A stretch of DNA of 64,000 nt from assembly GCA_008632985.1 (NCBI GenBank), contig QPGO01000022.1, positions 682,001-746,000 of the forward strand, given 5' to 3'. The notes under the pieces were generated by a model. That model saw only the letters and a list, made by a program, of their open reading frames with translations, was not told the DNA's origin and did not search any database. Source of the DNA: Psammoneis japonica. Taxonomy: Eukaryota. A program made the position numbers and the translations under genes. Positions 1-64,000 of the stretch are shown here, piece by piece. Numbering within the stretch: position 1 is the first letter of the stretch; every line of letters begins with the position of its first letter.

Positions 1-63
1 GTTATTTATCCTTTCGTATCAGAATCACCTCAAACCTTGTTTTCGCTCACTTTTCGACTGCAG

Positions 64-3049
64 ATCAACTTTTCCCGACTTAGATTACCGCCCGCACGAT
101 TTTCGTGTGGACGAGAAGGAACCACTGACAATCAGGTTAACGACACGCACTGTAGGATCAATGAGGGGAGATCTTCGTCTGAGAAATGAAATCGTCCCCC
201 CTAGTGGTGTTCGAATGGTTTGTCCTCCAGAAGCTGTCACGATGACTTTCACGCAAACAGGGAAATTGGTTAAACTTTGTTCTGGTTTTGCGATGGATCG
301 GCTAGTGGGAAACACGGGAGGTCTGTGCGGTGTCATGGGTGCAGCTGCCGTAGCTGGTGTTCCGCCCTCTGATTGGGAGGTGTATCCGGTCACAACCGTG
401 TTGCAGCGTTTTCTCGGCCGACCTGTCGAGCAACTTGAGGAACCGTCAAACTTTCTCGCACCCTTTCCGGAACAAGTCATGATACAACTTGCCAAGGGTA
501 TCATTGCAGCAGACATGGCGGAGCTCGATCCTGATCTACTTGATCCATCCTTTTCGTTCTGTACTCCTTTTGTTGGACCAGTTGACAAAGAAAGTTACAT
601 AAAATTATACGCAAAGGTAAGAGAGGTGTGCCGCTTTCAGCATTCAACTCTCGCTTTTTTCTCCGTATCTCAATCAGTTTTCTTGTTGAAATCGAGGAAC
701 CTCAAGAAAGTTCTTGGCAAATCGGACCCTGAACTGACAAATTTCCGTGTTGATCCGTACGATCCATACCGAGTTTGGTTAGATGTCCTCCCCGCTAGTG
801 GATGTCCACAAGCGATGTCTTTTGCCTTTGATGACGACGGATTTTGTACAAGAATTACCGCGTGGGCTGTTATGGATCCTTCAGTTGGTGTGTTTGTCCA
901 AGTGATCATGGTCTGCCTGTGTTGTTGTGGCTATGCATTTCTCACAACCTTTTGTGCTCGTTTAGGCAAATCTGGCGGACTCGGTGGGGAGAACGGCGTT
1001 CAGTACGCCAGTGGTTCGGCGCCTCCTGGTATTATCGCTCGTCCGTTGCCACAAGTTTTCGGAAGATTGCAACAGAGACTTTTTTCTATCGTCACAAAAG
1101 TGGGAGTTGATGAATACCGTTTAGAGGGAACATCACAAGATGGAGCAGAAGTGCGAGACAAAAAAGTGATACCCCGTCCGCCCGCAGTTCCAAAAGAATT
1201 GATTCCTAAACGCACGCCTGAGAAAATTTTACCTACAGCCACATCGCCATTTTCACCTTTGTCGTTGCAGCCCAAAGTAGCCAGTTCCAATGCCGCCTCT
1301 GAGAAGAAGGTTCCCACGAAGAAGCCCCTGTCGCCCCTGTCATTGAACGCTCCGACGCTTGCACCAAAGAAGCCATCTCAAAAGACGCCGACCGCCGGCA
1401 CCTTTTTTGCAGGGCGAAAATCGATCTCCACCCCGACGCAGGCGAAAGGTACAAGGAGCCTACCATCGAAGCAGAAGCCAATCAAGAGACAATCTAAAAC
1501 AACGAGAGCTGCTGTACAACAACAGAACCTCAAGGAACAACAGGCTAAGAAAGAGAGACAGAGGGAAGAGCAGATGAAGGCTAGACAAGAGGCCAAAGAA
1601 CGAGCAAATACCCTCGCTGCGGAAAGGAAGAGAGCGGCCGAACTCAAGAAGCAAGAGCAGGCTCGTCGCCAAGAGGAAGCGCGCCAGCTAGCGGCAGAAA
1701 AGAAGAAAGAGGCGGCACAAGCTGCTGCTGAGCGTAGTCGTCAGCGTGCAGAACAACGGGCGGCAAAAGAAGCCGCTATGCAGGTAGCAGCTGAAGCGAA
1801 ACGTAAGGAAGTAGAAGCTAAACGAGCTGCCAGTGCCGCCAAAGCTACGAAAGCTATGGAAAGTGCGAAGCCAGGAGCAACCATTCCCCTATTTGGTTTC
1901 GGTGGAGCTACAGAAACAAAAGATGGTGTTTCTAAAATGACACGTGCAAAGGCAACGAAGGCAGAGGCTAAAGCGAAAGCTACGAAAGCAATGGAAAGTG
2001 CGAAGCCAGGAGCGACCATTTCCCTATTTGGTTTCGGTGGTGCTACCAAAGCCGAAGATGGGAGCAAACCTAGCGCTTCTTCTAAAACGAGACGTGCGGA
2101 AGCCACGAAGGCAGCAGCTAAAGCTAAAGCTACGAAATCTATGGAAAGTGCGAAGCCAGGAGCGACCATTTCCCTGTTTGGTTTCGGCGGTGCTGCCAAA
2201 GCTGAAGATGGGAGCAAACCTAGCTCTTCTTCCCAAGCGAGACGGGAGGCTATTAAGAGCAAAGCCGCGCGTCAGAACGAAGCAATGCAGAGAAATCAGG
2301 CGAAACAGGCATCGCGTGCTGTCGAAAAGGCAAGCCCAGGGGCAACCATATCGCTGTTTCCATTTGGACGCGATGCTGAGGACGACGTAGGCGCCTCTTC
2401 CAAACAGGTAGCACCGAAGAAATCAGCCGGCCCGCGAGGTGTTCCAAGAATATCCGGTTGGACTGAAAACAAAGACGGTTCAATCAGCGGAAAGATTTTC
2501 GGGGCCGCAGGTTTTAGAGAAGGAGAGGTCGTAACTACTTCTCCGCTACGTGGCGCTGCCAGCGGAGGACAGGTAGTACAAACAGTATCTGGTTCGAAGT
2601 GCGTAGCTCTACCGACTGTTCCTTGAAACGATTCTTTTCTTGCTTGTTGTCCTAACTTCCTTTGCCATCATTGAAATAGGTACTACCTGGAGCCGCAAAG
2701 CCAAAACAAGGATGGCGCTGGATTCTTCGGTCGATTTGGTGGGAAGGCACAGTCTACCTCCTCTCCGACAGACAAAGCCGCTGTTTTCCGAAGACAAAGT
2801 AGCCCAAAACAAGAAGTCAACACGTTCAAGCGGAAACCAAGTGAAGGAAATGCGAAAGCCGCACCTCGTGGTGTTCCAACGCTGACGAAATGGCGCCAGA
2901 ATTTTGATAAATCTTTAACAGGACAGATTTCAGGCTCGACCATGTTCGAGGATGGAGAGAAGATCACCACATCTGAGATTACGGTGGGCGACGTATCCAA
3001 AGGCTCGGTTGTGCAAACATCTAGTGGGTCCAAATACTTTTTGAACTAG
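64..3049 (+). CDS. 5'-truncated multi-exon gene: NTF2/SnoaL-like algal domain(s), Lys/Ala-rich coiled coil, 4x KPGATISLFGFG-type repeats and two C-terminal ~60-aa repeat domains
   Basis: Acceptor cag at 61-63, then DYRPHDFRVD...PPEA...AMDRLVGNTGG, with a second degenerate copy (NFRVDPYDP...PQAMSF...VMDP). Introns at ~888-965 and 2600-2679 (gtgcgt...aatag). Last exon reads PRGVPTLTKW...VQTSSGSKYFLN* with TAG at 3047-3049. The intron near 617-696 is not resolved. Confidence 0.7.
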
Positions 3050-3517
3050 AAATAAGTCAGCAGCACACATCAACCGTACAGTACAGTAGGCCCTAGGAAA
3101 CGATTATTAAGGACAACTGAGAACATTTCTGAGAAACGTCAGATGGCAGGTTCATAATGGCACTCATTCTTTTTACAGTATTATGATGAATTTTCAGATT
3201 CGTCCTGCTGCATCCTTTTGATGCACAAGTACTGTCATGTCGCTTTTTCAACGTTTAGAAGTATGAACCTACAGTAGTGCCTAGGGCTAGAGGACCTGCC
3301 AATACTGTCGATGGAACGGTGTAGATTTAGAATTGGCTGGATCGATGCGTCGGTGGTCTGCTGTCCGTTGACTTGCGATTGCGCGTGACGCGAGAAACGT
3401 ACGATGTACGATGTACGATACGATGCGACGATGAGGCGCAACAGCCTGACCACCGCACAACCGCAATCCGAACCCAGCAGCCAAGCAAGCAAGCAACGCA
3501 ACCAAACATCGGCAAGA

Positions 3518-4261
3518 ATGGCATCGAGTTCAGCACCACTCACCGTTAAGCCTTTCTTTTACATTAAAGATTCACCGATTTATTTTGATGAAGATTGGAA
3601 AACAGGCATTGGTGGTGCTCTTTGGTCAACAGGCCTTGCTTTGGCTAAGTACTTTCAATCTCACACTTCAGAAGTTCGGCAGTCGATGCAAAGAATTCAG
3701 CAAAAGCCTTTGTCGGTTCTGGAATTAGGAAGTGGGAATGGTTTCCTTTCTGTTTGTCTAATGGCAGCCGCCGCTGACCTTATCGAGAGTCTGGTGATTA
3801 CCGACACTGCCGACCACCTGGGGCTGATACGGGACACCGTTGACAGAAACTCGCACATAGTAAAACAACCAGACAATTTGACGTCTCCCAAAGTGATTAT
3901 TACAGAGCATGAGTGGGGTAAATTCGAATTGGATCCAGAGGTTTCCTCGGGAAATCAAGCAGCGACGTTGCTGGATGGTGGACAACACTTCGATTTCATA
4001 TTTGGTTCGGATTTGTCATACCGCGAACAACTATACGATCCGTTGATTTTATCTCTTAAAAGGCTTTGCCACGCCAGGACCGTCTTTCTTCTAGGAGTCA
4101 CAATGAAAGATACTCTCCCGAAGTTCTTTCGTTGTCTGCGGGAGGCTGGATTTCACTACACACGCTTGCCAGACGACAAGATGGCTGCAGAATTTCGTGG
4201 GAAGATGTTTGGTATCTTTGTGATTCAGAAACGAAAAAATCAGACAGTACGACTAGATTGA
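3518..4261 (+). CDS. Methyltransf_16 family (METTL21/EEF2KMT-like) protein lysine methyltransferase
   Basis: Motifs GIGGALWSTGLAL, VLELGSGNG, ITD, HEWG and FDFIFGSDLSY; ATG at 3518 is in frame with ORF 3404..4261. Confidence 0.88.
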   Translation: MASSSAPLTVKPFFYIKDSPIYFDEDWKTGIGGALWSTGLALAKYFQSHTSEVRQSMQRIQQKPLSVLELGSGNGFLSVCLMAAAADLIESLVITDTADHLGLIRDTVDRNSHIVKQPDNLTSPKVIITEHEWGKFELDPEVSSGNQAATLLDGGQHFDFIFGSDLSYREQLYDPLILSLKRLCHARTVFLLGVTMKDTLPKFFRCLREAGFHYTRLPDDKMAAEFRGKMFGIFVIQKRKNQTVRLD

Positions 4262-5268
4262 AGTGTAGTTCGTTTCCAGCTACACTATTGTTTGAACAGC
4301 GGAGGAGAAACCGCGGAGGGAGTGGATAGAGACATGTACGAGTCTGTACACAGCCTGTAACTGAGGAACCGCCGGCTGCTCATTTTCTTCACATTATCCT
4401 TGCCCACTGGGACTGGCGAGAGGCTAGAGCAACATACGGTATTTTCCGACTCACTGTCTTACTGTTGCACAACAAGTTCATGCTATTCGTTTCGATCCTC
4501 AACCGCACTACATAAGGCTTGGATAAAAGCTCAACTGCCAATGGAGCCTAGAGAAAAGAGGAATGGTGGAGATGGGAAGGATGCGAAAAGCATAGCCGTA
4601 CATAGGTCTAGTCTAAAATTTGTTGAGCCATACGTATGGCCTTAAGCTGAAAGCATTGGGACCATGGGACTAGGCCTACTGTAATGTGTATCATAATATT
4701 TTGGCCAATTTTCGATTTTTCAAAAAGATTGATTCAGTGTCCGTGTATAAAGGTTTTAATAAAAGTTGGCATTCGCCATTCAATCCGTTGAATGGAAAAG
4801 GCATATGTGTACGTACTTGTATTATTAAAACTAATAAGTACTTTTATCTAATAGTGCATTTGCACGACCACTTTTATAACTCTAAGTTATGTGTACATGA
4901 ATACTTCTGCGTGGCAACATGATTCGATCTGATTTGCCCTGCGTCCCGCGCCGAAATCGAAACACACCAATGGGTGCAAAAATCACATCGTTCCGCCTTT
5001 TTTGTGTCACAACCTGTACTGCAAACGACACTCTCCCAATCAACGACTATTTCACCCCGCTGCTATTTCTACATCGCCTTGACTGAAGCATTTACTTCGG
5101 CGCTATCGTTGTCTTTTCACATTCCGAAAGCGATCCGGGAAAGAGAAGCTACGGTACGAGGAGTCGGAGTGACCTGTTGTGCGTCGTAGTACTGAGTCGT
5201 GTAGATTTGTACGTGGAAAGCTCGCGTCTCCGCTTGACTTACTTTTGACAGGGGCTCGTTGCAGTTTG

Positions 5269-8200
5269 ATGCCGGTTCCAGAATCGCAGCTTATTTCAAT
5301 GCCGAGACACCCATTACAGCCACCGATGCACTCCTCCGTCAACAGTCTTCCTCAGGTGCCACCGCTGAAGCATCAGCCGCCTACAAGCTCTTCGAAATCC
5401 GATCGCAGCAGGCTGTGGCGCACTCAGAGTCTCGATGAGGGAAGCACTCGTGGCATCTCTAGGTGTCATGAAGGCAAAGCCGACGATGAGAATCGTTTGG
5501 GGAGTACTTCTGAAGTCGTTGCGCTACACAACTCATTTGACGCGGCGTTGCTCGAAAGCGAAAAGTCTGACAATTCGATCTTCAGCATGGATAAGAACGA
5601 GCGTATGAACGCTTCGCCGCGAACCAAATCTTGGGATGAACGCGAGGTGCTGAACGATACCTTGGGGGAACTCTCTGGAAGAAAGCACTTGCGTCAGAGG
5701 GCTCAATCAACGGAATTGCTTCAACCCGATACGGTCCGTAAGCTACCGAGACGAGGGACGGAGGGAATCTCAACGCCTGGCAGGTTGCCCGTTTCAGTAC
5801 CAGCTTCGACAAAGAAAAGCACATTCGGAAAGCTGACACCAAATTCGGTGACAAAACGACGCCAAAATACCCAATATCATCATCAGCGGAAATCTCCGTT
5901 GAACAAGGCTCATCCCTCGAATTCGCTTAACCGCATGCCACCGACTCCAGCCTCGTCTTCGAAGTTGCGGCCGCCAACGCTGACACCCACAAGGTCTACC
6001 CACTTTTCTTGGCCTGCAACTCTTGTCAAGGCGTCCGCTAGATCGAATGCTACGGGGATCACGACGACAGAGACTAGTGTGGATACTGACAGTCATGACA
6101 CCTCATCACCATCTACAACACCATTTCGATTTTCGTCTTTCCCGGCGTCTTTACCTCGCGTCAGCAACCCCCGCACGGACGATGGACTATACACGAGTCC
6201 TCTTCCTGTTTCTGTGAAGAAGCACATGACTTTTGAAGACAATAATAGCTCAGAAGTTAAAGGGCGGCCTGGAAATGACAAGGGCTCACAAGCTGCAACG
6301 TCACAGTCGTCGGCATTCCCTCTGAACATGCATCCAGGTCAATGTTGCGACGATGATGGCACACAGAACTCGAGTTTTAGTAGCTGGTCCGGCGAAGGTG
6401 GTCAGCACATGGCATACGTTGCTCCGTCAGTGCCCCCAACGGTGTTAGAGTGGAAATCTCCGCCTTCAGATCACGATGATGACATGGATACTGACGAGGC
6501 TGACAGAAAAGTGGAGGCACAGGATGTATTTCCCTTGCAGACAGATGCTCGCGACGAATATGGCTATAGTGACGATGAGGAGCCAGCTCACCTGGGTGGA
6601 GCCGTCGGACGGACGAGGCTAAACTTTAATTTAGTGCTCAGTCCCCCTCAACCTCGGGCGTCCGCAGATGCACAAGGAAAACAGGCGCCAAGTATTGGTG
6701 ATGGGAAGAAAGGTATGGCTGGTTCATTATTTGGTTCTCATAAATGTTTCCTTCCTGAAATTGATACTTACCAAATCTCATGGCTCCATATTCTCTATCC
6801 GTAGTGTTTAAACCTACTGGTGACAACAGTAAAGTTGACCTTTCAACAACTTATGAACAACGACGTACAAACAGCTTCCCCTCTTCTGTATCGTCCGATA
6901 CACCGCTACGAAATGTTTCTGGTTGCGACGACTCCGTGACTGCCTCTTCGACGACTGCATGCAGTCCATCGAGATCAGGTGCCGGGAGCGGACCTGTGGG
7001 TGCTCTCCTCGAGGGGTTTCGTCCACAAACACCTGAAGAGGTTCAGATACATTTCAAAGTCGATAATGCCCAATGCTCACCCATTCCTGGTATCCTTGAA
7101 GACGAAGGAAGTAGCGAAGCCATGTTAGCTCCAAGATTTAGTGAATGCAAATCGAACAAGGAGCCCATGGCTGATGATAGTAGCCGCACGAAGCTGCACA
7201 TCTCTCGATCCGAAGAATCAGGTGGCAGCACATCGACAACAAGCAGCAAGATGCGAAAGCTGCGTCCAATGCCCGATATATCCGCTTTTGAAACTGGCGT
7301 TAGGCCACGCAGTCTGTCGACTTCGAAGAACGAGAAATCGGTTGAAAGCAACTCGGCACAATCTTTTTCACCAAAGCTTCTTTGCCCTCCTACTCCTGTT
7401 CGAACTCCGGCTTGGGCTCACGCCGAAGGGAGTACTTTGCCCGTATTCACCCGAGCCAACTCATTGATTGTTACCAAAGTGCTTGCCACGTGTCCACCGC
7501 AAGTCTTGGATGGCCACACTTCGCTCGAGAGCTCACTTTTGGATGATGACAATAATGCCTCGAGCGCCATCGAAAACCGACGCGCCTCTTTGTCTTTTTC
7601 CACTGTAGACGAGGAAATGGACAAGTCAGATACCCACGAGAACGAGACAAAAACGACGGCTGATGTAACTGAAACACTGGCTAAGGCGAAAGCAGGTCGA
7701 GAGAATTTTACTTTTGATTCCCCTCCACCGTTCCTTTCCGTAGACTCAATGGTCATGGAGGCCGAGCCAGCTGTCGCTCGCCGATCTTCGTCGTCTACGG
7801 CAGAAGTTGCCAGAAAGCATGGCATGCCATCAGTGTCAGGTGGTAACGGACAAGTTGAAGCTACGCTATCCTTTGCATCTGAGTTTGAAAATTTGGGCGT
7901 GATTGGGAGCGGTACCTTTGCGGATGTGTATAAGGTACGATCTAGATCCGACAAACAATTGTACGCTGTCAAGCGGAACAGGCGAAGATTCAGGGGCAAG
8001 CGAGACAGAGATATTGCACTGACGGAAGTTCGAATGATGCAACGGCTGCAGAATGCGTGCGCTGAGACGGACACGATAATGGGTGACAAGGCTGGTGGAG
8101 AGACTTCAAAGAAGAGCCTTTATCTGTTGTTCTTCTTCCGGGCTTGGTGAGAAATCATCTTTTCACGCTTTTTTTTCGATGCTTTACTCGTTCGTACCTC

Positions 8201-9194
8201 ACATACCGTTTATGTTGGCCTTTCAAGGCAAGAGGATGGTTACTTTTTCTGTCAGACTGAGCTCTGCTGTAGACATACCTGCCGTGAGATGATGGAATCG
8301 CTTGGATCGCAATGGGCGACAGCCGCAAAGAACTACCCAAGTCTGCTACGAAATTTGCCTCCAGAAGCCAATTCTAGCGACGGTAATTCTTGTCAAATAC
8401 TTCCGGAAAGGACTGTGTGGAAGATTTGTCATGATGTGGCCGCTGGCTTGTCTCACATTCACCGCCACGGAGTTATTCACGCCGACGTGAAGCCAGAGAA
8501 CATATTTCTCGTTATTCACAGTAGGCTGGGAGCCATGTGCAAAATAGGAGATTTTGGGATGGCCCGCGACGTTGGGACGGTCGAAGATGGTCAGGAAGGT
8601 GACACCAACTACATGGCACCCGAGCTCTTATCAACTGGAGCAAAGCACCCAAGCTCCGATATCTTCAGTCTTGGCTTGACGATTTATAGGCTTGCAGCTA
8701 TTGCAACGTGGCATCTTCCGTCGGAGGGACCGAACTGGCATGAACTGCGAAGCGGATCGCATGTTCCAGAGCTTCCACCGTCTCGTGGCCCAGAACTTGC
8801 ACGGTTGATTCAAGAGATGATTCGTCCGGAGCCGGGAATGCGACCCACTGCCGATGTGGTCTTAAAAGGAACAGACGTAAGGGAAGCTGGTACTACTTGC
8901 GATGTTTTCCTCAGGGATTACATCAAAGATGTAGTGCAGTTCGATGTTACCGAAGAGCGGAGAAGACAGCTGGAGAGGCAGCTGTCGGTAGAACGGTGAG
9001 TAGTCGAAGTGGATAAGTCTCTTGTTGAGTAACGGCAAAATTGATAAACTCACATTCTTTGTTTGGCTTTCGTTTCTTTGCGTAGAGGACGAACACCAAG
9101 AAACTTGCCTTCCGAAACAGCAAGACGATGCCTAATGGCAAGAACGCCGACTCCAGAAACCGTGCCCATTCTCTTCTCGCCAGGTCCGAAATGA
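5269..9194 (+). CDS. WEE1: Wee1/Myt1-like protein kinase with long disordered N-terminus
   Basis: IGSGTFADVYK, YAVKR, AWQEDG..CQTELC, HADVKPENIF, KIGDFG, EGDTNYMAPE, LPSEGPNWHELR. Frame-consistent GT-AG introns at 6713-6804, 8147-8227 and 8996-9085. Confidence 0.85.
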
Positions 9195-9348
9195 AACCAA
9201 GTTTAATTCTACTACGCTACCTTTAGGTACTTCATTTTCATTTTTTAAAATCCTCTCTCTACCTACATATACCTTGAGAACTTTCTAGGGCTATAGTGAG
9301 TCATTTTCCATTTTCAGCAAAGGAATAAATCTCAAACTACTAATTCAA

Positions 9349-10098
9349 CTACTCCATGTTCTTCTTGGTGAAGTCTACAAGCACCGATCCAACAGCACTC
9401 TTTCCAGTTTCTTCTCTGCAAATCGTCATGTCCGGGTTGACCGTGTACAAGGGGGCATCTGCTGGGTAGTTTCCATCGGGGTAACAAACAGATAAAGGAG
9501 GAGGAGGATTGCGCATGCTATATAGAAGGTTTCGGAAAGAAAAAAATAAGAAAGGAAAGCTGCAAGCCAATCCAAGGAACATCGCTTTCGCTAACTCACA
9601 ACAAAGAGCCACCGGGCATGTATGGAACACAGTAGGGATCTGGGTGTGTGGCTTCAAAGAGTTCTTGCTTCGCTTCCTGATATCTCAAAGAAAAAACGTC
9701 GTTAGGCACTACGGTACTTCGCGGCAGTCGCCAATCGAAATTGAACCTTGCCCTCACCTTGATCAATCGAGATGCTTTCGACGGAGCGCAGCCTCGTTCG
9801 GCGTCAAATCGAGCTCTGAGGTTCGTTGCTTCTTCGATAAAAACGTCTCGATCCACAGCCCAGCTTCCTAGGACTTTGAGAGCCTTGCGATACAACCTTG
9901 CCACCTAAACGACCCAGAAACAACAGAAGAGTTATTTCGCGAAGTGCAGGGAACATACCGTTGAGTAGAAAATGTACCAGACTCTACTGAAGGGAAACAT
10001 ACCTCTTGATTGGAAGTTAATTGCGGCAATCGTTGCCGCGTTTCCCTTGCGCTGGCCAAGAAAGCATCATTGAGGACTTGAGGACGAATCGGCGGCAT
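9349..10098 (-). CDS. NDUFB9: Complex I LYR-family subunit B22 (NDUFB9), 4 exons
   Basis: Spliced product VARLYRKALK..SWAVDRD...RARFD...HPDPY.VPYMPGGSLF.RNPPPP; the exons are spread over ORFs 9868..10098, 9596..9904 and 9349..9657. Confidence 0.9.
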
Positions 10099-10728
10099 CG
10101 TACATACAGGATGATGATGTGATACCTAACTTTCTGTTTCGATTGACACAAGGCACCGACACAAACCCGCCCACACAACAACAGCGAAGTGCGTTCGTCG
10201 CCAGCATCGAGTCGATCGGCTCAAACAAAAATCAAAAATCTGTCTGTTTCGTCAGTGAGTCAGTCGTTAGGGTGTGTCATGAAGGGTAGAGCACCAGCAC
10301 GAAAACTGTTTTCTGTTTCCTCTCTCTAGCTAGAGGGCTACTGCTTTACGAGCTAGCTAGAGACTCTACTCTAGAGCTAGCTATTCTAGGCCTACTACTC
10401 TCTCTACTAGTAGTCACAGGCTCAGATATTCAAGCTCTAGAGTTGTAGCTAGCACTTCCTACTTCTACCATACACAGATGATGTTACTGTTCTTGGTCCT
10501 CTGAGCATTGTCTACCGCCTCAAACGCAGACCTAGGTTGTACCGCTAGTTTCCTGCTACAATGTAGCCAATTTCACAATCTAGTTTTTTCACTATTCTAG
10601 CGCCTTCAGAAATCGGCTCTCAGTAGTTTGAAGTTGTCTCTCTACTTGCTTGAACTCGTTTTGTTGTGGGAGAGGTTCAACGGATCGATGTCCTCGATCC
10701 CTTAACGAGAATGAAAGGCGAATGCCTT

Positions 10729-11478
10729 TTACTTGGAACGTGAATTAATTTCAGGCGGAGACAACCAGTCGGGGAGAGATGGTTCTGATGGGGGTGGGCT
10801 CTTGTCACCTGCAACTGCGGGCTCACCGTTTTCGGGCTTGAAAATTAGCGCAGCCCCGTCAATACAGTATCGCTCCCCACTTATGAAAGCCGGTGTACCC
10901 ACAAACAGATATCCGTCTGCAAACACATCACCCAAGTGTCCTCCACAAGTCTTGCATCTAAGCTCGGCACCGATTAATTTGGCAGTTGCAAAATTCACGT
11001 CTTCTTTCTCGACTCCGTCGAGTCCACGGGCAAATGAAGGCCATCCAGTACCACTATGGAACTTTTCTTTTGAAGAAAATAGGTCTGTCTCGCAACCTGC
11101 GCACTTGTAGATTCCGGGCCGCTCTTCGCTTTCCAATACAGAAGAATACGGTCGCTCCGTTCCGCCGAGTCGCAAAATGTTGTACTGCGTAGCACTCAAA
11201 AGGGACTGCCACTCCGAATCTGTTTTTTGAACAGCATATCCATCTGATCGAGACTTCAAGTTTCTTGCCTGCGCGTCTTGAGTGGGAATAGCAGTCGCGG
11301 CGGTGATTGTCGCCGCAGCGGTGTTCAACACGTCACGTCGTTTTCTGACATTTGATTCTGATTCGCGCTGAGCGAAAACAATGTGGCTCTTGTTTCTAAA
11401 ATCACGCTGTTTACTTATGACAAATGCATCGAGAGCGAAGAACCGCAATGACAGCAACAATATGAGGAGGGTGTGCAT
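10729..11478 (-). CDS. msrB: Peptide methionine sulfoxide reductase MsrB, probably plastid-targeted
   Basis: GTERP, YKCAGC, KFHSGTGWPSF, CKTCGGHLGDVF.DG, RYCIDGAAL; N-terminal signal peptide ending LDA-F. Confidence 0.93.
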   Translation of the reverse strand: MHTLLILLLSLRFFALDAFVISKQRDFRNKSHIVFAQRESESNVRKRRDVLNTAAATITAATAIPTQDAQARNLKSRSDGYAVQKTDSEWQSLLSATQYNILRLGGTERPYSSVLESEERPGIYKCAGCETDLFSSKEKFHSGTGWPSFARGLDGVEKEDVNFATAKLIGAELRCKTCGGHLGDVFADGYLFVGTPAFISGERYCIDGAALIFKPENGEPAVAGDKSPPPSEPSLPDWLSPPEINSRSK

Positions 11479-11816
11479 CTTCGTTGCTCTCTGAGTTCCC
11501 ATCTATCTACGGTACCTGGGGTGAAATCTGTGATCTATTTACCGTATCAATCATCATTCTGTGATCTGTTACTGTATGTTGTTGACACTGGCCGTCTTGC
11601 TTTCCCACCTGGCTAGCTGGCTGATCTTCCCACCATCATGCGCCGCCGCAGCCACACACAAAGGGAGTTGGGAGTGTGACACAAGACGCAAGATAGATAC
11701 GAAGGCAACAACATCATAATATCTAGAGTGTAGACATAAACGACAAATCGACTGAGTTTCCGAAAGTCTCCCGCTGCATCTTTTCTCTACGACTACATAC
11801 TATCAAACAAACCAGC

Positions 11817-13398
11817 ATGAGTAGTAATGCCGATAAATTCCTTAAAGCTGCCGCGGAGTTTCCTGACGATGCCCTCCCAGAACAGCGGGTTTACGAGCAT
11901 CCGCTAGTCAAGAGGTATGCAACGAAGGAAATGTCCTTTGTCTGGTCGCCTGCGATGAAATTTACAACGTGGCGAAAGCTCTGGATTGCATTGGCAACTG
12001 CAGAGCAGGAGTTGGGCATTGACATTTCGGATGAGCAGTTGGAGGAAATGCGCAGCAAACTCTATGACGTCGACTTCGACTTTGCAGCCGAGAAGGAGAA
12101 GGAGTTTCGTCACGACGTCATGGGTCACGTCCATGCCTTTGGAAAGGCCGCTCCATCCGCCATGCCCATCATTCACTTGGGGGCCACGTCGTGTTACGTT
12201 GGAGACAACACCGACCTCGTACAGATCCGAGATGCTCTCCTGCTCATCAAGCGCAAACTTGTAAAGGTTATTGCGATTCTAAAGGCCTTTGCGGAGAAAC
12301 ACCGCGATCTACCCACTCTTGGGTTCACTCACTATCAACCCGCTCAGCTAACTACGGTTGGAAAGCGCAGTACGCTCTGGATGCAAGACTTGCTGCTTGA
12401 CCTAGAACGCGTCACATACGAGATTGACAACTTGCCAATGCGAGGTGTCAAGGGAACAACTGGAACGCAAGCATCGTTTCTAGAACTCTTTGACGGAGAT
12501 CATGAGAAGGTTAAGGCGCTCAACAAACGTGTATGTGAACTCATGGGATTCCAGAAGGTTATTGCTGTCTCGGGCCAAACGTATACGCGCAAAATCGATT
12601 ATGCCGTCTTGAGTGTTCTCTCCGGTATTGCTCAGAGTGCCTACAAGATGTGTGGTGACATTCGCCTCTTGGCCAACCTTAAAGAAGTCGAAGAGCCATT
12701 TGCTAAGACACAGATTGGATCCAGTGCGATGGCATACAAGCGCAACCCGATGCGCTCCGAACGTGTCTGCTCCTTGGCACGATATGTCATGGGACTGCCC
12801 ACTGCGGCCGCAAACACACATGCGAACCAATGGTTTGAGCGGACTCTCGACGATTCCGCAGTTCGAAGGATTATCCTTCCAGAAGGATTTCTTGCCGTTG
12901 ACGTTGTCTTAAACCTGCTTGCCAACATTTCGGATGGGCTTCACGTTTGGCCCAATGTTGTGAAGAATCACGTCATGGCTGAGCTACCTTTCATGGCTAC
13001 CGAAGTGATTCTCATGGAATGTAAGAAGACAGAGAGGTGTGCTTTCGTGGGCTTCATTATTCCTTGACACTAAATTGTGTCTCTTTGCTTGATCTATTAC
13101 AGGTGTCAAAGCGGGAGGCGATCGTCAAGAATTACACGAGGCTATCCGAGTGTACTCCATGGAGGCTGGAGCGGTGGTAAAGGGCGAGGGCAAACCGAAC
13201 GATTTGATGGAACGCATTGCCAAAGACCCTTTGTTTGAAGCCGTCCATTCCAAGTTGGAATCGATGATTGACCCGATAAAGTTTGTAGGGCGGGCACCGG
13301 AACAAGTGGATGAATTCATCGAAGATGAAGTATCTCCAGTTCTCGAGGCAAACAAAGAACTACTTGCCATCGAGTCAATTGATGGAGTCAATGTCTAA
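11817..13398 (+). CDS. purB: Adenylosuccinate lyase
   Basis: [38 protein letters not shown] signature, FERTLDDSA; intron 13021-13102 (gtaag...acag). Confidence 0.97.
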
Positions 13399-13539
13399 AC
13401 TAACGGGTCTCCAAGATGGGACTCAGTTACTCTGTGGTATGTAGTGCATGTTGAGAACTCTTGTGATTAAAAGAAAAGATGTTAAGTTTGCGACTTGTGT
13501 CTGTTCTTTCAGATTTGAGTAGCGAGACCTCATTAATTT

Positions 13540-14040
13540 CTAAAGAAACGCTTCTATATCACGCACAATGTTGTCGGCAGCCTCTAGTCCTTCCCAACGA
13601 TGCAATATCTTACCTCCTTTGAAAAGCACAGCACATGGCAATCCTTCAACATTATACCGTGCCCCCAAGCTCGGCCATTTTTCTGTATCGATCGTGAATA
13701 TCTTGATACCATCTCCCAATGCTTGGTGCACAGAGTCAAGCTCCTTCTTTGCCAATTGGCATGGTCCACACCACTTTGCAGAGAAGCTAACGAGGATGAG
13801 GGAATTAGGAAAGGTTGTCAGCATCTCATCAAAGTTCTTGAATTTGGCAGCGTGCATCGCTGTTGCTGATGATAGAGGTCGTCCGTGTGGGCATTCACAA
13901 AGGGCGTCATGCGTCATATCGTCGAAGCGTCTCCCAACATACGCAGCATTATTCGAACGACTTGATAGGTGTACCACGGGAAGGGATTTAGGGGTGACGA
14001 GCAAAGAGAATACTCCGCAGAGGATTGTTCGGTCAAACAT
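13540..14040 (-). CDS. Thioredoxin (Trx-y-like, probably organelle-targeted)
   Basis: FSAKWCGPC active site, FKNFDEML N-motif, ARYNVEGLP; hydrophobic N-terminal extension. Start codon uncertain. Confidence 0.88.
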   Translation of the reverse strand: MFDRTILCGVFSLLVTPKSLPVVHLSSRSNNAAYVGRRFDDMTHDALCECPHGRPLSSATAMHAAKFKNFDEMLTTFPNSLILVSFSAKWCGPCQLAKKELDSVHQALGDGIKIFTIDTEKWPSLGARYNVEGLPCAVLFKGGKILHRWEGLEAADNIVRDIEAFL

Positions 14041-14536
14041 TGTGCATCGTAAGCACTGCTGTTGGTTGGAGACGTATTGATGACTGATAATAAAGACAAG
14101 AGTCCTCAAATTAACACCCTTGTGTGCCAAACCCAAGACAACTTTAGGTGCACCGGCGTATGGCCCGTGGAGTATGGATACTTCTACTCTCTAGAAGTAT
14201 GTCAACTGTCGAAGGCAATGTCGTGGACGGGTGACGATGAAAGGTGATGATGATGTCGAGCTTGATTGCGTGAGGCAGGGTGGTGATGATGAGTGATGAC
14301 GTGCCGAGTGCCGATGCGACGCTTGAATGTGAGACGTGCGCCTGACGGACGAAGCGATCTTTTTCGCGCGCAAAGATTTCCAGATCCTTTGCGAGCGACG
14401 CCCGACACGAGACACAACACACAACAACCTCTCTAGCCTACTCTACTAGCTAGGGCCTAGCTAGCTACTTGCTACTCTCTCTAGAGAGGCCCTACTCACT
14501 CCTAACACGGGTCTCGGGTCTCGGGCTCGGGTGACG

Positions 14537-16022
14537 ATGAGATCGAAGTGTCAGGGCTATGAAAATACGCATGAAAAAAATTGGAGTGGAAATGTAAATT
14601 TCGGGGGAAAGTTTGTTGTTCCCGAGTCGCTTGAGGCGCTGCAGACAGTTATGCGACATTCACCGCCTCCAATCAGGGTGGTTGGAAGAGGGCATTCCTT
14701 CTCTTCTCTCGTCGAATGCTCGGGAGGCACTCTCGTGTCTCTTGCCAAACTAAATCAAATTGAAGACTTTGTTCCTCCTAATGAATCCAAAACCGGATCA
14801 ATCACAATAGGAGGTGGGACTACGTACACCGAGGTTGCCGCTTTCCTCAAGGATCGCGGTGCTTTGCGGAACCTCCCGTCGTGTGCTCAATTCACAGTTG
14901 CTGGCGCAATTGGGACCGCGACACATGGATCCGGAGTGGCCATTCAGAATCTATCAGCCGACGTGTCCATGATTGAATTTGTCAAGCATGATGGAAGCAC
15001 CGTGCGCTATTCTCGTGCAATTGATGAAGATCTTCTCCGTAGTATTCGAGTTCATCTCGGGTGCCTCGGTGTCGTGTGTCGCCTTACACTGACGTTGTTC
15101 CATTCTACACTGTCGATTCTCGCCGATATGACAACGTACCTTTAAACAATATGATTGAACAACTACCTGAGCTGTGGAAAGGGTGCGATTCGCTATCGGT
15201 TTGGACTGCAGGCTTTGGTCATGGCCACGGTAGTGGTCAATGCTGGTTGACATTTCGGCACTTTCAGAAACATTGGAACGAATCAGTAGGAGTGCCATCT
15301 CATACCCCACCTCACAAACAGTTTCTTGGTCAAACTGGCATACTTTGTGACAGACCAATTACTCGCTATTGCTCAGACGCCAGCAATCCAACTACTTTCA
15401 ATCCTACAGCCAAGCTTCCTTGGTACGATGCCTTAACTCTCACGCTCCATAATGGAAAAGAGACGCCCATGACTGTGACAGACATTCAAGCCGAGTTCTT
15501 CGTACCCCTTGAGAAAGCACAGGAGGCACTGCGAACTGTATGGGATGTGGCGCGCCATTGGACATTCTCGTCACCGTGGGGATACACTGGAAGCAATCCG
15601 GAAAAGGGGCTGGTCGATGCAATGGAGTTTCGCCAAATCAAAGGAGGCGATGGAGGGCTGTTGAGTCCTCACGCAGAGGACTCACTTGGAATTCATGTGA
15701 GTTTCAATGGTGATCCCAGCATGTTGCCAGAGATATTAGAAAAGCTGCCTTTGTTGGAGAAGGCATTACAGCCTTATAAAGCTCGGCCACATTGGGGGAA
15801 GTTGGCCCCGTGACGATTACCTCGCGGCGAATTCAAGAGCTATATGGCTTTGACAACGTACGACGCTTTCGAGATATATGTAATCTTCACGATCCCAGCG
15901 GAAAGTTTCGCAACGATCATATTCATGCGATCCTGTTCAGCAGTGATCTGGCAGACGGTGATCGAGGAACACAGTCGATACCACATACATCTCTGCATCA
16001 TTCACAAAAACAGTTACCGTGA
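14537..16022 (+). CDS. FAD-linked oxidase, alditol/xylitol oxidase / ALO family (two apparent 1-nt frameshifts)
   Basis: NWSGN, GRGHSFS (covalent FAD His), TVAGAIGTATHGSG, LGCLGV, ARPHWGK, DPSGKFRN across three ORFs. Adding one G at ~15090 and one C at ~15808 joins them. Confidence 0.85.
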
Positions 16023-16081
16023 CGCTGTAGCTTTTGAAGCACAATCTTTTATGAAAACTCTAATCGAGATTAAACAATTTA

Positions 16082-17406
16082 CTAGCGTTGCGGACGAATG
16101 ATTAGTCCTGTATCACGATCTGGCTCGGAGAAAAGGTCGCGGAATGACTTGTACGTTTCAACTGTGCCAAACACAATACCAAACAAAATAAGTGCAATAT
16201 CCAGTATCAACTCCCACACTCGGAGCTCCTTTCTCTCGAATACAGAGAGATGAAAGTAGCACGGTATGATGAAGCCCAACAGCGTACAAATTGAGGATCC
16301 CACCAATCCCAAGAATTTTCCAAAGTCTGGGACAGCGTAGCTAATGAACGCTGTCACCAACACGACAAAGGCTCGAAAGAATCTGCCATACCTCTTTGCG
16401 CTATTTCGCAAAAACATATTTTCCATGACTTCGTTCACGGGAAAGAGCATAATGGGGTACGTCAGATACAAAGCCAGACATAGCGCCAGCTTCACGAAAG
16501 TTGCCCATTCGCCAGTCAAGTTGAGTGTCACTGGAGCTTGCGTTTCATCTCCGTAGGCGATGCAGCCGCAGCTTCCAAAGACAGCCATAAGGACGGTTAT
16601 TCCGAATATGACTTTTTTCAATAAAGCTGGAAACCACTTTCGGTCTTCGCAAGATGATTCTAGGGGCAAAATCAATCCCACGCCTTCAAGGGAATAGATA
16701 GAGATGGCCAACACATAGGGAAGGTTTGAAATGTTTGCCGTAGACACAGGTTTGTGCTGAAAGTTGTTGAAGTCTTGCACAAGGACCGCGCTCAGTCCAG
16801 TTAGATTGGCAAGATCTGCGACGAGAGAGAATGGAGATAGTGTCTTCATGTCTCGTGCTTGAACGAGCAGCGCAAGAATAGGCACGCATCCAAAGCATAC
16901 CACTCCCCGATCTATCTGAGCAATGCTGTTGAAATTGGCTGCGATAAAAATTATGTAAGCGGTCGCAAAGCCAACTTGACTGACGACGAGACAAATGTCG
17001 ACCACCTTTTCTCCCACAGGTCCACAATAACTCTCCCCAAGTCCCCATAGCCGTGAATACCCTCGTGTCCTTCCGCCTCGAGTTTCTTCCTCGTTTTCAC
17101 AAGCAGCAGCATGGAATAAACATTTGCCGCAGACACTGCTGCCAACGCCAGAGAACCCAAAAGCCAACCAGAGCGCGAGAATGCGTAAGGCATACCTAAC
17201 ATACCGGCGCCAACGAAGCTGATAAAAATGTTGACAGCCACTTGTTTCTTCGTTGCTGTCCCCGGTCGTTTCATAGCGCCGTGTACAGCGCCTTGCGTGC
17301 TTGGGAATGACTTTCTGTGACCAATGTCTTCATCGTCGAAACTATCATCCAGTGCCAAGGGTCGGAGTTCAAATCCATCATCGCTTTGCTTGTCAAAGTC
17401 ATCCAT
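16082..17406 (-). CDS. Amino acid transporter (Aa_trans / SLC36-like), one apparent frameshift
   Basis: NIFISFVGAGMLGMPYAF..SGW, YGDLG, SQVGFATAYIIF, YSLEGVGLILPLE and multiple TM segments; break at ~17022 (gtggacct versus expected gtgggacct). Confidence 0.9.
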
Positions 17407-17699
17407 TTCTTCCAGCTGCGTTGTTACGTACTGTAGATCTTGGGTTGTGATTGGCGACACTCTCAGCTCTCAGACCACAGACAACTAAGCCCTTCATTGA
17501 GAGGCTGTTTGCTGCTTGCGACGCAGTAATACGGTAGCACCGGTACTTGAGACCATGCGTGCATCCCGCGTCTGTGCTCGATCGCGAGAGCTCGCTTCTT
17601 TTTCGCGGTGTGCGTGAGCATCTGATCACCTTCCTCGCTCTGTCATTCTTTTGGAGAACGACAACAGCAAGTTCGAAAGTCGGGCTTAATCATTAAATT

Positions 17700-18900
17700 T
17701 CGGTCAGTGCAAACACCCAGGAGCACTGCAACCCAGTCAAGGAAATGTCAGCATGCAATGGGGAAACATTTTGCCACCACACCCACACCAGAGTGTGCAC
17801 CTGGTGAGACCACAAGTGCGCTGCCCAAAGAGAGAGCTTTTTCTGCACAAGCTCGGGGACTTCTGCCAGTGGTGCCACCACAAGCATGCTCTGCTTCAGC
17901 AGCACAGCAACACGTGGCAGTGCCAGAGCCTCCAGCATGGCACACCTGGGCCCTGGGCCTGACATGCCTCAATTGCGGCCTCCCAAGTGCTCTGGACAAT
18001 GTGTGCCAGCCGCTGTGCCACCACGAAACTCAACCCTCAATCCCCGCCAGTGGGGGGAGGTCACCCCAAGAGGTCACATGGGATTTTGCCCTGGCATTGA
18101 AGAGTGGTCAGTCCAGGCAGTGCAGTCCTCAGATGCTGCATGAACTCACCGCTGCTGGCTGCTGCACGGCCAAAGCTCAACGTTCTTGAAGGCAGCCATT
18201 GTTGAGCACCTGTGCAGGCCAGCAACCCAGGGCATGCACAAGGTCACACAGAAGAGTCTCAACCCACCCAGCTGCTGAGCATGCCAGGGAGGGGGCTGCT
18301 GCACAGCCATGGGGTGGGAGTGCCTGTGGTTTGGTAGAGAGATCAGAGATCTGGCGCACACTCAGCAGTGCCACACTGCTGAGAGTCTCTGACAGAGATC
18401 ACATGGACCTTGCACCTGCTGGCACTTGCATGTTGGGTGATGTGGCAATGTCAGCCTTTGTCATTGCAGCAGAACCCAAGGATGTGCTGGCACACGCCTG
18501 CATGTTGCCACCCAAGTGGCTGTTTTGCTGTGGAGATTTGTGCGCTCAACCCTGTGTTGGTGCCCTTTGTGGCTGTGTTGATGCTCTGATCTTAACCTTC
18601 TTGATTGCTCCCACGCACAACAGCTCAGTTCTTGCCATGAAATCAAATTGCTTTTTAAGACATCTTCTTGGACACTCATGACATGACCGTCTTCTTCAGA
18701 TCATCTGGCACCAGTTTCTTCATGACAACAGCAATGCTTGATGATTTCACTGTGATCGTTGCGTGTGTTTGTTTGTCCAAGCCTCGTTCGCATGTCGCAT
18801 GTTTCCTCTCTATGGAGCTTGCATGTCAAAGCACGGTGAAAAGGTTCTTGCTGTGGCCTTGGTTTCTGGAGGACTTCCTTGAACCAAGCTTGGTTTAAGA
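17700..18900. repeat. Degraded repeat island, TpA- and CpG-depleted, family not identified
   Basis: Abrupt compositional switch to TG/CA-rich sequence with very few TA; many overlapping Cys/His-rich spurious ORFs. Boundaries approximate. Confidence 0.6.
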
Positions 18901-19078
18901 CGTTCATTTTCACCGACAGCATCACATAGAAATTACGAAACCAATGCGATGGAGAAAGTGGAGGATGCAGTAAATGTAGCAAATGCAATTTTAAAAGTTT
19001 AACACTTGATGTGTAACACCGAATAGTTTGGCAGCACTTCACACCGTAGCCCCAGTCCCAAGAAGCAACATTATCTCT

Positions 19079-19906
19079 TTAGGCTGCCAGCGGCTGCCTA
19101 CTTCTTCGTTGTAGTGAAAACATTGACTTCAAGGATATTATGACGGTGAGATCTTCTTGCTTTCCTTCCCCATCGTTTTCCTTCTTGTCGATGGGGTCTT
19201 CTTCCGTTCCCTTCTTTCTTGTGTGCCTTGAGTGGACGACGTCGTCGATCATAACCATGATTTGGTCCAACTCGGAACTTTCGGGCTCTTTCGTTTCTCC
19301 TCCTATTTGACTGTTAGGTAGGAGTTGCTTCTTCCGAAGTGAAGCGTACGCTTCTTTCTGTTCACGTAGTTGCTTAATGTGCTTGTCTTTGAGCTTCCTT
19401 CTTTCTTCCTCCGCCGCACATATATCGTTCAATAACGAAATTTCCTTTACACACCGATCCTGTGATTCGCTTGACATTTGCTTCTTGAATGATTCGACGA
19501 GACGCCTCTTGTATTTCTTCACATGCGACAAATTGGTTCTAAGCATGTCCATATGGTGCAAGGAGCGGCATAGCTGTGCCTCCAGGGACAGTGCATAGGA
19601 CGGGATCACGTCACTTTTCCTTGCTTGCTTCATGCTTTCTGCGTAAACATGGATTGGTGTGCCAGTCGGTCCATTCTTCTGCCAGCATTCAACAACTCGC
19701 TGAAGGCTGTCTAAATGCTCTTCGGCTTTATGCCTCTCAAGCTCCTGACGAATACAAGTCTTTTCATTATCTGATCTTAGAAGATCCAGCTCGGATTGAG
19801 CTTCTCGGATTTGTTCTTCGATCTTTGCCATCTCCTGGCAGTCCTTGGAATCTGCAACGCCCATGTGATGAGATTCAAGAGAAACTCGGGTTTGCGTAAT
19901 GTTCAT
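19079..19906 (-). CDS. Hypothetical coiled-coil protein
   Basis: 275-aa ORF with heptad-like E/K/Q/L-rich composition and host-like dinucleotide content; no family recognised. Confidence 0.6.
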   Translation of the reverse strand: MNITQTRVSLESHHMGVADSKDCQEMAKIEEQIREAQSELDLLRSDNEKTCIRQELERHKAEEHLDSLQRVVECWQKNGPTGTPIHVYAESMKQARKSDVIPSYALSLEAQLCRSLHHMDMLRTNLSHVKKYKRRLVESFKKQMSSESQDRCVKEISLLNDICAAEEERRKLKDKHIKQLREQKEAYASLRKKQLLPNSQIGGETKEPESSELDQIMVMIDDVVHSRHTRKKGTEEDPIDKKENDGEGKQEDLTVIISLKSMFSLQRRSRQPLAA

Positions 19907-20481
19907 CTACCTTGTAGTTTTTCTTTCCGTGTCTTTTGGAACAGCCTCACTGTATCATGCAAAGATGCTTTCAACTTCGTTTATCGTGTTCGACCCCCTC
20001 TACGAGACGGAGTCTTTCGAACCAGCAGTAGTTCGAGTGACCCCCGCCACTGAGTGACGCCAACAGAAAAACAAAAGGCATTTCGTGTGCAAATCGTGTG
20101 CATAAATTCGAAATTTTTGAGGCATAAATAACAACCTGAGAGAATGACAGAAGTCATTATGTTTATTTTTAAGCCCTCTATTATGTCTTTATGAACATCT
20201 GAAGTTTATATTTTCAATGACTTTCTTAACATCGCCGTTATGACCAATTGAGATTTATGCCGAATTGGTCATGCTATTTATAGCTTTATTTATCGACGTA
20301 GATATATTTGAAATAGTTTCGCACAAGCTCACATTTTGCTTCTTTTTTTGATTCTGCGAGTTTTTCAAACCTGGATTTAAGGTAACGTGCCGCTTTACAG
20401 TGTTGCATAACATGATAAAATTTGCTTTATGTGTACCATATTTTCTCTACACACAATCTATCATCGCGGTTGACAGAATTA

Positions 20482-21474
20482 CTAGCTTGACTTGTCCTTG
20501 ACGGTTGATGGCTCAACCTGTTTACTACGAAGCAACGTCTTAATTCTCTGAGCCTCTTCACCAACCTCCTCTTCAAGGCTAGGAATATTACAGTCCAGCC
20601 ACTTCATCAAGCTGCTCTTTCGGTTTACATCTGCAAGAGTGGTCATCGGGTCTCTGTGCACCAACGCTGACATGCTTCGCTGAAAGAAATTGCGGACACA
20701 AACTCCCCGCTGATCCTCTGCTACTTTATCTCTGCCAACCTTATCTGTGGCAGCAAAGCAGGCAGAACTGTTTTGATTTGTTATATGCGATTCCTCTTTC
20801 TTCTGTTGAGACGAGATATTAAGTGCGTTCAGTTGGCTGTGTAGTTCGGATATCTCGTAGTTTTTCCCTGTGAGTCTCTTGGAAAGGACGATATTCTCGC
20901 TTTCGAGTCTCTGAGATTGCCGCCGGACATCCTCTAAGTCACGCTGTAGATCTGGCACTTCTTTTAGAAGCTCGACAAGTACAGCATGCTCCTGTCGTAG
21001 GAGGCTGACGGCTTCGTTGACGTCGATGTATGACAAATCCACGCTTGCATTCGTAGAATTCAAATCCGTGGAGTTGAGAACCTCGCCCCAGTCGTGCGCT
21101 TCAGAATCATCGGGCTTCACAATTTTACTACTTTCAATTTTTACTTTTGCAGCAGGATGCTTGAGCAGCCACCTTTCTACTCGGTCCACGACTTCGGTCT
21201 TTGCAATGCCAGATTTCATCCTAGATTTTTGTGTCGAAGGTGCCATAGTTCTTCCTAGATTCGTCAGCCTTGGTCTCCTAGGAGGATCAGGAGGGGGGTC
21301 ATCAGGTCTCTTAACTCTACGAGATACTGTATGCATCTCAGGTGATGTCGTACTGTCGGGCATCTCTCTCGATATCACACAGGTTATCAACCGCGGGTGG
21401 GTCTCTGTTCGTTTCCGAGCCCTTCTGCTCTTTGAACAAGAGTTGCTGTTATTATCGTTATCAAATAATGCCAT
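20482..21474 (-). CDS. Hypothetical protein with central coiled coil
   Basis: 330-aa ORF with disordered N-terminus and coiled-coil segment (LQRDLEDVRRQSQRLESEN...). Confidence 0.6.
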   Translation of the reverse strand: MALFDNDNNSNSCSKSRRARKRTETHPRLITCVISREMPDSTTSPEMHTVSRRVKRPDDPPPDPPRRPRLTNLGRTMAPSTQKSRMKSGIAKTEVVDRVERWLLKHPAAKVKIESSKIVKPDDSEAHDWGEVLNSTDLNSTNASVDLSYIDVNEAVSLLRQEHAVLVELLKEVPDLQRDLEDVRRQSQRLESENIVLSKRLTGKNYEISELHSQLNALNISSQQKKEESHITNQNSSACFAATDKVGRDKVAEDQRGVCVRNFFQRSMSALVHRDPMTTLADVNRKSSLMKWLDCNIPSLEEEVGEEAQRIKTLLRSKQVEPSTVKDKSS

Positions 21475-22057
21475 TATCCACTATCCGCAAAGTGGTATGC
21501 TTGGATCGAACGTCATGATGAAGAACGCGAAGGCGGCGTACCGTACCGGTAGAGGAATAAGAGGATGTTTATGCTTTTTCTAAATGACCGAATTTTGAGA
21601 GATGAGTTTCGGTGGATTAAGATGGTCATTATGGGTTTGTCGATGACTGCTGACTTCGGTAGGTGATATGTGTCGACGACGATCACTCAAAACCAGTGTC
21701 ACTTTCATTCAATGCTGCGCCGCGCAGATACTGTACAGTAGCTTAGATTTCATTCGCGCATTACAATCCAGTCCGGCCTTCATGCCTGAGAGAAAGGTGA
21801 CACTCTCCTCGTCCTCAACTGACGTTGCGAAGAAAAAATCCAGGTGGCGGCTCAAATAATGAGTCGTGTAATTTTTAGGATTGATTTGATTTGTAAAAGC
21901 CAGGTATCTCCTACTCTAGAAAGTGTTCGTGCCCACGTTTGGCACCGGGTTTAGCCGAGCTTTCTTGGGCTTGAGGGGCTCACTCTACACTACCCGTTTT
22001 GTAGCTACACTCCCTCTAGAGAGAGCCGATCGACTCACTGCTGACCAAATCGTGCCC

Positions 22058-22977
22058 TCAATCGCTAGAATAGCTGGATGATACCGATAACGATCTACTT
22101 CTACGTTGCTTCTTTTTCCGCTTTTTCGAGTTCTCTTTTCTTCCCTCCTCTTTTCTCATTCGTTTAGCACGTTTCACCCGATGTGATTCTTCTCGCCTAC
22201 GTCTTCGCTCTTCCTTTTCTCGTCGTTTCTCGTCACGAGCCTCTTTGCGTTTCCGTTTCGCCGCTTTCCGTTCTTCTTTTGAGATGCCGTGGTCTTTCTT
22301 TGTGTCTGACTCATTCTTTGCTGGTCGTGGTATTGCAAACAAATCTCTGCCGTGGTCGATACTGTACTCGTTGGCCAATTCCTTGCCATCATACGCATGG
22401 CCAGGGTCAGCTCTAATGGCTTCGGCTTCTTCCTTTTCAAGAACTTCTTTTGGCAAACGATATTTTTCTACATGATCGACACGGATCGATCTGCCGAGAA
22501 TCTGAATTGATAAGAAATAGGGCACCACGCATGACGCATGACGTGAGGAAGGCGTAAGAAAACATGAAAGGCGTGATCTGAATACAAACCTTGGAGCCGG
22601 CGAAATTGTCTACCGCGAGAATACAGCTTCTGGCATCCTCGTATTTGATAAAAGCGAACCCACGCGACTTCCCAGTCGTTTCCTCCCGCACTAAATTGAT
22701 ATCTTCAATCTGAACACAGGTGGCAACTGACTGGTTAGATGTCCGAAACTCGAAAGTATTTCAAAATCTTGCTTGTTAATAAATTCAACACATATCTTAC
22801 CTCTCCAAATTGTGAAAAGATACAGATAGTGTCACCTTCTGTGAGCTGTAGTGGAAGGTTTCCAACATAACACCAAGCAGAATCGGCGTATTTGGCATGC
22901 CACGATGCGGACGTGCCGACGGATCCATTCTCAAGCTCGGCGGCATTTATCCGCTGGATCTCAGCAATTACATTCAT
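22058..22977 (-). CDS. RBMX2: RES-complex RRM protein RBMX2/Ist3/Snu17, 3 exons
   Basis: SWHAKYADSAWCYVGNLP..LTEGD....FSQFGE, TGKSRGFAFIKYEDARS..LAVDNF, ILGRSIRVDHV, basic C-terminal tail. Confidence 0.95.
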
Positions 22978-23601
22978 TGTAGGGCTACGTAAGCTTAGAC
23001 AGTGGATTGGAAATTACTCGAGTCTCGCACGGATTTTCATTGTTGGATTCGACAGCTTCTATCTCGGTGTTTTATTACCGTACCCAGTGCGACGAAGGGC
23101 AAGCAGAATTTTTGTGTGGGCCTACTGAGAGTGAAGAGCGCAGAACGCTGCGGCAGTGGATGACAGACTTTCTTTTGACACCTGCTGTCCATCCCCTGCA
23201 GAGTGGGGTAAATAAGGTTACGCGCTCCGTGTGGAGCATTCCGTTCCCAAGAAGGATTTTTCGTAGCACAGCAGTTGCGAATTGGTTCCTCCTCTTTTAG
23301 GTGGAACTCTCTAGATCGAAGTCTGAAACCGAACGATTTTGGATTGCCGCCCTCGCTACTGTCAGAAAATAGAGCCATGACGATTGCCTGCACCAATCAT
23401 TTTGCTGCATTTTGCGCCGGGCGTTCGAACCAATTGTGAGATGTGACGGTTGTTTCGGTGCGCACTTTTGCGCGACCCACGTGACATGACCAACATGCGT
23501 TATGCAGTGCGTGGTGCTGGTTGTTTTGCTTCTGACCGTTCTGTCTTCTGTGGGGTTTCACGAGTTCATCTGTGCACATTGCTGTTGTCTAATTTGAGGT
23601 G

Positions 23602-23790
23602 CGGTGGCTTGAGCGAAAGTGCAATTGTGCGAAATTTACGCATTGACATGGTTGTCTTTGCTGAACAGTTGGTTGCAACTTGCGCCCATTCCAACATTTT
23701 TCCACGGTGGCTTAACTGAAAGTCTGAGTGCACGAAATTTACGCATTGATGCGGTTGTCTTTGCCAAACAGTTGGTTGCAACTCTCGCCC
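23602..23790 (+). repeat. Imperfect ~103-bp tandem duplication near the left end of the element
   Basis: cggtggctt...gaaatttacgcattga...gttgtctttg...aacagttggttgcaact occurs at ~23602 and ~23705. Confidence 0.75.
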
Positions 23791-23796
23791 TTTCCA

Positions 23797-24273
23797 TCAT
23801 TTCTGTCCGTGTTTGTTCCGTAGGATCCTTGCTTGCTCCTTCTCCTGCTCTGTTGCTCCCGATTCTTCCAGCTCCTTCTCGGTGAAAAACCTCCCACCAG
23901 TCGGTGGTGGTGCTGCCGCCCATGCTGCCTTTGGCTCCTCCATGGTTGAACCATCCCTGGGTGCGACCGTTGTTTCCACATGATGACTGTCCGCTGTTGT
24001 GTTGTCTTGCACAAGTGCAGAAGTGACATCAAAATTTCCCAAAGCAAGGTCAAACGCCGCTCTTGCTTCTTCCAAGGCAATCTCCTCTTCGTCTTCCTTG
24101 TTCATCAATGACTGAAGAAGTTCCGCACGTGTCTGCACCTTTTTCTTGTCCTCACCAGTTTTCTTTGGCTCGTCTGCCTTCTTTGTTTGTTGTTGCAAAT
24201 CCATGTTTTCTCCATTGCTGCATTTTCTGTGACGGTTGCGTTCGCGTTTCTTGGTTTGTTGGTTAAAATCCAT
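23797..24273 (-). CDS. Small charged hypothetical ORF inside the element
   Basis: 158-aa E/K/Q-rich ORF with ATG start; may be non-functional. Confidence 0.35.
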   Translation of the reverse strand: MDFNQQTKKRERNRHRKCSNGENMDLQQQTKKADEPKKTGEDKKKVQTRAELLQSLMNKEDEEEIALEEARAAFDLALGNFDVTSALVQDNTTADSHHVETTVAPRDGSTMEEPKAAWAAAPPPTGGRFFTEKELEESGATEQEKEQARILRNKHGQK

Positions 24274-24346
24274 TCGACGTTGTGTGACGTACGTGTGGAT
24301 TGCTGCGCATTGTGCTGATCTAATCGAAACATTTTATTTTACGAAA

Positions 24347-27300
24347 TTACCGCATTTTTACGGTTGGGGTCGCCAAATGGTTGTGCAGTGGTTGACATCC
24401 CAATCTAATGTTTGCACACTGCATTGACATTTCTGCGCACTGTTGCTGAGAAAAATGCGTGGCGCTTCTCTCCTTCATGAGTCTTGTCAAGGCTTCGCAG
24501 CCTTCTGGGACCTTGCATTTCCGGAGGTCCTTGCTCAGTGGCTTTCGCATGAACAGCCCTTCTCTGGTCTTTACTCTGGAGAGCACAACATGCACCCAAT
24601 TCTGAGTGTAGCTCCAAGAGTGTACAAACAACTGCGGGACTCCACTCCCTTGCAGTTTGTGCCCTGCAGTGGCGTTGTTGATGACAAACGGCAGCTGGGT
24701 TGCCTTCAGTTGGAAAGTGTGCCTTTGTTTGTCGCCTTCTTCTAAAATTAGGCTGGGCTTGGCAATGCAAGCCCTGAAAGCATTTGTTTTTGGCTCAACT
24801 AAAAACTTCGCGGGGTCGATGCTTTTGTTGCAGTGTTCCAATGCAACGTGGTCTACCTGGCTAGCAAGTGCAGCAGGAATGCTGATGTTGTTGTCTAGAG
24901 TTGCCAGTCTTGGTTCCTGTCCTGGTTTGAGAACGACCTTGTCAACAGTGGCTTGCGTTCCGTTTGCTTGACCGTTTGCTGCATTTTTGTTGAAAGGTGT
25001 CATGACTCTGCATCCTCTGTAAATTCGTAAGACTGGATCCATTCTTCCTGACTGCATGACAACGTCTCCTTCACCACAGTTGTTCCAGAAGCTGTTGTGA
25101 ACCGGAAATGGTTGGTAGAGTCTCGTGCCATTCTGCACCTGCAAGTCGTCACTGAAAATCAACATTGAGTCAAGCACGTCTCCATCTCTTCCATGCAGTG
25201 TTTCTGCTCTTTTTTTGAATGGGCCAGTGTCAATTGCATCTCTGTCCTCATTTGCGCACGCAGCACAGCGGAGGTCACTGGGCAGATCATCTTCGTTCTG
25301 AACTGCTCGTTCGTTGATGCACTCTGTGTCGTCAACTGCAATCTTGCCAGTGCGGAATCTCTCAAGCAGTTTTCCCCATGATGGATCGTCTTTAAGCCTG
25401 TGTACACCATGAAGTTCTATGTGGCAGTTGATCCACTCGTGAAACTCGGGACACACATCTTTGTGCAGTGGTTTCACTCCTTTTCTGACTGGTTCTAGTT
25501 GCCTGAGGTCAGCTGCAAAAACAATGTTCACACCACCGCACGGCTTGCTTAATTCGCCCTTCAATGCCGTTAAATTCTCATGGAGTTTTTCTAGTTCTCT
25601 CTTGCTTGCAAAAGAAATCTCGTCTACCACCAAAAGTCTCGTGTCTGACCATGCTTCAATTTGCTCTTTGGTCATTTGCTTTCTTCTCATGAGGCATGCA
25701 ACTCGGTGGATTGTGTCCCCTTTGAGAACAGTCGCAGCCACTCCGGTCAGTGCAGTTGTTCTGATTGTGCTTGTTGTGAACGGCTGCTCAATGAGCGAGC
25801 AGCACTCTCTTCCACATTCCACGACGAGGTCCATTGTGGTTGATTTGCCACTTCCACCTGCACCATGTAAAAAACACACAAGTTGCAATGTTCTGCGTCT
25901 TTGCACTTCCACGAGTTTCTTCAATCGGCGAAGGTTTGTTGCGAATTCGTGTCTGCCATTTCTCCTGTTGAGTCCATTGCGTGACGTCTCGTCTTGAAGA
26001 GCGTCTTGGCAGCAAGTGAGCACAAAGGTTCCTGCTAGAATTTCAAAGGCACGCTGCTGTTGCCTGTCCAGTCTTGCTTTCCTAGCCCAGTCTACGATGC
26101 TTGCTGCAGATCCGTTTGCTTGACGCACATCGACGTGTTCTTCCAAACCTGTCACATCCTCAAACGACCTTCTTGTTCTTTGCGTTCTAGTCAGCATCAC
26201 TCGAACAATGTCGTCTCTTGACAGTGGTCTGCTGTGGATGTGTTGTTGCACTCCTTCATTCTGGTCTTCGTCATCGGTGTCATCGCCGCCCTCTAGATTC
26301 TCAAAAAGTTGTCGTTCATTGACCTGGCTTTCCTCGTTTGGTGGGTCAGTGTGCATGTCTGCCAAGCATTTGCAACCACCCATGTGCAAACCTTTCTGTC
26401 TTGCACGTTTGCCGCTCAAATGCGCAGGAACAACTGCTTGGTCGCTCAACCCAATGTCATCGTCTTCTGTCTGCTCTGCCATTTCTTCCAAGAGTGCATC
26501 CAGCAGTTGACCTTGAACGGCGCCTGAAAGACCTTCTTCCTCGTCACTTTCGCAACAGTCAAACGCAACGTCAGCAGGTTTAAATTGCTCCGTCTTTCTT
26601 TGCAGATCGTCAGATGTACTTTTGAGACGAAGGCAGTTGGACTTAGCATCCTGCAGGTTCTGCAAGAAGTTCAAATCTTCCTCTGCAACAACACCGGCTG
26701 CTGCGGAGAGTTGGAATTCACGCAGACATGCATGGGTCATTGGTTTGAGTTCCGTCATTGTTCTGCAAGGCTCAAACAAGGCCAATGCCAACTTGCAGCA
26801 CAATTCTTTGTCTGGTGTTGTCGGTTGCTGCGGATCCATGAGGCAACTGCCAAACTTGGCTGCATCGGGAAAATCATGCTGAAGTGCTTTTGACAATCGC
26901 GGTTGCTGTCGCTGTTTGACACCTTGAAGAAACTTGTTCTTCGTTGAATTGCAAGATGGGTGCCTGTGCGCTCTGTTGTCGAACATCATCATGCCGTGTT
27001 CATTTTTCCTTGTGTTGCGAAGAACTTCGCACTCACTGAAAAACGCAAACGGACTGAGATTCTCCAGTGCTGTTGGACGACATGGGCAGTGCAAGGCCTG
27101 GCATTGGAAGAACGGTGTGTCGCCAAAATGGGCTACAGTCGCAGACACTTCGTCTCTTTCCAGTGTGCTGACAATGTCTTTCAAAGGGCACCATGCGGTC
27201 AAATGAGATTCGATGAAACGGCTTCCGTTCCTTGTTGTGTAAGACGCAAGTGGTGGTCCAATGACGTTCGTCTTGTCATGCGAGCAAGCACCCCACATGA

Positions 27301-30065
27301 GACGTCTGATTGCTTCCGATGCATCAGATGTGTGTTTCCGTAATTCCGTCGCTGTCCTGTTCGTAGTGTGAAGCACTTCGTCGTACGATGCAGTGTCATC
27401 TTTCTGGGTGTCTTTTAGGATGTGCTTGATCGTGCATTGAGCAGACGGTCCAGGCATCAATGAAGCAATGTTTGTGTTGCATGTCAGTTTTGATCTGCTT
27501 GTTGCAGGGCACGACACGTTTTGAAAAGCATCGCACTTTCTCCTCTTCGGAACAACTTCCTTCACGTGCCAATGCGCAAAAGTTCCATCCCAGCTGAACC
27601 ACTTCATCTGAGTGTCATCTGCATTCCTTGCCAAATTGTTTGGACACGAAGCAGCTGGTTGCCTGTGACGGCAGTCACCTGTCTGAGCTCCTCTCGTTTC
27701 CTTTTCCTTGACTGCGTGTCCAGTTCCTCGTGTGGGGTTTTTTTACGCATTTTACGCAACTCTGCGCATTTGGGAAAACACGACTTCGTAATGTGCATGT
27801 GATGGTTGTAAGCTGCGTCCAGCATGCATGCCTCTGTTGTCCCTTGCGGACCACTTCGCTGGCATTGCACACACATTGCTTTTAGTCGCTTTGCATGGTT
27901 GTCTGGACAGTGAGTCAGGCCAGGCACACGGTGCCGTGACTGTAAAAAGCTTTCTACAAACTCGACATTTGTCCAGTGCTTGGCGCAGTGACGACAATGA
28001 GCAAACATTCCGTTCTTCGACTGCTGGCCGTCTCCATGCCTCAGGTTTCTTGGCTGTTGGTTGTCCACTGCTTTTGGAGAGGTGCGACCATTTTTGGTGC
28101 TGTGCAGTCATGATCGAATGCTTCACGCAACGCGTTAGTGCTGAAGTCCTCGCTGCAGATTAATTCCGTGCTGCAGATCTTCTGAACTGTGTTGGCAAGG
28201 TGCTCAGCACCTTCGCATCGGATTTGTCTTGTTGGCGAATGCAGTTTCTCTCTTGCATTGTTGATGATGCGAACCAGATCTGCATGTGTCCGTGCACTGT
28301 CAGACGTCCCTGCTCCTCAACTGCGGCTAAAAATGTGGCTGGCCTGTCAATGTAGAAGTTAAAGTTTTCTCTTGGTTGGTTGGCACTCAGATCCCAACCC
28401 ACTGCCTCTTCCATTGCAATGTCAAACAAGCACTCGAATACAAAGGCTGTTAGACCGGGAAACTTTAGACGCAGTTCATTACGTTGCTCAGCCCTGCCAG
28501 CAAGAATTTCATCCGTCAGTTGTGTCACGTCTTCGTTTGGGTCCAGGATGACACCCGAGTGCAGTTGTGCAAGAAACGAATTTGCATCGTCCGGACTGAC
28601 GGTTAAGAAAATGCCACCCTGACCAAAATGATGCTGACAAGTTTCGGCCTTTCTCCTCATTTTCTTTGCTGCTTCGTTGCTGTGTGGCAGAGACGCAGAT
28701 GCAACGTCGAGTGCACGCAAAAAGTGGTGCCCGAGTCCACAATTTCTTCTCTCGCCCAAGTTGCGATCACAAACAGCTCCATCCACATCGTCCACTGTCA
28801 GTTCGTTTGCAAACTGTGCAGCCTGATTCTTGTCCCTGACTTTCCACCCTGCGCTCTGCAGCATCCTTTGCTTCATTGTCAAGTTGTGGCATGTTAAAAC
28901 GAAGAGCTGCTCGTGGAAGTGAGGCTGGGAAATCCGTGCTGAGTGGTCGGCACAGTGTGCAAGGTTGGTGCCATCTGCAAGACTTCCGTCTTTCTTCATT
29001 CTCGTCTCATTGATTCCTCCTCTGCCAAAAGGAAACTGCAGCAGACACGCGCCAATGAAGTTGTTGCCTTTGAAATCACTCGCAGATTCTTTAGACAACT
29101 GTGCTTGCACCTCTAAATCAAATCCGTTGGCAGTGGCTTCATGCACAAGATCTTTGAAGCAGTCCAGGTTGCGCTGACCACCGGTCGCAGGAGACATGGT
29201 TCCATCAGGAAAGCAAATGTGAAATGACTCTGAGGTCTCAATGTTGCATTTTCTCCTTCTTCTTCGCTGGTGCTGTCGCCAAGTGCGGGATTCCGCAGAT
29301 TGCGCCCAACTTCGTCTAGATTTGTCTGTTGGCACACCCACTCTTGGTCATGGCACAACAGCCATTCCATCGCCCTCAGCATGCAGTGCGTCCAATTCTG
29401 TTCTTTGAACGCGCAAGTTGTCTTTGCTCCGGAGTCATCTTTCCAGTCATCAGTGCAATCACATTCTGATGTAAATTCAGTGCGTCGAAGTGCACAACAG
29501 TTCTTACGATGCTTTGCATCTTGACTTTGTAGCGTGTCAGACTTCCCTGAAGCTTCTTCTGTTTGCCGCCAAGGCAACTGAAGCAGCATCCGCATGTTTT
29601 CACTGGTGTGAGCATTGCCAATTCTGCTTTGGTTAGAGACAACAGTTCATGCGGCGGGGTGCCGAAACAGCAGTTGTTCGCCATCGCGTACATTGGCATG
29701 ACGGCTCTTCCCAGGCTTCTCCGGCATTCGCTGCAGCAAGTGAATCCGTCGGCGCGTCGTCTGTCTTCCTGTGCTGCGTGTTGGGCGCGGGGAGAAAGCA
29801 GCAGGTCTTTGATCCAATCAGCATCTTCATGCTCTACAGTGCAGCAGGACTTGAGACGATCAGATGCGCTGTTCCAGTCTGAAGGAGTGAGTGAGTTTCT
29901 TGCTGATTCCAATGTTTTGAGCGGCAAGTGACACACTTCTCCAGGTTTCAGCAGAACGTCACAGACTGAACATGCGTGTGGTCTAAATTCTCCATCTCCA
30001 TGTAGACAAAGCATCTCAAACTTTCCATTGATTGCGTTGCAAACACAGGAGTTGACCTCGTCCAT
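24347..30065 (-). pseudogene. Helitron Rep-helicase (DUF6570-like region + HUH Rep + PIF1 helicase), frameshifted and hypermutated
   Basis: C..C...MPMYAMANN..FG.PP.EL..LT.AE; QFPFGRGG; FLTVSPDD; VEEQGRLTVHGH (HUH); QCTIKH at the YxxKY position; GAGGSGKS (Walker A), VVDEISF, FAADLRQLEPV, ATAGHKLQG, HVVLSRVKT. Confidence 0.9.
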
Positions 30066-30149
30066 TTTAATTTAAGCTGACACTTCAACTCAACAGATTT
30101 CAAGAAGTTGCTCAGCAAAAACAGTTGTTTTTTCAGTGGGATCACCGTG

Positions 30150-30790
30150 AAGCTGCGATCGGTGCCATCCAATCACCACAGCGATGTGTGTTTTGTCACC
30201 ACCTGCGGCACTGTGACTGGTGTCGTCCAGTCACCGCAGTTGTTCTGTCCAGTTGATCAACGAACCGCGTCGGTGCCACCCGTTCACCGCAGCGCTGTGT
30301 CATCTTCTCACAACCTGTGCAATCAGGTCGCTGTGAGCAGTCACCGCAGCCGAGTCAATCAGTTGCTTGACGAACTGCGTCGGTGCTGTCCGATCACTCC
30401 AGTGTTGTGTCGTGTTCTCACAACCTGTGCGATCAGGTCTCTGTGAGAGCTGCGACTGGTGTCATCCAGTCACCGCAGCTGAGCTTGTGCGTTGTCTCAC
30501 AACCTGCGTTACGAGGTGCAGTGCTGTGTTGTTTGCTCACAACCTGTGCAATCAGGTCGCTGTGAGAGCTGCGACTGGTGTCGTCCAGTCACCGCAGCCA
30601 AGTGAATCAGTTGCTTGACGAACTGCGTCGGTGCTGTCCGATCACCGCAGCGTTGTGTCGTGTTCTCACAACCTGTGCGATCAGGTCTCTGTGAGAGCTG
30701 CGACTGGTGTCGTCCAGTCACCGCAGCTGAGCTTGTGCGTCATCTCACAACCTGCGTTGCCAGGTCACTGTGAGAACTGAGAACTGCGAT
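30150..30790. repeat. Composite tandem repeat array upstream of (or within the N-terminus of) Rep-helicase
   Basis: Recurrent cacaacctgtgc(g/a)atcaggtc.ctgtgagagctgcgactggtgtcgtccagtcaccgcag and aatcagttgcttgacgaactgcgtcggtgctgtccgatca blocks. Confidence 0.85.
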
Positions 30791-30975
30791 CGGTGTGGCC
30801 CAATCACCGTAGTTGGATGCTTTTTGTTTCCCTTTGCGCAAAGGTTCTGTCACAAAAAAGTGAGACGAAAGTGTGCCTCTTTCACCTTGACGGAAGAGTG
30901 ACGTGTGCGTTCCTCCCACGTCCTTCTTCGCACCAGACGTGCGACATCCTGCTGGGTTTCGTCGATGTTGAACAT

Positions 30976-31077
30976 CCCATGGGACAAGATTTGGATCTTG
31001 TTCAAGTTGTTTCGACCATCTGCTCTGAACGTTCCATGGGGCAAGATTCGGATCTTGTTCAAGTTGTTTCGGCAATC
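30976..31077. repeat. 2 x 57-bp direct repeat (KQLEQDPNL.PW on the minus strand)
   Basis: ccatgg..caagatt.ggatcttgttcaagttgtttcg occurs twice, 57 bp apart. Confidence 0.8.
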
Positions 31078-31505
31078 TTGGTGGTGGGCGCAGCTTTGCG
31101 CAAATTCCGTAGAATCACGTTTCAACAAGTGGCGGGGCAGTTGAGTTAGTCGTGTGGGCAATGACAATGCGATTGACGTCATTCGTGTTTCCAAAGTGCG
31201 CGCAAATCCTCCAAATGGGTGATGGGCCCACCTAGCTACGCGGCAGTAAGGCTGAAATGCACACGAAGCACGGACGGAATTGCACGTGATGCCGCATTTT
31301 CAGCAAACTTGGTGCGACTTTGCGTGCTCCGATCCTAGCACCTGTTTTGTTCAAATTGAATCCATGCACCACTTGCAAGTGCTGACACCTGGAAGGTTGC
31401 CTTGTTGCAGTTCGACGTGTTTGGATCTAATTGCTGATGTTGCCAGTTCTCCTTGGTATGATGTGCGCAGCTCTGCTGGGTCTTTCTTGGCACTTCTGGA
31501 CGATC

Positions 31506-31569
31506 GCACTTTTTGTTCCCACAATTTCTCTCCGACTGCACTTTTTGTTCCCACAATTTCTCTCCGACT
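31506..31569 (+). repeat. Perfect 2 x 32-bp tandem repeat just before a cargo ATG
   Basis: gcactttttgttcccacaatttctctccgact twice. Confidence 0.9.
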
Positions 31570-31575
31570 GATTCG

Positions 31576-32447
31576 ATGGCACGCAAAAGAAACACAACGA
31601 CCTCCCCGGCTGCGAAAGCCAAAGTCGCCGAAACCAAACATAAGAAGGCAAAGACGAAGTTTTCTGATGCTCTGTTGAAGAAACTAAGTCCGCCCCGCAA
31701 GACCAACGGCTTGACCGACGACGACCTTAAACCGGAAGACCACCTTGCCAAGCACGGGTTCAAGCTTTCCAAATCCGCTGGTTCTGACGATGGCAGCCAT
31801 TCCGATGAGGACGCCCTGCTGCGCTGCGCCACCGTCACTGTCGGCCGCAAGAAAGGCGTCGTTTTTCGTCTTCAAGCCAAGAATCCCCTTTCAACCAATG
31901 TTTGGTCGGAGAAGGTTCTGTTTGATGACCTTCGCAGCAGGACTCCGTGGGCGGTTCAAGTCGGATTCCACCCTTACGCTGGCAGGTGGGTTCACGAAGG
32001 CGAGTTGCAGACGAACGCCAAGAACTGCGCCGTGCGTCTCTTCTTCATCTTCCTCGAAGAAGTCCCAACGAAGCTAAAGTGCACGGCCTCGGGAAGTGCA
32101 TTGCGAAGCAGCTCAACGATGACCCTGAGAACAACACCGAGGTCTTCGTTGACGACGACTTCTTCTGGATGAAGGATGCTGTTTGGTCCGAAGTGATCAG
32201 CAACGAGGCGGCGATTGCCGAGCTTCAGAAGGAAGGTGGTCAGTTTCACATCGGTTGGTGTGCCCAAAACAAGAACTTGCTTCACAGTTGCTTCTACGAG
32301 GGGTCGTTGCCTGTGGAACTCTGTCGTCTCATTGGAGCTCCGGCAGAAGAAGCTGGAGAAGAGGCCGACGATGATGTCGAGCTCAACTGCGAAGTTGACC
32401 TGAACGTCGATGACGACTTGGTGCTTCAGGACAGCGACGAAGACTGA
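31576..32447 (+). CDS. Element-borne unknown protein (basic N-terminus, acidic C-terminus), one frameshift
   Basis: MARKRN... in ORF 31513..32172 continues into ORF 31947..32447 if one C is added at gaagtcccaac (~32066); strongly codon-like third-position C/G. Confidence 0.6.
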
Positions 32448-32668
32448 GTTTTTTTTTTTTTGCCGGTGTTGTGTAAATTTGCACATGTTTGGAGAACTAA
32501 GTGTCGATTACAACTCAGCTTTCCTCTGTCTCTTCAAGTGTGCACCATCTCCGACGATAACTTTACGTTACCGCGAAGCGATGGCGAATTGAGTGGAGTA
32601 ACTAGCGTGTCACGTCTAGTGCAGTGACAGTAAAAAAACAGTCCAGTTGAGTTCTCAAGTAAAATTGG

Positions 32669-33520
32669 TTATTTCGCGACGGGCAAACACTTCCGTTCCA
32701 AGTGTGTCGGAGTGGGACGTCGCATGTGCTGGCTGGTTGACTGAGAAGTCTCCTCTTTCTTGGTGTGCTTGTGGAAGACGAGATGTTTCACGTCTCCGCT
32801 GTGCCACAAAAAGTCGCCATCATGGTAATCCGCCGTGAACGACTCGTACATCCACTCTTCCGCGTACGACGCGAACAGCGGATCTAGCGCCACCATCACG
32901 GTCCCAGCACGACACAACTTCGAAAGCATCGCCTCTGCCTTCTGCTGTGTGTTCTTGTCGTCGACCATGCGGGAGTTGCAGTTGTTGAAGAACACCTTGA
33001 GCCCTTTCTTTTTCCACAAAGGAGCCAGCCCCTTGTCCAAGAATGACTTGTTGATCAACTCTAACCCACCGTTCGAGCGAAGGCCAGCACGATGAGCCCA
33101 ACGTGCAGCCTCTTGGTGACGATCGTGGTCGGCCTCGATGCTCACCACGGTGCAACGGCGACGAAGTAACTTGAGCCCGATGCTGGGTCCGGCAACTCCC
33201 CCGCCCATGTCGACAGATGTGTCGCAGGTGTGATTCACGCCAAGAAGGCGTTCGTTCAAAAACACTTCGCTGCTCAAAGCGAAGCCAACTTCGCCGCCGT
33301 GCGAAGATCCGCTTCCGTCTCCGGAGACACGCCTGCTCTGGAACGCGGAGTCCGGAGCCGTTTGATGACAAAACTCCCCAACACTTCTGTGACGATGGTT
33401 CATCGTATCCAACCTTGTGGCAACATCAACCTTGCTTGCAGCGGGTTCGACCAGACGTCGCGTTTCCAAACCAAACTGTGACGTGCGCAGAATGCGTAAA
33501 ATTGCCGTCGCGCCCTCCAT
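32669..33520 (-). CDS. DOT1-like class I SAM-dependent methyltransferase (element cargo)
   Basis: Ordered motifs HGGE (cf. YGE), VDMGGGVA (motif I), VSIEAD, KSFLD (cf. GDFL), VFFNN (cf. IFVNN), AGTVMVALDPL, then W and FHKH (cf. YY). Confidence 0.6.
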   Translation of the reverse strand: MEGATAILRILRTSQFGLETRRLVEPAASKVDVATRLDTMNHRHRSVGEFCHQTAPDSAFQSRRVSGDGSGSSHGGEVGFALSSEVFLNERLLGVNHTCDTSVDMGGGVAGPSIGLKLLRRRCTVVSIEADHDRHQEAARWAHRAGLRSNGGLELINKSFLDKGLAPLWKKKGLKVFFNNCNSRMVDDKNTQQKAEAMLSKLCRAGTVMVALDPLFASYAEEWMYESFTADYHDGDFLWHSGDVKHLVFHKHTKKEETSQSTSQHMRRPTPTHLERKCLPVAK

Positions 33521-33837
33521 GCACGCGAAATTTTCAAACGCGGCGTGCCACCTCTACCTGCGCATGGAGCGACGCATGAAGTCATTTTAAACAGACATGT
33601 AGACGCGTTGAAATAATAAGACGCCTTCAGGCGGTAAAATTTGTTTTGAATCTCGACCTGCTTCTCATCGCTGCCGTACTTGCATGTCCGTGTAATTCAA
33701 ACGCACGAGCTGGCACGGCACGTGACGCACTTCTACGCGAGAACTCGCACTGAGATTGCCGTGGGATGATCCTCCCTCTGCGGAGACAACAACAACGCGA
33801 CAACACTTCCGTCATCACATTTTGAACACATTTCAAA

Positions 33838-35283
33838 TTGAGACACACCATGTCGCAACTACCTCGTGCCTCGCTGCGTCATCCTGCCAACGACAAGCAC
33901 TTGTCGCGATCGAGTTACAGCCGGTCTCGACAGTGTGGGGGTTTGGGACGTGCAGCTCGCAGCCCGACAACAAGCAAGTGCTTCTCGCGATTAGGTTTCG
34001 ACCCCACTCCCCTGGAGTCCGCCGGTCCCTGTCAACAGAGTTTTGCTTTGGGTGCTCTTGAGGCACCGGAAAGCAGACACATCTCTCGATTAGGTTTTGA
34101 CCCCACTCCCCTGGAGTCCGCCGGTCCCTGTCGACAGAGTTCTGCTTTGGGCACTGTTGAGACGACGGTGACAGTGTCAAGCAGCGGAACGTTTGCCGGT
34201 GAGTTCGCACACACGTTCTCTGTGAACACCGCATTGTCAATGCGCACCAGGATGTGCGAGCACGTGTCAAGGGCTCAACCGCCACTTCGCAAGGCCCACC
34301 GCAGCCGCAGGCGAATCCGCAGCCGCGCCAGCAGGAAAACATCCAAGATTGCTCGCCTCGTTCCACTCGCACCGTGCGCCACTGAGAGTCTCTCCATGCA
34401 CTGCGTGGCCAACCGCACTCCAGTTTGTGACGGCGACTACACTCAGCCTGCACCACCTTGTCTTGCTGACTTTGACTTTGCCGGATTGGCTCCTCTGGTC
34501 GTCTGTGACCCTGTGCTCGATCTGAAGCCTTTCTTTGGCTTGGACGGTTGCCGCTGCGACAACACCTGCACCCTGCTGCCACGTTCTGCTGTGGTGTTCA
34601 GCTCCCCCAACCCAGCAGAACTAGTTGCTCAGCACCGAGCGCTCGAAGCACTAGAATGCTGCACCGCCCAGTCCACCGTGCGCGGCAAACAACGTGTTGC
34701 CTTCATGGAGACTGACAGGAGCAAGCATTCCACGATTGGCCTGGCTGCCACGAGAGACGCTCGAATTTCTTGCAAGCAGCCTGGCACAGCCGACCAACAC
34801 ACTCACCACCTCACCAGACTTCTTTCACGCATGGAGCACCTTGTCAATGAGTGCGTGGACTGTGCCATCCTCAAGGGTGTCGCTTGTGTCAAAAAGTTTC
34901 ACAACTGGAAATCCCTGGTGCGGTCAGATGGCATTTTCTCCTCTCTGGCGGCTGGGCGCAATGTCTTCCTCAACGCCCATCGGGACGAGGACTTCTTCCT
35001 GTCAGTGGTCACCGTGGTGGGAGTCCCTCCGTCCGGCAGCCACACCATGAATGACGGGATTGTGGTGTGCTTCTGCTTCCCTGCCAAAGGCATCTCTGTT
35101 GCACTCCGTCTTGGTGATGTCATCATTTTTAACCCCACCAAGCACCACTGCATCTCCAGCAGGACAAACTCAAACGACGAGTTCTTCTGCGTGTCTCTCC
35201 ACCTGAAGAGTGCTGCAGTGGGCAAGAACAACAATTCAATCCCCCTTTCTCTAGAGGAAGAGACCATTCTCAGGCGACTGTGA
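33838..35283 (+). CDS. 2OG-Fe(II) dioxygenase, TET/JBP-like (element cargo)
   Basis: NAHRDED (HxD), FCFP..GI.VALRLGDVIIFNP.KHH (distal His), VSLHLK (cf. SLxY); in-frame 99-bp duplication at 33989/34088 in the N-terminal part. Confidence 0.65.
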   Translation: MRHTMSQLPRASLRHPANDKHLSRSSYSRSRQCGGLGRAARSPTTSKCFSRLGFDPTPLESAGPCQQSFALGALEAPESRHISRLGFDPTPLESAGPCRQSSALGTVETTVTVSSSGTFAGEFAHTFSVNTALSMRTRMCEHVSRAQPPLRKAHRSRRRIRSRASRKTSKIARLVPLAPCATESLSMHCVANRTPVCDGDYTQPAPPCLADFDFAGLAPLVVCDPVLDLKPFFGLDGCRCDNTCTLLPRSAVVFSSPNPAELVAQHRALEALECCTAQSTVRGKQRVAFMETDRSKHSTIGLAATRDARISCKQPGTADQHTHHLTRLLSRMEHLVNECVDCAILKGVACVKKFHNWKSLVRSDGIFSSLAAGRNVFLNAHRDEDFFLSVVTVVGVPPSGSHTMNDGIVVCFCFPAKGISVALRLGDVIIFNPTKHHCISSRTNSNDEFFCVSLHLKSAAVGKNNNSIPLSLEEETILRRL

Positions 35284-35488
35284 CAGTGCAAAATAACTTG
35301 CTAAATTTGTGTAAATTTGCTGACTTTCTGCACTCAGGCGACTGTGCAGGTGCCTGCTAATTTGCCAGATGTGCGCAAATTTACCGACTTTCTGTTCTTC
35401 CTCGTCCCCATTTTTCAAACCACAACTGGGGCTACGCCTTTCCAACTGATGCTGCAGTTTCGCTGAAAAACACCAACACACTGTGCCA

Positions 35489-36973
35489 CTAATTTACAGA
35501 GCAAACTACACGGCAGACATTTTGCCAGACGCAGAGCTTCTCCTCCCTGACTTGGGGAGTGGGCGCGATTTCTTCTTCCGATTCATGGCACCCGACGTCG
35601 CCTTCCTCTTCTTCTTCTTCTTCTCCATTTGTCCAAATTGCATTTGCAGAGAAATTCCTCCCCGGGCATGATTTGCTTCGTGACTGCCAAGCACCCGTCA
35701 TTGTAGAACTCGCAGTTGTTGTCCGCGTGTTGGCTTGCCTTGATCTTCTTCTTGTCCTTGAACAACTCGGTGGCATCGTTCACGTGGTGCATTCCGAGGC
35801 AGAGTGGATGGGAATTCTTGTTCCCTGGACCACTAAAATCAAGCGGTTTTGGCTCCACTGTGACGCAGCAGCCCTCGCTGTCACGGATGGTGGAGCAGCA
35901 CACGCTGTGGTCTTCTCCAAACTTGCTGTCGTGGTCGTACCACGAGTGGCTCCTCGTCGTTCCGGGCACCCTGGGGCCCACGTAGATTCCAACCGCACTG
36001 CCTTTCTGGAACTGGCGCAAAGCAAAAAAACCAACACCTGCGCCCCTCCGTTGCGATGCGTGCAGCTCGCCCACCTCCACCTCCTTGGGGCCTGCGGAGC
36101 GAACGGACTTTTCAAGGCAAAACAACGCAGGTTGGATGACACGGCGCCTCATCCAAATGTGCACACTTCTGCACTTACTCTCTTCACAAGGTGGACCAGT
36201 GCGAGCAACCACCCCGCTTCGAAAGCCTCGACGGCGGTCTTGAACACTTCGTTGCTCTTCGGCGTGAGTCTGGGATGCCCCTCTCGCCGACTTCCATGCG
36301 GTGCCTCCACACCCACTTGCAGTGTTCGCCGTGAGCATTCGCGACGGCTTCAGGGTCGCTCCTGATGCACCCCAGTTCTCCCAGCGCGGGGCACCAGAGG
36401 TCGGGATTGTTCGGCGCATCCTTCATCAGGCACATGGACTCCTGGAAATTGTCGGATTTTTCGTGCCGCAACACCCAGTCCCACAAGTCGAATGACGGTT
36501 CGGTGGGGTCCGGAAATTGATTTCCTTCTTCTTCCTCTTCCGCCGTTGCTTTCGCGACCCCTTTGGCGCGGGCTTGGCTGCCTCCTCGCTTTTGCCGCTG
36601 CAAAAAGACAGGACCTCCGGTTTCACAAAGGTGGCCTGATCACCCACCAACTCGATCTTGCACCGGCCTCAAGCAGCTGCTCGGCGGTGTGACCCAGCTG
36701 CTGTGCTTCATTCCAACCACAAATTTGAAAGGTTGGCTCCGGCGGCTCGGCTTTCTCCCTCTTTTCAGTTTGGGACTGCGCCGGCTTCTCCGACATCCTT
36801 GCGCGTTCGGACTCGACGGACACACCCTCGGCACTTCCCTCGGCACTTCCCTTGGCACCGAGTGCAGTCATGGCAACTGCCGCCGCGCCTTCGGTGCCCG
36901 TGAGTTCTGCCGCGGCTTCTGGAGCTGTCACATCCTCTGCTTTGCCAGATGCAACGATGTTGTCCTCCGCCAT
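35489..36973 (-). pseudogene. SET-domain protein (element cargo), frameshifted, terminal Tyr read as Cys
   Basis: GAGVGFFALRQF.KG..VGIYVG, PLCLGMHHVND, IMPGEEFLCKCN; N-terminal pieces in ORFs 36623..37213, 36426..36650 and 36184..36603. Confidence 0.72.
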
Positions 36974-37637
36974 TCTGACGCCGTGATGACAGAGGTGCAC
37001 TGACTGCTGTGTGTGGTGTGCTGTGTTCCAGCCGTTGGCGATCCACATCCTTCTGCGCGCGTAAACGCACGACACTTCGTACCGAATTCGACGTGCCTGA
37101 CGCACCCTACACTGCCTGCCGCGTGCTTCCGACTTCCTCAACGTCCCGCCTCCACCACTTTCAACTTGTCCTCGGGACGTGGCGCGTCTGCACCTGTCTA
37201 CGTCTGTCTGCACTACGGCACTACAGCGCCCTGCATCAAAACTTCATTAATGTTTGTTTTTTGCTTTCTTTTCCTTTTCTCTTCTTCTTCCATCTGGCTG
37301 GGAGGAACTGCTGGATAGCCTGGGTATTTTATGAAATGCTGTAGAAATCTGTTTGTCACACTAGTTTGCGTACTTTAGGCTCTAGAGAGTAGCTCTAGCC
37401 TTAGGTCATGCCGCGACTCTCCAATTCGTGCATTCCCGATCTTGCTCCGTGGGAATATCGTACGCTCCATCCCCGTCGTTTGGCATCTTCAATTGCGCAA
37501 AGAATCTTTGACACGTCCAATCCAACCGACACCCATGACCAACTCGGACCAACAATAAGATGGCTGCGTCCAGTCTGCAGCAAACACCGGAATATCTATC
37601 TTCACGAGAAGATGATGGGTGCACCGGTGCCCCATAA

Positions 37638-39378
37638 TCAACTGTACATCACTATCCTGCTGGCGTTGCCACACCATGGCATCCATGTTGGTCCCATTTT
37701 TGTTTCGACGAACCCTTTCCATGGGCACGACGGGTCGTCTGATGCTTGTGGAACACCTGTAGCCTTGTACATATCAAGCTTTTCTTGGAGCAGTTTCAGA
37801 ACTTCGGGGTGTTGTTTAGAAACGTCGTGAAGCTCCTCGGGATCTACCTCTAGATCAAACAGCAGGTACGGTGTGACGTTTTTCTCGTGAGGCGGATCTC
37901 TCCCATCAGGTCGCCCGCCATCACCTTCTATAATCTTCCACTTCCGAAAACGAAGAGCAGGACCGTGCACACCAACAGAACTGTCGGTTCTACCAATGAA
38001 CAGTTCCTCTCTGGCAGATTCTCCTCCACGAAGCGCTGCCAGCTGGTCAACACCATCTACAAGGTTTTTCGACGAGACGCCCCCAGCAATCGATGTAAGA
38101 GTCGGAAGCCAATCAACACAGTGGAATAAATGCTCCATGGAAGTACCTCTGGAAATCCCCAAGGTTTTAAGAGCTGGGCCTGAAAGCATGCCATCTCCTG
38201 TTGTTCTGACCAAAGAAAATCATGAAGAACGAAGCAAAGGAACGGAATAAGGTCGACTTGCAAAAAAATGTGTGTCAGAAATGGAGCGGAGTATTTGTAA
38301 GAACCAAAACGCACCCTCCCTGCCAAATGGTACATTTTCCACCCCGTTTTGGGTAATTCGATGATCCCTGCACCGCGCATGTTTCGGTTGGACCTCCATT
38401 GTCTGTCGTATAAATCACGAGTGTGTCGTTCCAAAGACCATTTGCTTTGAACGAATCAATAACTTGCCCTAGTGCTTCATCCGCAGCTGTAAGCATTCCG
38501 GCGTACACTTTGCGCGAAACTGGCCAGTCCATGTCTCTGTATTTATCAATATAGGATTTTGGGACTTCGGTTGGGGCATGCACCGCTTGAAACGCCAAGT
38601 ACAAAAACAAAGGACCATCGCTCGCGCTGTAACTCTCGATTCTGCGTCGGGCCTCGTTTGCAAACAAAGGTGAAGAGTAGTTCCCTCTTGCGTCGATAAT
38701 CTGCGAACAGTGCGGACCGCAATTTTCCCCTTCGTCAAAACGAAAATCGTATCCCTTCTCACTTTCTGACATATGCGTAAAGTAATCTTGAGAGCCCAGA
38801 TAGAACCCATAAAAAGACTCGAATCCTCGAAAAGTAGGTGTCTGCTCCCACCTTGCGTGGCCTGCGTGCCATTTTCCTACCGCGTGTCGAGTGTATCCAG
38901 CACTGCCCAGCACTTCGGCAAGAGTTTCATCGTTCAGAGGCAAGCCAACAGTCGATTTCGCGGCAATCCAATTGTTAATTCCAGTGTGTAGCGGGTATTT
39001 TCCAGAAAGAATAGCCGTCCTGGTTGGACTACAGGAGGGCAAAACATAATAGTTTGTTAAATACTTCCCTTGAAGCGCAAGAGAATCCGCAGTCGGCGTT
39101 AGGATTCCAGTTCCGTGCATTCCTAAATCATGGCTCCCGAGGTCATCCTTCAACGTTGTCATCGTGAAACAAAACGGATGAGACTCCAACAACACATTCA
39201 ACATCGGATGCAATTTCAGGGGATGGATACGCACCATAACAACAAAGAGAATATGAGGTTTGTAACAAGTGCAGCTTGTGAATACGAGTGAAATAATGAC
39301 ACTCAAGAGCTGCGTGGCTCTATTATGGGTACCGGCATTCGACGCCAACATCACGCTATTGCTGTGCCCATTGTGCAT
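37638..39378 (-). CDS. Arylsulfatase (ARSB-like, formylglycine-dependent)
   Basis: PHILFVV-DDLG (with an in-frame intron), CSPTR..ILSGKYP, GYTRHAVGKWH, AFQAVHAP, TDNGG, RGGK, DWLPTL, LFDLEVDPEE. Confidence 0.93.
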
Positions 39379-39437
39379 CGGAGATAGTCTAGGCCACCTA
39401 CTCTACGTAGTAGCAGGGCCCTAGCTAGGCCCTACTA

Positions 39438-40217
39438 CAAGTAAAAAACCGGTCTGTCCTCTGCTTTTTGGTGTCTTTGTAAAAGTCGATTTTGTTTCCA
39501 AAATCGATGGGGTTTTCACTATACAATGCTTCTTACGTCTTCTGCCATTGTCAATTGACATGTTCTCATGCCTGTGTTCACCAGAGTCACGGTTCTGAAC
39601 GCCAAAACTAGTGTCGCAAGAGGGGGCTTTTTTTGCTCCAAGAGGACAGACCGGTCGTCAGTAGAATTCTACGTGGAAATGTACCGAGAAATTTACAAAG
39701 TTTTTTTGCTCGCTTGTGGCCATCGTCTCTTGCAACGGCAGCATGGTAAGTCCATAATACACGCTCGTATCGAATTATATGGGCCCATAAGCTATGATTG
39801 ATTGCTGTTTTGCTTTGTTACTCGCACTGTGTATGCAGGTGTTTGTCACTGGTCATCATTCATCATGACACATGGTGCAACTTCTTGTTGTCGAAAACTC
39901 AACAAAACGCAGCGCGATACAGTGTTAAAAAATATTAAATAATGAAGATAATTAATGAACGACAATCTCTGTAAAATTTCAGACGGTGCATTTTTTTAGA
40001 AAATGGCGATGTGCCGTTTTTAGCCCCCGATTGCGCTATGATGCAACATTCTTTTGTCCCGCTGTTTTCACCATGATCTCTATTGACGTTCTAACTGAAG
40101 TTTGTAGGTTCGGTTTGGATGGCAAACAATGGGAAGTTACTCATAGAGTTGCTTTACAAAGTTTGCTCTTCCAAGAGGACAGACCGGTCGGAAGAGGACA
40201 GACCGGTTTTTTACTTG
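39438..40217. mobile_element. Non-autonomous TIR element (Tc1/mariner-type MITE), 780 bp
   Basis: Perfect 25-bp TIR CAAGTAAAAAACCGGTCTGTCCTCT / AGAGGACAGACCGGTTTTTTACTTG flanked by TA on both sides (39436-37, 40218-19); extra ccaagaggacagaccggtcg copies at 39638 and 40171; no transposase ORF. Confidence 0.88.
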
Positions 40218-40732
40218 TAGCTATGAGGAGATAGATCTCGCGCATGTTGCGGTGTTCCATGAGCGTTATTTTGACGTTTTCGTTTGTTATTTAAGAACTG
40301 TTATATAGATATACAATATTTTAACAATTATATATTCTTAAAGTGCTATCTTTTATAATAATACACTGTACACAGTAGTCGCACAAATAGTCGTATGTAC
40401 AGTACATACTACGCACCATACAGTACGAACTTATCACCGCTCATCACATTTTCAATTTTGGCGACTGAAATCGACAGCGAGAGAAGAAAATGGATGGAAC
40501 GCATTCAACACGGAACAGACACGACCACAACTTCCTCACTAGTGGGCCTACTTCTCGCATTCATCGCTTGGCAATCCTCATCTGCAGGTCCTTGTCGAGA
40601 AAACGCTGTCGAAACGACGCCGTACACCGTTGAAAGCCCTAGCACGGCCCAGCATTCTCCAACTTTTGTGCCTTGCTTTCGTTACGATCATCTCGGCAGA
40701 CACTGAAGGCTACCATAGTACTGTAGATTCTA

Positions 40733-42226
40733 ATGGAATCGTCATCTTCGACCACAAGGGATGACGTCTTATCAGCGGTGGATCCCAAGCTCATTCACCG
40801 CGTGCTGCTCACGGACGAGGCTTGTTTTGGAAGCTTAACCGTGTCGGGAAGTGCCACACCTGCGACACCATCGTTTGACGACTTCTCGGCGAGCTTGAGC
40901 GCGGCATCGCACGACGCAACTACCACAATGAAAAGGGCATACCGCGACCACGTTTGTGACTATGTTTATAGCGCGCAAAGCATGGAACCATTGCATGGAC
41001 TGCTTCTAGATTTGTACGGGAGGGTGAGAAAACTTGTTCCGAGTCGCAAGGACTTGCACGGAATTCTGAAGAACGATGACGTTGTCAAGGCGTTGTTTCC
41101 TTCTGAAATGATTCCCCTGGTTGTTGCTACTGGTAGGGCGTTGGAGCAATTGGAGTCTGAGGTTCGATCCGAAACAACACGAGAATGGATAGGAAAGATG
41201 GAGAGTTTCGATGCAACAAACTCGGCGAAGACGACCATTTCGATGGTTGTAACATCAATTATGTACTTGATTCTCAAAGCGGAGCTATGCGAGGCTGACA
41301 AAAAGGACTTTTACCTTGCAAATGTATTCGCTCCTATGATTCACAGCAAAGGAAGTGACTACGAAAAGTATTTGTTTGAGACGCGTTATGGTCCTTTCAA
41401 TGATGATTTGACTGCACCCCTGACGCAAACATGGATAAAGGAGCTTGTCACTACGCAAAGTAGGGAGTCTCGTGAAAACCTCTTGGTTTCATCAGAAGCA
41501 CGGATGAATTTGATCAAATATGGATGGGTAGATGACATTTTGTTTCGTGCAGCCCATCAACAGTCACTGAACCTTCCAGAAGTGTTAGCAAACGACGATG
41601 CTACAATAAATGACATACGACATAAGACAAGAATGGCAGCTGCAGGATCTGCTTTGGCACTACACGCTTGCACGGCAGCTCAAGTATCTACGACAGTGCT
41701 GAATCAACCCTTGGAGTCTGCCTCACCAATAGCACTAAGACGAGACGCCCTGGTAGAAGCGATGGCTCGAAAGGTGTCGAGTATCGAAGTATATGAAGGA
41801 GGCGTGGTGGATGCTGTGGTTGCTTTAGCAAAGGAATGGAATCCCATGCTTAGTCAGAGTGCGGGAGATACGCTCCAGGGACGTTCTCATAGCGTCTTAC
41901 GAGGTAAAGATCCTGTATTGAAGCTTTTGGATGCTCGCATGAAGGAATCGTTTCGCCACTTTGTCACGTGGAAACCAGAGAATGTACCAAAAGAATTAAA
42001 AAGTGGTATCATCGGCGCGAGCAGCAACATGCAAAAGAGTGAAGCGGCCCGTCTTTTTGATGACGTAGCAAAGAAGGAATTTTGTAGAAGAGGGCTGTCC
42101 TTTTATGCCGCAGAACTTGCAGACGCGAATTATTTGTCAAACAAAACAATTGGCTTGGCTTGGGATACCTTCGGAAAGGTTATGCTGGACAAGATTATTC
42201 AAAATATGGTTAGTGAGCAGCTTTAA
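40733..42226 (+). CDS. Tcp11 (T-complex protein 11)-like helical protein
   Basis: 497-aa ORF; pattern DFYLA...P.I...G.DYEK..F, T.TWI, LPEVL..D, DPV.KLL recalls the Tcp11 family. Confidence 0.55.
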   Translation: MESSSSTTRDDVLSAVDPKLIHRVLLTDEACFGSLTVSGSATPATPSFDDFSASLSAASHDATTTMKRAYRDHVCDYVYSAQSMEPLHGLLLDLYGRVRKLVPSRKDLHGILKNDDVVKALFPSEMIPLVVATGRALEQLESEVRSETTREWIGKMESFDATNSAKTTISMVVTSIMYLILKAELCEADKKDFYLANVFAPMIHSKGSDYEKYLFETRYGPFNDDLTAPLTQTWIKELVTTQSRESRENLLVSSEARMNLIKYGWVDDILFRAAHQQSLNLPEVLANDDATINDIRHKTRMAAAGSALALHACTAAQVSTTVLNQPLESASPIALRRDALVEAMARKVSSIEVYEGGVVDAVVALAKEWNPMLSQSAGDTLQGRSHSVLRGKDPVLKLLDARMKESFRHFVTWKPENVPKELKSGIIGASSNMQKSEAARLFDDVAKKEFCRRGLSFYAAELADANYLSNKTIGLAWDTFGKVMLDKIIQNMVSEQL

Positions 42227-42639
42227 ATATAACGACGTGAGTTAGCATTGCATGTTGCAGCAACTACTGCATTTTTCGACGATTGGGGATTAGATGCTTC
42301 CGGTTTCGTTTCCAGCCATCAGCGTATCACACCGAAGTACCCTGCGTCGGTTTCTTTTTTAAGGAAAGTCGACGGTGATTGTTAGTGAAACGGTATGTGC
42401 CACACTGCAAACGACAACTAGAGCCGCTCCGACGAAATGACTCAATTGTGTCTTATCGAGAATTTTCAATTCTTGCTTGCCATCTGCAAGTTCGCCTGCA
42501 TAGACTGTTTCCGTCGTTTTCCTTTGTCGTCTGTCGTTAAAGCTTTTACAACGTAAGGGACAAGGCTGGCAAAGGCAAACCTTACCTTTGGTTGATCTTT
42601 CTTTCCATCATTTTTTCTCTTGGTCATTTGAAAGGTTGT

Positions 42640-45600
42640 GTTGCACACTTTTTCTGTGCAAGGGTGTAAAAAGTGGTGTCAAAACATCCAATTCTGAGTG
42701 CACAAATGCTGATCTGAAATGACCATCATGTTGTGTCAGACCATGTGTGAAAAGCTTCCTTCATGAAGCAGGCCACCTCCCTCATGGCACAGGCTGGTGA
42801 CACTGCAACTGCAGCATCCAAAGAGCTCTGACAATGGCAACTGCATTGAGCAAGCAATGAATGGTGCTCGTGAAGAAATCCAAGCTGGAGCACAGATGCT
42901 CTCCTGCAGAGAAACAAAGGGATGGTGGAGGACAACACCAGATTGGTTGCCTGTTGTTTCTTGTTGACAGGTCCAGGGCTTGAGCTGTGGGAAAACACTT
43001 GGCAGCACAAGCACAGTGCTGGATTTGATCTTTGCTCCTGAATCTCAACATTTGACCCACCGTTTTTGCTGGCTCCAACATGTGTGTGGTGTGCTCACAG
43101 TTCACAGCAGCAGATGCCCAAGCTGTTCAAGGGTGCCCTTTCTTGTTTGAGCACCTTTTAATCACCACAGGTGTTGGAACATTGTTGGGTTGCAACACAG
43201 ACAATGTTCTTGAAGTGAAAGTGACACTGACGATTGTTGGTGACATGGCAAATCCAAGTTCACAGCTTGTCATGAAAGTGGGTGTCATGCTCACTTTACA
43301 GCTTCTGCACCAGGACAACACAGCAATTGGTGCAGAGCAGTGTTTGCAATCCATGCGGTGAGCTTGGGGATGATTGGCAAGACTGGCACAAATCAGTCAC
43401 TGGCAAGCCATGAAATCCCAACACAGAAGCTAAAAAGGCTGGCTGGGAGGTCATCAAGAGTCCAAAGGTGCAGCTTGTGTCAGTGGATTGTGGCAAACAC
43501 ACAAGCTGGCTGGATGAAGTGAGCACCAAAGAGACAGTCTCTGGAGGACCTTGCTGTGAGGAAGCTTCAAGGGCCTGCTGGCTGAAAGAGGGTGTGGTGA
43601 ACTTGTGTCAAACTGGAAGAAACATCAACATGGGTGAGGACACAGCTGAGCATTGAAGCACAAAAGATTTGAAGGAGTGGATGTGACACCATTGCTGGGT
43701 TGGGTCAAAACAGCAGGCAGATGCTGGAATGCATGGAGACTGCAAGGAAAAAGGTGAGCATGTCAGAAGAGTGTTCAGGCTGGAGATGCAAGCACTTGTG
43801 TCTTAGAACAAAAAACTGGAGGAGCCTGAACATCCATTGGGCACAATCATGTCAGAGAAGGACAAGGTGATCTGGGGCAAGGGATGCAACCAACACATGA
43901 AACTGGGCACAATCTGCAAGATGCAGAAGGCAATGGCATTTGATGCAATTGTGGGACAGTGCATGAAGACCATCCATTGCACAAGGTTGAAGAAGGAGTG
44001 ATGGAGTTTGCAAAGTTGCAAAGGAGGGGGTGTGGTTGTGCTGTTGAAAATTCTCAAGTCGTTCTTGTTTGATGCAATCAAGAGAGAATCTGCTTGCATG
44101 TTCAGACTCTGTTCAGGGTTGAAAGCAGTTGGCACTCATTCGTCATCATGACAAAGAGGAGAGGCACTTCAAGATTGTTGCAACTGTCTCACAAGAGTTG
44201 TTGAGATTGTGGAAGGGTTCTGTGGCAGAGTCATTGCAGAAGAAATCACCAAGAAGAAGATGTTTTCAGCACGGATTCTGATGGCACCAAGAAGAAAGAG
44301 AGGAACAAGTTGCTGGCTGGCAGCACCGCTCATGGAAGGTGCCAAAAATGTTGGCATGTCTTGAAGGACTCACATCGGCAGTTGACACTGGGGGTTGACA
44401 ATTGCCCCAATTTGGCCAAGGAGGCACCAATGGTGTTGGACACATGTGGGGTCAACAAGAAAATTGAGGGAGCAAGCTTTGTGCAACATGAGAAGAAGCA
44501 GATCAAATGCTGGAAATGCAACAACATCTGGCATGTGAAGAAGGATTGTCCTTTGCTCAATGATGACAATGATCATTTGTCAGCAGAGTCAGATGAAGTG
44601 AGCCATGGGTCTCAATGAAGCAGTCGACATGGCACAGGGCAGCAGCATGAGCTCCAACTGCCATCCTCCTTGGGCAAGCATGACACATCATGAGGTCAAC
44701 CAATTGACAGCTTCTTGTGCAAAGGAGTGCGTTGAAACATTGGGGTGCAGTGCAGTTTTGGGAGCACAGACAGACAATGTCAAAGTGAAGAAAGCAACAC
44801 TGACAATTGTTGGTGATGTGGTGAATCCAAGATTGCAGCAGCTCAGCCATGAAAGTGGGTCTCATGCTCACTTTTTGGCTTTTGCACCAGGACAACATGA
44901 CCATCAATGCAGAGCAGTGTTTGCAATCCATGCGGTGAGACCAGGGATCAGCAAGACTGGTGTAGATGAGCTGGCGCCATGAAATCCCAACAACAGGAGT
45001 CAGCAGGAGCAAAAAGGGAAACAAAGAAATGTGAAGGAGAAACATGCTGCATTGTCAGCTTGCCAGTTGCAACAACTGCTTTGCCCCCAGCTGCAAGTTT
45101 GGCTTGTGTCATTGTTGCCACCACTTGCTGACCCACTGTTGCATTTTTTCAGGGCATTTTAGTTGTCTTTCAAAGCCAATTGTGTTTCCTGTTGGTTCAC
45201 ACAGCAGCACTTTGCAACTGGGGGTGCAATGAGCACACCCTCTGTTTCTAAATTGCTGGCACAGATCCCCTGCAATCTGCAATGATGTCCTCACACATGC
45301 CCCAGCTGTGCTTGCCAGCTCTCCTTGTCCCTCTCCACCTCCCAAACAACAAGAACAATTTTGACATCACTCCCATCAGAGTCTTCCTGCTGCTGTGGTG
45401 TCAACATGTGGTGTGCTTGTTTTGGCAACCTGCTTGACCTTTGGCTGAATCCTCAGCCCATGGACCCAAAAACACATCCACAAGAGGGAGCAGATGCAAA
45501 GTTTTGGCAATCACAGAGCAACAAACAGACAATGTGTGCCATTGATGTGTGGCGCACATTGCTGTGAAGTGCAAAAGTTGTTTGGAGTTTGAGAAAAAAG

Positions 45601-47690
45601 GTTTCTTTGAGAGAGAAAAAAAGGTTTCCAGGAGCAGTGCCACTGGCAAGTCCTCAGCAGTTGGGGCATCAAGAAGGGACCATTTTTCAAGCAGCAAACC
45701 ACCCAAGCCTGTTGGAGCAGAAAAACTCACACAATCTTGCAGAGCTGCTGGCTTTGGGCTTGAAAGATTTGAGAAAGACAAGGTTGGTGCCCCACAGCAT
45801 GGAAGACAAGTTTGCATCCCAGCCAGCTGTTGTTGTGCAAGAACCTTGGAACACACCATTGTCATTTGTTGCAAGGGCATGTTCCTTTTGGCTTCACTCT
45901 CACCTTCGCAACAGCTGGTGGAGCAATGCTGCACAACTGGCACACTGCATGCTCTTTTTTTCATGCCCTGCATTGACCTTTCCTGGGTCAGTTGGTGTTT
46001 CTCCAAGGAAACTCATGCTCCAGACCCTTCACAAAAAGAGTGAACAAAAGAGTGTGTGTGACCATGAGTTGTCATTTTTCACCAAAGCATGCATGCAAGC
46101 CATCCATGCCAGCAAGATGTGAGCCAAGGATTGCATTTTTCACTGAAGTGTGCATGTGCAAGCCATCCACACCAGCAAGATGTGAGCCAAGGATTGCAGC
46201 AGCAGTGGTGGCCCCACACCAAATCCTTGGCAGCTGGGAGTTGTTGGCAACAAGGGGCTTTCTTCTTTCTTTTTACACAGCAAGCCAAACTGATGGGCTT
46301 GGAAAGCCTCACACAAACTTGCAGCTGGTGAATTTGGTCAGAAAGATTTTGAGAAAAAACAAAGAGTCAAAGCAAAGAGAAAGAGAGAGAGAGAGCACAT
46401 CATTGTGATTGCAGATTGAAGAAAAACAAAGTGTTGGTGCCACAGAAGCAGAAGTCAAGGCAAAAATGGAGGGGAAGAGAGAGAGAGCACATCATTGCAA
46501 TGACAGATTGGAGCACTGAGCATCATTGCGCTGGACAACCATGCCGCTGAGCATGTGCCAATCTTTGCCCACAAGGCTCTTGTTGTGATGTGCTGTTTTG
46601 TCTTGGCACTCACACAGTGGGTTGGTGCTCATGGTGGCTCACTCATTCTTGCAAACACATGGTCTGGCTGCGTGAGCTTTGTGGGCATTTGGCAATGCTT
46701 TGGTGAGGAGGAGCAAGCTTGAAGCTGGAGGCTGTTTGTGACACAAAGATTGATGATGCTCTGAAGAGATGCAAGCTGTGAAGTGACACCTCTTTGCACT
46801 TCACACAACAACAATGGATGTTTCTGCCAAGTGGAATTGCAGTTCTTGAGGTCACAATCTGCAAAGGCACAAAGACAGTTGGACAGATGCACAACTTTGC
46901 CATCAACATTCTTGAGATGACAAAAGGTTTGTTGCCAGACTTGATGAGGTCTTGGGCAGTCATGACACCAGAATGACCTTTGTTCAGTTTGGCACTTCTT
47001 GGGTTGTTGGAGACAGCTCAGTCCATCTGGTGCTGGGTTTCAAGAAGGCAGCCAGTGGCACAAGATTGTCACTGAAGGGGTTGCTCTTGCTTAAATTGAC
47101 AGCACTTGGATGACAATGCCAGTGATGACAAGCAGCAGCAGCAGCAGCAGCAGGCACGAGTGTGCTAGATGAGATGGTGCCTGTTTGTGCTGGTCAGTCA
47201 AAAACAAACCATCAGGAGGACAAGCACCATGGGAGATGTGCTTCCCACCACAAAATGGGTTTTGGAGGACTTGAGGGAGTGTCAGAAGTGCGCCTGCAAC
47301 TGCAAAGACTTTGACAAACTTCTCAAGGGTTCCCAGATCAACTCTCAAATGTGGGGAGATCACCACCACCAGCAGACACGTGCTTCTCGGCAGGGGCTCA
47401 CAAACCACACAGAACATGGCAAGCACAACAGAGATGATTGCTGATGAAGGATTGCAATGGAGAAGATCACTGTTGGATGGGATGTCATTGAGATGATTGG
47501 AGGCAGCAAGACGCAGCCACTTGGGACACAAGGATTCATTCATGACATGGAAGACTACGAAGGGTGCTGGCACCTCTCTTGAGGTTCCGCAACCACAGCA
47601 CAGCAGCACAGAGGAGAGGACAGGTGCGGCAGGGGACAACAAGATGCTCTGAAGATGCAAATTGTGTGGTGATTGATTCCTCTTCACATC
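42640..47690. mobile_element. Nested degraded retroelement block, TpA- and CpG-depleted
   Basis: Almost no TA or CG over ~5 kb; gag zinc-knuckle relic; diverged internal repeat at ~43190-43420 versus ~44765-44995. Confidence 0.75.
44310..44618 (+). pseudogene. LTR-retrotransposon (Copia/CoDi-like) gag relic with CCHC knuckle
   Basis: LGVDNCP...KEA then CWKCNNIWHVKKDC (CX2CX4HX4C). Confidence 0.65.
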
Positions 47691-47941
47691 GCTGTGAATC
47701 GTGAATCAGATTCGTGAAGTGTGGCGAAACGCTTCCCGACGTCCACCGACCCGCCATAGGCTCAAGCCGCCGCCAACGCGCGCGACGACGTGCGCGATCG
47801 ACCGACTCCTGACTTCCCCGCCTCCGCTCTCCGCTCCTCCCGACTCCTCCCGACACAAGCCACGATGGTGTGAGTGTGAGCTGAACGCTGAGACCCTGAG
47901 AAAGATGTTGCCCGCCGTTGGTTCAGCACTTCCAGCCCGAA

Positions 47942-49593
47942 ATGAAATTCTGCATGTCTCGGCAAGTGGCTGTGGCACTCACTTTGGCACTTCTAAGCAA
48001 TCTATTGGAACCAGTTGCTTCGTTCGTACACTCAGCGACGATTTTCGATTCCGTCAAGAAGTTATCGCAAAGTGGCCGCAATGGATTTATTCCGAAGAGG
48101 TTGAACCTCCTGACGAATGATTCTCCTAATGATAATTTGGTGAAGTCATCTCATGGTGTGTTCTATCAAAGAGTTGGGTTGATCCCGAAGAAGTCAAACC
48201 TCTCGGCAAAAGGTTCTCCTGAAGATGGTAATGATTTCGACGATGCTGCTGAGCCAGATTCAACGTCGCGGTCGTGGATACTGTCCTTGCTTCTCCCTTT
48301 ATGGCTGGTTTATGTGTCAAATCAGTGGAGTAGGTCATCGATATACTATCTGGTTGATTTCTCATCCGGTGACGTCGACTCATTCCGCGCAATGAATGTT
48401 GATTTGAATTTTAGCGAGTCTCAGTATGGATTGTTGGCTTCGGTGGCCTTCACATCGTTGTTTGCTATCGCCTCTTTGGCTGCTGGTGTTGCATCCGATA
48501 GGTACAATCGAAAGGTACTTACTATTGTCAGTGTCGCATCATGGACCGTTGCAACACTCGGCACAGCATTCTCGTCGTCGTACGGTCAAGTGGTCGGGTG
48601 GAGGATTGCGATGGGTTTGGCGTGTGCCTTTTCCACGCCAACAGCTTATACGCTGCTGGCTCAGTTTGTTCCAAAAGAAAGAGCAGCTCTAGCTCTAGTC
48701 TATACGGAACCGGAGTAAGCCTTGGTGGGGGGTTGGCTGCGTTGTCGGTTCTGTTGGATTCGCAATTGGGTTGGCGCAATGCCTTGGTAGCGATAGCGGT
48801 GTTTGGGGTTGCGTCTTGCGCCTTGTCCACAATTCTACTGCCGAATGACCCAAAGGCGGTGGAAGAGAATGACGAGAAAATGGTTCATCAAGAAGAGGCC
48901 TCGTCATCTGTTATTGATGAGGTACTGGCTGTCATGGAATCGCCGAGGGTCAAGTGGCTGTTTCTAGCAAGTTTTTTTCGCTTTTGCTCCGGTCTTTGCA
49001 TTGGAGTTTGGTCGGCACCATATTATCGAATGATGTTTCCAGACAACGAGTCCGACTATGCATTTGCCCAAGCTTTCGTCACTTCTGCATTCGGTATAAC
49101 TAGCGGTTTGTTGGGAGGAGTCGCGGCTGACTGGGTGTCATCTGCTACAGACGATAGCGATGATCCCACCGGAAAAAAGTTGTGGATCCCAGTGGTTGGG
49201 TCTATTTTGGCCGCTCCAGCTTGGTACATGTCAATTCATTCTGTAGAATCGTTTCAAACTGCTATGATCTGGTTAGCAGCAGAGTACCTCGTCGCGGAGG
49301 TATGGTTTGGTCCTACCATCAATGTCCTGCAATCTACAGTCGGTCCAACCATCGGTGGGACTGCGCAAGGTCTTTTTACTCTCACTGGAGCGATTGGAAA
49401 TCTAGCACCAAGTTTACTTGGATTTCTTTACGGGCAGGCAACATCATCTAATACTGATTCTTCTTCCGCTTTGTCGGATCTTCTCTCTACAGGAGTTGTA
49501 GGAGGGTATTTGATATCTGCAATTTGTTTTGCCCTAAGCTCAACAGCATCACCAGAAGGCACAGTTCGTATGTCTAGAGAAATGGATAATTAA
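47942..49593 (+). CDS. MFS transporter (Spinster-like), copy 1, with 1-nt frameshift at ~48692
   Basis: Identical to copy 2 except gctctagctctagt versus gctctagcctctagt, I>V and N-terminal differences. Confidence 0.8.
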
Positions 49594-49680
49594 GAAGTTG
49601 TGGTTGCAGAGACATGGAAAGGTCGACGCATAATCAAATTTTAAAATGACAGTTGGATTTGCGGCAGAAAACCAAGCAAA

Positions 49681-51252
49681 TCACATAATATAATCTTGAA
49701 TGGTTTTCGCGATATCCTCTTCCCCAGTTACACCATCGAAATCAAAATCTTCCCATGTTATCAACTGATACAGTAAAATGTACCTTCTTGCCAACTCGAG
49801 AACTAATTCACGCGGTGCTTCAGGCAGAGTCTCGTCCTCATATGGGTTGCAATGGTCTCGAAACCACAACCGCAAAAATTCCTTGTCGATATTATCCGGC
49901 TCCTTTCCCTCGCTCATGCGTTGTTCGTATGTACTGGCTAGCCAATAACGCGATGAATCCGGTGTGTGTACCTCATCAATCAGTAAGATCTCACCAGTAC
50001 TTTCGTCTTTCCCAAACTCGTATTTGGTGTCGACGAGAATTAAACCGTGGTCTGAAGCTACTTCTTGTCCGAGAGCAAATACCTCTAGAGCGGCTGACGC
50101 GCAAACATCCCAATCTTCTTGTTTCATCCATCCCTCTGCGACGACATCATCTGGAGAAATAGGGCGGTCGTGGTCTTCCTCTTTTGTTGTGGGTGTCAGG
50201 AGGTTCGCCCACAGCTTTTCGTTCTTCGTCAAGCCCTCTGGCAACTCATGACCACAGTAGTTCCGCACTCCATTCTGATAATTCTTCCAGATGGAGGTCG
50301 AAGTGGATCCCGTCACGTAAGAACTACAGAGAGGTAAGAACATTAGTTTGAGTTGCAATCGAACAACAATGATTTTTACTCCTAAGCGAGATGAGCCGAG
50401 CAATGAGGAAACCTACCGGACTATAAATTCAATCGGAAAGGGACTGATGCCATGCGAAAAGGGAGATAAGAAATGAGTGGTAGGCAATGAAAAACTGTTT
50501 CCAGCCAATAAGAAATAACTTACTTGCACCGTTTCACAATGCTCACGTTGGAATGAGGTACCGCCACGAGATGGTTCGGAATAATGTGCTTCGTCTTTTC
50601 AAACCAAAAGGCGCTAGTCAAGTTCAACACTGCTCCCTTGTAAGGCACGGATGCCAAGTGTCGATCGAACCCTGATTGGCGGTCCGTCGTCACCAATACC
50701 ATTGCACCAGCACCAGCATACCGATCACGAACCTTTCCCCTCATCCGCTCTGGCAACGCGGCTCCAGCAATGTTGTCGCCGGTGATTTGATCATTTCTAT
50801 CGTATGCCTGTGCAATGGCTTGAGCGTACTTAGGAGATTTCGTCTGCAGCTGAGCATCATCGACCAGACGGCTCTGCTTGCGTTTTGCAAGAGACTCGCG
50901 TAGACACCGTCGAACCTGCTCATCCGCAAGCCCACACCATTTGGCGATTTCCAACGCTGCGTCGTGAGAAGGTTCTTTGATTTTCAACACTGGTACAGGA
51001 GTTTCATTCTCCAACGCCGATATTAATCGTGAACCTTGTTCCGAAGCAGTGCCAAGGTACACACACAACGCTGCTCGTTCTTGATTTTTAGCCAAACGCT
51101 CGAAAGGAATACTTGCAGATCGAACGCTCGAATCGAACAGGCCGAATTCCGACGCCAACTCGGTACAAATAGTATGTGCTGTGGCGATGAGGTCCTCTTC
51201 CTCCAGCCATGTCGATAACCGCAACCAGGAAAACCTTGGGAGCCGACGTCAT
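49681..51252 (-). CDS. purC: SAICAR synthase, copy 1 (frameshifted near the start codon)
   Basis: RGKVRDRY, TTDRQSGFD, PFPIEFIVR (27-nt exon 50417-50443), YVTGST, LTPTTK, LVDTKYEFG, IDEVHTPDSSRYW, DKEFLR. Confidence 0.88.
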
Positions 51253-51365
51253 GGTGAGAGCGCAAACTGCTGTACCGGGTACGCTCGCGCAGCGCACGAA
51301 AGATTGCTGTTGGCTTGGATGGAACGCGCGAAATGTTATGTACGTGCGTGGCTGGCCGGGTTCGA

Positions 51366-51814
51366 CCCCATGTTTATGTGTTCTTAAAATCGATAGTGGA
51401 CAAATCGACCCCTACCATAAACTCCTGGTAGATTTGTCCACCCCATGTTTATGTGTTCTTAAAATCGATAGTGGACAAATCGACCCCCACCATAAACTCC
51501 TGGTAGATTTGTCCACCCCATGTTTATGTGTTCTTAAAATCGATAGTGGACAAATCGACCCCCACCATAAACTCCTGGTCAATTTGTCCACCCCATGTTT
51601 ATGTGTTCTTAAAATCGATAGTGGACAAATCGACCCCCACCATAAACTCCTGGTAGATTTGTCCACCCCATGTTTATGTGTTCTTAAAATCGATAGTGGA
51701 CAAATCGACCCCCACCATAAACTCCTGGTAGATTTGTCCACCCCATGTTTATGTGTTCTTAATATCGATAGTGGACAAATCGACCCCCACCATAAACTCC
51801 TGGTCAATTTGTCC
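51366..51814. repeat. Six tandem copies of a 75-bp unit, each with an internal inverted repeat
   Basis: Units start at 51366, 51441, 51516, 51591, 51666 and 51741; stem tggacaaatcgacc ... ggtagatttgtcca around a 16-nt loop. Confidence 0.97.
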
Positions 51815-51904
51815 GAACCATGCCGGCGCGCTTGCTAGTCCCCTATTACGCTACCGTATACCCGCCCTGACGCACATCATCACTGACCGGCCGTCTGACC
51901 TGAA

Positions 51905-52834
51905 ATGGCACCTGTAGAGTGTTATAAGCAAGATGATGGACGATCCCTTGATGACTTTGATCCTCGCAACTACGTGTATGGGGCTGATGAAGAAGCGGAA
52001 GAAGTTGTTTATCCGGAGGAACTCGATGCGACAAAGATCGAAACGAATGTCTACGAACGTAAGTTGTCATTGAACCTCAGTCAAGACGTCAACCACTGTA
52101 ACTTTCAAGTTTATCCGGAGGAACTCGGTTCAACAAACAACGAAACGAGTGTCTACGAACAAAAGTTGTCATTGAACCTCAGTCAAGACGTCAACCACAG
52201 TAACTTTCAAGCATCCCAGCAGCACCTGCCTGCTTCTTCATTGCAACCGCGACGGCTAGAAAACGGCAACGTGCGCAGCCCATACCGCGTCAGAGTCACA
52301 ACCAATACGACGACTCGCAGGCCCAAGATTATTCTGGTAACGAGGAAGAAGATATTTTTGCTTCAGTGAGGTCGTTTCTGAAAAACCAACAAGCTCCAGA
52401 CATACCGTGTGTCGCTAAGGGAGCAATTCCAACACCAGAAGTAAATGCAACTAACGATGCTTCCTCCTCAGTCCCGGACTCTCAAGTGGCAAATGCGGAC
52501 ACCATGACAGAAGTCGTCGCTCAACAAGAAAAACAGGATCCTGTCGACGAAGAAAAGGTAAAAGAACTTGATACGAATCCACTTTACGCGAGGAAAATGC
52601 ATGGCTTTAATCCAGAACATCAGGCAACCACCGACCAATCCTATTCACCGGAGCTTGAAAGAACCAGGGAGCGCTTTCATGGAAACAAAGACAGATGGAA
52701 ACCAGTAGTGCATTCCAAAGAACAAAGAAGCTCAGTCAGAGGACAACGAATGAGTTCAATTCAAACAAGCAAGTCCAAGGATGGAAAGAAGCGTAGAGAA
52801 ACGGGTGCGGGATCGATATGCGATAGTGTGCATA
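51905..52834 (+). other. Acidic low-complexity gene fragment with a 102-bp internal duplication, cut off by the duplication junction
   Basis: ORFs 51905..52369 and 52366..; repeat units at 52007 and 52109; the frame runs into copy 2 without its own stop. Confidence 0.45.
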
Positions 52835-52855
52835 CAGCACTTCCAGCTCGAAATA

Positions 52856-54511
52856 ATGAAATACTGCATGTCTCGTCGGCAAGTGGCTGTGGCACTCACT
52901 TTGGCACTTCTAAGCAATCTATTGGAACCAGTTGCTTCGTTCGTACACTCAGCGACGATTTTCGATTCCGTCAAGAAGTTATCGCAAAGTGGCCGCAATG
53001 GATTTATTCCGAGGAGGTTGAACCTCCTGACGAATGATTCTCCTAATGATAATTTGGTGAAGTCATCTCATGGTGTGTTCTATCAAAGAGTTGGGTTGAT
53101 CCCGAAGAAGTCAAACCTCTCGGCAAAAGGTTCTCCTGAAGATGGTAATGATTTCGACGATGCTGCTGAGCCAGATTCAACGTCGCGGTCGTGGATACTG
53201 TCCTTGCTTCTCCCTTTATGGCTGGTTTATGTGTCAAATCAGTGGAGTAGGTCATCGATATACTATCTGGTTGATTTCTCATCCGGTGACGTCGACTCAT
53301 TCCGCGCAATGAATGTTGATTTGAATTTTAGCGAGTCTCAGTATGGATTGTTGGCTTCGGTGGCCTTCACATCGTTGTTTGCTATCGCCTCTTTGGCTGC
53401 TGGTGTTGCATCCGATAGGTACAATCGAAAGGTACTTACTATTGTCAGTGTCGCATCATGGACCGTTGCAACACTCGGCACAGCATTCTCGTCGTCGTAC
53501 GGTCAAGTGGTCGGGTGGAGGATTGCGATGGGTTTGGCGTGTGCCTTTTCCACGCCAACAGCTTATACGCTGCTGGCTCAGTTTGTTCCAAAAGAAAGAG
53601 CAGCTCTAGCCTCTAGTCTATACGGAACCGGAGTAAGCCTTGGTGGGGGGTTGGCTGCGTTGTCGGTTCTGTTGGATTCGCAATTGGGTTGGCGCAATGC
53701 CTTGGTAGCGATAGCGGTGTTTGGGGTTGCGTCTTGCGCCTTGTCCACAATTCTACTGCCGAATGACCCAAAGGCGGTGGAAGAGAATGACGAGAAAATG
53801 GTTCATCAAGAAGAGGCCTCGTCATCTGTTATTGATGAGGTACTGGCTGTCATGGAATCGCCGAGGGTCAAGTGGCTGTTTCTAGCAAGTTTTTTTCGCT
53901 TTTGCTCCGGTCTTTGCATTGGAGTTTGGTCGGCACCATATTATCGAATGATGTTTCCAGACAACGAGTCCGACTATGCATTTGCCCAAGCTTTCATCAC
54001 TTCTGCATTCGGTATAACTAGCGGTTTGTTGGGAGGAGTCGCGGCTGACTGGGTGTCATCTGCTACAGACGATAGCGATGATCCCACCGGAAAAAAGTTG
54101 TGGATCCCAGTGGTTGGGTCTATTTTGGCCGCTCCAGCTTGGTACATGTCAATTCATTCTGTAGAATCGTTTCAAACTGCTATGATCTGGTTAGCAGCAG
54201 AGTACCTCGTCGCGGAGGTATGGTTTGGTCCTACCATCAATGTCCTGCAATCTACAGTCGGTCCAACCATCGGTGGGACTGCGCAAGGTCTTTTTACTCT
54301 CACTGGAGCGATTGGAAATCTAGCACCAAGTTTACTTGGATTTCTTTACGGGCAGGCAACATCATCTAATACTGATTCTTCTTCCGCTTTGTCGGATCTT
54401 CTCTCTACAGGAGTTGTAGGAGGGTATTTGATATCTGCAATTTGTTTTGCCCTAAGCTCAACAGCATCACCAGAAGGCACAGTTCGTATGTCTAGAGAAA
54501 TGGATAATTAA
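52856..54511 (+). CDS. MFS transporter (Spinster-like), copy 2, intact; signal peptide + ASF suggests plastid targeting
   Basis: Motif A GVASDRYNRK, WRIAMGLACA, ~12 TM segments, N-terminus ...LEPVASFV. Confidence 0.9.
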   Translation: MKYCMSRRQVAVALTLALLSNLLEPVASFVHSATIFDSVKKLSQSGRNGFIPRRLNLLTNDSPNDNLVKSSHGVFYQRVGLIPKKSNLSAKGSPEDGNDFDDAAEPDSTSRSWILSLLLPLWLVYVSNQWSRSSIYYLVDFSSGDVDSFRAMNVDLNFSESQYGLLASVAFTSLFAIASLAAGVASDRYNRKVLTIVSVASWTVATLGTAFSSSYGQVVGWRIAMGLACAFSTPTAYTLLAQFVPKERAALASSLYGTGVSLGGGLAALSVLLDSQLGWRNALVAIAVFGVASCALSTILLPNDPKAVEENDEKMVHQEEASSSVIDEVLAVMESPRVKWLFLASFFRFCSGLCIGVWSAPYYRMMFPDNESDYAFAQAFITSAFGITSGLLGGVAADWVSSATDDSDDPTGKKLWIPVVGSILAAPAWYMSIHSVESFQTAMIWLAAEYLVAEVWFGPTINVLQSTVGPTIGGTAQGLFTLTGAIGNLAPSLLGFLYGQATSSNTDSSSALSDLLSTGVVGGYLISAICFALSSTASPEGTVRMSREMDN

Positions 54512-54551
54512 GAAGTTGTGGTTGCAGAGACATGGAAAGGTCGACGCATAA

Positions 54552-56117
54552 TCACATAATATAATCTTGAATGGTTTTCGCGATATCCTCTTCCCCAGTT
54601 ACACCATCGAAATCAAAATCTTCCCATGTTATCAACTGATACAGTAAAATGTACCTTCTTGCCAACTCGAGAACTAATTCACGCGGTGCTTCAGGCAGAG
54701 TCTCGTCCTCATATGGGTTGCAATGGTCTCGAAACCACAACCGCAAAAATTCCTTGTCGATATTATCCGGCTCCTTTCCCTCGCTCATGCGTTGTTCGTA
54801 TGTACTGGCTAGCCAATAACGCGATGAATCCGGTGTGTGTACCTCATCAATCAGTAAGATCTCACCAGTACTTTCGTCTTTCCCAAACTCGTATTTGGTG
54901 TCGACGAGAATTAAACCGTGGTCTGAAGCTACTTCTTGTCCGAGAGCAAATACCTCTAGAGCGGCTGACGCGCAAACATCCCAATCTTCTTGTTTCATCC
55001 ATCCCTCTGCGACGACATCATCTGGAGAAATAGGGCGGTCGTGGTCTTCCTCTTTCGTTGTGGGTGTCAGGAGGTTCGCCCACAGCTTTTCGTTCTTCGT
55101 CAAGCCCTCTGGCAACTCATGACCGCAGTAGTTCCGCACTCCGTTCTGATAATTCTTCCAGATGGAGGTCGAAGTGGATCCCGTCACGTAAGAACTACAG
55201 AGAGGTAAGAACATTAGTATGAAACTGAGTTGCAATCGAACAAAATGATTTTTACTCCTACGCGAGATGAGCCGAGCAATGAGGAAACCTACCGGACAAC
55301 AAATTCAATCGGAAACGGACTGATGCCATGCGAAAAGGGAGATAAGAAATGAGTGTAGGCAATGAAAAACTGTTTCCAGCCAATAAGAAATAACTTACTT
55401 GCACCGTTTCACAATGCTCACGTTGGAATGAGGTACCGCCACGAGATGGTTCGGAATAATGTGCTTTGTCTTTTCAAACCAAAAGGCGCTAGTCAAGTTC
55501 AACACTGCTCCCTTGTAAGGCACGGATGCCAAGTGTCGATCGAACCCTGATTGGCGGTCCGTCGTCACCAATGCCATTGCACCAGCACCAGCATACCGAT
55601 CACGAACCTTTCCCCTCATCCGCTCTGGCAACGCTGCTCCAGCAATGTTGTCGCCGGTGATTTGATCATTTCTATCGTATGCCTGTGCAATGGCTTGAGC
55701 GTACTTAGGAGATTTCGTCTGCAGCTGAGCATCATCGACCAGACGGCTCTGCTTGCGTTTTGCAAGAGACTCGCGTAGACACCGTCGAACCTGCTCATCC
55801 GCAAGCCCACACCATTTGGCGATTTCCAACGCTGCGTCGTGAGAAGGTTCTTTGATTTTCAACACTGGTACAGGAGTTTCATTCTCCAACGCCGATATTA
55901 ATCGTGAACCTTGTTCCGAAGCAGTGCCAAGGTACACACACAACTCTGCTCGTTCTTGAGTTTTAGCCAAACGCTCGAAAGGAATACTCGCAGATCGAAC
56001 GCTCGAATCAAACAGGCCGAATTCCGACGCCAACTCGGTACAAACAGCATGTGCTGTGGCGATGAGGTCCTCATCCTCCATGTCGATAAGCAGGAAAACC
56101 TTGGGAGCCGACGTCAT
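54552..56117 (-). CDS. purC: SAICAR synthase, copy 2, intact, with N-terminal PurE-like extension
   Basis: Same motifs as copy 1; three exons including the 27-nt exon 55293-55319 (PFPIEFVVR). Confidence 0.93.
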
Positions 56118-58129
56118 GGTGAGAGCGCAAACTATTGAATGAACCGCTCGCAGCGCTCGAGCACAGCGCCATGAGCTATCAGCTATCAGAATCCAGAAAA
56201 AGGGTACCTTACAGTTAATATAATGAATGAATGAAGCGTTGTCATAAATGGTCTGTTGTCGTCCGCGAGTTGTCTACTTCGGCACGTTCGGCAGACATCA
56301 TGACGAAGCCAAGCAAAAGCAGACGATGACGCCTCCTCTAACACTTTCTTCTACACAGACTCAGTGCTTCCACACATGGGCTCTTCGTTTCTCTGACAGT
56401 GAATGCCAACATCACCTCATTGCTTTTTTGTGCTTGAAAAGACCTGCACACATGACTGCCTGGTGGCAGTGTGGTGTGTGGCTGGTGCTGCTGCTGGTGT
56501 GCGGGCTGCTGGTGTGTGCTTGAGTCTTTTTGTTTTGATGGCAAACACTGGCATCACCATGAAATTTTTCAATTAAAAAGTCCTGCTCACACCACCCATG
56601 TGGGCCATGTGAAGATTTCTTGCCAGGAGCCACAGGAGCCACATCATGTCAGACACAATGTGCTGCAGCTTGCTCACGGCACAAAGCCCACCACCAGCAA
56701 AGTCGCGATCTGAGGATGTCTGGCCATTTCCACACCACGGGATTTTTTCTCCTGAATGCAAAAACGTCCTGTCTGACATGCATCATTTCCCATTGACAGC
56801 TGCACAAACAATGTCTGCAAGTCACATTTTCCACTGGTTGGGTGGGGCCCGTTGATGCTTGCACAAACAACATCTGCGAGCCACTCTTCCCCACTGGTTG
56901 GGTGGGAAAACTCTTGCCTGCAGTGGCTGCCATGACCTGTTTGACATGCAGCCCATTTTGCTGGCAGGGACAGGAAAAACCTTGGTCAATCACTTTGTTG
57001 CTGCAAATCATTTTTGCAAGTGCGCTTTGTCGGAGCATCCTCTGTCTGCAATCATCAATTGTCCAAACCAATGACCTCACCAGTTTGATTTGTGTGGTCA
57101 CCAGCACAGCCTTTTCTTTGCTCTCTTTTTGGGTTTCTTTCTCTGTTGGCCCCACCTGCCACAGCATTTTGTTTCTCTTGTTGCTCCTTGTCATCACACC
57201 CAGCCCCTCATCTCTGCTGTTCCAACGATGACCACACACACTCTCCTGTGGTTGCTCTTGCATCTTGTCATTGTTTCCATTTTGCCGCTGTTGTGTGATC
57301 ACTCTCCCAACCTTCCAGCAAGCTTTTTGCTGCTGTCTGCTTCCAACCCATTCTTCCAGCCTTCCAAGCCTTCTTGTTTTCTCCATGCATTTGTCATCAC
57401 CTTTGCCTCTTTCCCGTTGCTTGAGTGAGGCTGTCACACTCACAAGTGCCCCCCCCCCCCTTTTTTTTGAAAAATGGTGCAATGATGACAACGGCACAAA
57501 GCACTCATGTGTTCAATTTTTTTGTGAGTTGCTGAGTGTGGCAGCAGTGCTGTGACTCACCAGATGATGAAGCTGTGGAGGACAAGGAAGACAATTTTGT
57601 AGGTTGATTGCTTGTGCATTGCATTTTGGCATTTTTGTGGCAGCTGCACTGGCTGCTCCTCTGAGCTCAATTCAGCATGCCAGAATTTTCAATTTTTTTG
57701 TGATTCTCATTTGTTTTTGCATGCCAGCATGTGATTTGAAAACCAGCTTTTTTCAATGATGTTGCATGCAAAAAGAAGCCAAGCATGTCAGACACATGAT
57801 GCACAGTCAACCATGAGCATGTGTGTTGACCTTCCACTCAACAAAGTTTTCAAGTGGAGCACCACCCAACTCAGCACCAAATTGCAGAAAGCCAAAGTTT
57901 TTTCAACCTTCCAAGACTGGAAACCTGTCATGCATGGCAATGTTGCTCAGGACTCCACTGCACAACAATTTGCCAATCCTTGCTCAGGAGTGGCACTGCT
58001 CACAACACAACTCATCAACTTGTCAACCCTTTCTCAGGAGCAGCGCTGCTCACACAACAAGTCATCAACCTTTGCTCAGGATGCATTGAATGGGGCTGTT
58101 CTGTTCCCAAAACAGCACATGGCACTGAG

Positions 58130-59050
58130 GTTGGCAGGGTCAATCTCTTGCCCATGCAGCTGCTTGTTGCCTGTGTGTCTGGGGGGGAGGCTTGAAATTT
58201 GGTGCTGGCTGTGGTGCTGAAGAGATCAAAACAGAGTGTGGCACCAGCTGAGCAACTGCAGGCTGGACCCCAGAGGCTTGATTTGGGGGTCTTTTGTGGG
58301 TGCCAGGAAACACTTTGACAGTCATGAGCACAGTCATGGAGGACAGAGCTGCTGGATCCATCACTTGCCTGCCTGCATGTCCAGGAGAGGAAACTTGAAA
58401 TTTGGTGCCAGCAGAGCTTTGGTGCCAGAGGTTGCAGCAACTAAACAACTGCACGCAAAAGGTCCAAGGGCCTTTGGCAGGTGCCAGGCAATGCTTCAAG
58501 AGCTGTGGTGGCAAGAGACAGTTCCAGGGCCAATCTTTTGGCCATGCAGTCCACTCTCACCAACATGTCTGGAGGAGGAACAAGCTTGAACTTTGATGGA
58601 CCAGCTGCACAGTGCTGGAGGTCAAAACAGGGCACACCAGCCAAACAGGCAACTGTGGACCACCCAAAGGGTCTCAGGTTTTTTGGTGGGCACTGGGTCA
58701 CACTTTCTTGAGAGCTGTTGCAGCTCCTCTGGCTGACCTTTTGTCCATGCAGCCCATTCTCACCTGCCTCCTGTCTGGTGGTGGAGGAAACTTGAAATTT
58801 GACCCTGGATGTGTGGTGCCAGAGGTTGGGGTGGGTGCACCAGCCAAGCTGTGCTGCAGGCTGATGGATCCAAATGTCTTTGGTGGGTTTTGAGAGCTGT
58901 GGTGGACAGCTGCAGGTTCAGTGTCTTGCCCATGCAGCCCATTCTCACCTGTGTGACTGGGTGGGGGACTTGAAATTTGATGCACCAGCTGTGGTGCTGG
59001 AGGTTAAAATGGAGCACACCAACCAAGAAGCAGCTGCAGGAGGCCAACAA
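58130..59050. repeat. Degenerate ~195-200-bp tandem repeat, about 5 copies
   Basis: cttgaa(a/c)tttg...gtgc(c/t).gaggt recurs at ~58190, 58394, 58586, 58791 and 58969. Confidence 0.65.
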
Positions 59051-60799
59051 AACCATGGTGGACAACAATCCCAGGGTCAATCTCTTGCCCTTGAACTGGC
59101 TGGAAATCAGCTGCATCAGCTCAGGCAAAAGCATTGAGCCAACATCAATGTAGAGGCAGTTGTCATTGGGAAAACCCAACTCAGCTGCTTCATCAATTGT
59201 CATGTGGAAAAACCTTCTCCAAGAAACATCTCCTCCATCTGATGCATGGAGTGGCTGTCAAAGTTGTCAGAGGCACTGTCATTGTTGGAAAATCATGAAT
59301 GTGATGAGCTGACCAACAACTGAAACTCCAATCTGCAATTGATGTGTGTCAATGAGCCACAAACCAACAAAACACAAAATCTGCATTGTGAGTTCTGCCA
59401 CTTTTCCTCCTTGCACCTCTGGCAACAAGCTGGGCATGGCCTCCAGCAGCAAAGTGCAGAGCATCTCTCATGCATCATTTGAACATTGGCTCCAACATGG
59501 CCAGCTGGTTTTGCAGTCTGCATGTCAAGAGTGAACAAGGCACTCATCAACTGAGTCAAACAAACATGTGCCTTGTCTTTCACCAAATGGCAGCTGTCAA
59601 CTGTTGAGTGGTTTGCCCTTGTTGCCTCAATTTCTGTGTCAAAATGCTGCATGCCAGCTTCTCCTGGCTCCAAGAGTCACAGCCGGAAATGTTGTCATCA
59701 TGCAAGAGTCCTGCAGATCCAGCCACTGCCTCTGAGAGCAAAAAATGAAGCTTCTCCAGCTGCAGCTGCCTGAGTCCCAAACAGCAACACTGGAAGCTCC
59801 AACTCTGGGAGGACAACACACCATCCAACAGAGACCAGACATTTGTGCTTTGTTCTGTAAATGCAAGAAATGTCCAATGAAAAGATGTTGCCATTTGCCA
59901 CTCAAAGCTGTCTTGGGAGACAGCAGCTGCTTGCAAGCTGCAGTGTGTCTCATCTGGGTTGATGAAAATGACAAACCACCAGCCCTCCATGATGAAATGT
60001 GCTGCCACAATTGGGGAGTCACCGCTCTTTAATGTCTTGAACAAATTGAGCAATGTTTAGAAAGTTGAGTGGTGTGTCAAAATGTCTCAGACTTTTGTGT
60101 GGGAGGCACACTTTGCTTTCTGGATGCTGGCTTTTGGTGTTGCAGTTTTGCAATGGTGGCCCATCTCTGAACCCAAAAGGTGCCATGTGACATGCCCTCT
60201 TCCAGGGAATCCATTGGAGCTGCTCTGTCTTTGACAAGGCATTCTTGGTGTTTGTCACATGTGGCAGTGAGTTTGGCCTCTGCTTGTCAGCATTGAGAGG
60301 ATGTGCAAGTGTCTGCATTGTGCCCATGAACTGCCTTGCTGTGCTTCTTCTCCCAGAGTTCCCACCATGACCTCCATGTGTGCAATCCTGTCTGAACTTC
60401 CCACACAGAGTGAGGACAGTTCTCTCTGCAGCACTGTTCTAGAAACCCAACTCACAAAGATGCAGCTCCTGGAAGGTGTTCCACAAAGTTGAGTGACAAC
60501 CATTTTGAACAAATGCCATCAGCTGTGGATGAAGCACACAGGGCATGCATTGGATTTGCAGACCATCTTACAATGAAGCCATGCCTCAAGAGAAGACAAA
60601 AGAAAATCCCATGATGCAGGCATGGCATCAATCTCATCACAGTGCTTGCAAAGGTGCCATTGAAGAAAAGCACATTGCCATGCTTTGTTGTTTGGACATT
60701 CAAGTGTGTGGCCCCTGCTGTCCTCTGTGGGTTGCTCACATGCAAGGCAAGAATCTCAATTGCAGGGAGTGATTCATGAGTTGGCTTGGCTGTTGACAC

Positions 60800-61560
60800 A
60801 TGCTTCTCAGGAAATCATTTTGGACACAAGGTTTGTGCACATGCTCTGGTTGATCTTGTTGGCAGCTGATTCATCCCAGCAGTTGTTTTGTTCAAGGAAA
60901 CACTCCATGAGGGCAGGGGCCACAGCTGTGCAATGGACTGTTGCTTTTAATCTGGCTGCAACCATGCCATCCAACAGGCTGAGATGCAATTGGCAATGGA
61001 GAAAGGGCATCATTTGGGCTGCATCCAACATGCATTGACCTTGGCATTGACCTGCCAATTTGTCTGCATGTGCATCAACCCATGTGTTCAGGGGAAGAGA
61101 TGATGCTGGAGAGCACATCAATCCTGATGGCTCTTGACCCACAGTGTGTTTGGCACTTGGTCTGGAGCAGAAGTGTCTGCAAACAAAGCAATTTCAGTGA
61201 AAGTCTGACAGATTTCATTGACAACATCCTGGTCCAACAACAAGACATTGGCACAGTGATGCCAGAGATTGAAGTCTTTCTCTGGACATTCTTGATCAAG
61301 GGGGTTGACATTTGGTCTTGAGATGGACAGGCAAAGAAGGACATTCACCAGTGCATGGTCATCACACCAGTTGTCTGTGCCTTTGCAGATTTCAATCTGA
61401 CAGGATTCCAGGACCCCTCCTGACACACAAACCACAGAAGGGAGAGTGCACCACAAGCTTCCACACCATGTGAAGCAAGATGAAGAACAACCAAAAGCCA
61501 ACCCAGCACAATCTCAGCTAAAGGAACACTGTCAAACACATGCATTCATCACTCCCAAGA
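60800..61560 (-). pseudogene. RNase H-like relic of a non-LTR retrotransposon
   Basis: Ordered fragments GWL, SHGVEACGALSLL (cf. S.RAE.YG.L), WCDD..LV, WVKSHQD, LN..VD..ADKLA in shifting frames. Confidence 0.55.
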
Positions 61561-63268
61561 GATGCAGCATGATTGGACACCAGGCTGCCAACCAAAAAGT
61601 CATGGAGGAGGGAAGCATGAAACTCCAGATCAAAGAAGACATTAGATTCTCAAGCCAAGGAGGGAGGGCACAAGCAAAAACAAAAGCAACACCCCAAGAA
61701 AGGCTGCTGTGGTGCAACAACAAAAGAACAAGGTGTGCTGTGCTGTTGCAGGCAATGGACACAGTGCAGCATCCAGAGCAAATCTTCCAAAAACTGCAGG
61801 AGTGCTGCAGCAGAACTTGAGATCTAACAAAAGAGGGCAAAGCAGCTGTGAACAACTTTCAGTGGCAGAGTTGAGAGGAAAGAAAAAGAGCAAGTCTCTT
61901 TGCCTGTCTGGAAAATGTTGTTGCCATTGTTCAGAGTTGATCTGTGCTTGACAAGGAGCCTGTGTGTTCTCAACAAGTTCTCCTTGAGTGTGTGATCAAA
62001 GCATTGTTGACAATCAAGCAAATCAGCCAAGTGGGAAACTGGGCTTGATGAAATCTGGTTTGACTGTGCAGGAGATGGATTTTGCACATCATGTTTGCAA
62101 TGCAATCATTGTGAGTGTTGTTGTGTCAACAATTGAGCCAGTTGGCAAAACAGAAACAACAACAAATGACACATGTCACTTGTCAGTTGTTGATTTTAAC
62201 AACAGTGCATGTGAACAAATTGCTGACATGGCTCAGAACAACCACACAAATCAATCTCATCCACTCTCTTTTTCATTGGCTGTGTGAGTTTTTAATGGTG
62301 TGTCAACTGTTTCTCCTCTGCACACCTTCTTGTTGTGCCTGCTCCCTTGTCTTTGCTCTGTTGTTTCTTTTTGTTCTCCAAACTGTCTTTTGCTGTCCTG
62401 CATGGCCTTGCATCTTCTTGATCTTGGGTGTGTTGGTGTTTGTGCTCCAATTGGTGTCATGCTCCTGTTTTTTTTCTTTTTCAACAAGAGTCAGTTTCAG
62501 TGCATGTCATTTGTTGTGTGAGGGAGGCCAAAAAGCAATGCCTGCAAGAAGAAAGCACAGAAGTCTCAAGTTTTGCATGTTTGGTTGGCAACCATTTCAC
62601 AATGATGTTGCTTTCACTCACCTTTGTGCAACATGACAGTGAGGTGTTTTCTGCACATGCAAGTCATTGTTGCAAGAACATCTCCGACTGTCAAGGATTG
62701 GCAAAAAAATCAGTTTTTTGCACCATTCTGAAAGCTGCCTGTTTTTGCACTGCACTTCTGACTGCACGCCTTTCTCATCTCTTTTCTTCATTTGGATGTT
62801 GTTCAGCACAGTCCCAGGCTGTTTTTGGGCTTTGTCAGTGCCTTCTTGCAACACTGTCATTGTGCACAGGATGCATCCTGTGTTTTGTGTGGCACCAGTG
62901 ACAATGGTGTTTTTTGGCATGATGCCAAGCCAGTTGACCTTGTGATCATTGTCAGCATCATTTTGCAAGTGGCAATTTTGTCAAAAAGCCTTTCACTCAG
63001 TCTCACCCCCCCCATCTCACTGCATGGCTTGCAAACACATTGTTGATGCTGTCAATCACTGCCACCATGTCAGCCAGGTGCAGAAGCTAAAAAGTGAGCA
63101 CAAGATTTGCAACTCAACAGGAGCTGCAAATGCAAACTTGTCACATTGTCCTCAATTGTCAGTGCATCTCCTTTTCACTGTGCAACTTTGTCTGTGTCTG
63201 TCCTGCAAAACCTTCCTCCAAGCCCAATGTTCCTTCCCACAAGCTTCAATTGATTGGTCTCATGTGCA

Positions 63269-63732
63269 TCAAGCAAAGGAAAGTGACGCTTGGAATCCAT
63301 GCCACCTGACACCACCACATTGACCACTCCATTGATTCCTGTGGTCTGCATCATCCAACTCTGCCAACAATTGATCATTGTCAGGCCAACCCTTTCTCAC
63401 ATGCCCAACCTCATTGCATTTCCAACATCTTGTCTGCCTCTTCTTCTTGATCTGCACAAAACTTGCATCATCAGGTTTCTTGTTGGCCACACAGGCATCC
63501 AACACCTGCAGTGCCTCCTTGGCTGAATTGGGAAAAATGTCAACCCCAATGTGAGCTGCTGATGTGGATCTTTCAAGACATGCCAATGTTTCTCAGCACC
63601 TTCCATCAGCGCCACTGCTGACAACTTGTTTGTTTGTTTTTTGTCATGGGCATCATCAGCATCCTTGCTGATCCCATTTTTTGGCAATTTCTTCCAGGAT
63701 GATCCTGCCACAAGATGTTTCCACCACTTCAA
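63269..63732 (-). pseudogene. Second gag/CCHC relic homologous to 44310..44618
   Basis: HVLKD.H.QLTLG / GVDIFPNSAKEA..VLD.C..NKK...ASFVQ...CWKCNEVGHVRKGW. Confidence 0.65.
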
Positions 63733-64000
63733 CCAAGCTCATCAACCAACCACAATGACATTGAAGTGCCTCTCTCTTTCACATTGATGAATGAAGACTG
63801 GCTGCTTCCAAGCCTTGACCACCTGGACATGTGGACTTGGGGTCGTCTTCTCATTTGCATCAAACAAAATTGACTCAAGAACATCCAGCAGCACCACCAC
63901 ATTCCTCACTCCTTTGCAACTCTTGTGAACTCTGTTGCTCTTTTTCAAGTTTATGATGAGAGGTCTATGTGCATTGCCTCGCAACAACTTCAAATGCCTT

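Follow-up and report, generated by a model that had tools for sequence, protein, structure and literature searches.

The question raised by this locus is why a Helitron transposon lying among ordinary host genes should be almost devoid of TpA. The window, meaning the whole stretch of 64,000 nucleotides that was analysed, had been read from its letters as holding, at 23390–37300, a transposon rewritten by repeat-targeted A-to-G hypermutation at TpA. The sharp drop in TpA between the element and its flanking host genes was borne out. Base composition predicts 782.7 TpA steps in this interval and 155 are seen (observed/expected, o/e, 0.20), whereas the remaining host DNA in the window (36,337 bases) has a TA o/e of 0.61. 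CG is found 811 times against 936.6 expected (o/e 0.87; host DNA 0.99), and TG and CA stand at o/e 1.42 and 1.46, compared with 1.12 for TG/CA in the host DNA. Within the window TG/CA climbs where TA drops, and AA and AT steps persist.

The edges of the depleted zone are sharp. On the left, one TA is present per 20–40 bases as far as 23370, and TA is sparse thereafter. On the right, the interval 36176–37062 has no TA at all, TA becoming frequent once more at 37316. The depletion extends from about 23371–23500 to about 37060, and the final 240 bases, to about 37300, have an intermediate TA density. The borders of the Helitron zone resolve within about 100 bases, and the neighbouring host genes are spared. 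Contig depth in a public sequencing run indicates that the Helitron is multi-copy, with an estimated number of copies in the dozens; at the edge of the repeat near 37.3 kb the summed contig depth falls from 2700–5600 to about 55, and a single-copy contig begins at 37301. The features of the window are collected in Table 1.

Table 1. Features of the window discussed in the text (positions are those of the window; o/e, observed/expected)
Feature	Position	Strand	Remarks
Short block nearly without TpA, poor in CpG	17695..18810		TA 3 (o/e 0.06), CG 15 (0.20) in 17751-18750
Hypermutated Helitron copy	23371..37300	-	Pfam Helitron_like_N, PIF1, DUF6570; TA o/e 0.20
Rep/helicase gene, broken	24350..30071	-	four overlapping frames
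Rep/helicase frames	29379-30071, 28163-29347, 27607-28107, 24350-27742	-	
Accessory ORF, 485 aa	33826..35280	+	conserved C-terminal half
Possible SET-domain ORF	35586..36422	-	below Pfam threshold
Block nearly without TpA and CpG (middle block)	42668..47500		TA 10 (0.03), CG 19 (0.07) in 42750-47250
Two-copy host segmental duplication, control without hypermutation	47924..56133	+	MFS transporter and neighbouring genes
Block nearly without TpA and CpG (terminal block)	56353..64000, past window end		TA 22 (0.04), CG 34 (0.08) in 56250-64000

In addition to DUF6570, the Helitron gave Pfam matches to Helitron_like_N (1.2e-9) and PIF1 (1.1e-13), and its Rep nuclease and PIF1-type helicase are collinear with homologues of about 1900 aa. 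The HUH motif of Rep (HGHMQIW) and the Walker A motif of the helicase are retained. The nuclease has lost its two catalytic tyrosines: the family motif QYxFKY reads QCTIKH in the window, with Cys and His in their place. The 1095-aa helicase ORF (24347–27634, minus strand), for which about 5 Tyr and an excess of Cys and His had been estimated, was counted at 5 Tyr, 43 Cys and 40 His. In the 1131-aa stop-to-stop frame Tyr makes up 0.4% of the residues, against 1.96–4.94% in 68 homologues. The Tyr>His example drawn from PIF1 was right as well, since the family reads NWVYVVLSRV and the window NWVHVVLSRV.

Two further statements about the reading frames stood in part. The proposed replacement of a terminal Tyr by Cys in a SET domain is plausible, as the ORF ends in ...GEEFLCKC, but the SET match, which covers profile positions 1–103 of 105, is below threshold (E 0.078; 13.8 bits, the cut-off being 22.4). 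The VVCF-containing frame that had been called TET-like is a real conserved protein. The C-terminal half of this accessory ORF is kept in three database proteins with 35–46% identity, and its motifs, NAHxDxDF ... FNPxxxHC, resemble the pattern of 2OG-Fe(II) dioxygenases, the HxD...H pattern being conserved across all four sequences. Its assignment to the TET family, however, is not supported by Pfam or PDB: no Pfam match was obtained for the ORF or its three homologues, a profile search with the ORF gave no PDB match, and its AlphaFold model has a pLDDT of 29. Helitron ends read 5'-TC ... CTRR-3' with a 3' hairpin, and insertion takes place at an AT step. The termini could not be placed on reading the ends of the element; a terminal CTAG would itself have mutated.

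The direction of change was established by polarisation against 34 full-length homologues, a conserved Tyr column being defined as one with Tyr in at least 70% of them. Of the 27 such columns, the window retains Tyr at 4 and now reads Cys at 14 and His at 4; at the 11 columns with at least 90% Tyr it has 2 Tyr, 6 Cys and 2 His. Of the 35 conserved Arg columns, 33 still have Arg in the window, and identity holds at 424 of the 528 columns in all. Changes of Val to Ala, Ile to Met or Thr, and Leu to Pro relative to the homologues are also seen. In a leave-one-out control the homologues retain 13–24 of 22–26 Tyr columns and have 0–1 Cys, P0056 excepted; nearly all matches in the protein database are intact, and P0056 is the only one partly affected. 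This comparison shows that the loss of TpA from the Helitron is mutational. In its core the sequence-only reading is supported: A>G transitions at TpA (or, equivalently, T>C), affecting either strand, removed the TA steps and so rewrote and killed the transposon. The view that TA>TG and TA>CA are one A>G change on opposite strands fits the conserved columns, where Tyr has gone to Cys or His and the others are largely kept. Because conserved TAY-coded tyrosines are now Cys or His while the homologues are TA-normal, the observations that would speak against such rewriting do not arise: most homologues have normal TA and retain Tyr, rather than being equally TA-poor with Cys or His at these sites, and the polarised spectrum does carry an A>G excess at TA, visible in the conversion of conserved Tyr to Cys and His.

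The same TpA erasure was found in 7 of 80 metagenomic relatives of the Helitron, which come from environmental assemblies; 58 of the 80 have a TA o/e of at least 0.5. At one locus, L003, TA o/e is 0.02 over 6.3 kb of a 7.8-kb contig, and the frame of 1882 aa is intact. Of 24 conserved Tyr columns in L003, 14 now read Cys, 6 read His and 1 still reads Tyr. Arg survives at 34 of 35 columns, and 328 of 349 other conserved columns are retained, compared with 333 of 350 in the intact relative L004, so that the changes fall on TpA only. Besides Rep/helicase, these 6.3 kb of L003 have just three short antisense frames, which lie inside that gene. Another locus, L032, has a sharp edge of TA depletion, as in the window. 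Neither L003 nor the window copy has an intact and closely related counterpart among the 80 loci, the best match being about 70% identical over 500–670 bases. Erasure recurs in unrelated environmental Helitrons.

Comparison of copies and paralogues revealed an excess of doublets in which TG in one sequence stands opposite CA in the other. For the terminal block 23 doublets are found against 4.8 ± 2.0 expected from shuffles, and between internal paralogous segments of the middle block there are 8 against 0.72. L025 and L039, which come from two metagenomes and are 95.7% identical, differ at 44 TA<->TG/CA sites and have 10 doublets against 0.65. Such differences indicate that each copy resolved the ancestral TA independently, and on both strands. 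In the public run (X1), transitions account for 143 of the 178 variant places among the copies, and the 40 listed of 181 variant rows amount to 33 events, of which 6 are doublets, 11 are single changes at CpG and 3 are single changes at TA. Sense and antisense changes number 20 and 11 in L003 and 20 and 18 in the window, and they are interleaved (17 runs against 15.3 expected in L003; 16 against 20.0 in the window). Strand-coordinated clustering of changes, the sign of a processive single-strand editor, was seen neither in L003 nor in the window.

By the 3' neighbour of the target, the process appears to prefer TAT > TAC > TAG/TAA, which corresponds to ATA > GTA on the other strand. A purine precedes 16 of 19 Tyr>His changes and 23 of 48 Tyr>Cys changes (Fisher p = 0.012), in a pool of 67 Tyr codons from seven loci, two of them related. 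Of the 155 TA steps left in the Helitron, 12 lie in a TAT read on one strand or the other, whereas the corresponding share among host TA sites is 45%, ancestral frequencies being assumed. The residual Tyr codons of the Helitron are mostly TAC, which fits TAT > TAC in small numbers; the trend in context is weak in the other partly mutated loci.

Three further blocks of the window, passed over in the sequence-only reading, are far more extreme than the Helitron, with TA o/e of 0.03–0.06 and CG o/e of 0.07–0.20. The TG/CA o/e of the middle block is 1.8–1.96, and this block has a segment of 680 bases in common with the terminal block (69% identical). Contigs of the public run match 41952–46877 with 0–1 differences at a depth of about 60–67, with parts at 200–370. 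By eye, one stretch near 44.5 kb resembles a CCHC zinc knuckle. None of the 77 stop-to-stop frames of at least 85 aa in the three blocks has a Pfam match at E <= 0.001, and the sole match listed, to DUF6044 in the terminal block, is at chance level (E 0.0079; 15.1 bits, the cut-off being 27). Since they are without a Pfam match, the blocks are not called retrotransposons. The losses of TA and CG are decoupled: the respective o/e values are 0.28 and 1.24 in L023, 0.20 and 0.87 in the window Helitron, 0.43 and 0.02 in L042, and 0.67 and 0.48 in L002. The CpG loss of the three older blocks would be the work of a second, separable process, most simply the decay of methylated cytosine. Such decay accounts for the CpG loss of the blocks and explains why Helitron copies are polymorphic for CpG<->TpG/CpA, but, unlike the process at TpA, it is unable to remove TpA.

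One element of the sequence-only reading, the targeting of repeats, is not established by these data. Parts of the TA-free middle block are at the depth of a single-copy gene (about 60–67), although the blocks were possibly repeated in the past, and the two-copy host duplication is untouched. Its copies (47924–51268 and 52835–56133) are 3.3 kb long and 97% identical, with TA o/e of about 0.63–0.66; they differ by 23 mismatches, 4 of which are of the TA type, and 0 doublets. The hypermutation is confined to foreign or mobile DNA, with the neighbouring host genes spared.

It is considered highly probable that a host mutation process turns the T:A pair of TpA into C:G in mobile or foreign DNA that has been silenced. 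On the basis of one gene, the host is probably a diatom, of the pennate kind; it would expose such DNA to the process, the T:A pair of 5'-TpA-3' would be converted to C:G on either strand, and every TA would end as TG or CA. On this Helitron family the process would be nearly saturated. Tyr codons (TAY) would become Cys (TGY) or His (CAY), GTA would become GCA, ATA would become ATG or ACA, and CTA would become CCA, and by the same path the Rep nuclease would have lost both catalytic tyrosines. The reading frames stay open, because changes at TpA never make a stop codon. The agent is presumably a host enzyme, for which the leading candidate would be an adenine deaminase of the ADAT2/TadA type that acts on DNA and makes inosine, and the process may have a role in defence. 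That the mutator is driven by the host is what we infer here; such a mutator now has a direct experimental precedent in another alga.

This precedent is Bigelowiella natans, whose integrated DNA of giant viruses and virophages undergoes A>G/T>C hypermutation at TpA alone, as described by Mettrop et al. (bioRxiv, version of 14 Apr 2026; 10.64898/2026.01.13.699255). According to the main text of this preprint, 231 of 302 de novo mutations lie in two integrated viral regions. Nearly all mutations of these regions are A>G or T>C, all those at TpA, and they appear, as the alga grows clonally, in DNA that is resident and integrated. The rate is about 6e-7 per site per generation, roughly 1000-fold above background, and the process is active in some lineages only. 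An ADAT2/TadA-type deaminase was also proposed by these authors, who cite ADAT2 as acting on DNA in amphioxus and Trypanosoma (10.64898/2026.01.13.699255). Judged from the same main text, Bigelowiella and the window have in common the change of TpA to TpG or CpA, on both strands and in foreign DNA only. The footprint is alike too, TpA depletion with a gain of CpA+TpG, there in CDS with transposase or reverse-transcriptase domains. The hypermutated NCLDV insert of Bigelowiella is single copy, and its process needs no repeats, which is compatible with the window data. The two cases differ in host (a chlorarachniophyte, thus a rhizarian, against a probable diatom, a stramenopile) and in target (viral inserts against a multi-copy Helitron and unclassified blocks). 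They differ also in extent, since erasure is near saturation in the window and L003 (TA o/e 0.02–0.20) whereas the NCLDV region has a Rho of 0.45, and in the kind of data, de novo rates having been measured in Bigelowiella while the process in the window is known from end states.

The phenomenon is therefore already described, and the window represents a second lineage, on transposons. The earlier remark that no description from diatoms was known still holds insofar as full-text searches of the literature found none from a diatom. Trinucleotide context, CpG, diatoms, stramenopiles and Helitrons are all absent from the preprint's main text, as judged by a search for these terms; relative to that main text, the 3' preference and the decoupling from CpG loss come from the present analysis, as do the TG<->CA doublets reported above. 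The available text of PMC9258296 and PMC3145265 holds nothing relevant to TpA hypermutation.

Because the signature is strand-symmetric, it is matched equally by T>C and by A>G at TpA, and sequence data cannot tell a damaged A (deamination) from a damaged T (e.g., oxidation). The T of TpA, preferably in ATA, might be oxidised by a TET/JBP-type dioxygenase to a product such as 5-hydroxymethyl- or 5-formyluracil that mispairs with G, giving T>C; the outcome in sequence would be identical, and the chemistry and the enzyme would differ. The 5-hydroxymethyluracil of dinoflagellates has been reported to favour TpA and TpC, 5-formyluracil to mispair with G, and the Helitron itself carries the conserved ORF with the HxD...H pattern. 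Against this, that ORF has neither a Pfam nor a PDB match and a model pLDDT of 29, L003 is fully erased and shows in its 6.3 kb, besides Rep/helicase, just the three short antisense frames, the non-Helitron blocks are erased too, and the targets in Bigelowiella are viruses (10.64898/2026.01.13.699255). The last three points make an element-encoded enzyme unlikely as the cause, and thymine damage as a whole is regarded as improbable. Lower still is the probability that a single-stranded transposition intermediate was edited once, in an APOBEC3-like manner, and not afterwards in the chromosome. Helitrons move via a single-stranded circle, and the copies differ independently, as such editing would have it. 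Only one strand would then be exposed, yet changes of both the sense and the antisense kind are frequent and intermingled, with runs that do not fall short of chance, and blocks without Helitron features are erased; in Bigelowiella, moreover, the mutations arise in DNA that is already integrated (10.64898/2026.01.13.699255).

The least credible of the alternatives is an artefact or a native composition, in which modified bases are misread or selection favours the avoidance of TA. Base modifications cause systematic miscalls on some platforms, and the public run that confirms the sequence, which has no recorded technology, may come from the sample used for the window's assembly. Its contigs nevertheless reproduce the TA-free block at a k-mer depth of about 60, with 0–1 differences over 1.4–1.9 kb, and do not bring back TA bases; the same signature is also seen in the seven erased loci, which come from separate metagenome assemblies. 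A native composition is ruled out, since tyrosines that are invariant or catalytic are replaced and most relatives, with TA o/e of 0.5 or more, are TA-normal. Selection for TA avoidance was rejected on account of the same replaced tyrosines. GC-biased gene conversion was also discarded, since it is not dinucleotide-specific, as was editing of an RNA intermediate by ADAR, since Helitrons lack such an intermediate.

To our knowledge, until 2026 all known eukaryotic mutators of invading DNA worked by C>T (RIP, APOBEC and the decay of methylated C). Fungal RIP resembles the TpA process in that saturating, context-specific transitions kill transposon copies independently and leave host genes clean. 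However, RIP changes C to T, mainly CpA to TpA, and creates TpA, whereas the process in the window runs in reverse, destroying TpA and gaining CpA/TpG. RIP also needs sequence duplication and a premeiotic stage, whereas the host duplication of the window was left untouched. It had rightly been argued that neither RIP nor 5mC decay can explain the loss of TA, as the direction of RIP is opposite and the decay of methylated CpG leaves TpA in place. ADAR, which acts on dsRNA, and ADAT2/3 and TadA, which act on tRNA, are alike in converting A to I, read as G, with U/T preferred 5' of the target A. The 3' preference of ADARs probably differs from T > C > purine, and the process in the window must act on chromosomal DNA, on both strands. 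Diatoms carry DNMT4 enzymes related to fungal RID, whose function is given as unknown in the available text of PMC9998398; nothing links them to the TpA process.

A more specific version of the host process is put forward tentatively, as a possibility on the doubtful side: diatoms, and perhaps much of SAR together with Bigelowiella, may own a dedicated dsDNA adenine deaminase that acts at 5'-TAY-3' and is directed against mobile and viral DNA that has been silenced. If this is true, the enzyme would be a naturally occurring editor of DNA from A:T to G:C and, evolved independently, a second counterpart of fungal RIP, and the erased environmental Helitrons would be its fossil record. A natural DNA adenine editor would be of interest to the base-editing field. 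For annotation, the finding means that erased elements keep long open frames and are called as genes although they are dead. A TA o/e below 0.3 combined with TG/CA above 1.4 offers a simple genomic marker, both for genome surveys and for finding the gene by co-distribution. Beside the preprint, the end-state material is new, namely the near-complete erasure, the independence of the copies and a 3' preference that any candidate enzyme must reproduce. The saturated footprint, in a probable diatom and in unrelated environmental Helitrons, indicates that the process is not the curiosity of one strain, and it may be widespread in major phytoplankton.

The element at 23390-37300 is a Helitron. Its minus strand carries Pfam matches to Helitron_like_N, PIF1 helicase and DUF6570 (30071 to 24350), and the Rep/helicase gene is broken into four overlapping frames, which line up in order with homologues of ~1900 aa that consist of a single ORF (30-45% identity). 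Helitron termini were not placed by reading the ends of the element. Both accessory ORFs sit upstream on the Helitron. The plus-strand ORF, a putative TET-like protein in the sequence-only reading, contains an NAHxDxDF ... FNPxxxHC pattern (HxD...H) that resembles a 2OG-Fe(II) dioxygenase; family placement failed with Pfam, a PDB profile search and structure prediction (pLDDT 29), and a Pfam domain was found in none of its homologues, of which there were only three. The minus-strand ORF, with a C-terminal motif reading GEEFLCKC, is possibly a SET-domain gene captured by the Helitron. The flanking genes are ordinary host genes. Judged from one of them, the neighbouring sulfatase, the host is probably a diatom, since the best named relatives of this gene are from the raphid pennate diatoms Epithemia, Nitzschia and Seminavis (56-59% identity).

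The sequence-only reading had described TpA as sharply lower in the element than in flanking host genes, and the counts confirm this: the observed/expected ratio (o/e) is 0.20, compared with 0.61 in the remaining host sequence (36,337 bases; CG 0.99, TG/CA 1.12). Sliding 2-kb windows gave TpA ~0.5-0.75 and CpG ~1.0 for host DNA. Both edges are sharp. On the left there is one TA per 20-40 bases as far as 23370 and few beyond; on the right, 36176-37062 is without any TA, and the usual density is found again from 37316. Three further blocks, absent from that reading, are more extreme; CpG is missing from them as well, and TG and CA reach o/e 1.8-1.96.

Features of the window and their dinucleotide content
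Feature	Position	Strand	Observation
Helitron	23390-37300		155 TA, 782.7 predicted by base composition; o/e CG 0.87, TG 1.42, CA 1.46
Accessory ORF	33826-35280	+ (opposite to Rep/helicase)	conserved in three database proteins, P0189-P0191
Accessory ORF, candidate SET domain	35586-36422	-	sub-threshold Pfam SET, E 0.078
Degenerate direct or tandem repeats in Helitron	30122-30765, 23602-23802		72-82% identity; part of the inter-copy differences are CpG changes and TG<->CA doublets
Clusters of residual Helitron TpA	32474-32670, 33497-33734, 35252-35507, 24264-24359		short stretches between long frames; mostly TAA, TAC or TAG; may reflect context alone or local protection
TA/CG-poor block	17751-18750		TA 3 (o/e 0.06), CG 15 (o/e 0.20)
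TA/CG-poor block	42750-47250		TA 10 (o/e 0.03), CG 19 (o/e 0.07)
TA/CG-poor block	56250-64000		TA 22 (o/e 0.04), CG 34 (o/e 0.08)
Cys/His spacing in TA/CG-free block	44480-44560	+	resembles CCHC zinc knuckle by eye; no Pfam support
CpG-dense stretch without TpA	47690-47960		directly upstream of first MFS gene copy, bordering TA/CG-free block; may be a GC-rich promoter, not part of the erased block
Two-copy host segment (3.3 kb)	47924-51268, 52835-56133		MFS transporter and neighbours; about 97% identity, 23 mismatches
Tandem repeat array between the two copies	51362-51822		75-base unit

The direction of change was polarised by aligning the window's four Rep/helicase frames to 34 full-length homologues, and the TA loss proved to be derived and of mutational origin. 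At the 27 columns with Tyr in at least 70% of homologues, the window has 4 Tyr, 14 Cys and 4 His; at the 11 columns with at least 90%, it has 2, 6 and 2. Arg is retained at 33 of 35 columns, and identity at 424 of the 528 conserved columns. Val>Ala, Ile>Met/Thr and Leu>Pro are likewise seen, and the observed changes match exactly TA>TG or TA>CA in TAY, GTA, ATA and CTA codons. Homologues subjected to a leave-one-out control retained 13-24 of 22-26 Tyr columns each, with 0-1 Cys per homologue at these columns. The exception was P0056, a full-length database homologue of 1864 aa with 3 Cys and 3 His, which may be a lightly hypermutated copy annotated as a gene. The 1095-aa ORF holds 5 Tyr, 43 Cys and 40 His, which bears out the scarcity of Tyr (about 5) and the Cys/His excess noticed beforehand; the PIF1 change from YVVLSR to HVVLSR was also found (family NWVYVVLSRV, window NWVHVVLSRV). 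Where homologues have QYxFKY, with the two catalytic tyrosines of Rep, this copy reads QCTIKH. Its HUH motif and its Walker A motif are intact; the copy is predicted to be enzymatically dead. Under the genetic code, neither A>G nor T>C at a TpA step ever creates a stop codon, which is why the frames are still long.

The public run X1, which may be the window's source sample, has a contig depth of ~55-67 over flanking host genes and a summed contig depth of 2700-5600 over the Helitron; summed depth is not copy number, but set against the flanks it points to dozens of related copies. Transitions account for 143 of 178 variant places in the X1 contigs. A breakdown of 40 of the 181 variant rows gave 33 events: 6 TG<->CA doublets (TG in one copy opposite CA in another), 11 CpG<->TpG/CpA singles, 3 TA<->TG/CA singles, 5 other transitions and 8 transversions. 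Doublets are expected if one ancestral TA became TG in one copy and CA in another. One paralogous segment pair within the window has 23 doublets compared with 4.8 +/- 2.0 in column shuffles (maximum 13 in 1000), and a second pair has 8 compared with 0.72. Individual copies mutated independently of one another, and on both strands.

Metagenome contigs were scanned with the Rep/helicase alignment, which yielded 80 loci. TA o/e is at least 0.5 in 58 of them and below 0.3 in seven (L003, 0.02; L080, 0.05; L069, 0.07; L007, 0.09; L033, 0.13; L060, 0.23; L023, 0.28). At L032, it is 0.02 in the Helitron part and the adjoining flank has normal TA. The cleanest case, L003, is a single unbroken frame of 1882 aa with 1 Tyr, 14 Cys and 6 His at 24 conserved Tyr columns. 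It retains 34 of 35 Arg columns; for the other conserved columns the figure is 328 of 349, compared with 333 of 350 in the intact relative L004. TpA conversion was therefore near-complete before anything else could change. L025 and L039 are the same Helitron from different metagenomes and projects (95.7% identity over 3878 bases), both partly erased. Between the two there are 44 TA<->TG/CA singles, 10 doublets (0.65 expected), 27 CpG singles, 45 transversions and 24 transitions of other kinds. Erasure is more advanced in L025. Judging by this pair, the process may be ongoing in a natural population.

With the seven erased loci pooled, a purine precedes 16 of 19 Tyr>His and 23 of 48 Tyr>Cys codons (Fisher p = 0.012); reading the strand that carries the changed A gives T-A-pyrimidine in both cases. 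TAT on either strand (ATAA, ATAC, ATAG, ATAT) makes up 12 of the 155 residual TA sites in the Helitron, compared with 45% in host, and GTAA, CTAA, TTAA and CTAG are 1.7-2.5-fold enriched. In other partly erased loci this trend is only weak. The target order is read as TAT > TAC > TAG/TAA, a preference with no strict requirement. TpA and CpG depletion vary independently across loci, with TA and CG o/e of 0.20 and 0.87 in this Helitron, 0.28 and 1.24 in L023, 0.43 and 0.02 in L042, and 0.67 and 0.48 in the intact L002. CpG loss is a process separate from TpA loss; on established knowledge, decay of methylated cytosine would be its simplest account.

The best explanation, and one held with considerable confidence, is that host-driven, TpA-specific A:T>G:C hypermutation would act on mobile DNA. 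A native TA-poor composition is unlikely, the loss in the Helitron reading as derived and mutational against its homologues. A sequencing artefact is improbable too: X1 contigs (338-1944 bases) match the TA/CG-free block at 41952-46877 with 0-1 differences per contig, and independent metagenome assemblies carry the same signature, so this sequence is real. Editing of a single-strand transposition intermediate is likewise doubtful. When hits on the sense strand (Tyr>Cys, Ile>Met) and those on the antisense strand (Tyr>His, Val>Ala, Ile>Thr, Leu>Pro/Ser) were followed along the gene, they alternated at chance level (17 runs, 15.3 expected, in L003; 16 runs, 20.0 expected, in the window), and there is therefore no sign of a single processive pass on one strand. 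As to the chemistry of the hypermutation, adenine deamination is favoured, if unproven, and thymine oxidation is a live alternative.

The proposal of repeat-targeted A>G change at TpA is supported in its mutational part but not as to the targeting of repeats. The 3.3-kb host duplication, which served as an unmutated control, was spared (TA-type mismatches 4 of 23, no doublets), and some parts of the erased blocks are at single-copy depth in X1. Foreign or silenced DNA as the target explains the data at least as well as homology targeting. The rest of that interpretation is supported, save its claim that the process was undescribed: full-text literature searches found no description of TpA hypermutation in diatoms, but a process of this kind has been reported in Bigelowiella natans.

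Fungal RIP runs in the opposite direction to the TpA loss seen here, which is no member of the RIP family. Diatom DNMT4 enzymes, described as related to the RIP factor RID and of unknown function (PMC9998398), have nothing that connects them to TpA hypermutation. According to a 2026 bioRxiv preprint (10.64898/2026.01.13.699255), 231 of 302 new mutations in B. natans mutation accumulation fell within two integrated viral regions, at ~6e-7 mutations per site per generation. Only 11 of the 15 lines had them; almost every change was A>G or T>C, and those were all at TpA. It also reports that TpA-poor, CpA+TpG-rich CDS are enriched for transposase and reverse-transcriptase domains, and its authors suggest an ADAT2-like DNA adenine deaminase. 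Diatoms, stramenopiles, Helitrons, CpG and trinucleotide context were not found when its main text was searched by term. The present case is therefore of one kind with the B. natans process, adding a second lineage and a different target class, and is seen at saturation.

Follow-up and report, generated by a model that had tools for sequence, protein, structure and literature searches.

How does a Helitron transposase come to lose both of its catalytic tyrosines while 1131 consecutive codons of its reading frame stay open? The question is raised by a minus-strand Rep/helicase (Rep/Hel) coding region at 24.3–30.1 kb of the window (the whole stretch of 64,000 nucleotides analysed here, from contig QPGO01000022.1 of Psammoneis japonica). 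This coding part belongs to a repeat that begins at ~23.31 kb and has the following features:

29376..30071, minus strand: DUF6570 region, N-terminal in the Rep/Hel protein (PF20209, E 6e-7, 30.4 bits, cut-off 24.3)
28160..29347, minus strand: Helitron_like_N, the N-terminal part of the Rep nuclease, in its own frame (PF14214, E 1.2e-9, 39.1 bits, cut-off 28.9)
28286..28294, minus strand: intact HUH motif, H-G-H in EEQGRLTVHGHMQIW, aligned with the invariant H598/H600 of alignment A1
24347..27742, minus strand: open frame of 1131 codons, which encodes the nuclease's C-terminal part, including the dead tyrosine motif, and a PIF1-type helicase
27422..27436, minus strand: formerly catalytic Y-x-x-x-Y motif, now C-T-I-K-H (TGC ACG ATC AAG CAC)
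25841–25864, minus strand: intact Walker A motif GAGGSGKS in the helicase part
27677..29393, minus strand: span of five 1-nt deletions (near 29393, 29245, 28265, 28088 and 27677)

The minus strand at 27439..27414 reads caa TGC acg atc aag CAC atc cta aaa, confirming the codons Q-C-T-I-K-H that the initial annotation had given for 27422..27436. Within the stop-free frame 24347..27742(-), PGPSAQCTIKHILKDTQKDD, the cysteine (TGC, 27436–27434) is residue 103 and the histidine (CAC, 27424–27422) residue 107. Alignment with homologues places both in the Y-x-x-x-Y-x-x-K column of the family, whose invariant lysine is retained in the copy at 27413–27415. As had been proposed, each codon is one A>G away from TAC, on opposite strands: TGC by a minus-strand transition at 27435, and CAC by a minus-strand T>C at 27424, equivalent to A>G on the plus strand. 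The context on the A-carrying strand is 5'-TAC-3' in both cases.

The relatives keep the tyrosines that this copy has lost. Tyrosine occupies both columns in 19 of 19 homologues of the first search, and among the 27 of 28 homologues that span the motif it is present in 27/27 at the first column and 26/27 at the second. In a wider set, of which 105 of 171 members span the motif, the first column is tyrosine in 101/105, the second in 100/105, and the lysine is present in all 105. The nearest homologue, P0020, reads QYTIKYILKDT where the window reads QCTIKHILKDT. Both tyrosines are absent from only two of the 105, each of which is itself a tyrosine-erased protein, and on this alignment the double absence is beyond chance for a working relative. 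One erased homologue, P0129, has no tyrosine in 1355 residues and C..C at the catalytic pair. Proteins of sister copies were sought in protein collections and none was present, the best identity being 54%. Judged from its sequence, the copy is a descendant of the Helitron Rep/Hel family and not a functional member of it.

The identification of the motif as the catalytic YxxxY of a Helitron Rep is upheld by the intact HUH (HGH) ~280 residues upstream, by the tyrosine columns of the homologues and by the predicted nuclease fold, which best matches Helraiser. In an AF2 model of homologue P0019 (pLDDT 65; not the window copy), Y489 and Y493 are predicted to lie on a helix. Among PDB structures this model best matches the Helraiser transposase 7lcc_A, with a Foldseek E of 8.2e-3 (prob 1.00) and a VIA-align Z of 10.6 over 259 aligned positions (rmsd 4.1, chain 420–862); viral HUH Rep domains come next. 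A PDB profile search by sequence reached Helraiser through the helicase only; the probable link of the nuclease to Helraiser rests on the fold search with this mediocre model (pLDDT 65), and the putative equivalence of the tyrosine pairs on the fold match and the motif rather than on a superposed active site. In common with Helraiser (Y727/Y731, H593/H595; 7lcc), the family combines an HUH fold, two tyrosines four residues apart on a helix and then a PIF1-like helicase. The two differ in that the tyrosine pair lies ~280 residues past the HUH in this clade, compared with 134 in Helraiser, and in that a Cys/His-rich insert separates HUH and pair in this clade. The helicase is fused C-terminal to Rep: the open frame contains a PIF1 domain (PF05970, E 1.1e-13, 51.7 bits, cut-off 25.9) and PIF1 structures are the top PDB sequence matches for the family profile. 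Mutation of either Y727 or Y731 is reported to abolish transposition of Helraiser in cells (Grabundzija et al. 2016, PMC4778049). By analogy with these mutants, the Rep encoded by the window copy would be unable to nick or join DNA.

Tyrosine loss is, on the same alignment, not special to the active site. Of 24 conserved tyrosine columns the copy keeps 3, compared with 381 of the 452 conserved columns for other residues (Fisher p 1.7e-13), and 13 of the 21 lost columns lie in 24350–27742. The lost residues have become cysteine (14), histidine (3), phenylalanine (3) and threonine (1), so that 17 of the 21 are TAY>TGY (14) or TAY>CAY (3) changes. In a leave-one-out test, twelve homologues retain between 17/27 and 24/27 conserved tyrosines. 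Composition follows the same course, with 0.47% tyrosine in the copy compared with 2.93–4.14% in homologues, 4.52% cysteine compared with 2.05–3.10%, and 4.21% histidine compared with 1.91–3.27%. Given a general loss of 21/24, the probability that both catalytic tyrosines would go is ~0.76, and their double loss is therefore an expected outcome and not a targeted one.

The initial annotation had also proposed a mutator aimed at TAY codons. The mutator is borne out by the 21 lost columns and by a TpA content of 0.19 of expectation; its target, however, is TpA generally and not tyrosine codons alone, with GTA>GCA occurring five times, CTA>CCA twice and ATA>ACA also seen. The claim that every tyrosine codon is hit does not hold, as nine TAC codons survive. 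Of the 92 replacements at conserved columns, TpA hits alone can account for no more than 31, and ordinary divergence and CpG transitions must therefore also contribute. That the transposase could be disabled without stop codons proved correct, as TpA changes cannot make stops, although the copy is additionally broken by the five deletions. Strand bias was considered as the cause of the 14 Cys : 3 His ratio and rejected, as the coding strand has more CA (885) than TG (680). The TAC/TAT context accounts for the ratio better, although the replacements in P0129 (8 His : 8 Cys, with no Cys excess) misfit a simple rule.

The DNA around the coding part carries the same signature, delimited by the following features:

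23312..37060, no strand: sharp-edged domain depleted of TpA (151 TA in 13,749 nt)
23311..23314, minus strand: CTAG, candidate Helitron 3' terminus, at the low-coordinate edge of the repeat
30338..30727, no strand: tandem repeats of ~129 nt, 3.1 copies, immediately upstream of the Rep/Hel reading frame

Across 24347–30071 the observed/expected ratios are 0.19 for TpA, 1.64 for CA and 1.46 for TG, compared with 0.57 for TpA in the flank. The segment from 23.3 to 31.5 kb is the Helitron body (CpA/TpG ~1.5), and that from 31.5 to 37 kb is TpA-poor and CpG-normal. The domain edges are sharp to within ~50–100 nt and coincide with the element end: the depletion begins at the CTAG edge, and the unique flanking contig stops at 23308. 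A 3' subterminal hairpin was sought near the CTAG and none was significant (z 0.67); a Helitron 5' terminus (5'-TC end) was looked for and not found. Non-coding parts of the element are as TpA-poor as the coding part, and GC is unchanged in the element at ~0.48–0.50. The flanking host genes are ordinary; the flank has 4.0% TpA and 13.8% CpA+TpG, and GC is ~48%. Depletion follows a 3'-neighbour hierarchy, TAT > TAC >> TAG > TAA, with host flanks and not the ancestral element as baseline; against that baseline TAT and TAC appear to be the preferred contexts. Other TpA-poor blocks, at 42.5–47.7 and 56.4–64 kb, have lost CpG too. A Pfam search of the other TpA-poor blocks matched none of 48 submitted ORFs.

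The element is repeated in the genome as a multi-copy Helitron: 2475 contig pieces align to the window, and the summed k-mer depth is 1782–7836 compared with 61 for the unique flank contig, which is not to be read as a copy number. In the comparison of sister contigs, 249 of 279 variant places are transitions. Among the variant places listed, 8 of the 31 groups where every sister contig differs are adjacent TG<->CA swaps. One such swap falls inside the motif itself, at 27427/8, where the sisters have TG and the window has CA; the ancestor is placed at T|A because lysine is conserved there. The sister copies have thus been hit independently at the same TA sites. Each of the five deletions shifts the frame by one step, and the sister contigs have an extra base at these places.

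A mutator of this kind has already been described, in a 2026 preprint on integrated viral DNA of Bigelowiella natans (Mettrop et al., bioRxiv 10.64898/2026.01.13.699255). According to that account, two viral regions yielded 231 de novo mutations, of which 230 were A>G/T>C, every one of them at TpA, and such changes arose in some lines at ~1e-7 to 1e-6 per site per generation; the main target was a single-copy, transcriptionally silent viral insert and the candidate enzyme was ADAT2-like. The same source reports 124 TpA-poor/CpA+TpG-rich clusters genome-wide, an enrichment of transposon-type Pfams among TpA-poor CDS, and values for B. natans CDS of TpA 4.1% and CpA+TpG 13.7% (bioRxiv 10.64898/2026.01.13.699255). 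The flank of the Helitron is close to these two values, and its GC of ~48% compares with 45% for B. natans. Its cut-offs for hypermutation islands are Rho TpA <=0.43 and CpA+TpG >=1.52 in runs of at least three 1-kb windows. Here, 19 of 64 such windows fall within both values, with qualifying runs at 25–27, 43–47 and 56–63 kb, and those at 24, 28 and 31–36 kb fall within the TpA value alone. The locus therefore resembles the B. natans islands in its TpA>TpG/CpA transitions and in forming TpA-poor, CpA+TpG-rich DNA among normal host genes within those cut-offs. It differs from their main target in being a multi-copy Helitron rather than a single-copy viral insert.

These observations are best explained by hypermutation of a Helitron copy from TpA to TpG or CpA, through which both catalytic tyrosines were lost, a reading to which we assign a probability of about 0.85. 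One minus-strand copy of a multi-copy Helitron would have been struck by local DNA hypermutation, with A:T>G:C changes on either strand turning TpA into TpG or CpA. All TAY codons contain TpA, and almost all tyrosines, the Y2 HUH nucleophiles included, would become cysteine (TGY) or histidine (CAY); this near-total loss would follow from the TpA in every TAY together with the apparent preference for TAT/TAC. TAA and TAG would be destroyed and stops never created, because TpA transitions cannot create them, so that the 1131-codon frame would stay open and look conserved though dead, in a protein whose frame is also broken by the five 1-nt deletions. The process is probably the same as that seen as de novo mutation in the B. 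natans mutation-accumulation lines, and its chemistry is probably the deamination of adenine, an ADAT2-like enzyme being a possible agent, as the preprint proposes.

The alternative that survives best, although unlikely, retains the mutator and changes its chemistry. The initial event could be a T lesion, such as a thymine that is modified at TpA sites of silenced DNA and pairs wrongly with G, or A-to-I RNA editing copied back to DNA. As TpA is palindromic, A>G on one strand is indistinguishable from T>C on the other, and thymine modification with a TpA preference occurs in other protists. Hypermutation by APOBEC3 and ADAR strikes elements that pass through an RNA stage, at the level of their cDNA or RNA. 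The process proposed here shares with these a deaminase-type, context-dependent attack on parasitic nucleic acid, ADAR having a 5'-U/T preference, but what it attacks is a DNA transposon in this window and silent integrated DNA in the preprint. A 5'-U preference is described as typical of ADAR in the preprint's Discussion (bioRxiv 10.64898/2026.01.13.699255). Nevertheless, Helitrons move as DNA, and the preprint's mutations were seen to arise in a single-copy silent insert, with an ADAT2-like candidate.

It is very unlikely that the trigger was sequence duplication itself, as in RIP, despite the multi-copy state of the Helitron. RIP, known from Neurospora and other fungi, changes C to T mainly at CpA, needs duplication, creates TpA and many stops, and lowers GC. 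The two are alike as host processes that spread dinucleotide-context transitions throughout mobile DNA and leave a dinucleotide signature. The direction is opposite, however, as here TpA is destroyed, no stops are possible, GC is unchanged and a nearby duplication is untouched. That duplication, 3.3 kb of host genes (47924–51268 / 52835–56133), is unmutated, its copies differing at 23 of 3286 aligned sites, four of them TA<->CA/TG, and on this ground a duplication-triggered model was rejected. In addition, the main target in the preprint was single-copy (bioRxiv 10.64898/2026.01.13.699255).

Slightly less probable again is selection, either for a domesticated helicase with an inactivated nuclease or for avoidance of TA, perhaps by an element evading a nuclease that reads TA. 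The helicase half is unbroken with its Walker A intact, and the five frameshifts are all confined to the nuclease half (chance by length alone ~0.01). However, tyrosine loss is equally heavy in the helicase half, as judged from the 13 of 21 lost columns in 24350–27742, and TpA is just as scarce in the element's non-coding parts. Sister copies have different outcomes at the same TA, and a summed k-mer depth ~50–90 times that of the unique flank marks the sequence as repeated rather than as one host gene.

Least probable of all is ordinary neutral decay, with the two tyrosine changes as chance substitutions and no special mutator: the copy does carry five frameshifts and 61 of the 92 conserved-column replacements are not TpA-type, but such decay is at odds with the loss of 21/24 tyrosine columns compared with 71/452 others (p 1.7e-13), with TpA at 0.19 of expectation and compensating CpA/TpG, with a stop-free 1131-codon frame that is unexpected under an unbiased spectrum and with the TG<->CA swaps between copies, while TpA-free ancestral family DNA is disfavoured by the homologues' 2.9–4.1% tyrosine.

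What TpA hypermutation of this Helitron adds to the mutator already described is the erasure of tyrosine codons including the catalytic pair, the frames kept open, the TAT/TAC preference, the element-bounded edges and the blocks with CpG loss. The main text of the preprint is without the terms Helitron, tyrosine, stop codon, helicase, CpG, trinucleotide and context, and its supplements may list Helitron Pfams or contexts (bioRxiv 10.64898/2026.01.13.699255). Among the papers that a literature search listed, none dealt with Helitrons of Bigelowiella natans, and no paper was found on CpG methylation in Bigelowiella. The blocks that have lost CpG as well as TpA suggest that a second process is at work, one absent from the preprint's main-text discussion. 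A broader proposal, which we hold tentatively and at somewhat less than even odds, is that the TpA mutator is a general, element-delimited killer of transposons beyond its antiviral role, with an intrinsic 5'-TAT/TAC preference, and that old repeats are afterwards rendered almost TA- and CG-free by a separate decay of CpG to TpG/CpA. Tyrosine-free Helitron proteins in other public assemblies (P0129; further tyrosine-free homologues are P0149, P0160, P0169 and P0088) suggest that several Helitron families are subject to the mutator, perhaps across more than a single organism.

A:T>G:C hypermutation of DNA is very unusual in eukaryotes; the first report of it, from 2026, concerned viral inserts, and its signature is seen here on a classical DNA transposon. 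The well-conserved protein family makes the mutator's consequences readable residue by residue, and tyrosine, the catalytic nucleophile of this class of transposase, is the amino acid most exposed to it. Any enzyme or targeting mechanism that may be proposed has to account for the 3'-neighbour hierarchy and for edges that are sharp and bounded by the element. With no stops left behind, gene finders and 'intact ORF' criteria would call dead copies intact or domesticated. If the proposed hypermutation is correct, erasure of tyrosine codons would deprive HUH and tyrosine-type transposases and recombinases of their nucleophile, and the genome would gather long, open, conserved-looking reading frames that are catalytically dead.

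The protein encoded by the Helitron on the minus strand of the window has homologues in public protein collections, of which the full-length members comprise about 1870-1960 residues and share the same three domains (DUF6570, Helitron_like_N and PIF1), the best being 46% identical.

Features of the Rep/Hel coding part
29376-30071, minus strand: DUF6570 (Pfam)
28160-29347, minus strand: Helitron_like_N (Pfam, E 1.2e-9, exceeding the curated cut-off)
28286-28294, minus strand: HUH motif, HGH, intact
24347-27742, minus strand: stop-free frame of 1131 codons
within 24347-27742, minus strand: PIF1-type helicase (Pfam, E 1.1e-13)
in the helicase frame 24347-27742, minus strand: Walker A motif GAGGSGKS, intact
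near 29400, 29245, 28250, 28095 and 27700, minus strand: frame changes seen by tblastn; the single-base deletions behind them are placed near 29393, 29245, 28265, 28088 and 27677

Positions 27436 to 27422 of the minus strand read TGC ACG ATC AAG CAC, that is C-T-I-K-H, residues 103-107 of the 1131-codon frame, and the coordinates and letters given in the initial annotation, which took this for a converted Rep tyrosine pair, are exact. In a MAFFT alignment these columns hold Y-x-x-x-Y in all 19 relatives from the first search. Adding nine shorter relatives gives 28 sequences, 27 of which cover the motif, with tyrosine in 27/27 at the first column and 26/27 at the second; a wider set from an exhaustive search, in which 105 of 171 relatives cover it, has tyrosine in 101/105 and 100/105, respectively, and lysine three residues on in 105/105. 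The closest relative, P0020, reads QYTIKYILKDT against QCTIKHILKDT in the window and is 69% identical over this 90-residue stretch. Since the family profile reaches the solved structure of the Helraiser transposase through the helicase only, the fold of another homologue, P0019, was modelled from a 15-sequence alignment (pLDDT 65). The model places the tyrosine pair (Y489/Y493) on a helix, and its top PDB match is Helraiser itself (7lcc_A; Foldseek E 8.2e-3, prob 1.00; VIA-align of residues 1-602 with 7lcc_A 420-862, Z 10.6, rmsd 4.1, 259 residues aligned), followed by viral HUH Rep nucleases (VIA-align Z 5-7). Alignment and fold together identify CTIKH as the converted catalytic pair, and the comparison with Helitron Rep relatives proposed in the annotation has borne this out, nearly all of them keeping both tyrosines. 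In Helraiser, mutation of the HUH histidines (H593/H595) or of the tyrosines (Y727/Y731) abolished transposition in each case (PMC4778049), from which the nuclease encoded by the window copy would be judged dead. The only departure from Helraiser is the spacing: in this Helitron clade ~280 residues, versus 134 in Helraiser, separate the HUH motif from the tyrosine pair and include a Cys/His-rich insert that is probably zinc-binding. In A1, the alignment of the homologues, this stretch spans P0001 residues ~600-877 (window ~27440-28290), with C663, C700, C703, H765, H767, C772 and C798 invariant.

The loss is specific to tyrosine and extends across the protein. When conserved columns are defined by at least 80% agreement among twelve full-length relatives (n=476), the window copy keeps 384 (81%) but 3 of the 24 tyrosine columns (tyrosine versus the rest, Fisher p = 1.7e-13), whilst Trp (10/10), His (16/16) and Cys (18/19) are retained; with each of the twelve relatives left out in turn and scored in this way, between 17/27 and 24/27 of conserved tyrosines were kept. 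The conceptual protein is 0.47% tyrosine, compared with 2.93-4.14% in relatives, with Cys, His and Ala raised, and the nine surviving tyrosine codons are all TAC. The 21 lost residues became Cys (14; TGC 11, TGT 3), His (3, CAC), Phe (3) and Thr (1). Other low-retention replacements fit the same change, namely Val to Ala as GCA (five, GTA>GCA), Leu to Pro as CCA (two) and Ile/Val to Thr as ACA. TpA hits alone can explain 31 of the 92 replacements at conserved columns, the remainder being ordinary divergence and some CpG transitions (Arg to Trp as TGG, twice; Arg to Gln as CAA). With 21/24 tyrosines gone, the chance of losing both catalytic ones is ~0.76, and their loss is therefore a by-product of general tyrosine erasure, not particular to the active site.

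At the DNA level, TpA is depleted within sharp-edged islands, one of which contains the element, and GC content is the same in the element as outside.

Dinucleotide representation in the element (24347-30071) and the flank (1-20000)
TpA observed/expected: element 0.19, flank 0.57
CpA: element 1.64, flank 1.16
TpG: element 1.46, flank 1.16
CpG: element 0.73, flank 0.92

TpA-poor islands in the window
17700-18800 (17.7-18.8 kb): TpA 0.05-0.24; CpG partly low, 0.19-0.6
23.31-37.06 kb: TpA low; CpG near normal
42560-47700: TpA observed/expected 0.01-0.09, typically about 0.03; CpG 0.00-0.17, typically about 0.03-0.1; CpA+TpG 1.8-2.0
56390-64000: TpA observed/expected 0.01-0.09, typically about 0.03; CpG 0.00-0.17, typically about 0.03-0.1; CpA+TpG 1.8-2.0

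The low edge of the 23.31-37.06 kb island coincides with the end of the unique flanking contig (23308) and with CTAG at 23314-23311. Host genes between the islands (kinases, MsrB, thioredoxin, an amino-acid transporter, a sulfatase, an MFS transporter and SAICAR synthetase) have normal TpA. The 17700-18800 island, which has an amino-acid transporter gene on one side and further host ORFs on the other, has no Pfam match, and neither do the ORFs submitted from 42560-47700 and 56390-64000; 43935-44596 matches 63998-63351 in inverted orientation (68.6%). The stretch 31500-37060 (TpA 0.00-0.47; CpG normal or rich, 0.5-1.4; a modest CpA/TpG excess, 1.0-1.5; GC 0.52-0.55) is contiguous with the Helitron and repeated to at least 32000. 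Its long ORFs (e.g. 33826-35280, plus strand, 485 aa) gave no Pfam match, and it may be the 5' half of the Helitron with captured sequence, or another element.

Survival of TpA relative to the flanks, a baseline of host DNA and not of the ancestral element, depends on neighbouring bases: 0-6% for ATAN/NTAT, 21% for GTAC, 29% for CTAC/GTAG, 55% for CTAG, 61% for GTAA/TTAC, 68% for CTAA/TTAG and 73% for TTAA. This order is broadly alike in the other three blocks, and the most enriched product is NTGC. Read as 5'-T-A-N, the target ranks TAT > TAC >> TAG > TAA, the top two being exactly the tyrosine codons, and this preference accounts for the excess of Cys over His (14 versus 3, binomial p 0.013), with the caveat that a second tyrosine-erased relative, P0129, has 8 His and 8 Cys. 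A plain strand bias as the source of this excess is rejected, as raw coding-strand CA exceeds TG. Both catalytic codons were hit in a TAC context, on the A-carrying strand.

Sister copies, drawn from the contigs of one sample, comprise 2475 pieces that fit 23.3-32 kb at 80% likeness or more (696 at 99% or above, 769 at 95-99%, 767 at 90-95% and 243 below 90%). The unique flank contig has a summed depth of 61 and the sister pieces one of 1782-7836; this figure does not count copies directly, but it means that the Helitron is present in tens of copies. Transitions account for 249 of 279 variant places (A>G 64, T>C 57, G>A 56, C>T 72). The 40 places where every covering contig differs group into 31 events: eight adjacent TG<->CA swaps, nine CpG<->TpG/CpA changes, two sites (both GTA/TAC) at which TA survives in the window and the sisters read CA/TG, and 12 of other kinds. 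One swap lies inside the tyrosine motif, where the window has ATC AAG and sisters ATT GAG; the invariant lysine gives ATT AAG as the ancestral reading, altered on opposite strands in different copies, which shows that TpA hits occurred independently and after insertion. A 3.3-kb direct duplication carrying the MFS transporter and SAICAR synthetase genes (47924-51268 and 52835-56133) is not hypermutated, with 23 differences over 3286 aligned sites and normal TpA. Between its two copies lie 75-nt tandem repeats (51362-51822).

The initial annotation also held that such a mutator would disable tyrosine-dependent transposases without creating stops, and the codon outcomes agree on the stops: TpA to TpG or CpA yields no stop from a sense codon, TAA becomes TGA, already a stop, and TAG becomes TGG or CAG. 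Per 100 positions, the element has 0.41 TAA and 0.36 TAG where the flank has 0.79 and 1.06, TGA stands at 2.01 versus 1.78, and total stop density is lower by only about a quarter. What has kept the 1131-codon frame open is thus not selection but its coding origin, together with a mutation spectrum that is mainly stop-neutral. Searches by tblastn with full-length relatives reveal five frame changes, each by the same step, and none in the final 3.3 kb of the coding part; the breaks are single-base deletions in one direction, confined to the nuclease half. Sister contigs carry one additional base at or near each site, in only about 20-60% of them by depth, which tentatively suggests that the deletions are common to one sub-lineage, whose members would have multiplied with their frame already shifted. 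Directly upstream of the Rep/Hel frame, ~129-nt tandem repeats (30338-30727; 3.1 copies, 75% matches) occur, and contig joints in sister copies suggest that their number varies.

Tyrosine falls below 1.5% in 8 of the 171 relatives. P0129 has none in 1355 residues, C..C at the catalytic pair, and 8 His, 8 Cys, 1 Phe and 1 Ala at its 18 covered conserved-tyrosine columns, and keeps 281/322 (87%) of the other conserved columns; P0149 has 0.57% tyrosine and H..C. Both come from other families of Helitron and share 29-35% identity with the protein of the window, and the tyrosine-poor relatives appear to show the same phenomenon in those families. Rep/Hel relatives with 0-1.2% tyrosine are P0129, P0149, P0160, P0125, P0135, P0169 and P0088.

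A matching process has been described in Bigelowiella natans (Mettrop et al., bioRxiv 10.64898/2026.01.13.699255), where two viral inserts received 231 of the 302 nuclear point mutations in mutation-accumulation lines; all but one of the 231 are A>G/T>C, and those 230 all lie on TpA. The same preprint counts 124 TpA-poor, CpA+TpG-rich clusters across the genome and finds DDE and reverse-transcriptase Pfams enriched in TpA-poor coding sequences, and its authors put forward an ADAT2-like adenine deaminase as the enzyme. The window falls within its cluster definition, and the window's host-gene flanks (TpA 4.0%, CpA+TpG 13.8%) resemble B. natans coding sequences (4.1%, 13.7%); GC is ~48% in the window versus 45% in B. 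natans and 27% in the other sequenced chlorarachniophyte. The main text of the preprint, supplements apart, does not contain the terms Helitron, tyrosine, stop codon, helicase, CpG, trinucleotide or context, and makes no mention of a CpG loss like that of the two extreme blocks. CpG loss at 42.6-47.7 and 56.4-64 kb is probably a process separate from TpA loss, given that nearly all de novo events in the preprint are A:T>G:C. Elsewhere, the literature found concerned only fungal RIP and ADAR/APOBEC.

Taken with the catalytic assignment, the TpA signature supports the annotation's overall reading, that tyrosine codons were erased by a mutator aimed at TAY. By analogy with the B. natans inserts, active hypermutation would strike the element, and its chemistry would probably be adenine deamination. 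Because TpA is palindromic, the sequence would also accommodate a lesion on T, or a route through RNA, rather than adenine deamination of DNA, although we consider either unlikely. A 5'-T preceding the target A would be in keeping with U33-A34, the context in which tRNA adenosine deaminases act. Since the mutator has already been described in the preprint, the Helitron of this window adds an instructive new target to a process already known, not a new kind of system.

Follow-up and report, generated by a model that had tools for sequence, protein, structure and literature searches.

A decayed, probable Helitron family carrying a TET/JBP-type dioxygenase gene and methyltransferase-like accessory genes in a non-fungal-looking eukaryote

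Transposons with epigenetic enzymes of their own reveal how mobile DNA counters host silencing. The closest described examples are fungal: the portion of Kojima (2025; PMC12730594) available to us reports multi-copy Helitrons (Helitron1, Helitron2) in which a Rep-helicase is accompanied by a separate TET/JBP-type gene, as well as other TET-bearing DNA transposons, and it proposes that such elements escape methylation-based silencing. The same portion cites SET-domain genes on HarbingerS/MuDR transposons of Phytophthora (Repbase Reports, cited in PMC12730594). In dinoflagellates, TET/JBP homologues are, according to the excerpt of PMC11572971 consulted, host genes that silence transposons and make 5hmU, a base located on repeats with a preference for TA and TC (PMC11572971).

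The DNA analysed here is a stretch of 64,000 nucleotides, referred to as the window, and it probably contains a dead copy of an autonomous Helitron family of ~14 kb and tens of copies, equipped with TET/JBP, SET-like and SAM-methyltransferase-like accessory genes (Table 1). These accessory genes, here called the cassette, would sit between the 5′ end of the element and its Rep-helicase gene. Like the fungal TET-bearing Helitrons, the element is multi-copy and pairs a Rep-helicase with a separate TET/JBP-type gene; unlike them, its dioxygenase family falls below threshold in Pfam Tet_JBP, and two methyltransferase-like genes lie alongside (PMC12730594, in the portion available). The host looks like a non-fungal eukaryote, whereas that portion of PMC12730594 deals with fungi only and does not contain the words "algae", "stramenopile" or "diatom". 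The Phytophthora elements resemble it in being DNA transposons with a histone-methyltransferase-type gene, which is sub-threshold here, but belong to another transposon superfamily (PMC12730594, same portion). The dinoflagellate system likewise ties a divergent TET/JBP enzyme to transposon control, although the enzymes there belong to the host (PMC11572971, excerpt); in the element described here, the dinucleotide that has been lost is TpA. Our literature search found no report of TET-bearing Helitrons outside fungi, nor of a Helitron with TET, SET and DOT1 together. TET-bearing Helitrons as such are already published for fungi, and it is the methyltransferase-like companions and the non-fungal setting that widen the picture.

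Table 1. Positions in the window of the repeated element and of the features within it.
Feature	Positions	Strand	Remarks
Repeated element, whole	23280..37330	-	ends approximate; from contig breaks
TpA-depleted block	23565..37250	.	TA o/e 0.20, CG 0.86, TG 1.42, CA 1.45
Rep-helicase C-terminal part, PIF1-type helicase	24347..27742	-	open frame 1131 aa; Pfam PIF1 1.1e-13, AAA_30 2.3e-12
Rep (HUH) domain fragment	28160..29347	-	Pfam Helitron_like_N 9e-10; frame differs from helicase part
N-terminal DUF6570 part of Rep-helicase gene	29376..30065	-	Pfam DUF6570 5.9e-7
Spacer with tandem repeats, between Rep-helicase and cassette	30250..31078	.	repeat families D7-D9, D17
ORF1	31576..32172	+	198 aa; basic N-terminus; no family
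ORF2, SAM-methyltransferase-like	32669..33520	-	283 aa; earlier "DOT1-like"
ORF3, whole	33850..35283	+	477 aa
98-nt tandem duplication in nominal 5′ part of ORF3	33972..34168	.	family D13
ORF3 predicted catalytic domain, TET/JBP-type 2OG/Fe(II) dioxygenase	34357..35283	+	fold and iron triad
ORF4, SET-like, sub-threshold	35583..36419	-	278 aa
Upstream ORF	36623..37048	-	141 aa, Met at 36973; beside ORF4

Pfam recognises both an HUH Rep domain and a PIF1-type helicase, all on the - strand. The Rep-helicase gene as a whole (24347-30065, - strand) is split over several frames, and contigs from public run X1 of the organism carry single-base insertions in other copies at 27677, 28088, 28265, 29245 and 29393. 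The cassette ORFs lie on the 5′ side of this gene, as first described. That the element exists in many dispersed copies is evident from the contigs and depth of the same run, where each flank is one long, unique Logan contig, the first ending at 23308 and the second beginning at 37301, with 3826 short contigs placed between these unique flanks. Summed word depth is 1000-5950 inside the element versus 55-71 in the flanks, so that the element, cassette included, stands at 30-100x flank depth, a ratio that, by the tool's own warning, is not to be read as copy number. In the Rep-helicase bins the depth sums to 2593-4915 and in the cassette bins to 1869-4365, with the top bin (5954) falling on the spacer. 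By identity, the element contigs number 1016 at 99% or above, 1214 at 95-99%, 1186 at 90-95% and 410 under 90%. The proposal that the cassette genes travel with the Helitron is upheld by the single TpA-poor block, the single repeated stretch between unique contigs and the roughly equal depth. As to whether other copies lack the genes, the answer is divided: cassette depth is about that of the Rep-helicase, yet one contig skips 33574-37173, and at least one copy is therefore without the TET-like and SET-like genes. Because repeat-internal Logan contigs stay below ~500 nt, none carries Rep-helicase and cassette on one molecule. One contig joins 23939 to 36724 (30 letters on its shorter side), as would be expected of a deletion derivative retaining both ends, and an empty-site joint of ~23308 to 37301 is absent among the joints listed for the run. 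Helitrons typically begin with 5′-TC and end with CTRR-3′, carry a 3′ subterminal hairpin, and insert between A and T with no target duplication. Read by eye, neither end of this element shows a clear TC...CTRR, and the predicted folding of its two candidate 3′ hairpins does not surpass that of shuffled sequence (z -0.55 and -0.67).

The TpA-poor block is unbroken over ~23.5-37.2 kb, spanning Rep-helicase and cassette, and the mutational signature that the earlier note saw as shared by the two is real, with a TpA o/e of 0.20 in the block against 0.60-0.66 in the flanking genes (CG 0.98-1.02). Tyr accounts for 0.3-1.1% of residues in the element ORFs versus 2.6-4.9% in the flank genes, and of the 47 Tyr of the proteins of L001, the second Helitron described below, one is still Tyr in the window, while nine are Cys and eight are His. 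Every gene of this copy is damaged, with conserved Tyr replaced by His or Cys, and a transition process from TpA to TpG/CpA would account for this replacement in all genes. Per 1000 triplets, TAG occurs 3.6 times in the block versus 10.5 in gene regions, and TAA 3.7 versus 7.9; the frames still look open because the process that removes TpA also removes these stops. Being dead, this copy cannot itself be an active module, so that of the mobile module once proposed, travel with the Helitron stands and present activity does not. No expression or intact copy was seen, and no RNA record was listed for the cassette. In the other TpA-poor blocks of the window, none of 30 ORFs has a Pfam family at E 0.01.

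The gene that can be placed most precisely is ORF3, which, on its modelled fold, belongs structurally with the TET/JBP enzymes and has a predicted oxidase activity. Its family comprises 1083 clusters at 50% identity, and the homologues align to ORF3 only from residue ~170; the tandem duplication in the nominal 5′ part is probably non-coding. An alignment (A2, 91 rows) was built from the window ORF3 and 90 of the 152 family proteins obtained, leaving aside, as judged by eye, most proteins longer than ~460 aa as well as short fragments and hits in two stretches. The AF2 model reaches a pLDDT of 94.8 and a pTM of 0.92, and Foldseek matches to this model, listed to rank 25 (ranks 1-11, 14-23 and 25, without additional chains of the same entries), are all CcTet, TET2, NgTET1 or CMD1 (E 4e-8 to 5e-6). 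In VIA-align, the model superposes on TET2 with Z 18.1 (253 residues aligned, rmsd 3.9 Å), the structure searches overall giving TET2 a Z of 17.7-18.1 and an rmsd of 3.6-3.9 Å; TET-type structures fill the first 16 places at Z of at least 13.3, followed by ABH3/FTO at Z 11.6. A Foldseek-free search through 48,161 chains puts TET2, NgTET1, CMD1 and CcTet in the top four places (Z 17.7-13.3), ahead of a next-best chain at 11.5. In the structure search, AlkB, FTO and prolyl hydroxylases are thus more distant from this fold than the TET/JBP members are, and the assignment to a TET/JBP-type dioxygenase, originally made from motifs, is borne out at the level of structure. The resemblance to TET2, NgTET1, CcTet and CMD1 takes in almost all of the domain (model residues 1-299, Z 13.3-18.1) and includes the His-x-Asp...His motif, but identity is only 9-13%, and ORF3 lacks a Cys-rich or CXXC part. 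All three residues of the iron triad (H208, D210, H264) are present in the window ORF3; across the 91 rows H208 and H264 never vary, and D210 is kept in 99%. TET/JBP dioxygenases bind 2-oxoglutarate through a basic residue beyond the last His; conserved basic residues in the same alignment are K284 (99%), R251 (88%) and R269 (69%), with K284 lying 20 residues after the last His of the triad. All three conserved Tyr columns have been hit, Y124, Y238 and Y282 now being H, C and H in the window, and 50 of the 60 conserved columns are kept.

At the level of sequence profiles, this family is nearly invisible. Among the weak Pfam matches, Tet_JBP comes up most often, in 9 of 91 members at E of at most 0.1 (best E 0.0023), while no member passes its cut-off of 34.9 bits in sets of 91 and 24, and the window ORF3 has no match to Tet_JBP (PF12851). 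The N-terminal domains of long TET-like members show no Pfam family at E 0.001 (0 of 24), the ORF3 sequence has no meaningful match in the PDB, profiles A1 and A2 return only chance matches there, and viral contigs scanned with A1 hold no relatives. A Frizzled match of ORF3 in the PDB (E 0.14) was rejected as a Cys-rich chance match. An NCBIfam search of six proteins gave no match.

ORF2 is at most a putative class I SAM methyltransferase. It has one homologue among 1248 candidates (P0004; 53% identity, E 1.1e-73), with which it shares the Gly-rich SAM motif VD(M/L)GGGVAG followed by ...SIEA..., so that class I SAM motif I and, after it, the acidic residue that closes strand 2 can be recognised at the motif level. 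A profile of the two sequences finds a sole, weak PDB match in the SAM-binding region of O-methyltransferase 2gpy (E 0.11); the ORF2 sequence by itself has no meaningful PDB match, and Pfam assigns no family to ORF2 (E up to 1) or to the intact P0004 (E up to 5). Scans with A3 found no relatives in viral contigs or prokaryote genome contigs, and the AF2 model of ORF2 from two sequences (pLDDT 33.8) was discarded as unusable. The DOT1-like label once given to this ORF finds no support: DOT1 (PF08123) is not recovered by Pfam, by the PDB profile search or by folding.

ORF4 is weakly assigned as a SET-like protein. Its match to Pfam SET (PF00856) spans nearly the whole model (positions 1-103 of 105), but at E 0.078 and 13.8 bits it lies below the 22.4-bit cut-off; as a score for a single family named beforehand, it corresponds to ~3e-6 per family. 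Read for the Tyr-bearing C-terminal motif and the NH-type motif of SET domains, the ORF contains ...GEEFLCKCN... and ...GMHHVND..., and in the former a Cys stands at what we take to be the expected place of the Tyr of the SET C-terminal motif, in keeping with TAY-to-TGY damage. No homologues were found among 1361 candidate proteins of near length, no match in the PDB, and no relatives in viral contigs or, for the SET part, in prokaryote genome contigs. The upstream ORF may once have formed the 5′ portion of the gene now seen as ORF4. Most other copies in the run X1 contigs are one base longer at each of 36566 and 36661; restoring both bases gives 305 aa and leaves the upstream ORF still separate, so the joining of the two was rejected. 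Of the three epigenetic enzymes that the earlier note had proposed, the TET/JBP member is therefore sustained by structure, the SET member weakly (E 0.078), and the DOT1 member failed every test run.

The four ORFs do lie in alternating orientation where the cassette was first mapped, and three ORFs of at least 278 aa arise together in none of 300 dinucleotide shuffles of 31101-37250. ORF1 may be a chance ORF, its length lying within chance: an ORF of at least 198 aa appears in 39% of the same 300 shuffles, and long antisense ORFs are common in the block. It has no match in Pfam, NCBIfam or the PDB, and its standing as a fourth gene is without support.

A second Helitron with the same enzyme family is found on a 10.7-kb metagenome contig (L001), where an intact Rep-helicase precedes a gene that shares 41% identity with ORF3. 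The window Rep-helicase matches L001 in tblastn at 26-31% identity (E 1e-59 to 2e-74), and the two share the domain order DUF6570, Rep, helicase; relative to the Rep-helicase, the TET-like gene is downstream in L001 and upstream in the window. Of the cassette genes, the TET-like one thus recurs near another Rep-helicase, and no relatives of ORF1, ORF2 or ORF4 occur within the 10.7 kb of L001.

By analogy with the fungal TET-bearing transposons, an intact dioxygenase would most likely oxidise methylated bases in the DNA of the element itself and so weaken methylation-based host silencing; the two methyltransferase-like proteins may then change the marks that chromatin or nucleic acids carry at the element. 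We infer from this analogy a putative anti-silencing role for the element.

A different and unlikely arrangement is that two or more repeats lie adjacent or nested, with the cassette derived from another mobile element or from a repeated gene cluster and the mutation process merely shared. The two halves do differ in composition (GC 0.549 in the cassette versus 0.497 in the Rep part; CG o/e 0.96 versus 0.76), the tandem-repeat spacer divides them, one copy is without 33574-37173, and the run X1 contigs are too short for bridging. TpA depletion alone does not tie the halves together either, because it is present on every repeat block in the window. Against such a composite, there is no unique sequence between the halves and their depth is alike; the transitions from unique to repeated sequence occur only at 23308 and 37301, the joint from 23939 to 36724 connects both outer ends, and Pfam finds no transposase besides the Rep-helicase in 31-37 kb. 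The unrelated Helitron on L001 also has the TET-like family beside its Rep-helicase. Helitrons are known to capture genes, those of maize and bats picking up host gene fragments, and it is about equally improbable that the cassette is a set of such passively captured passengers without a role, its frames standing open simply because TAA and TAG have been lost. These stops are depleted 2-3-fold relative to gene regions, antisense ORFs of length are common and ORF1 is within chance; however, ORF2 and ORF3 are not fragments, being full length relative to their homologues, with the conserved ORF3 columns largely kept, and the three long ORFs exceed what shuffling produces. Retention over the long term is favoured because the TET-like genes are 41% identical on Helitrons whose Rep-helicases are only 26-31% identical, and fungal transposons of 11 lineages have kept TET/JBP genes (PMC12730594, in the portion available).

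The apparent TpA and CpG mutations could also be base-calling errors at modified bases, with the element really intact, which we consider very improbable. Some long-read base-callers do make systematic miscalls at modified bases, and the loss is oddly limited to two palindromic dinucleotides. However, run X1 contigs of depth ~1000 match the element at 97-99%, as would be expected of accurate reads with the same TpA-poor sequence; in the same run the flanks differ at 3 of 2309 bases, and the Rep-helicase has frame breaks too. The reading we prefer remains that of a decayed, multi-copy Helitron with accessory genes. Together with L001, it suggests that the TET/JBP strategy on Helitrons has a greater age or a wider occurrence than so far described, and because Pfam does not see a family of this size, DNA-base oxidases may account for many "hypothetical" proteins in marine eukaryotes.

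The decay itself resembles RIP, the repeat-targeted process by which fungi convert CpA to TpA, in that transitions in a fixed dinucleotide context on repeats ruin transposon genes. The direction is opposite, with TpA lost and CpA/TpG gained here, in addition to a loss of CpG. We found no literature report of a TpA-to-TpG/CpA repeat signature, and nothing relevant in PMC12477816 or PMC3145265. If real and general, TpA-specific repeat decay would be a new footprint of genome defence and a cheap, sequence-only marker of silenced DNA in these organisms. A speculative and improbable extension is that repeats are marked at two palindromic dinucleotides, CpG by 5mC and TpA by 5hmU/5fU made by this TET/JBP-like family, both decaying to TG/CA; the Helitron dioxygenase would then take part in this conflict over marking, and the unusually well-preserved CpG of the element would be the footprint of its own removal of 5mC. 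CpG o/e is 0.86 in the element versus 0.11-0.32 in the neighbouring TpA-poor repeats.

The Helitron copy in this window belongs to a multi-copy family with a TET/JBP-type gene and two further conserved or long ORFs in its unit, and the window copy is itself inactivated. This account rests on the window itself, on searches with proteins and structures, on a single metagenome locus and on one public sequencing run. The Rep-helicase is split over several frames, and the four ORFs that an earlier note had placed upstream of it are present as described; that note ended the cassette at 36973 because the Met of a further ORF sits there. Short tandem duplications, with units of 53-180 nt that are 76-96% alike, are scattered through the element, and the 3′ end of a neighbouring sulfatase gene lies about 300 nt from the element's 5′ end.

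Features of the element and its surroundings, in window positions
Feature	Position	Strand	Details
TpA-poor block	17.6-18.8 kb		TA o/e 0.08
Tandem duplication	23602-23802		below Rep-helicase
PIF1 helicase of Rep-helicase	within 24347-27742	-	Pfam E 1.1e-13
Helitron_like_N part of Rep-helicase	28160-29347	-	Pfam E 9e-10
DUF6570 part of Rep-helicase	29376-30065	-	Pfam E 5.9e-7
Tandem duplications	30250-30765, 30969-31078		spacer, Rep-helicase to ORF1
ORF1	31576-32172	+	198 aa
ORF2	32669-33520	-	283 aa
ORF3	33850-35283	+	477 aa; TET-like domain 34357-35283
Tandem duplication	33972-34168		nominal 5′ part of ORF3, between ORF2 and TET-like domain
Tandem duplication	35269-35394		spacer, ORF3 to ORF4
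ORF4	35583-36419	-	278 aa
Further ORF	36623-37048	-	Met at 36973
Sulfatase gene	37301-39378 region	-	Sulfatase 3.1e-42, Sulfatase_C 3.7e-5
TpA-poor block	42-48 kb		TA o/e 0.11
4.9-kb tandem duplication	47959-51268, 52876-56133		96-100% identity
75-nt tandem array	51287-51886		between the copies of the 4.9-kb duplication
TpA-poor block	56-64 kb		TA o/e 0.06

The extent of the repeated unit is apparent in the public run X1, where 39% of the cassette's sampled words are present. With the contigs of this run placed on 21000-40000, each flank is covered by a single contig (depth 55-71), one stopping at 23308 and the other starting at 37301, and between these points lie 3826 short contigs (1016 at ≥99% identity, 1214 at 95-99%, 1186 at 90-95% and 410 below 90%). 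The whole stretch thus behaves as one repeated unit. Depth sums to 2593-4915 in the Rep-helicase bins and 1869-4365 in the cassette bins. Such sums do not give copy numbers, but by this measure the cassette and the Rep-helicase are similarly abundant. A single contig connects 23939 to 36724, as would be expected of a short derivative with both ends kept, and another skips 33574-37173, so that at least one copy is without the TET-like and SET-like genes. Reading the element's ends revealed no clear TC...CTRR termini, and neither of two candidate hairpins folds better than shuffled sequence.

ORF3 is best filed as a TET/JBP-type dioxygenase by its predicted fold and active site, its family falling short of the Pfam sequence threshold. 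A word-based search returned three relatives (43%, 41% and 30% identity), while a profile searched against 1.84 billion representatives returned 1083 clusters, defined at 50% identity, at E ≤0.001 and 307 at ≤1e-30. None of 115 family members scanned contains a Pfam family at threshold, and the 24 longer ones contain none at E 0.001 either; the commonest weak match is Tet_JBP (9 of 91 members, best E 0.0023). Using a 91-row alignment of ORF3 and its family, the window domain is predicted with a pLDDT of 94.8 and a pTM of 0.92. Among the Foldseek matches listed to rank 25, all are CcTet, TET2, NgTET1 or CMD1, the few ranks left out being further chains of entries already shown. VIA-align superposes the model on TET2 over 253 residues (Z 18.1, 3.9 Å), and its best 16 entries are all TET-type, followed by ABH3/FTO at Z 11.6. 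In a search independent of Foldseek, TET-type representatives are the top four of 48,161 chains (Z 17.7, 14.9, 14.3 and 13.3; next 11.5). With the iron triad H208-x-D210...H264 also kept, the TET/JBP-like assignment of the earlier note is recovered. A near-invariant lysine of the family, K284, occupies what we take to be the position where TET enzymes carry the 2-oxoglutarate-binding arginine.

The two minus-strand ORFs on either side are less readily assigned. ORF2 has a single homologue among the proteins found, P0004 (244 aa), which it matches over its full length (53% identity, E 1.1e-73) and with which it shares a Gly-rich SAM-binding motif. A profile of the two has a weak match, at E 0.11, to the SAM-binding part of an O-methyltransferase, and the AF2 model of the family is unusable (pLDDT 33.8). 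The DOT1-like identity proposed earlier was not borne out by Pfam or PDB, where no DOT1 match was found; a motif of NN-aromatic type after strand 4 is reminiscent of DOT1. From its sequence we call ORF2 methyltransferase-like, with DOT1 as a putative identity only. ORF4 appears SET-like on a sub-threshold match: it aligns to positions 1-103 of the 105 in the Pfam SET model, in keeping with the earlier call, but scores only 13.8 bits against a cut-off of 22.4 (E 0.078). Since the SET family had been named beforehand, the library-wide E-value understates this match. No homologue of ORF4 was present among 1361 candidates.

The pairing of this dioxygenase family with Helitrons recurs elsewhere. 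A metagenome scan returned two loci, of which L002, at 1.9 kb, is too short to give gene context. The other, L001, is a 10.7-kb contig with an apparently intact Rep-helicase at 1661-7511 (DUF6570, Helitron_like_N and PIF1 in an ORF of >1900 aa). Downstream of it, in the same orientation, lies a 626-aa gene; the C-terminal domain it encodes shares 41% identity with ORF3. Because L001 carries both genes and identity between its Rep-helicase and that of the window is only 26-31%, the link is not a one-off. No relatives of ORF1, ORF2 or ORF4 were found in the 10.7 kb of L001. The apparently intact Helitron is located at 1661-10087, and the N-terminus of its TET-like protein is long, repeat-rich and of low complexity.

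The window copy has been reshaped by loss of TpA. Over 23565-37250 TpA o/e is 0.20, versus 0.60-0.66 in surrounding genes, with TG (1.42) and CA (1.45) raised and CpG (0.86) slightly lowered; L001 shows no TpA depletion. Tyrosine makes up 0.3-1.1% of the element's ORFs versus 2.6-4.9% in flank genes, and of 47 positions with Tyr in the L001 Rep and TET-like proteins, the window keeps Tyr at 1 and shows Cys at 9, His at 8 and Phe at 10. In the 91-row alignment ORF3 retains 50 of 60 conserved columns and has lost all three conserved Tyr columns, to His (CAT), Cys (TGC) and His (CAC), which upholds the earlier reading that TAY codons had become TGY or CAY. The same process removes TAG (10.5 per 1000 triplets in genes, 3.6 in the element) and TAA (7.9 to 3.7), so open frames are cheap here. 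When 31101-37250 was dinucleotide-shuffled 300 times, 39% of the shuffles contained an ORF of ≥198 aa, which puts ORF1 within chance; 7% contained one of ≥278 aa and none contained three such ORFs, which puts ORF2, ORF3 and ORF4 beyond it. Three of the four ORFs of the earlier note thus stand out from chance.

The depletion extends to every repeat-like block of the window (TpA o/e 0.06-0.20, TG/CA elevated at 1.4-1.9), and accurate X1 contigs carry the same TpA-poor sequence, making it unlikely that base-calling artefacts produced it. Of 458 places at which copies depart from the window, 386 are transitions; 23 of 35 listed places inside the element set CG or TA against TG/CA, including four adjacent TG-versus-CA double differences, an indication that an ancestral palindromic dinucleotide was hit independently on one strand or the other. 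The transition signature affects two palindromic dinucleotides and, within the window, is confined to repeats. CpG decay is ordinary. The conversion of TpA to TpG/CpA runs opposite in direction to RIP, and a literature search returned nothing on it. The three non-Helitron blocks, whose 30 ORFs contain no Pfam families, are CpG-poor as well (o/e 0.11-0.32), whereas in the Helitron TpA is down threefold while CpG is kept (0.86 overall, 0.96 in the cassette). The element is either young or less CpG-methylated; youth, given a fast TpA process and slow CpG decay, is the plain alternative to reduced methylation.

The dioxygenase of intact copies would most likely oxidise methylated bases on the element and thereby counteract its methylation-based silencing. 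Such a role has been suggested for TET-bearing transposons in 11 fungal lineages, including Helitron1 and Helitron2, by a work that also cites SET genes carried by Harbinger and MuDR elements of Phytophthora (PMC12730594, in the portions consulted). Against the fungal transposons as described there, the present element sits in another host, carries a dioxygenase family that escapes Pfam and adds methyltransferase-like genes. A literature search of main texts returned nothing on such a TET and methyltransferase-like combination on one element, nor on TET-bearing Helitrons outside fungi. Divergent TET/JBP enzymes of dinoflagellates produce 5hmU, which favours TA and TC and is located on repeats (PMC11572971, in the portions consulted); we would guess that oxidised thymine at TpA might be a cause of the TpA loss here.

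Elsewhere in the window, the 4.9-kb tandem duplication contains an MFS transporter gene on the plus strand and a SAICAR synthetase gene on the minus strand.

Follow-up and report, generated by a model that had tools for sequence, protein, structure and literature searches.

The right-hand end of the 64-kb stretch of DNA analysed here (the window) has exchanged nearly all of its TA and CG dinucleotides for TG and CA. The change ran in this direction and was restricted to TA and CG. We consider it reasonably probable that positions 56340-64000 are old, derive from transposons, belong to a genome resembling that of a pennate diatom, and have been rewritten in situ by two processes of transition that are limited to mobile DNA. 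The first would be a fast, TpA-specific A:T>G:C hypermutation, turning TA into TG or CA depending on the strand struck, and the second a slower decay of CpG (CG>TG/CA).

Loss of TA and CG at the end of the window

The features first concerned are the following:
56353..64000, no strand assigned: TA/CG-depleted block (main finding), a decayed repeat that extends past the window end
63064..63998, minus strand: segment of this block, inverted homologue of 43935-44901 (85% identity over 980 columns, purine/pyrimidine-recoded)

The 7661 bp of 56340-64000 contain only 20 TA (2.6/kb, observed/expected ratio (o/e) 0.04) and 25 CG (3.3/kb, o/e 0.06), as compared with 41.4/kb (o/e 0.61) and 57.1/kb (o/e 1.00) in the 36,826 bp of the window that served as unique-DNA reference. 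TG+CA reached 234.4/kb (o/e 1.88), and GC content was unchanged (0.474 vs 0.478 in unique DNA). The left edge is sharp, the final TA at normal density lying at 56352 and the next one at 56574; sparse CG is still present as far as about 57500. Relative to unique DNA, 92.6/kb of TA+CG were lost and 94.5/kb of TG+CA gained. The corresponding values for 42700-47700, another depleted region, were 90.9/kb and 91.6/kb.

Other A-containing dinucleotides were spared. AA+TT stood at 167.9/kb (o/e 1.21) vs 156.9/kb (o/e 1.15) in unique DNA, AT at o/e 0.80 vs 0.90, and AG+CT at 1.05 vs 1.00. An earlier note on this DNA had named polymerase eta among its candidates, that is, error-prone repair synthesis (WA>WG) in methylated repeats. 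Such synthesis yields A>G at TA, and CpG decay in the repeats is consistent with methylation. However, AA and TT are not depleted and AG+CT shows no matching rise, which led us to reject this candidate as highly improbable. The same note had suggested looking for AA>AG, the absence of which would favour a TA-specific deaminase, and it is indeed this absence that was observed.

The two strands were about equally mutated (901 TG vs 895 CA), and no strand-coordinated mutation clusters were detected above the unique-DNA level. Alignment of 63064-63998 with 43935-44901 gave 982 columns, with 607 identities, 205 transitions and 108 transversions. At paired YR dinucleotides, TG faced TG 60 times and CA faced CA 57 times, while 41 sites were mixed CA/TG. 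These mixed sites between homologues of 42700-47700 and 56340-64000 indicate that each copy was mutated independently, after duplication. Mass balance, mixed sites and the conserved Tyr columns described below all agree with a conversion of TpA to TpG or CpA by A>G or T>C.

As judged from this homology, 63064-63998 is repeated DNA. A transposon identity for the whole of 56340-64000 is suggested by two observations, its homology to 42700-47700 and a CCHC zinc-knuckle pattern at 44508-44549. No Pfam match was obtained among the 29 ORFs of 56340-64000, nor by a Pfam search of the block at 42668-47756.

Confinement to transposon-type DNA

The other features of the window to be compared are:
17695..18810, no strand assigned: small TA/CG-depleted block with 3 TA (TTAA 2, GTAG 1), TA o/e 0.06, CG o/e 0.21
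23371..37061, minus strand: multi-copy Helitron, intermediate in its depletion, TA o/e 0.19, CG o/e 0.86
24347-27634, 28160-29341 and 29376-30065: Rep/helicase ORFs of this Helitron (PIF1, Helitron_like_N, DUF6570)
42668..47756, no strand assigned: second TA/CG-depleted block; 42700-47700 holds 11 TA (o/e 0.03), 7 of them YTAR, with CG o/e 0.09
47924..51268, plus strand: first copy of a segmental duplication (3.3 kb) of ordinary genic DNA, TA o/e 0.52-0.72
52835..56133, plus strand: copy 2 of the duplication, with an MFS transporter gene, TA o/e 0.49-0.75, ending about 200 bp before the main block

The depletion is confined to transposon-type DNA and has sharp edges. Loss of TA is roughly co-extensive with the Helitron, which is present in roughly 50-90 copies (summed contig depth of 1794-5684 in bins 23504-36843 vs 61 in unique DNA, 3656 pieces placed). 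In the flanks and the genic duplication TA o/e remained at 0.49-0.75. The two copies of the duplication are 97% identical, with 23 substitutions, and neither is hypermutated, for which reason they were used as a control. The block at 17695-18810 lies inside one contig of run X1 spanning 17501-23308; in this run it is single copy at a likeness of at least 80%, and its depth of 61.1 equals that of the flanking unique DNA.

These observations allow a comparison with RIP of ascomycetes. Both look like genome defence directed at one transition class and one dinucleotide of mobile DNA, with sharp limits and with each copy mutated independently. However, RIP proceeds by C>T at CpA, which makes TpA and lowers GC, whereas here TpA is destroyed by A>G. 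The TpA excess and AT enrichment expected from RIP are contradicted by the o/e values of 0.04 for TpA and 1.88 for CpA/TpG and by the unchanged GC content. RIP is also triggered by duplication, whereas here the 3.3-kb duplication was left untouched and the single-copy block at 17.7 kb was depleted. RIP was rejected on both counts.

About 70% of the TA has gone from the Helitron, whereas its CG is retained. Methylation-driven CpG decay can account for the CG>TG/CA half of the composition of the main block, but it is unable to remove TpA, as this element illustrates. Exchange between CG and TG/CA was the commonest class among the 40 Helitron copy variants listed of a total of 483 (18 of the 40).

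The consequences for the encoded proteins were followed in columns where Tyr is conserved among 22 full-length homologues. The 26 such columns of the Helitron ORFs now hold Cys (15), His (5), Tyr (4, all encoded by TAC), Phe (1) and Arg (1), and His and Trp columns were kept at 100%. Tyr makes up 0.46% of the helicase ORF vs 1.99-4.53% in 77 of 78 database homologues. When one homologue, P0121, was left out as a control, it kept Tyr in 22 of 28 columns. A similar picture was found at a metagenome locus, L001, whose Helitron is 45% identical to that of the window and has a TA o/e of 0.03: its 28 conserved Tyr columns hold 17 Cys, 5 His, 5 Phe and 1 Tyr. A third Helitron protein low in Tyr (0.80%), P0176, comes from another assembly and has 14 His and 7 Cys in the conserved Tyr columns.

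We also considered that the signature might be a sequencing or assembly artefact, such as base-calling errors at modified bases. The repeats are probably heavily modified, and the runs that confirmed the Helitron and the block at 17.7 kb (X1 and X2) are from one sample, possibly the source of the assembly itself. However, X1 contigs match the block at 17.7 kb, in which no variant appears among the 40 of 483 listed, and 972 of the 3656 pieces placed on 17501-37500 are at least 99% alike. As the signature is also carried by the L001 contig and by P0176, an artefact is scarcely conceivable.

Sequence context of the surviving TAs

Thirteen of the 20 TAs left in 56340-64000 are in the context YTAR (TTAA 6, CTAA 4, TTAG 2, CTAG 1). 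The earlier note had described the survivors in these terms; all 12 positions that it named are YTAR to within 1 base, and it had overlooked a thirteenth, the TTAA at 62293. The other seven have TAY on one strand (GTAG 2; CTAC, GTAA, TTAC, TTAT and CTAT 1 each), in agreement with its remark that a few GTAG and TTAC remain and that the preference is not absolute. With every TA listed, none of the 20 was RTAY, a context that accounts for 425 of the 1523 TAs of unique DNA. ATA is absent from 56340-64000 and TAT occurs only at 63952 and 63966, within the final 60 bp, as had also been noticed.

The excess of YTAR persisted after correction for base composition (13/20 vs 0.249 expected, p=1.8e-4). 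It was likewise found against a first-order Markov null (0.323, p=3.1e-3) and against the unique DNA of the window (294/1523 = 0.193, p=1.0e-5). Pooling the three depleted blocks (17750-18760, 42700-47700 and 56340-64000, hereafter the old blocks) gave 34 TAs, with 22 YTAR (65%), 12 one-sided and no RTAY (YTAR vs unique DNA, p=9.1e-9). A fourth null addressed the possibility that the YTAR sites are new, made by C>T at CA or TG, for instance where methylcytosine outside CG is deaminated at CAG/CTG. Methylation-related decay is evident in the blocks (CG o/e 0.06-0.09), whose roughly 234 TG+CA per kb could supply such sites. However, a random origin from their own NTGN and NCAN predicts 23.6% YTAR, well below the proportion observed (p=4.2e-7). 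In addition TTAA, the most frequent survivor (10/34), has no CAG/CTG origin, and the Helitron, with normal CG, already carries the skew. We regard new formation as very unlikely. The YTAR skew thus holds under all four nulls. It recurs in the two other depleted blocks and in the Helitron, where the 148 TAs include 61 YTAR and 13 RTAY and only 12 lie in ATA or TAT. The skew is weaker in the unrelated Helitron L001: none of its 13 surviving TAs is RTAY, and its 5 YTAR are not significant alone (p=0.33).

We fitted a multiplicative two-strand survival model to the NTAN survivors, assuming an ancestral NTAN composition like that of unique DNA or of three unmutated relatives. The rates followed the order TAT > TAC > TAG > TAA. 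For the Helitron, kT was 2.59, kC 0.65, kG 0.44 and kA 0.09, TAT being far ahead and TAC only slightly above TAG; for the old blocks the values were 3.71, 2.08, 1.11 and 0.51. The split between pyrimidine and purine was significant in the Helitron (p=2e-13), in the old blocks (p=1e-10) and in 56340-64000 alone (p=8e-7). The order did not change when unmutated relatives of the Helitron supplied the baseline, and L001 gave it as well. On each strand the rate varies with the base 3' of A (T > C > G > A). YTAR is the last to survive because it is the slow context on both strands, and RTAY has gone because it is the fast one on both. The TAY>TGY preference proposed in the earlier note was correct as regards the 3' pyrimidine, although coarse with respect to the four-step order. 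The natural site of TadA is U-A-C, and the analogy that had been drawn with it is weaker than implied, since in the Helitron it is TAT that leads and TAC barely exceeds TAG.

Mutation events deduced from conserved protein columns pointed in the same direction. TAY was mutated in 29 of 38 cases vs 9 of 22 for TAR (Fisher p=0.011; p=0.044 when stratified by strand), and more often than TAR within either strand alone. By 3' base, the mutated fractions were 7/8 for T, 22/30 for C, 5/10 for G and 4/12 for A.

A pyrimidine at +1 of the A is the mirror image of a purine at -2 (R-T-A), and survivor counts are unable to separate the two rules. The flanking effect might then be misassigned, reflecting either the -2 purine or a strand bias peculiar to each copy. 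The discrimination comes from Tyr codons that follow a pyrimidine: in the window Helitron and L001 together they gave TGY 18 times and CAY 3 times (p=0.0015), which fits the +1 rule and not its mirror image. L001 behaved exactly as the +1 rule predicts, with a TGY:CAY split of 4:4 after purines and 13:1 after pyrimidines. The purine-preceded Tyr codons of the window Helitron became Cys 10 times and His 3 times, where 1:1 was predicted, and the excess of His over Cys in P0176 is opposite to both other elements and to what the rule predicts (heterogeneity among the three, p=0.004). Nevertheless, taken overall, the coding strand of neither the window Helitron nor L001 has more TG than CA, and TAY is mutated more than TAR on each strand. 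We consider misassignment unlikely and retain the rule based on the 3' base.

The rate order also bears on A-to-I editing of transposon transcripts by enzymes of the ADAR or ADAT type, with fixation through reverse transcription and reinsertion. A 5' U is preferred by such enzymes, and the CCHC pattern hints at a possible retroelement origin of the two older blocks. However, the best-documented target is a Helitron, a DNA transposon without RNA intermediate. Both strands are affected, as the near-equal TG and CA counts attest, and homologous copies show independent TG and CA outcomes at shared sites. Finally ADAR prefers a 3' G, whereas TAG and TAA are slow here. ADAR-type editing was rejected, and a route through RNA in general appears most improbable.

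A candidate agent and related systems

The agent that we infer would be a nuclear DNA adenine deaminase that needs a 5' T and converts A to I, which is read as G. Cues from chromatin or small RNAs, as opposed to duplication of the sequence itself, would direct it to DNA that is mobile or foreign. A deaminase is our best guess for a candidate enzyme, by analogy with TadA/ADAT-type enzymes: these require an immediate 5' T, and only TA was lost. No deaminase-family match was found among the ORFs scanned in the 64-kb window.

The sequence data fit deamination of A and chemistry on the paired T equally well, as A followed by Y is R followed by T on the opposite strand and all sequence results are symmetric in this respect. 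An enzyme such as a hydroxylase of the TET/JBP type, yielding 5-hydroxymethyl- or 5-formyl-uracil, might modify or oxidise T in R-T-A of silenced DNA, and the product would mispair with G or be misrepaired, giving T>C. In dinoflagellates 5-hydroxymethyluracil occurs preferentially at TpA, and 5-formyluracil mispairs with G. Oxidised thymine is nevertheless a weak mutagenic route to T>C, to be set against the loss of 96-97% of sites observed here, and the obligatory T-A step matches the 5'-T need of ADAT/TadA-type deaminases. We therefore hold thymine chemistry to be unlikely and continue with adenine deamination as the favoured candidate.

Among known enzymes, fungal Tad2-Tad3(-Ame1) and the bacterial TadA with its derived base editors deaminate adenine with a near-obligatory 5' T or U. 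They act on RNA loops, and on DNA only once engineered. As reported for fungal mRNA, Tad2-Tad3 editing is 21.8-233 times likelier at TA than at other NA, with TTAGGA as editing site, that is, with a 3' G (PMC13431901). This 3' neighbour, like the C of TadA, differs from the present order, which runs from T as the most to A as the least favoured. APOBEC3 and AID are similar in that defence relies on enzymatic editing and the edited target shows a dinucleotide footprint, but they act on cytosine and typically give strand-coordinated clusters, which were not seen here above the unique-DNA level.

The closest parallel is found in the chlorarachniophyte Bigelowiella natans; no report of TpA>TpG/CpA hypermutation in diatoms was found in the literature searched. 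According to a 2026 preprint, of the 231 mutations recorded in the integrated viral DNA of mutation-accumulation lines, 230 were A>G or T>C on TpA; the process, about 1000-fold faster than background, targets integrated giant-virus and virophage DNA, and an ADAT2-like adenine deaminase was proposed (Mettrop et al., bioRxiv 10.64898/2026.01.13.699255). Neither a flanking-base analysis nor one of CpG was found in its main text. The host is here a diatom-like stramenopile, and in place of viral insertions the process has struck old repeat relics and a multi-copy Helitron. TpA depletion is also deeper (o/e 0.03-0.04 vs 0.45 in the viral region of B. natans as given in the preprint), and CpG decay is superimposed here. 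In both cases, going by the same account, only TpA is changed, to TpG or CpA, the change is limited to foreign or mobile DNA, and it leaves a lasting footprint, TpA being low and CpA+TpG high. The high rate also has its counterpart, in that the TA change seen here saturates before other substitutions build up. The system acting on this diatom-like genome would be of the same kind as that proposed for B. natans.

Depleted blocks and the direction of change

The genes recognised in the window are eukaryotic (protein kinase, Tcp11, MFS and amino-acid transporters, sulfatase, Helitron), and the sulfatase ORF has its nearest named relatives in pennate diatoms (Epithemia, Nitzschia and Seminavis, 51-59% identity). 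Dinucleotide profiles revealed four blocks in which TA is near zero and CA/TG stands at about twofold.

TA-depleted blocks of the window
17750-18760: TA almost gone, CG nearly gone
23500-37000, minus strand: Helitron, TA almost gone, CG kept
42700-47700: TA almost gone, CG nearly gone
56340-64000: TA almost gone, CG nearly gone; block of the earlier note

The edges of the blocks are sharp: at the start of 56340-64000, the last TA at normal spacing lies at 56352 and the next at 56574. The 7661 bp of this block contain 20 TA (observed/expected, o/e, 0.04) and 25 CG (o/e 0.06). In its first 1.1 kb (56353-57500) TA is lost and 15 CG are still present, and past 57700 only 10 CG occur within 6.3 kb; the block may contain a junction of two sub-blocks that differ in age or methylation state.

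Three independent lines of evidence show that TA became TG or CA. The first is mass balance. Relative to the 36.8 kb of ordinary, unique DNA of the window, TA+CG changed by -92.6/kb and TG+CA by +94.5/kb in block 56340-64000, and by -90.9/kb and +91.6/kb in block 42700-47700, GC content being the same in the depleted blocks as in unique DNA. The second line comes from protein columns. PIF1, Helitron_like_N and DUF6570 identify the 23.4-37.1 kb block as a Helitron, which was compared with 22 full-length homologues. At 26 conserved tyrosine columns it carries Cys 15 times, His five times, Tyr four times (all TAC), and Phe and Arg once each, and all conserved His and Trp columns are retained. The tyrosine content of its helicase ORF is 0.46%, and 77 of 78 homologues lie between 1.99% and 4.53%; an ordinary homologue handled identically as a control retained Tyr in 22 of 28 columns. 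The third line is given by homologous copies. After purine/pyrimidine recoding, 43935-44901 aligned in inverted orientation with 63064-63998 (85% over 980 columns), the nucleotide alignment showing 205 transitions and 108 transversions. Paired YR steps were TG/TG (60), CA/CA (57) and CA/TG (41), and the mixed sites show independent conversion of each copy once the two had separated. TG and CA are balanced in 56340-64000 (901:895). A runs test for strand-coordinated TG or CA clusters gave z = -2.2 in 56340-64000 and -1.2 in 42700-47700, no stronger than in unique DNA (-3.1, -3.4, +1.1 and -0.4).

About 70% of the TA of the Helitron is gone and its CG is kept (o/e 0.86), indicating that TA loss is the faster process and that CpG decay comes after it.

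Pfam searches of 45 ORFs from the two large depleted blocks gave no credible match, the sole match being DUF6044 (E = 0.008, under its cut-off), and five more ORFs, located at 30-37 kb within the Helitron, gave none. A CCHC zinc-knuckle pattern, CWKCNNIWHVKKDC, lies at 44508-44549 (plus strand) in the segment common to 42700-47700 and 56340-64000; it is Pfam-negative, and may be what is left of an LTR-retrotransposon Gag. Internal tandem repeats of about 115-120 bp, 72-81% alike, occupy 30122-30765, immediately upstream of the Helitron Rep ORFs.

Surviving TA sites and the base 3' of the adenine

The earlier note had described the TA sites left in 56340-64000 as mostly YTAR, the class without TAY on either strand, and proposed a TAY>TGY preference. 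The 20 survivors are TTAA (6), CTAA (4), TTAG (2), GTAG (2), and CTAG, CTAC, GTAA, TTAC, TTAT and CTAT (one each), that is 13 YTAR and seven sites carrying TAY on a single strand; RTAY, which has TAY on both, is absent. All 12 sites named in that note were recovered, together with a YTAR at 62293 that it had overlooked, and TAT was indeed scarce up to the block end, the only two occurrences falling within the last 60 bp. The YTAR share exceeded every null tried: base composition, a comparison set beforehand (expected 0.249, p = 1.8e-4), a first-order Markov model (0.323, p = 3.1e-3) and the share in unique DNA (294/1523, p = 1.0e-5). Depletion was unequal across the NTAN classes. Pooling the three old blocks (17750-18760, 42700-47700 and 56340-64000) gave 34 sites, 22 of them YTAR, 12 one-sided and none RTAY, and the YTAR excess persisted against a null in which the TG/CA of the block itself gives rise to fresh TAs (expected 0.236, p = 4e-7). 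TAAA or TTTA accounts for 20 of these 34 survivors. The unique DNA, which is genic, has the reverse skew, with YTAR low (19% against 25-29% expected) and RTAY high (28%), plausibly because stop-codon trinucleotides are avoided on either strand.

We then fitted the 16 NTAN counts with a model in which each TA presents one A per strand and survives with the product of two strand survivals, each set by the 3' base.

Fitted rates by 3' base (k), with tests of pyrimidine versus purine (Y vs R) and of four rates versus two
Helitron, unique-DNA baseline: kT 2.59, kC 0.65, kG 0.44, kA 0.09; Y vs R p = 2e-13; four vs two p = 1e-14
Three old blocks, unique-DNA baseline: kT 3.71, kC 2.08, kG 1.11, kA 0.51; Y vs R p = 1e-10; four vs two p = 0.005
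56340-64000 alone, baseline of unmutated relatives: kT 2.90, kC 2.17, kG 1.10, kA 0.33; Y vs R p = 8e-7; four vs two p = 0.099

The proposed TAY preference therefore holds in the Y versus R fits, and is refined to a rate order of T > C > G > A by 3' base. The order was unchanged when three unmutated relatives of the Helitron supplied the baseline. Within the Helitron itself, ATA/TAT is near extinct (12 of 148 TA) and GTA/TAC is only mildly down.

In survivor counts, a pyrimidine at +1 and a purine at -2 are mirror images and inseparable, whereas inferred events can separate them. In the Helitron ORFs, 127 of 533 conserved columns differ from the homologue consensus, and a single TA>TG or TA>CA step accounts for 38 of them. 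According to the 3' base of the changed A, the mutated fraction was 7/8 for T, 22/30 for C, 5/10 for G and 4/12 for A (TAY versus TAR, p = 0.011; stratified by strand, p = 0.044). The discriminating class, Tyr codons after a pyrimidine, became TGY in 18 cases and CAY in three (5:2 in the window copy, 13:1 in the related Helitron L001 described below). This happened with coding-strand TG not above CA overall in these two copies, and it favours the +1 pyrimidine over the -2 purine as the determinant.

Helitron relatives, copy number and targeting

We searched metagenomes with the Helitron alignment and obtained four loci. Three (L002, L003, L004) are not hypermutated, with TA o/e of 0.37-0.68 and without YTAR skew, and served as baseline. 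The fourth, L001, is a Helitron 45% identical to the window copy, with an open frame of 1882 codons (L001:2047-7695), TA o/e 0.03, CG 0.30 and 0.11% Tyr. Its 28 conserved Tyr columns hold Cys (17), His (5), Phe (5) and Tyr (1); the inferred events lie in TAY context in 27 of 28 cases, and none of the 13 surviving TA is RTAY. Other conserved residue classes are mostly 80-100% kept (Ile 56%, Met 62%). The unbroken frame and the mostly retained residues indicate that TA hypermutation was saturated ahead of ordinary substitutions. Phe, found at five conserved Tyr positions, is an outcome that the mutator cannot make.

Two tyrosines four residues apart and invariant in 22/22 homologues are now Cys (TGC) and His (CAC) in the window copy (27436 and 27424, minus strand), and L001 shows the same two replacements at the matching columns. 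We take this pair to be, probably, the rolling-circle catalytic pair; if this is right, both are dead copies. Database proteins included a third Helitron relative low in Tyr, P0176 (0.80% Tyr). Its conserved Tyr columns hold 14 His and seven Cys, a bias contrary to that of the window copy (15 Cys, 5 His) and L001 (17 Cys, 5 His). The heterogeneity is significant (p = 0.004), and the reversal may reflect a copy-specific strand bias.

Copy number was followed by placing contigs from a public run on 17501-37500 at 80% likeness (3656 pieces). Over unique DNA the depth was 61, and it rose to 1794-5684 in the bins from 23504 to 36843, a rise that corresponds to about 50-90 copies of the Helitron; TA depletion has about the same extent as this multi-copy element. 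Transitions dominated the variants among the copies, with C>T at 112, A>G at 102, T>C at 96 and G>A at 92, against 61 transversions. Among the 40 places listed of 483 variable ones, 18 were CG<->TG/CA and eight TA<->TG/CA, the latter, read by eye and too few for event counting, comprising five TAY and three TAR.

Two observations bear on the trigger. The 1.1-kb island at 17695-18810, between two host genes, is depleted of TA and CG although the run contigs show it as single-copy at a likeness of 80% or more. Either this island is an old relic and its relatives are too diverged, or it is a sign that copy number is not the mutator's trigger. The direct segmental duplication of 47924-51268 and 52835-56133 (3.3 kb, 97%, with MFS transporter genes) has normal TA. 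Its copies differ by 23 substitutions, about four of them TA<->TG/CA (read by eye and too few to interpret). The depleted small block and the spared duplication together indicate that duplication as such is not the trigger, in contrast to RIP, which is duplication-triggered. Two TA-depleted blocks, with their inverted homologous segments, flank this duplication on either side, and a tandem array of 75-bp period (51362-51833, copies 95-97% alike) lies between its halves.

Mechanism, known systems and significance

The best remaining explanation, judged from sequence, would be deamination of adenine in situ with an obligatory 5' T. Polymerase-eta-type WA>WG errors, a candidate of the earlier note, are excluded because AA/TT is not depleted. 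ADAR-like editing through RNA fits poorly with a DNA transposon as target, with two-strand symmetry and with slow change at both TAG and TAA, and TAs newly made by cytosine deamination do not fit survivors dominated by TTAA. The chemistry may instead take place on the paired thymine (R-T-A), which sequence alone does not tell from adenine deamination. A sequencing or assembly artefact is unlikely: the public runs may be the assembly's own source, but the signature is found both in the run contigs and in two unrelated assemblies.

To our knowledge, repeat-targeted hypermutation was long known solely as cytosine deamination (RIP, APOBEC). The known site of TadA differs from the 3'-base hierarchy of the window. 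For fungal Tad2-Tad3, the favoured editing site is TTAGGA (PMC13431901), which shares the 5' T and differs from our hierarchy. In the literature searched, TpA-specific A>G hypermutation has so far appeared in only one 2026 preprint, on one chlorarachniophyte. Among the 231 mutations that it reports from two viral regions integrated in Bigelowiella natans mutation-accumulation lines, 230 were A>G or T>C, and the text places them on TpA and proposes an ADAT2-like deaminase (10.64898/2026.01.13.699255). The words 'trinucleotide', 'context', 'flanking' and 'CpG' are absent from its main text (10.64898/2026.01.13.699255). A literature search with limited coverage of subscription journals brought up no account of diatom repeats depleted of TpA. 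The present case is a further instance of this just-described type of system: the lineage is new, the targets are transposons and the process has reached saturation. What the case adds to the B. natans preprint is the flanking-base hierarchy.

This hierarchy is a biochemical fingerprint that speaks against Pol eta and ADAR-like enzymes and opens the way to a direct enzyme assay with TAT, TAC, TAG and TAA oligonucleotides. A natural DNA adenine deaminase, if that is what the enzyme is, would be of interest to base editing. TA-depleted repeats also evade homology-based transposon annotation, as did the 45 ORFs lacking a credible Pfam match, and purine/pyrimidine recoding recovers them.

The same saturated footprint in diatom-like transposons and in unrelated metagenome sequences suggests that the process is widespread in ecologically dominant algae. 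Diatoms, and perhaps many stramenopile, alveolate and rhizarian protists, could possess a RIP-like defence with a general footprint, in which a natural DNA adenine deaminase of specificity TAT > TAC > TAG > TAA, directed to transposons and integrated viruses by chromatin or small RNAs rather than by duplication, would erase their TpA in situ and on both strands. We advance this reading tentatively, and taken as a whole we judge it a little more likely to be wrong than right. If true, such genomes would in general carry Tyr-free transposases and TG/CA-rich 'dark' repeats, a trait hitherto unrecognised.
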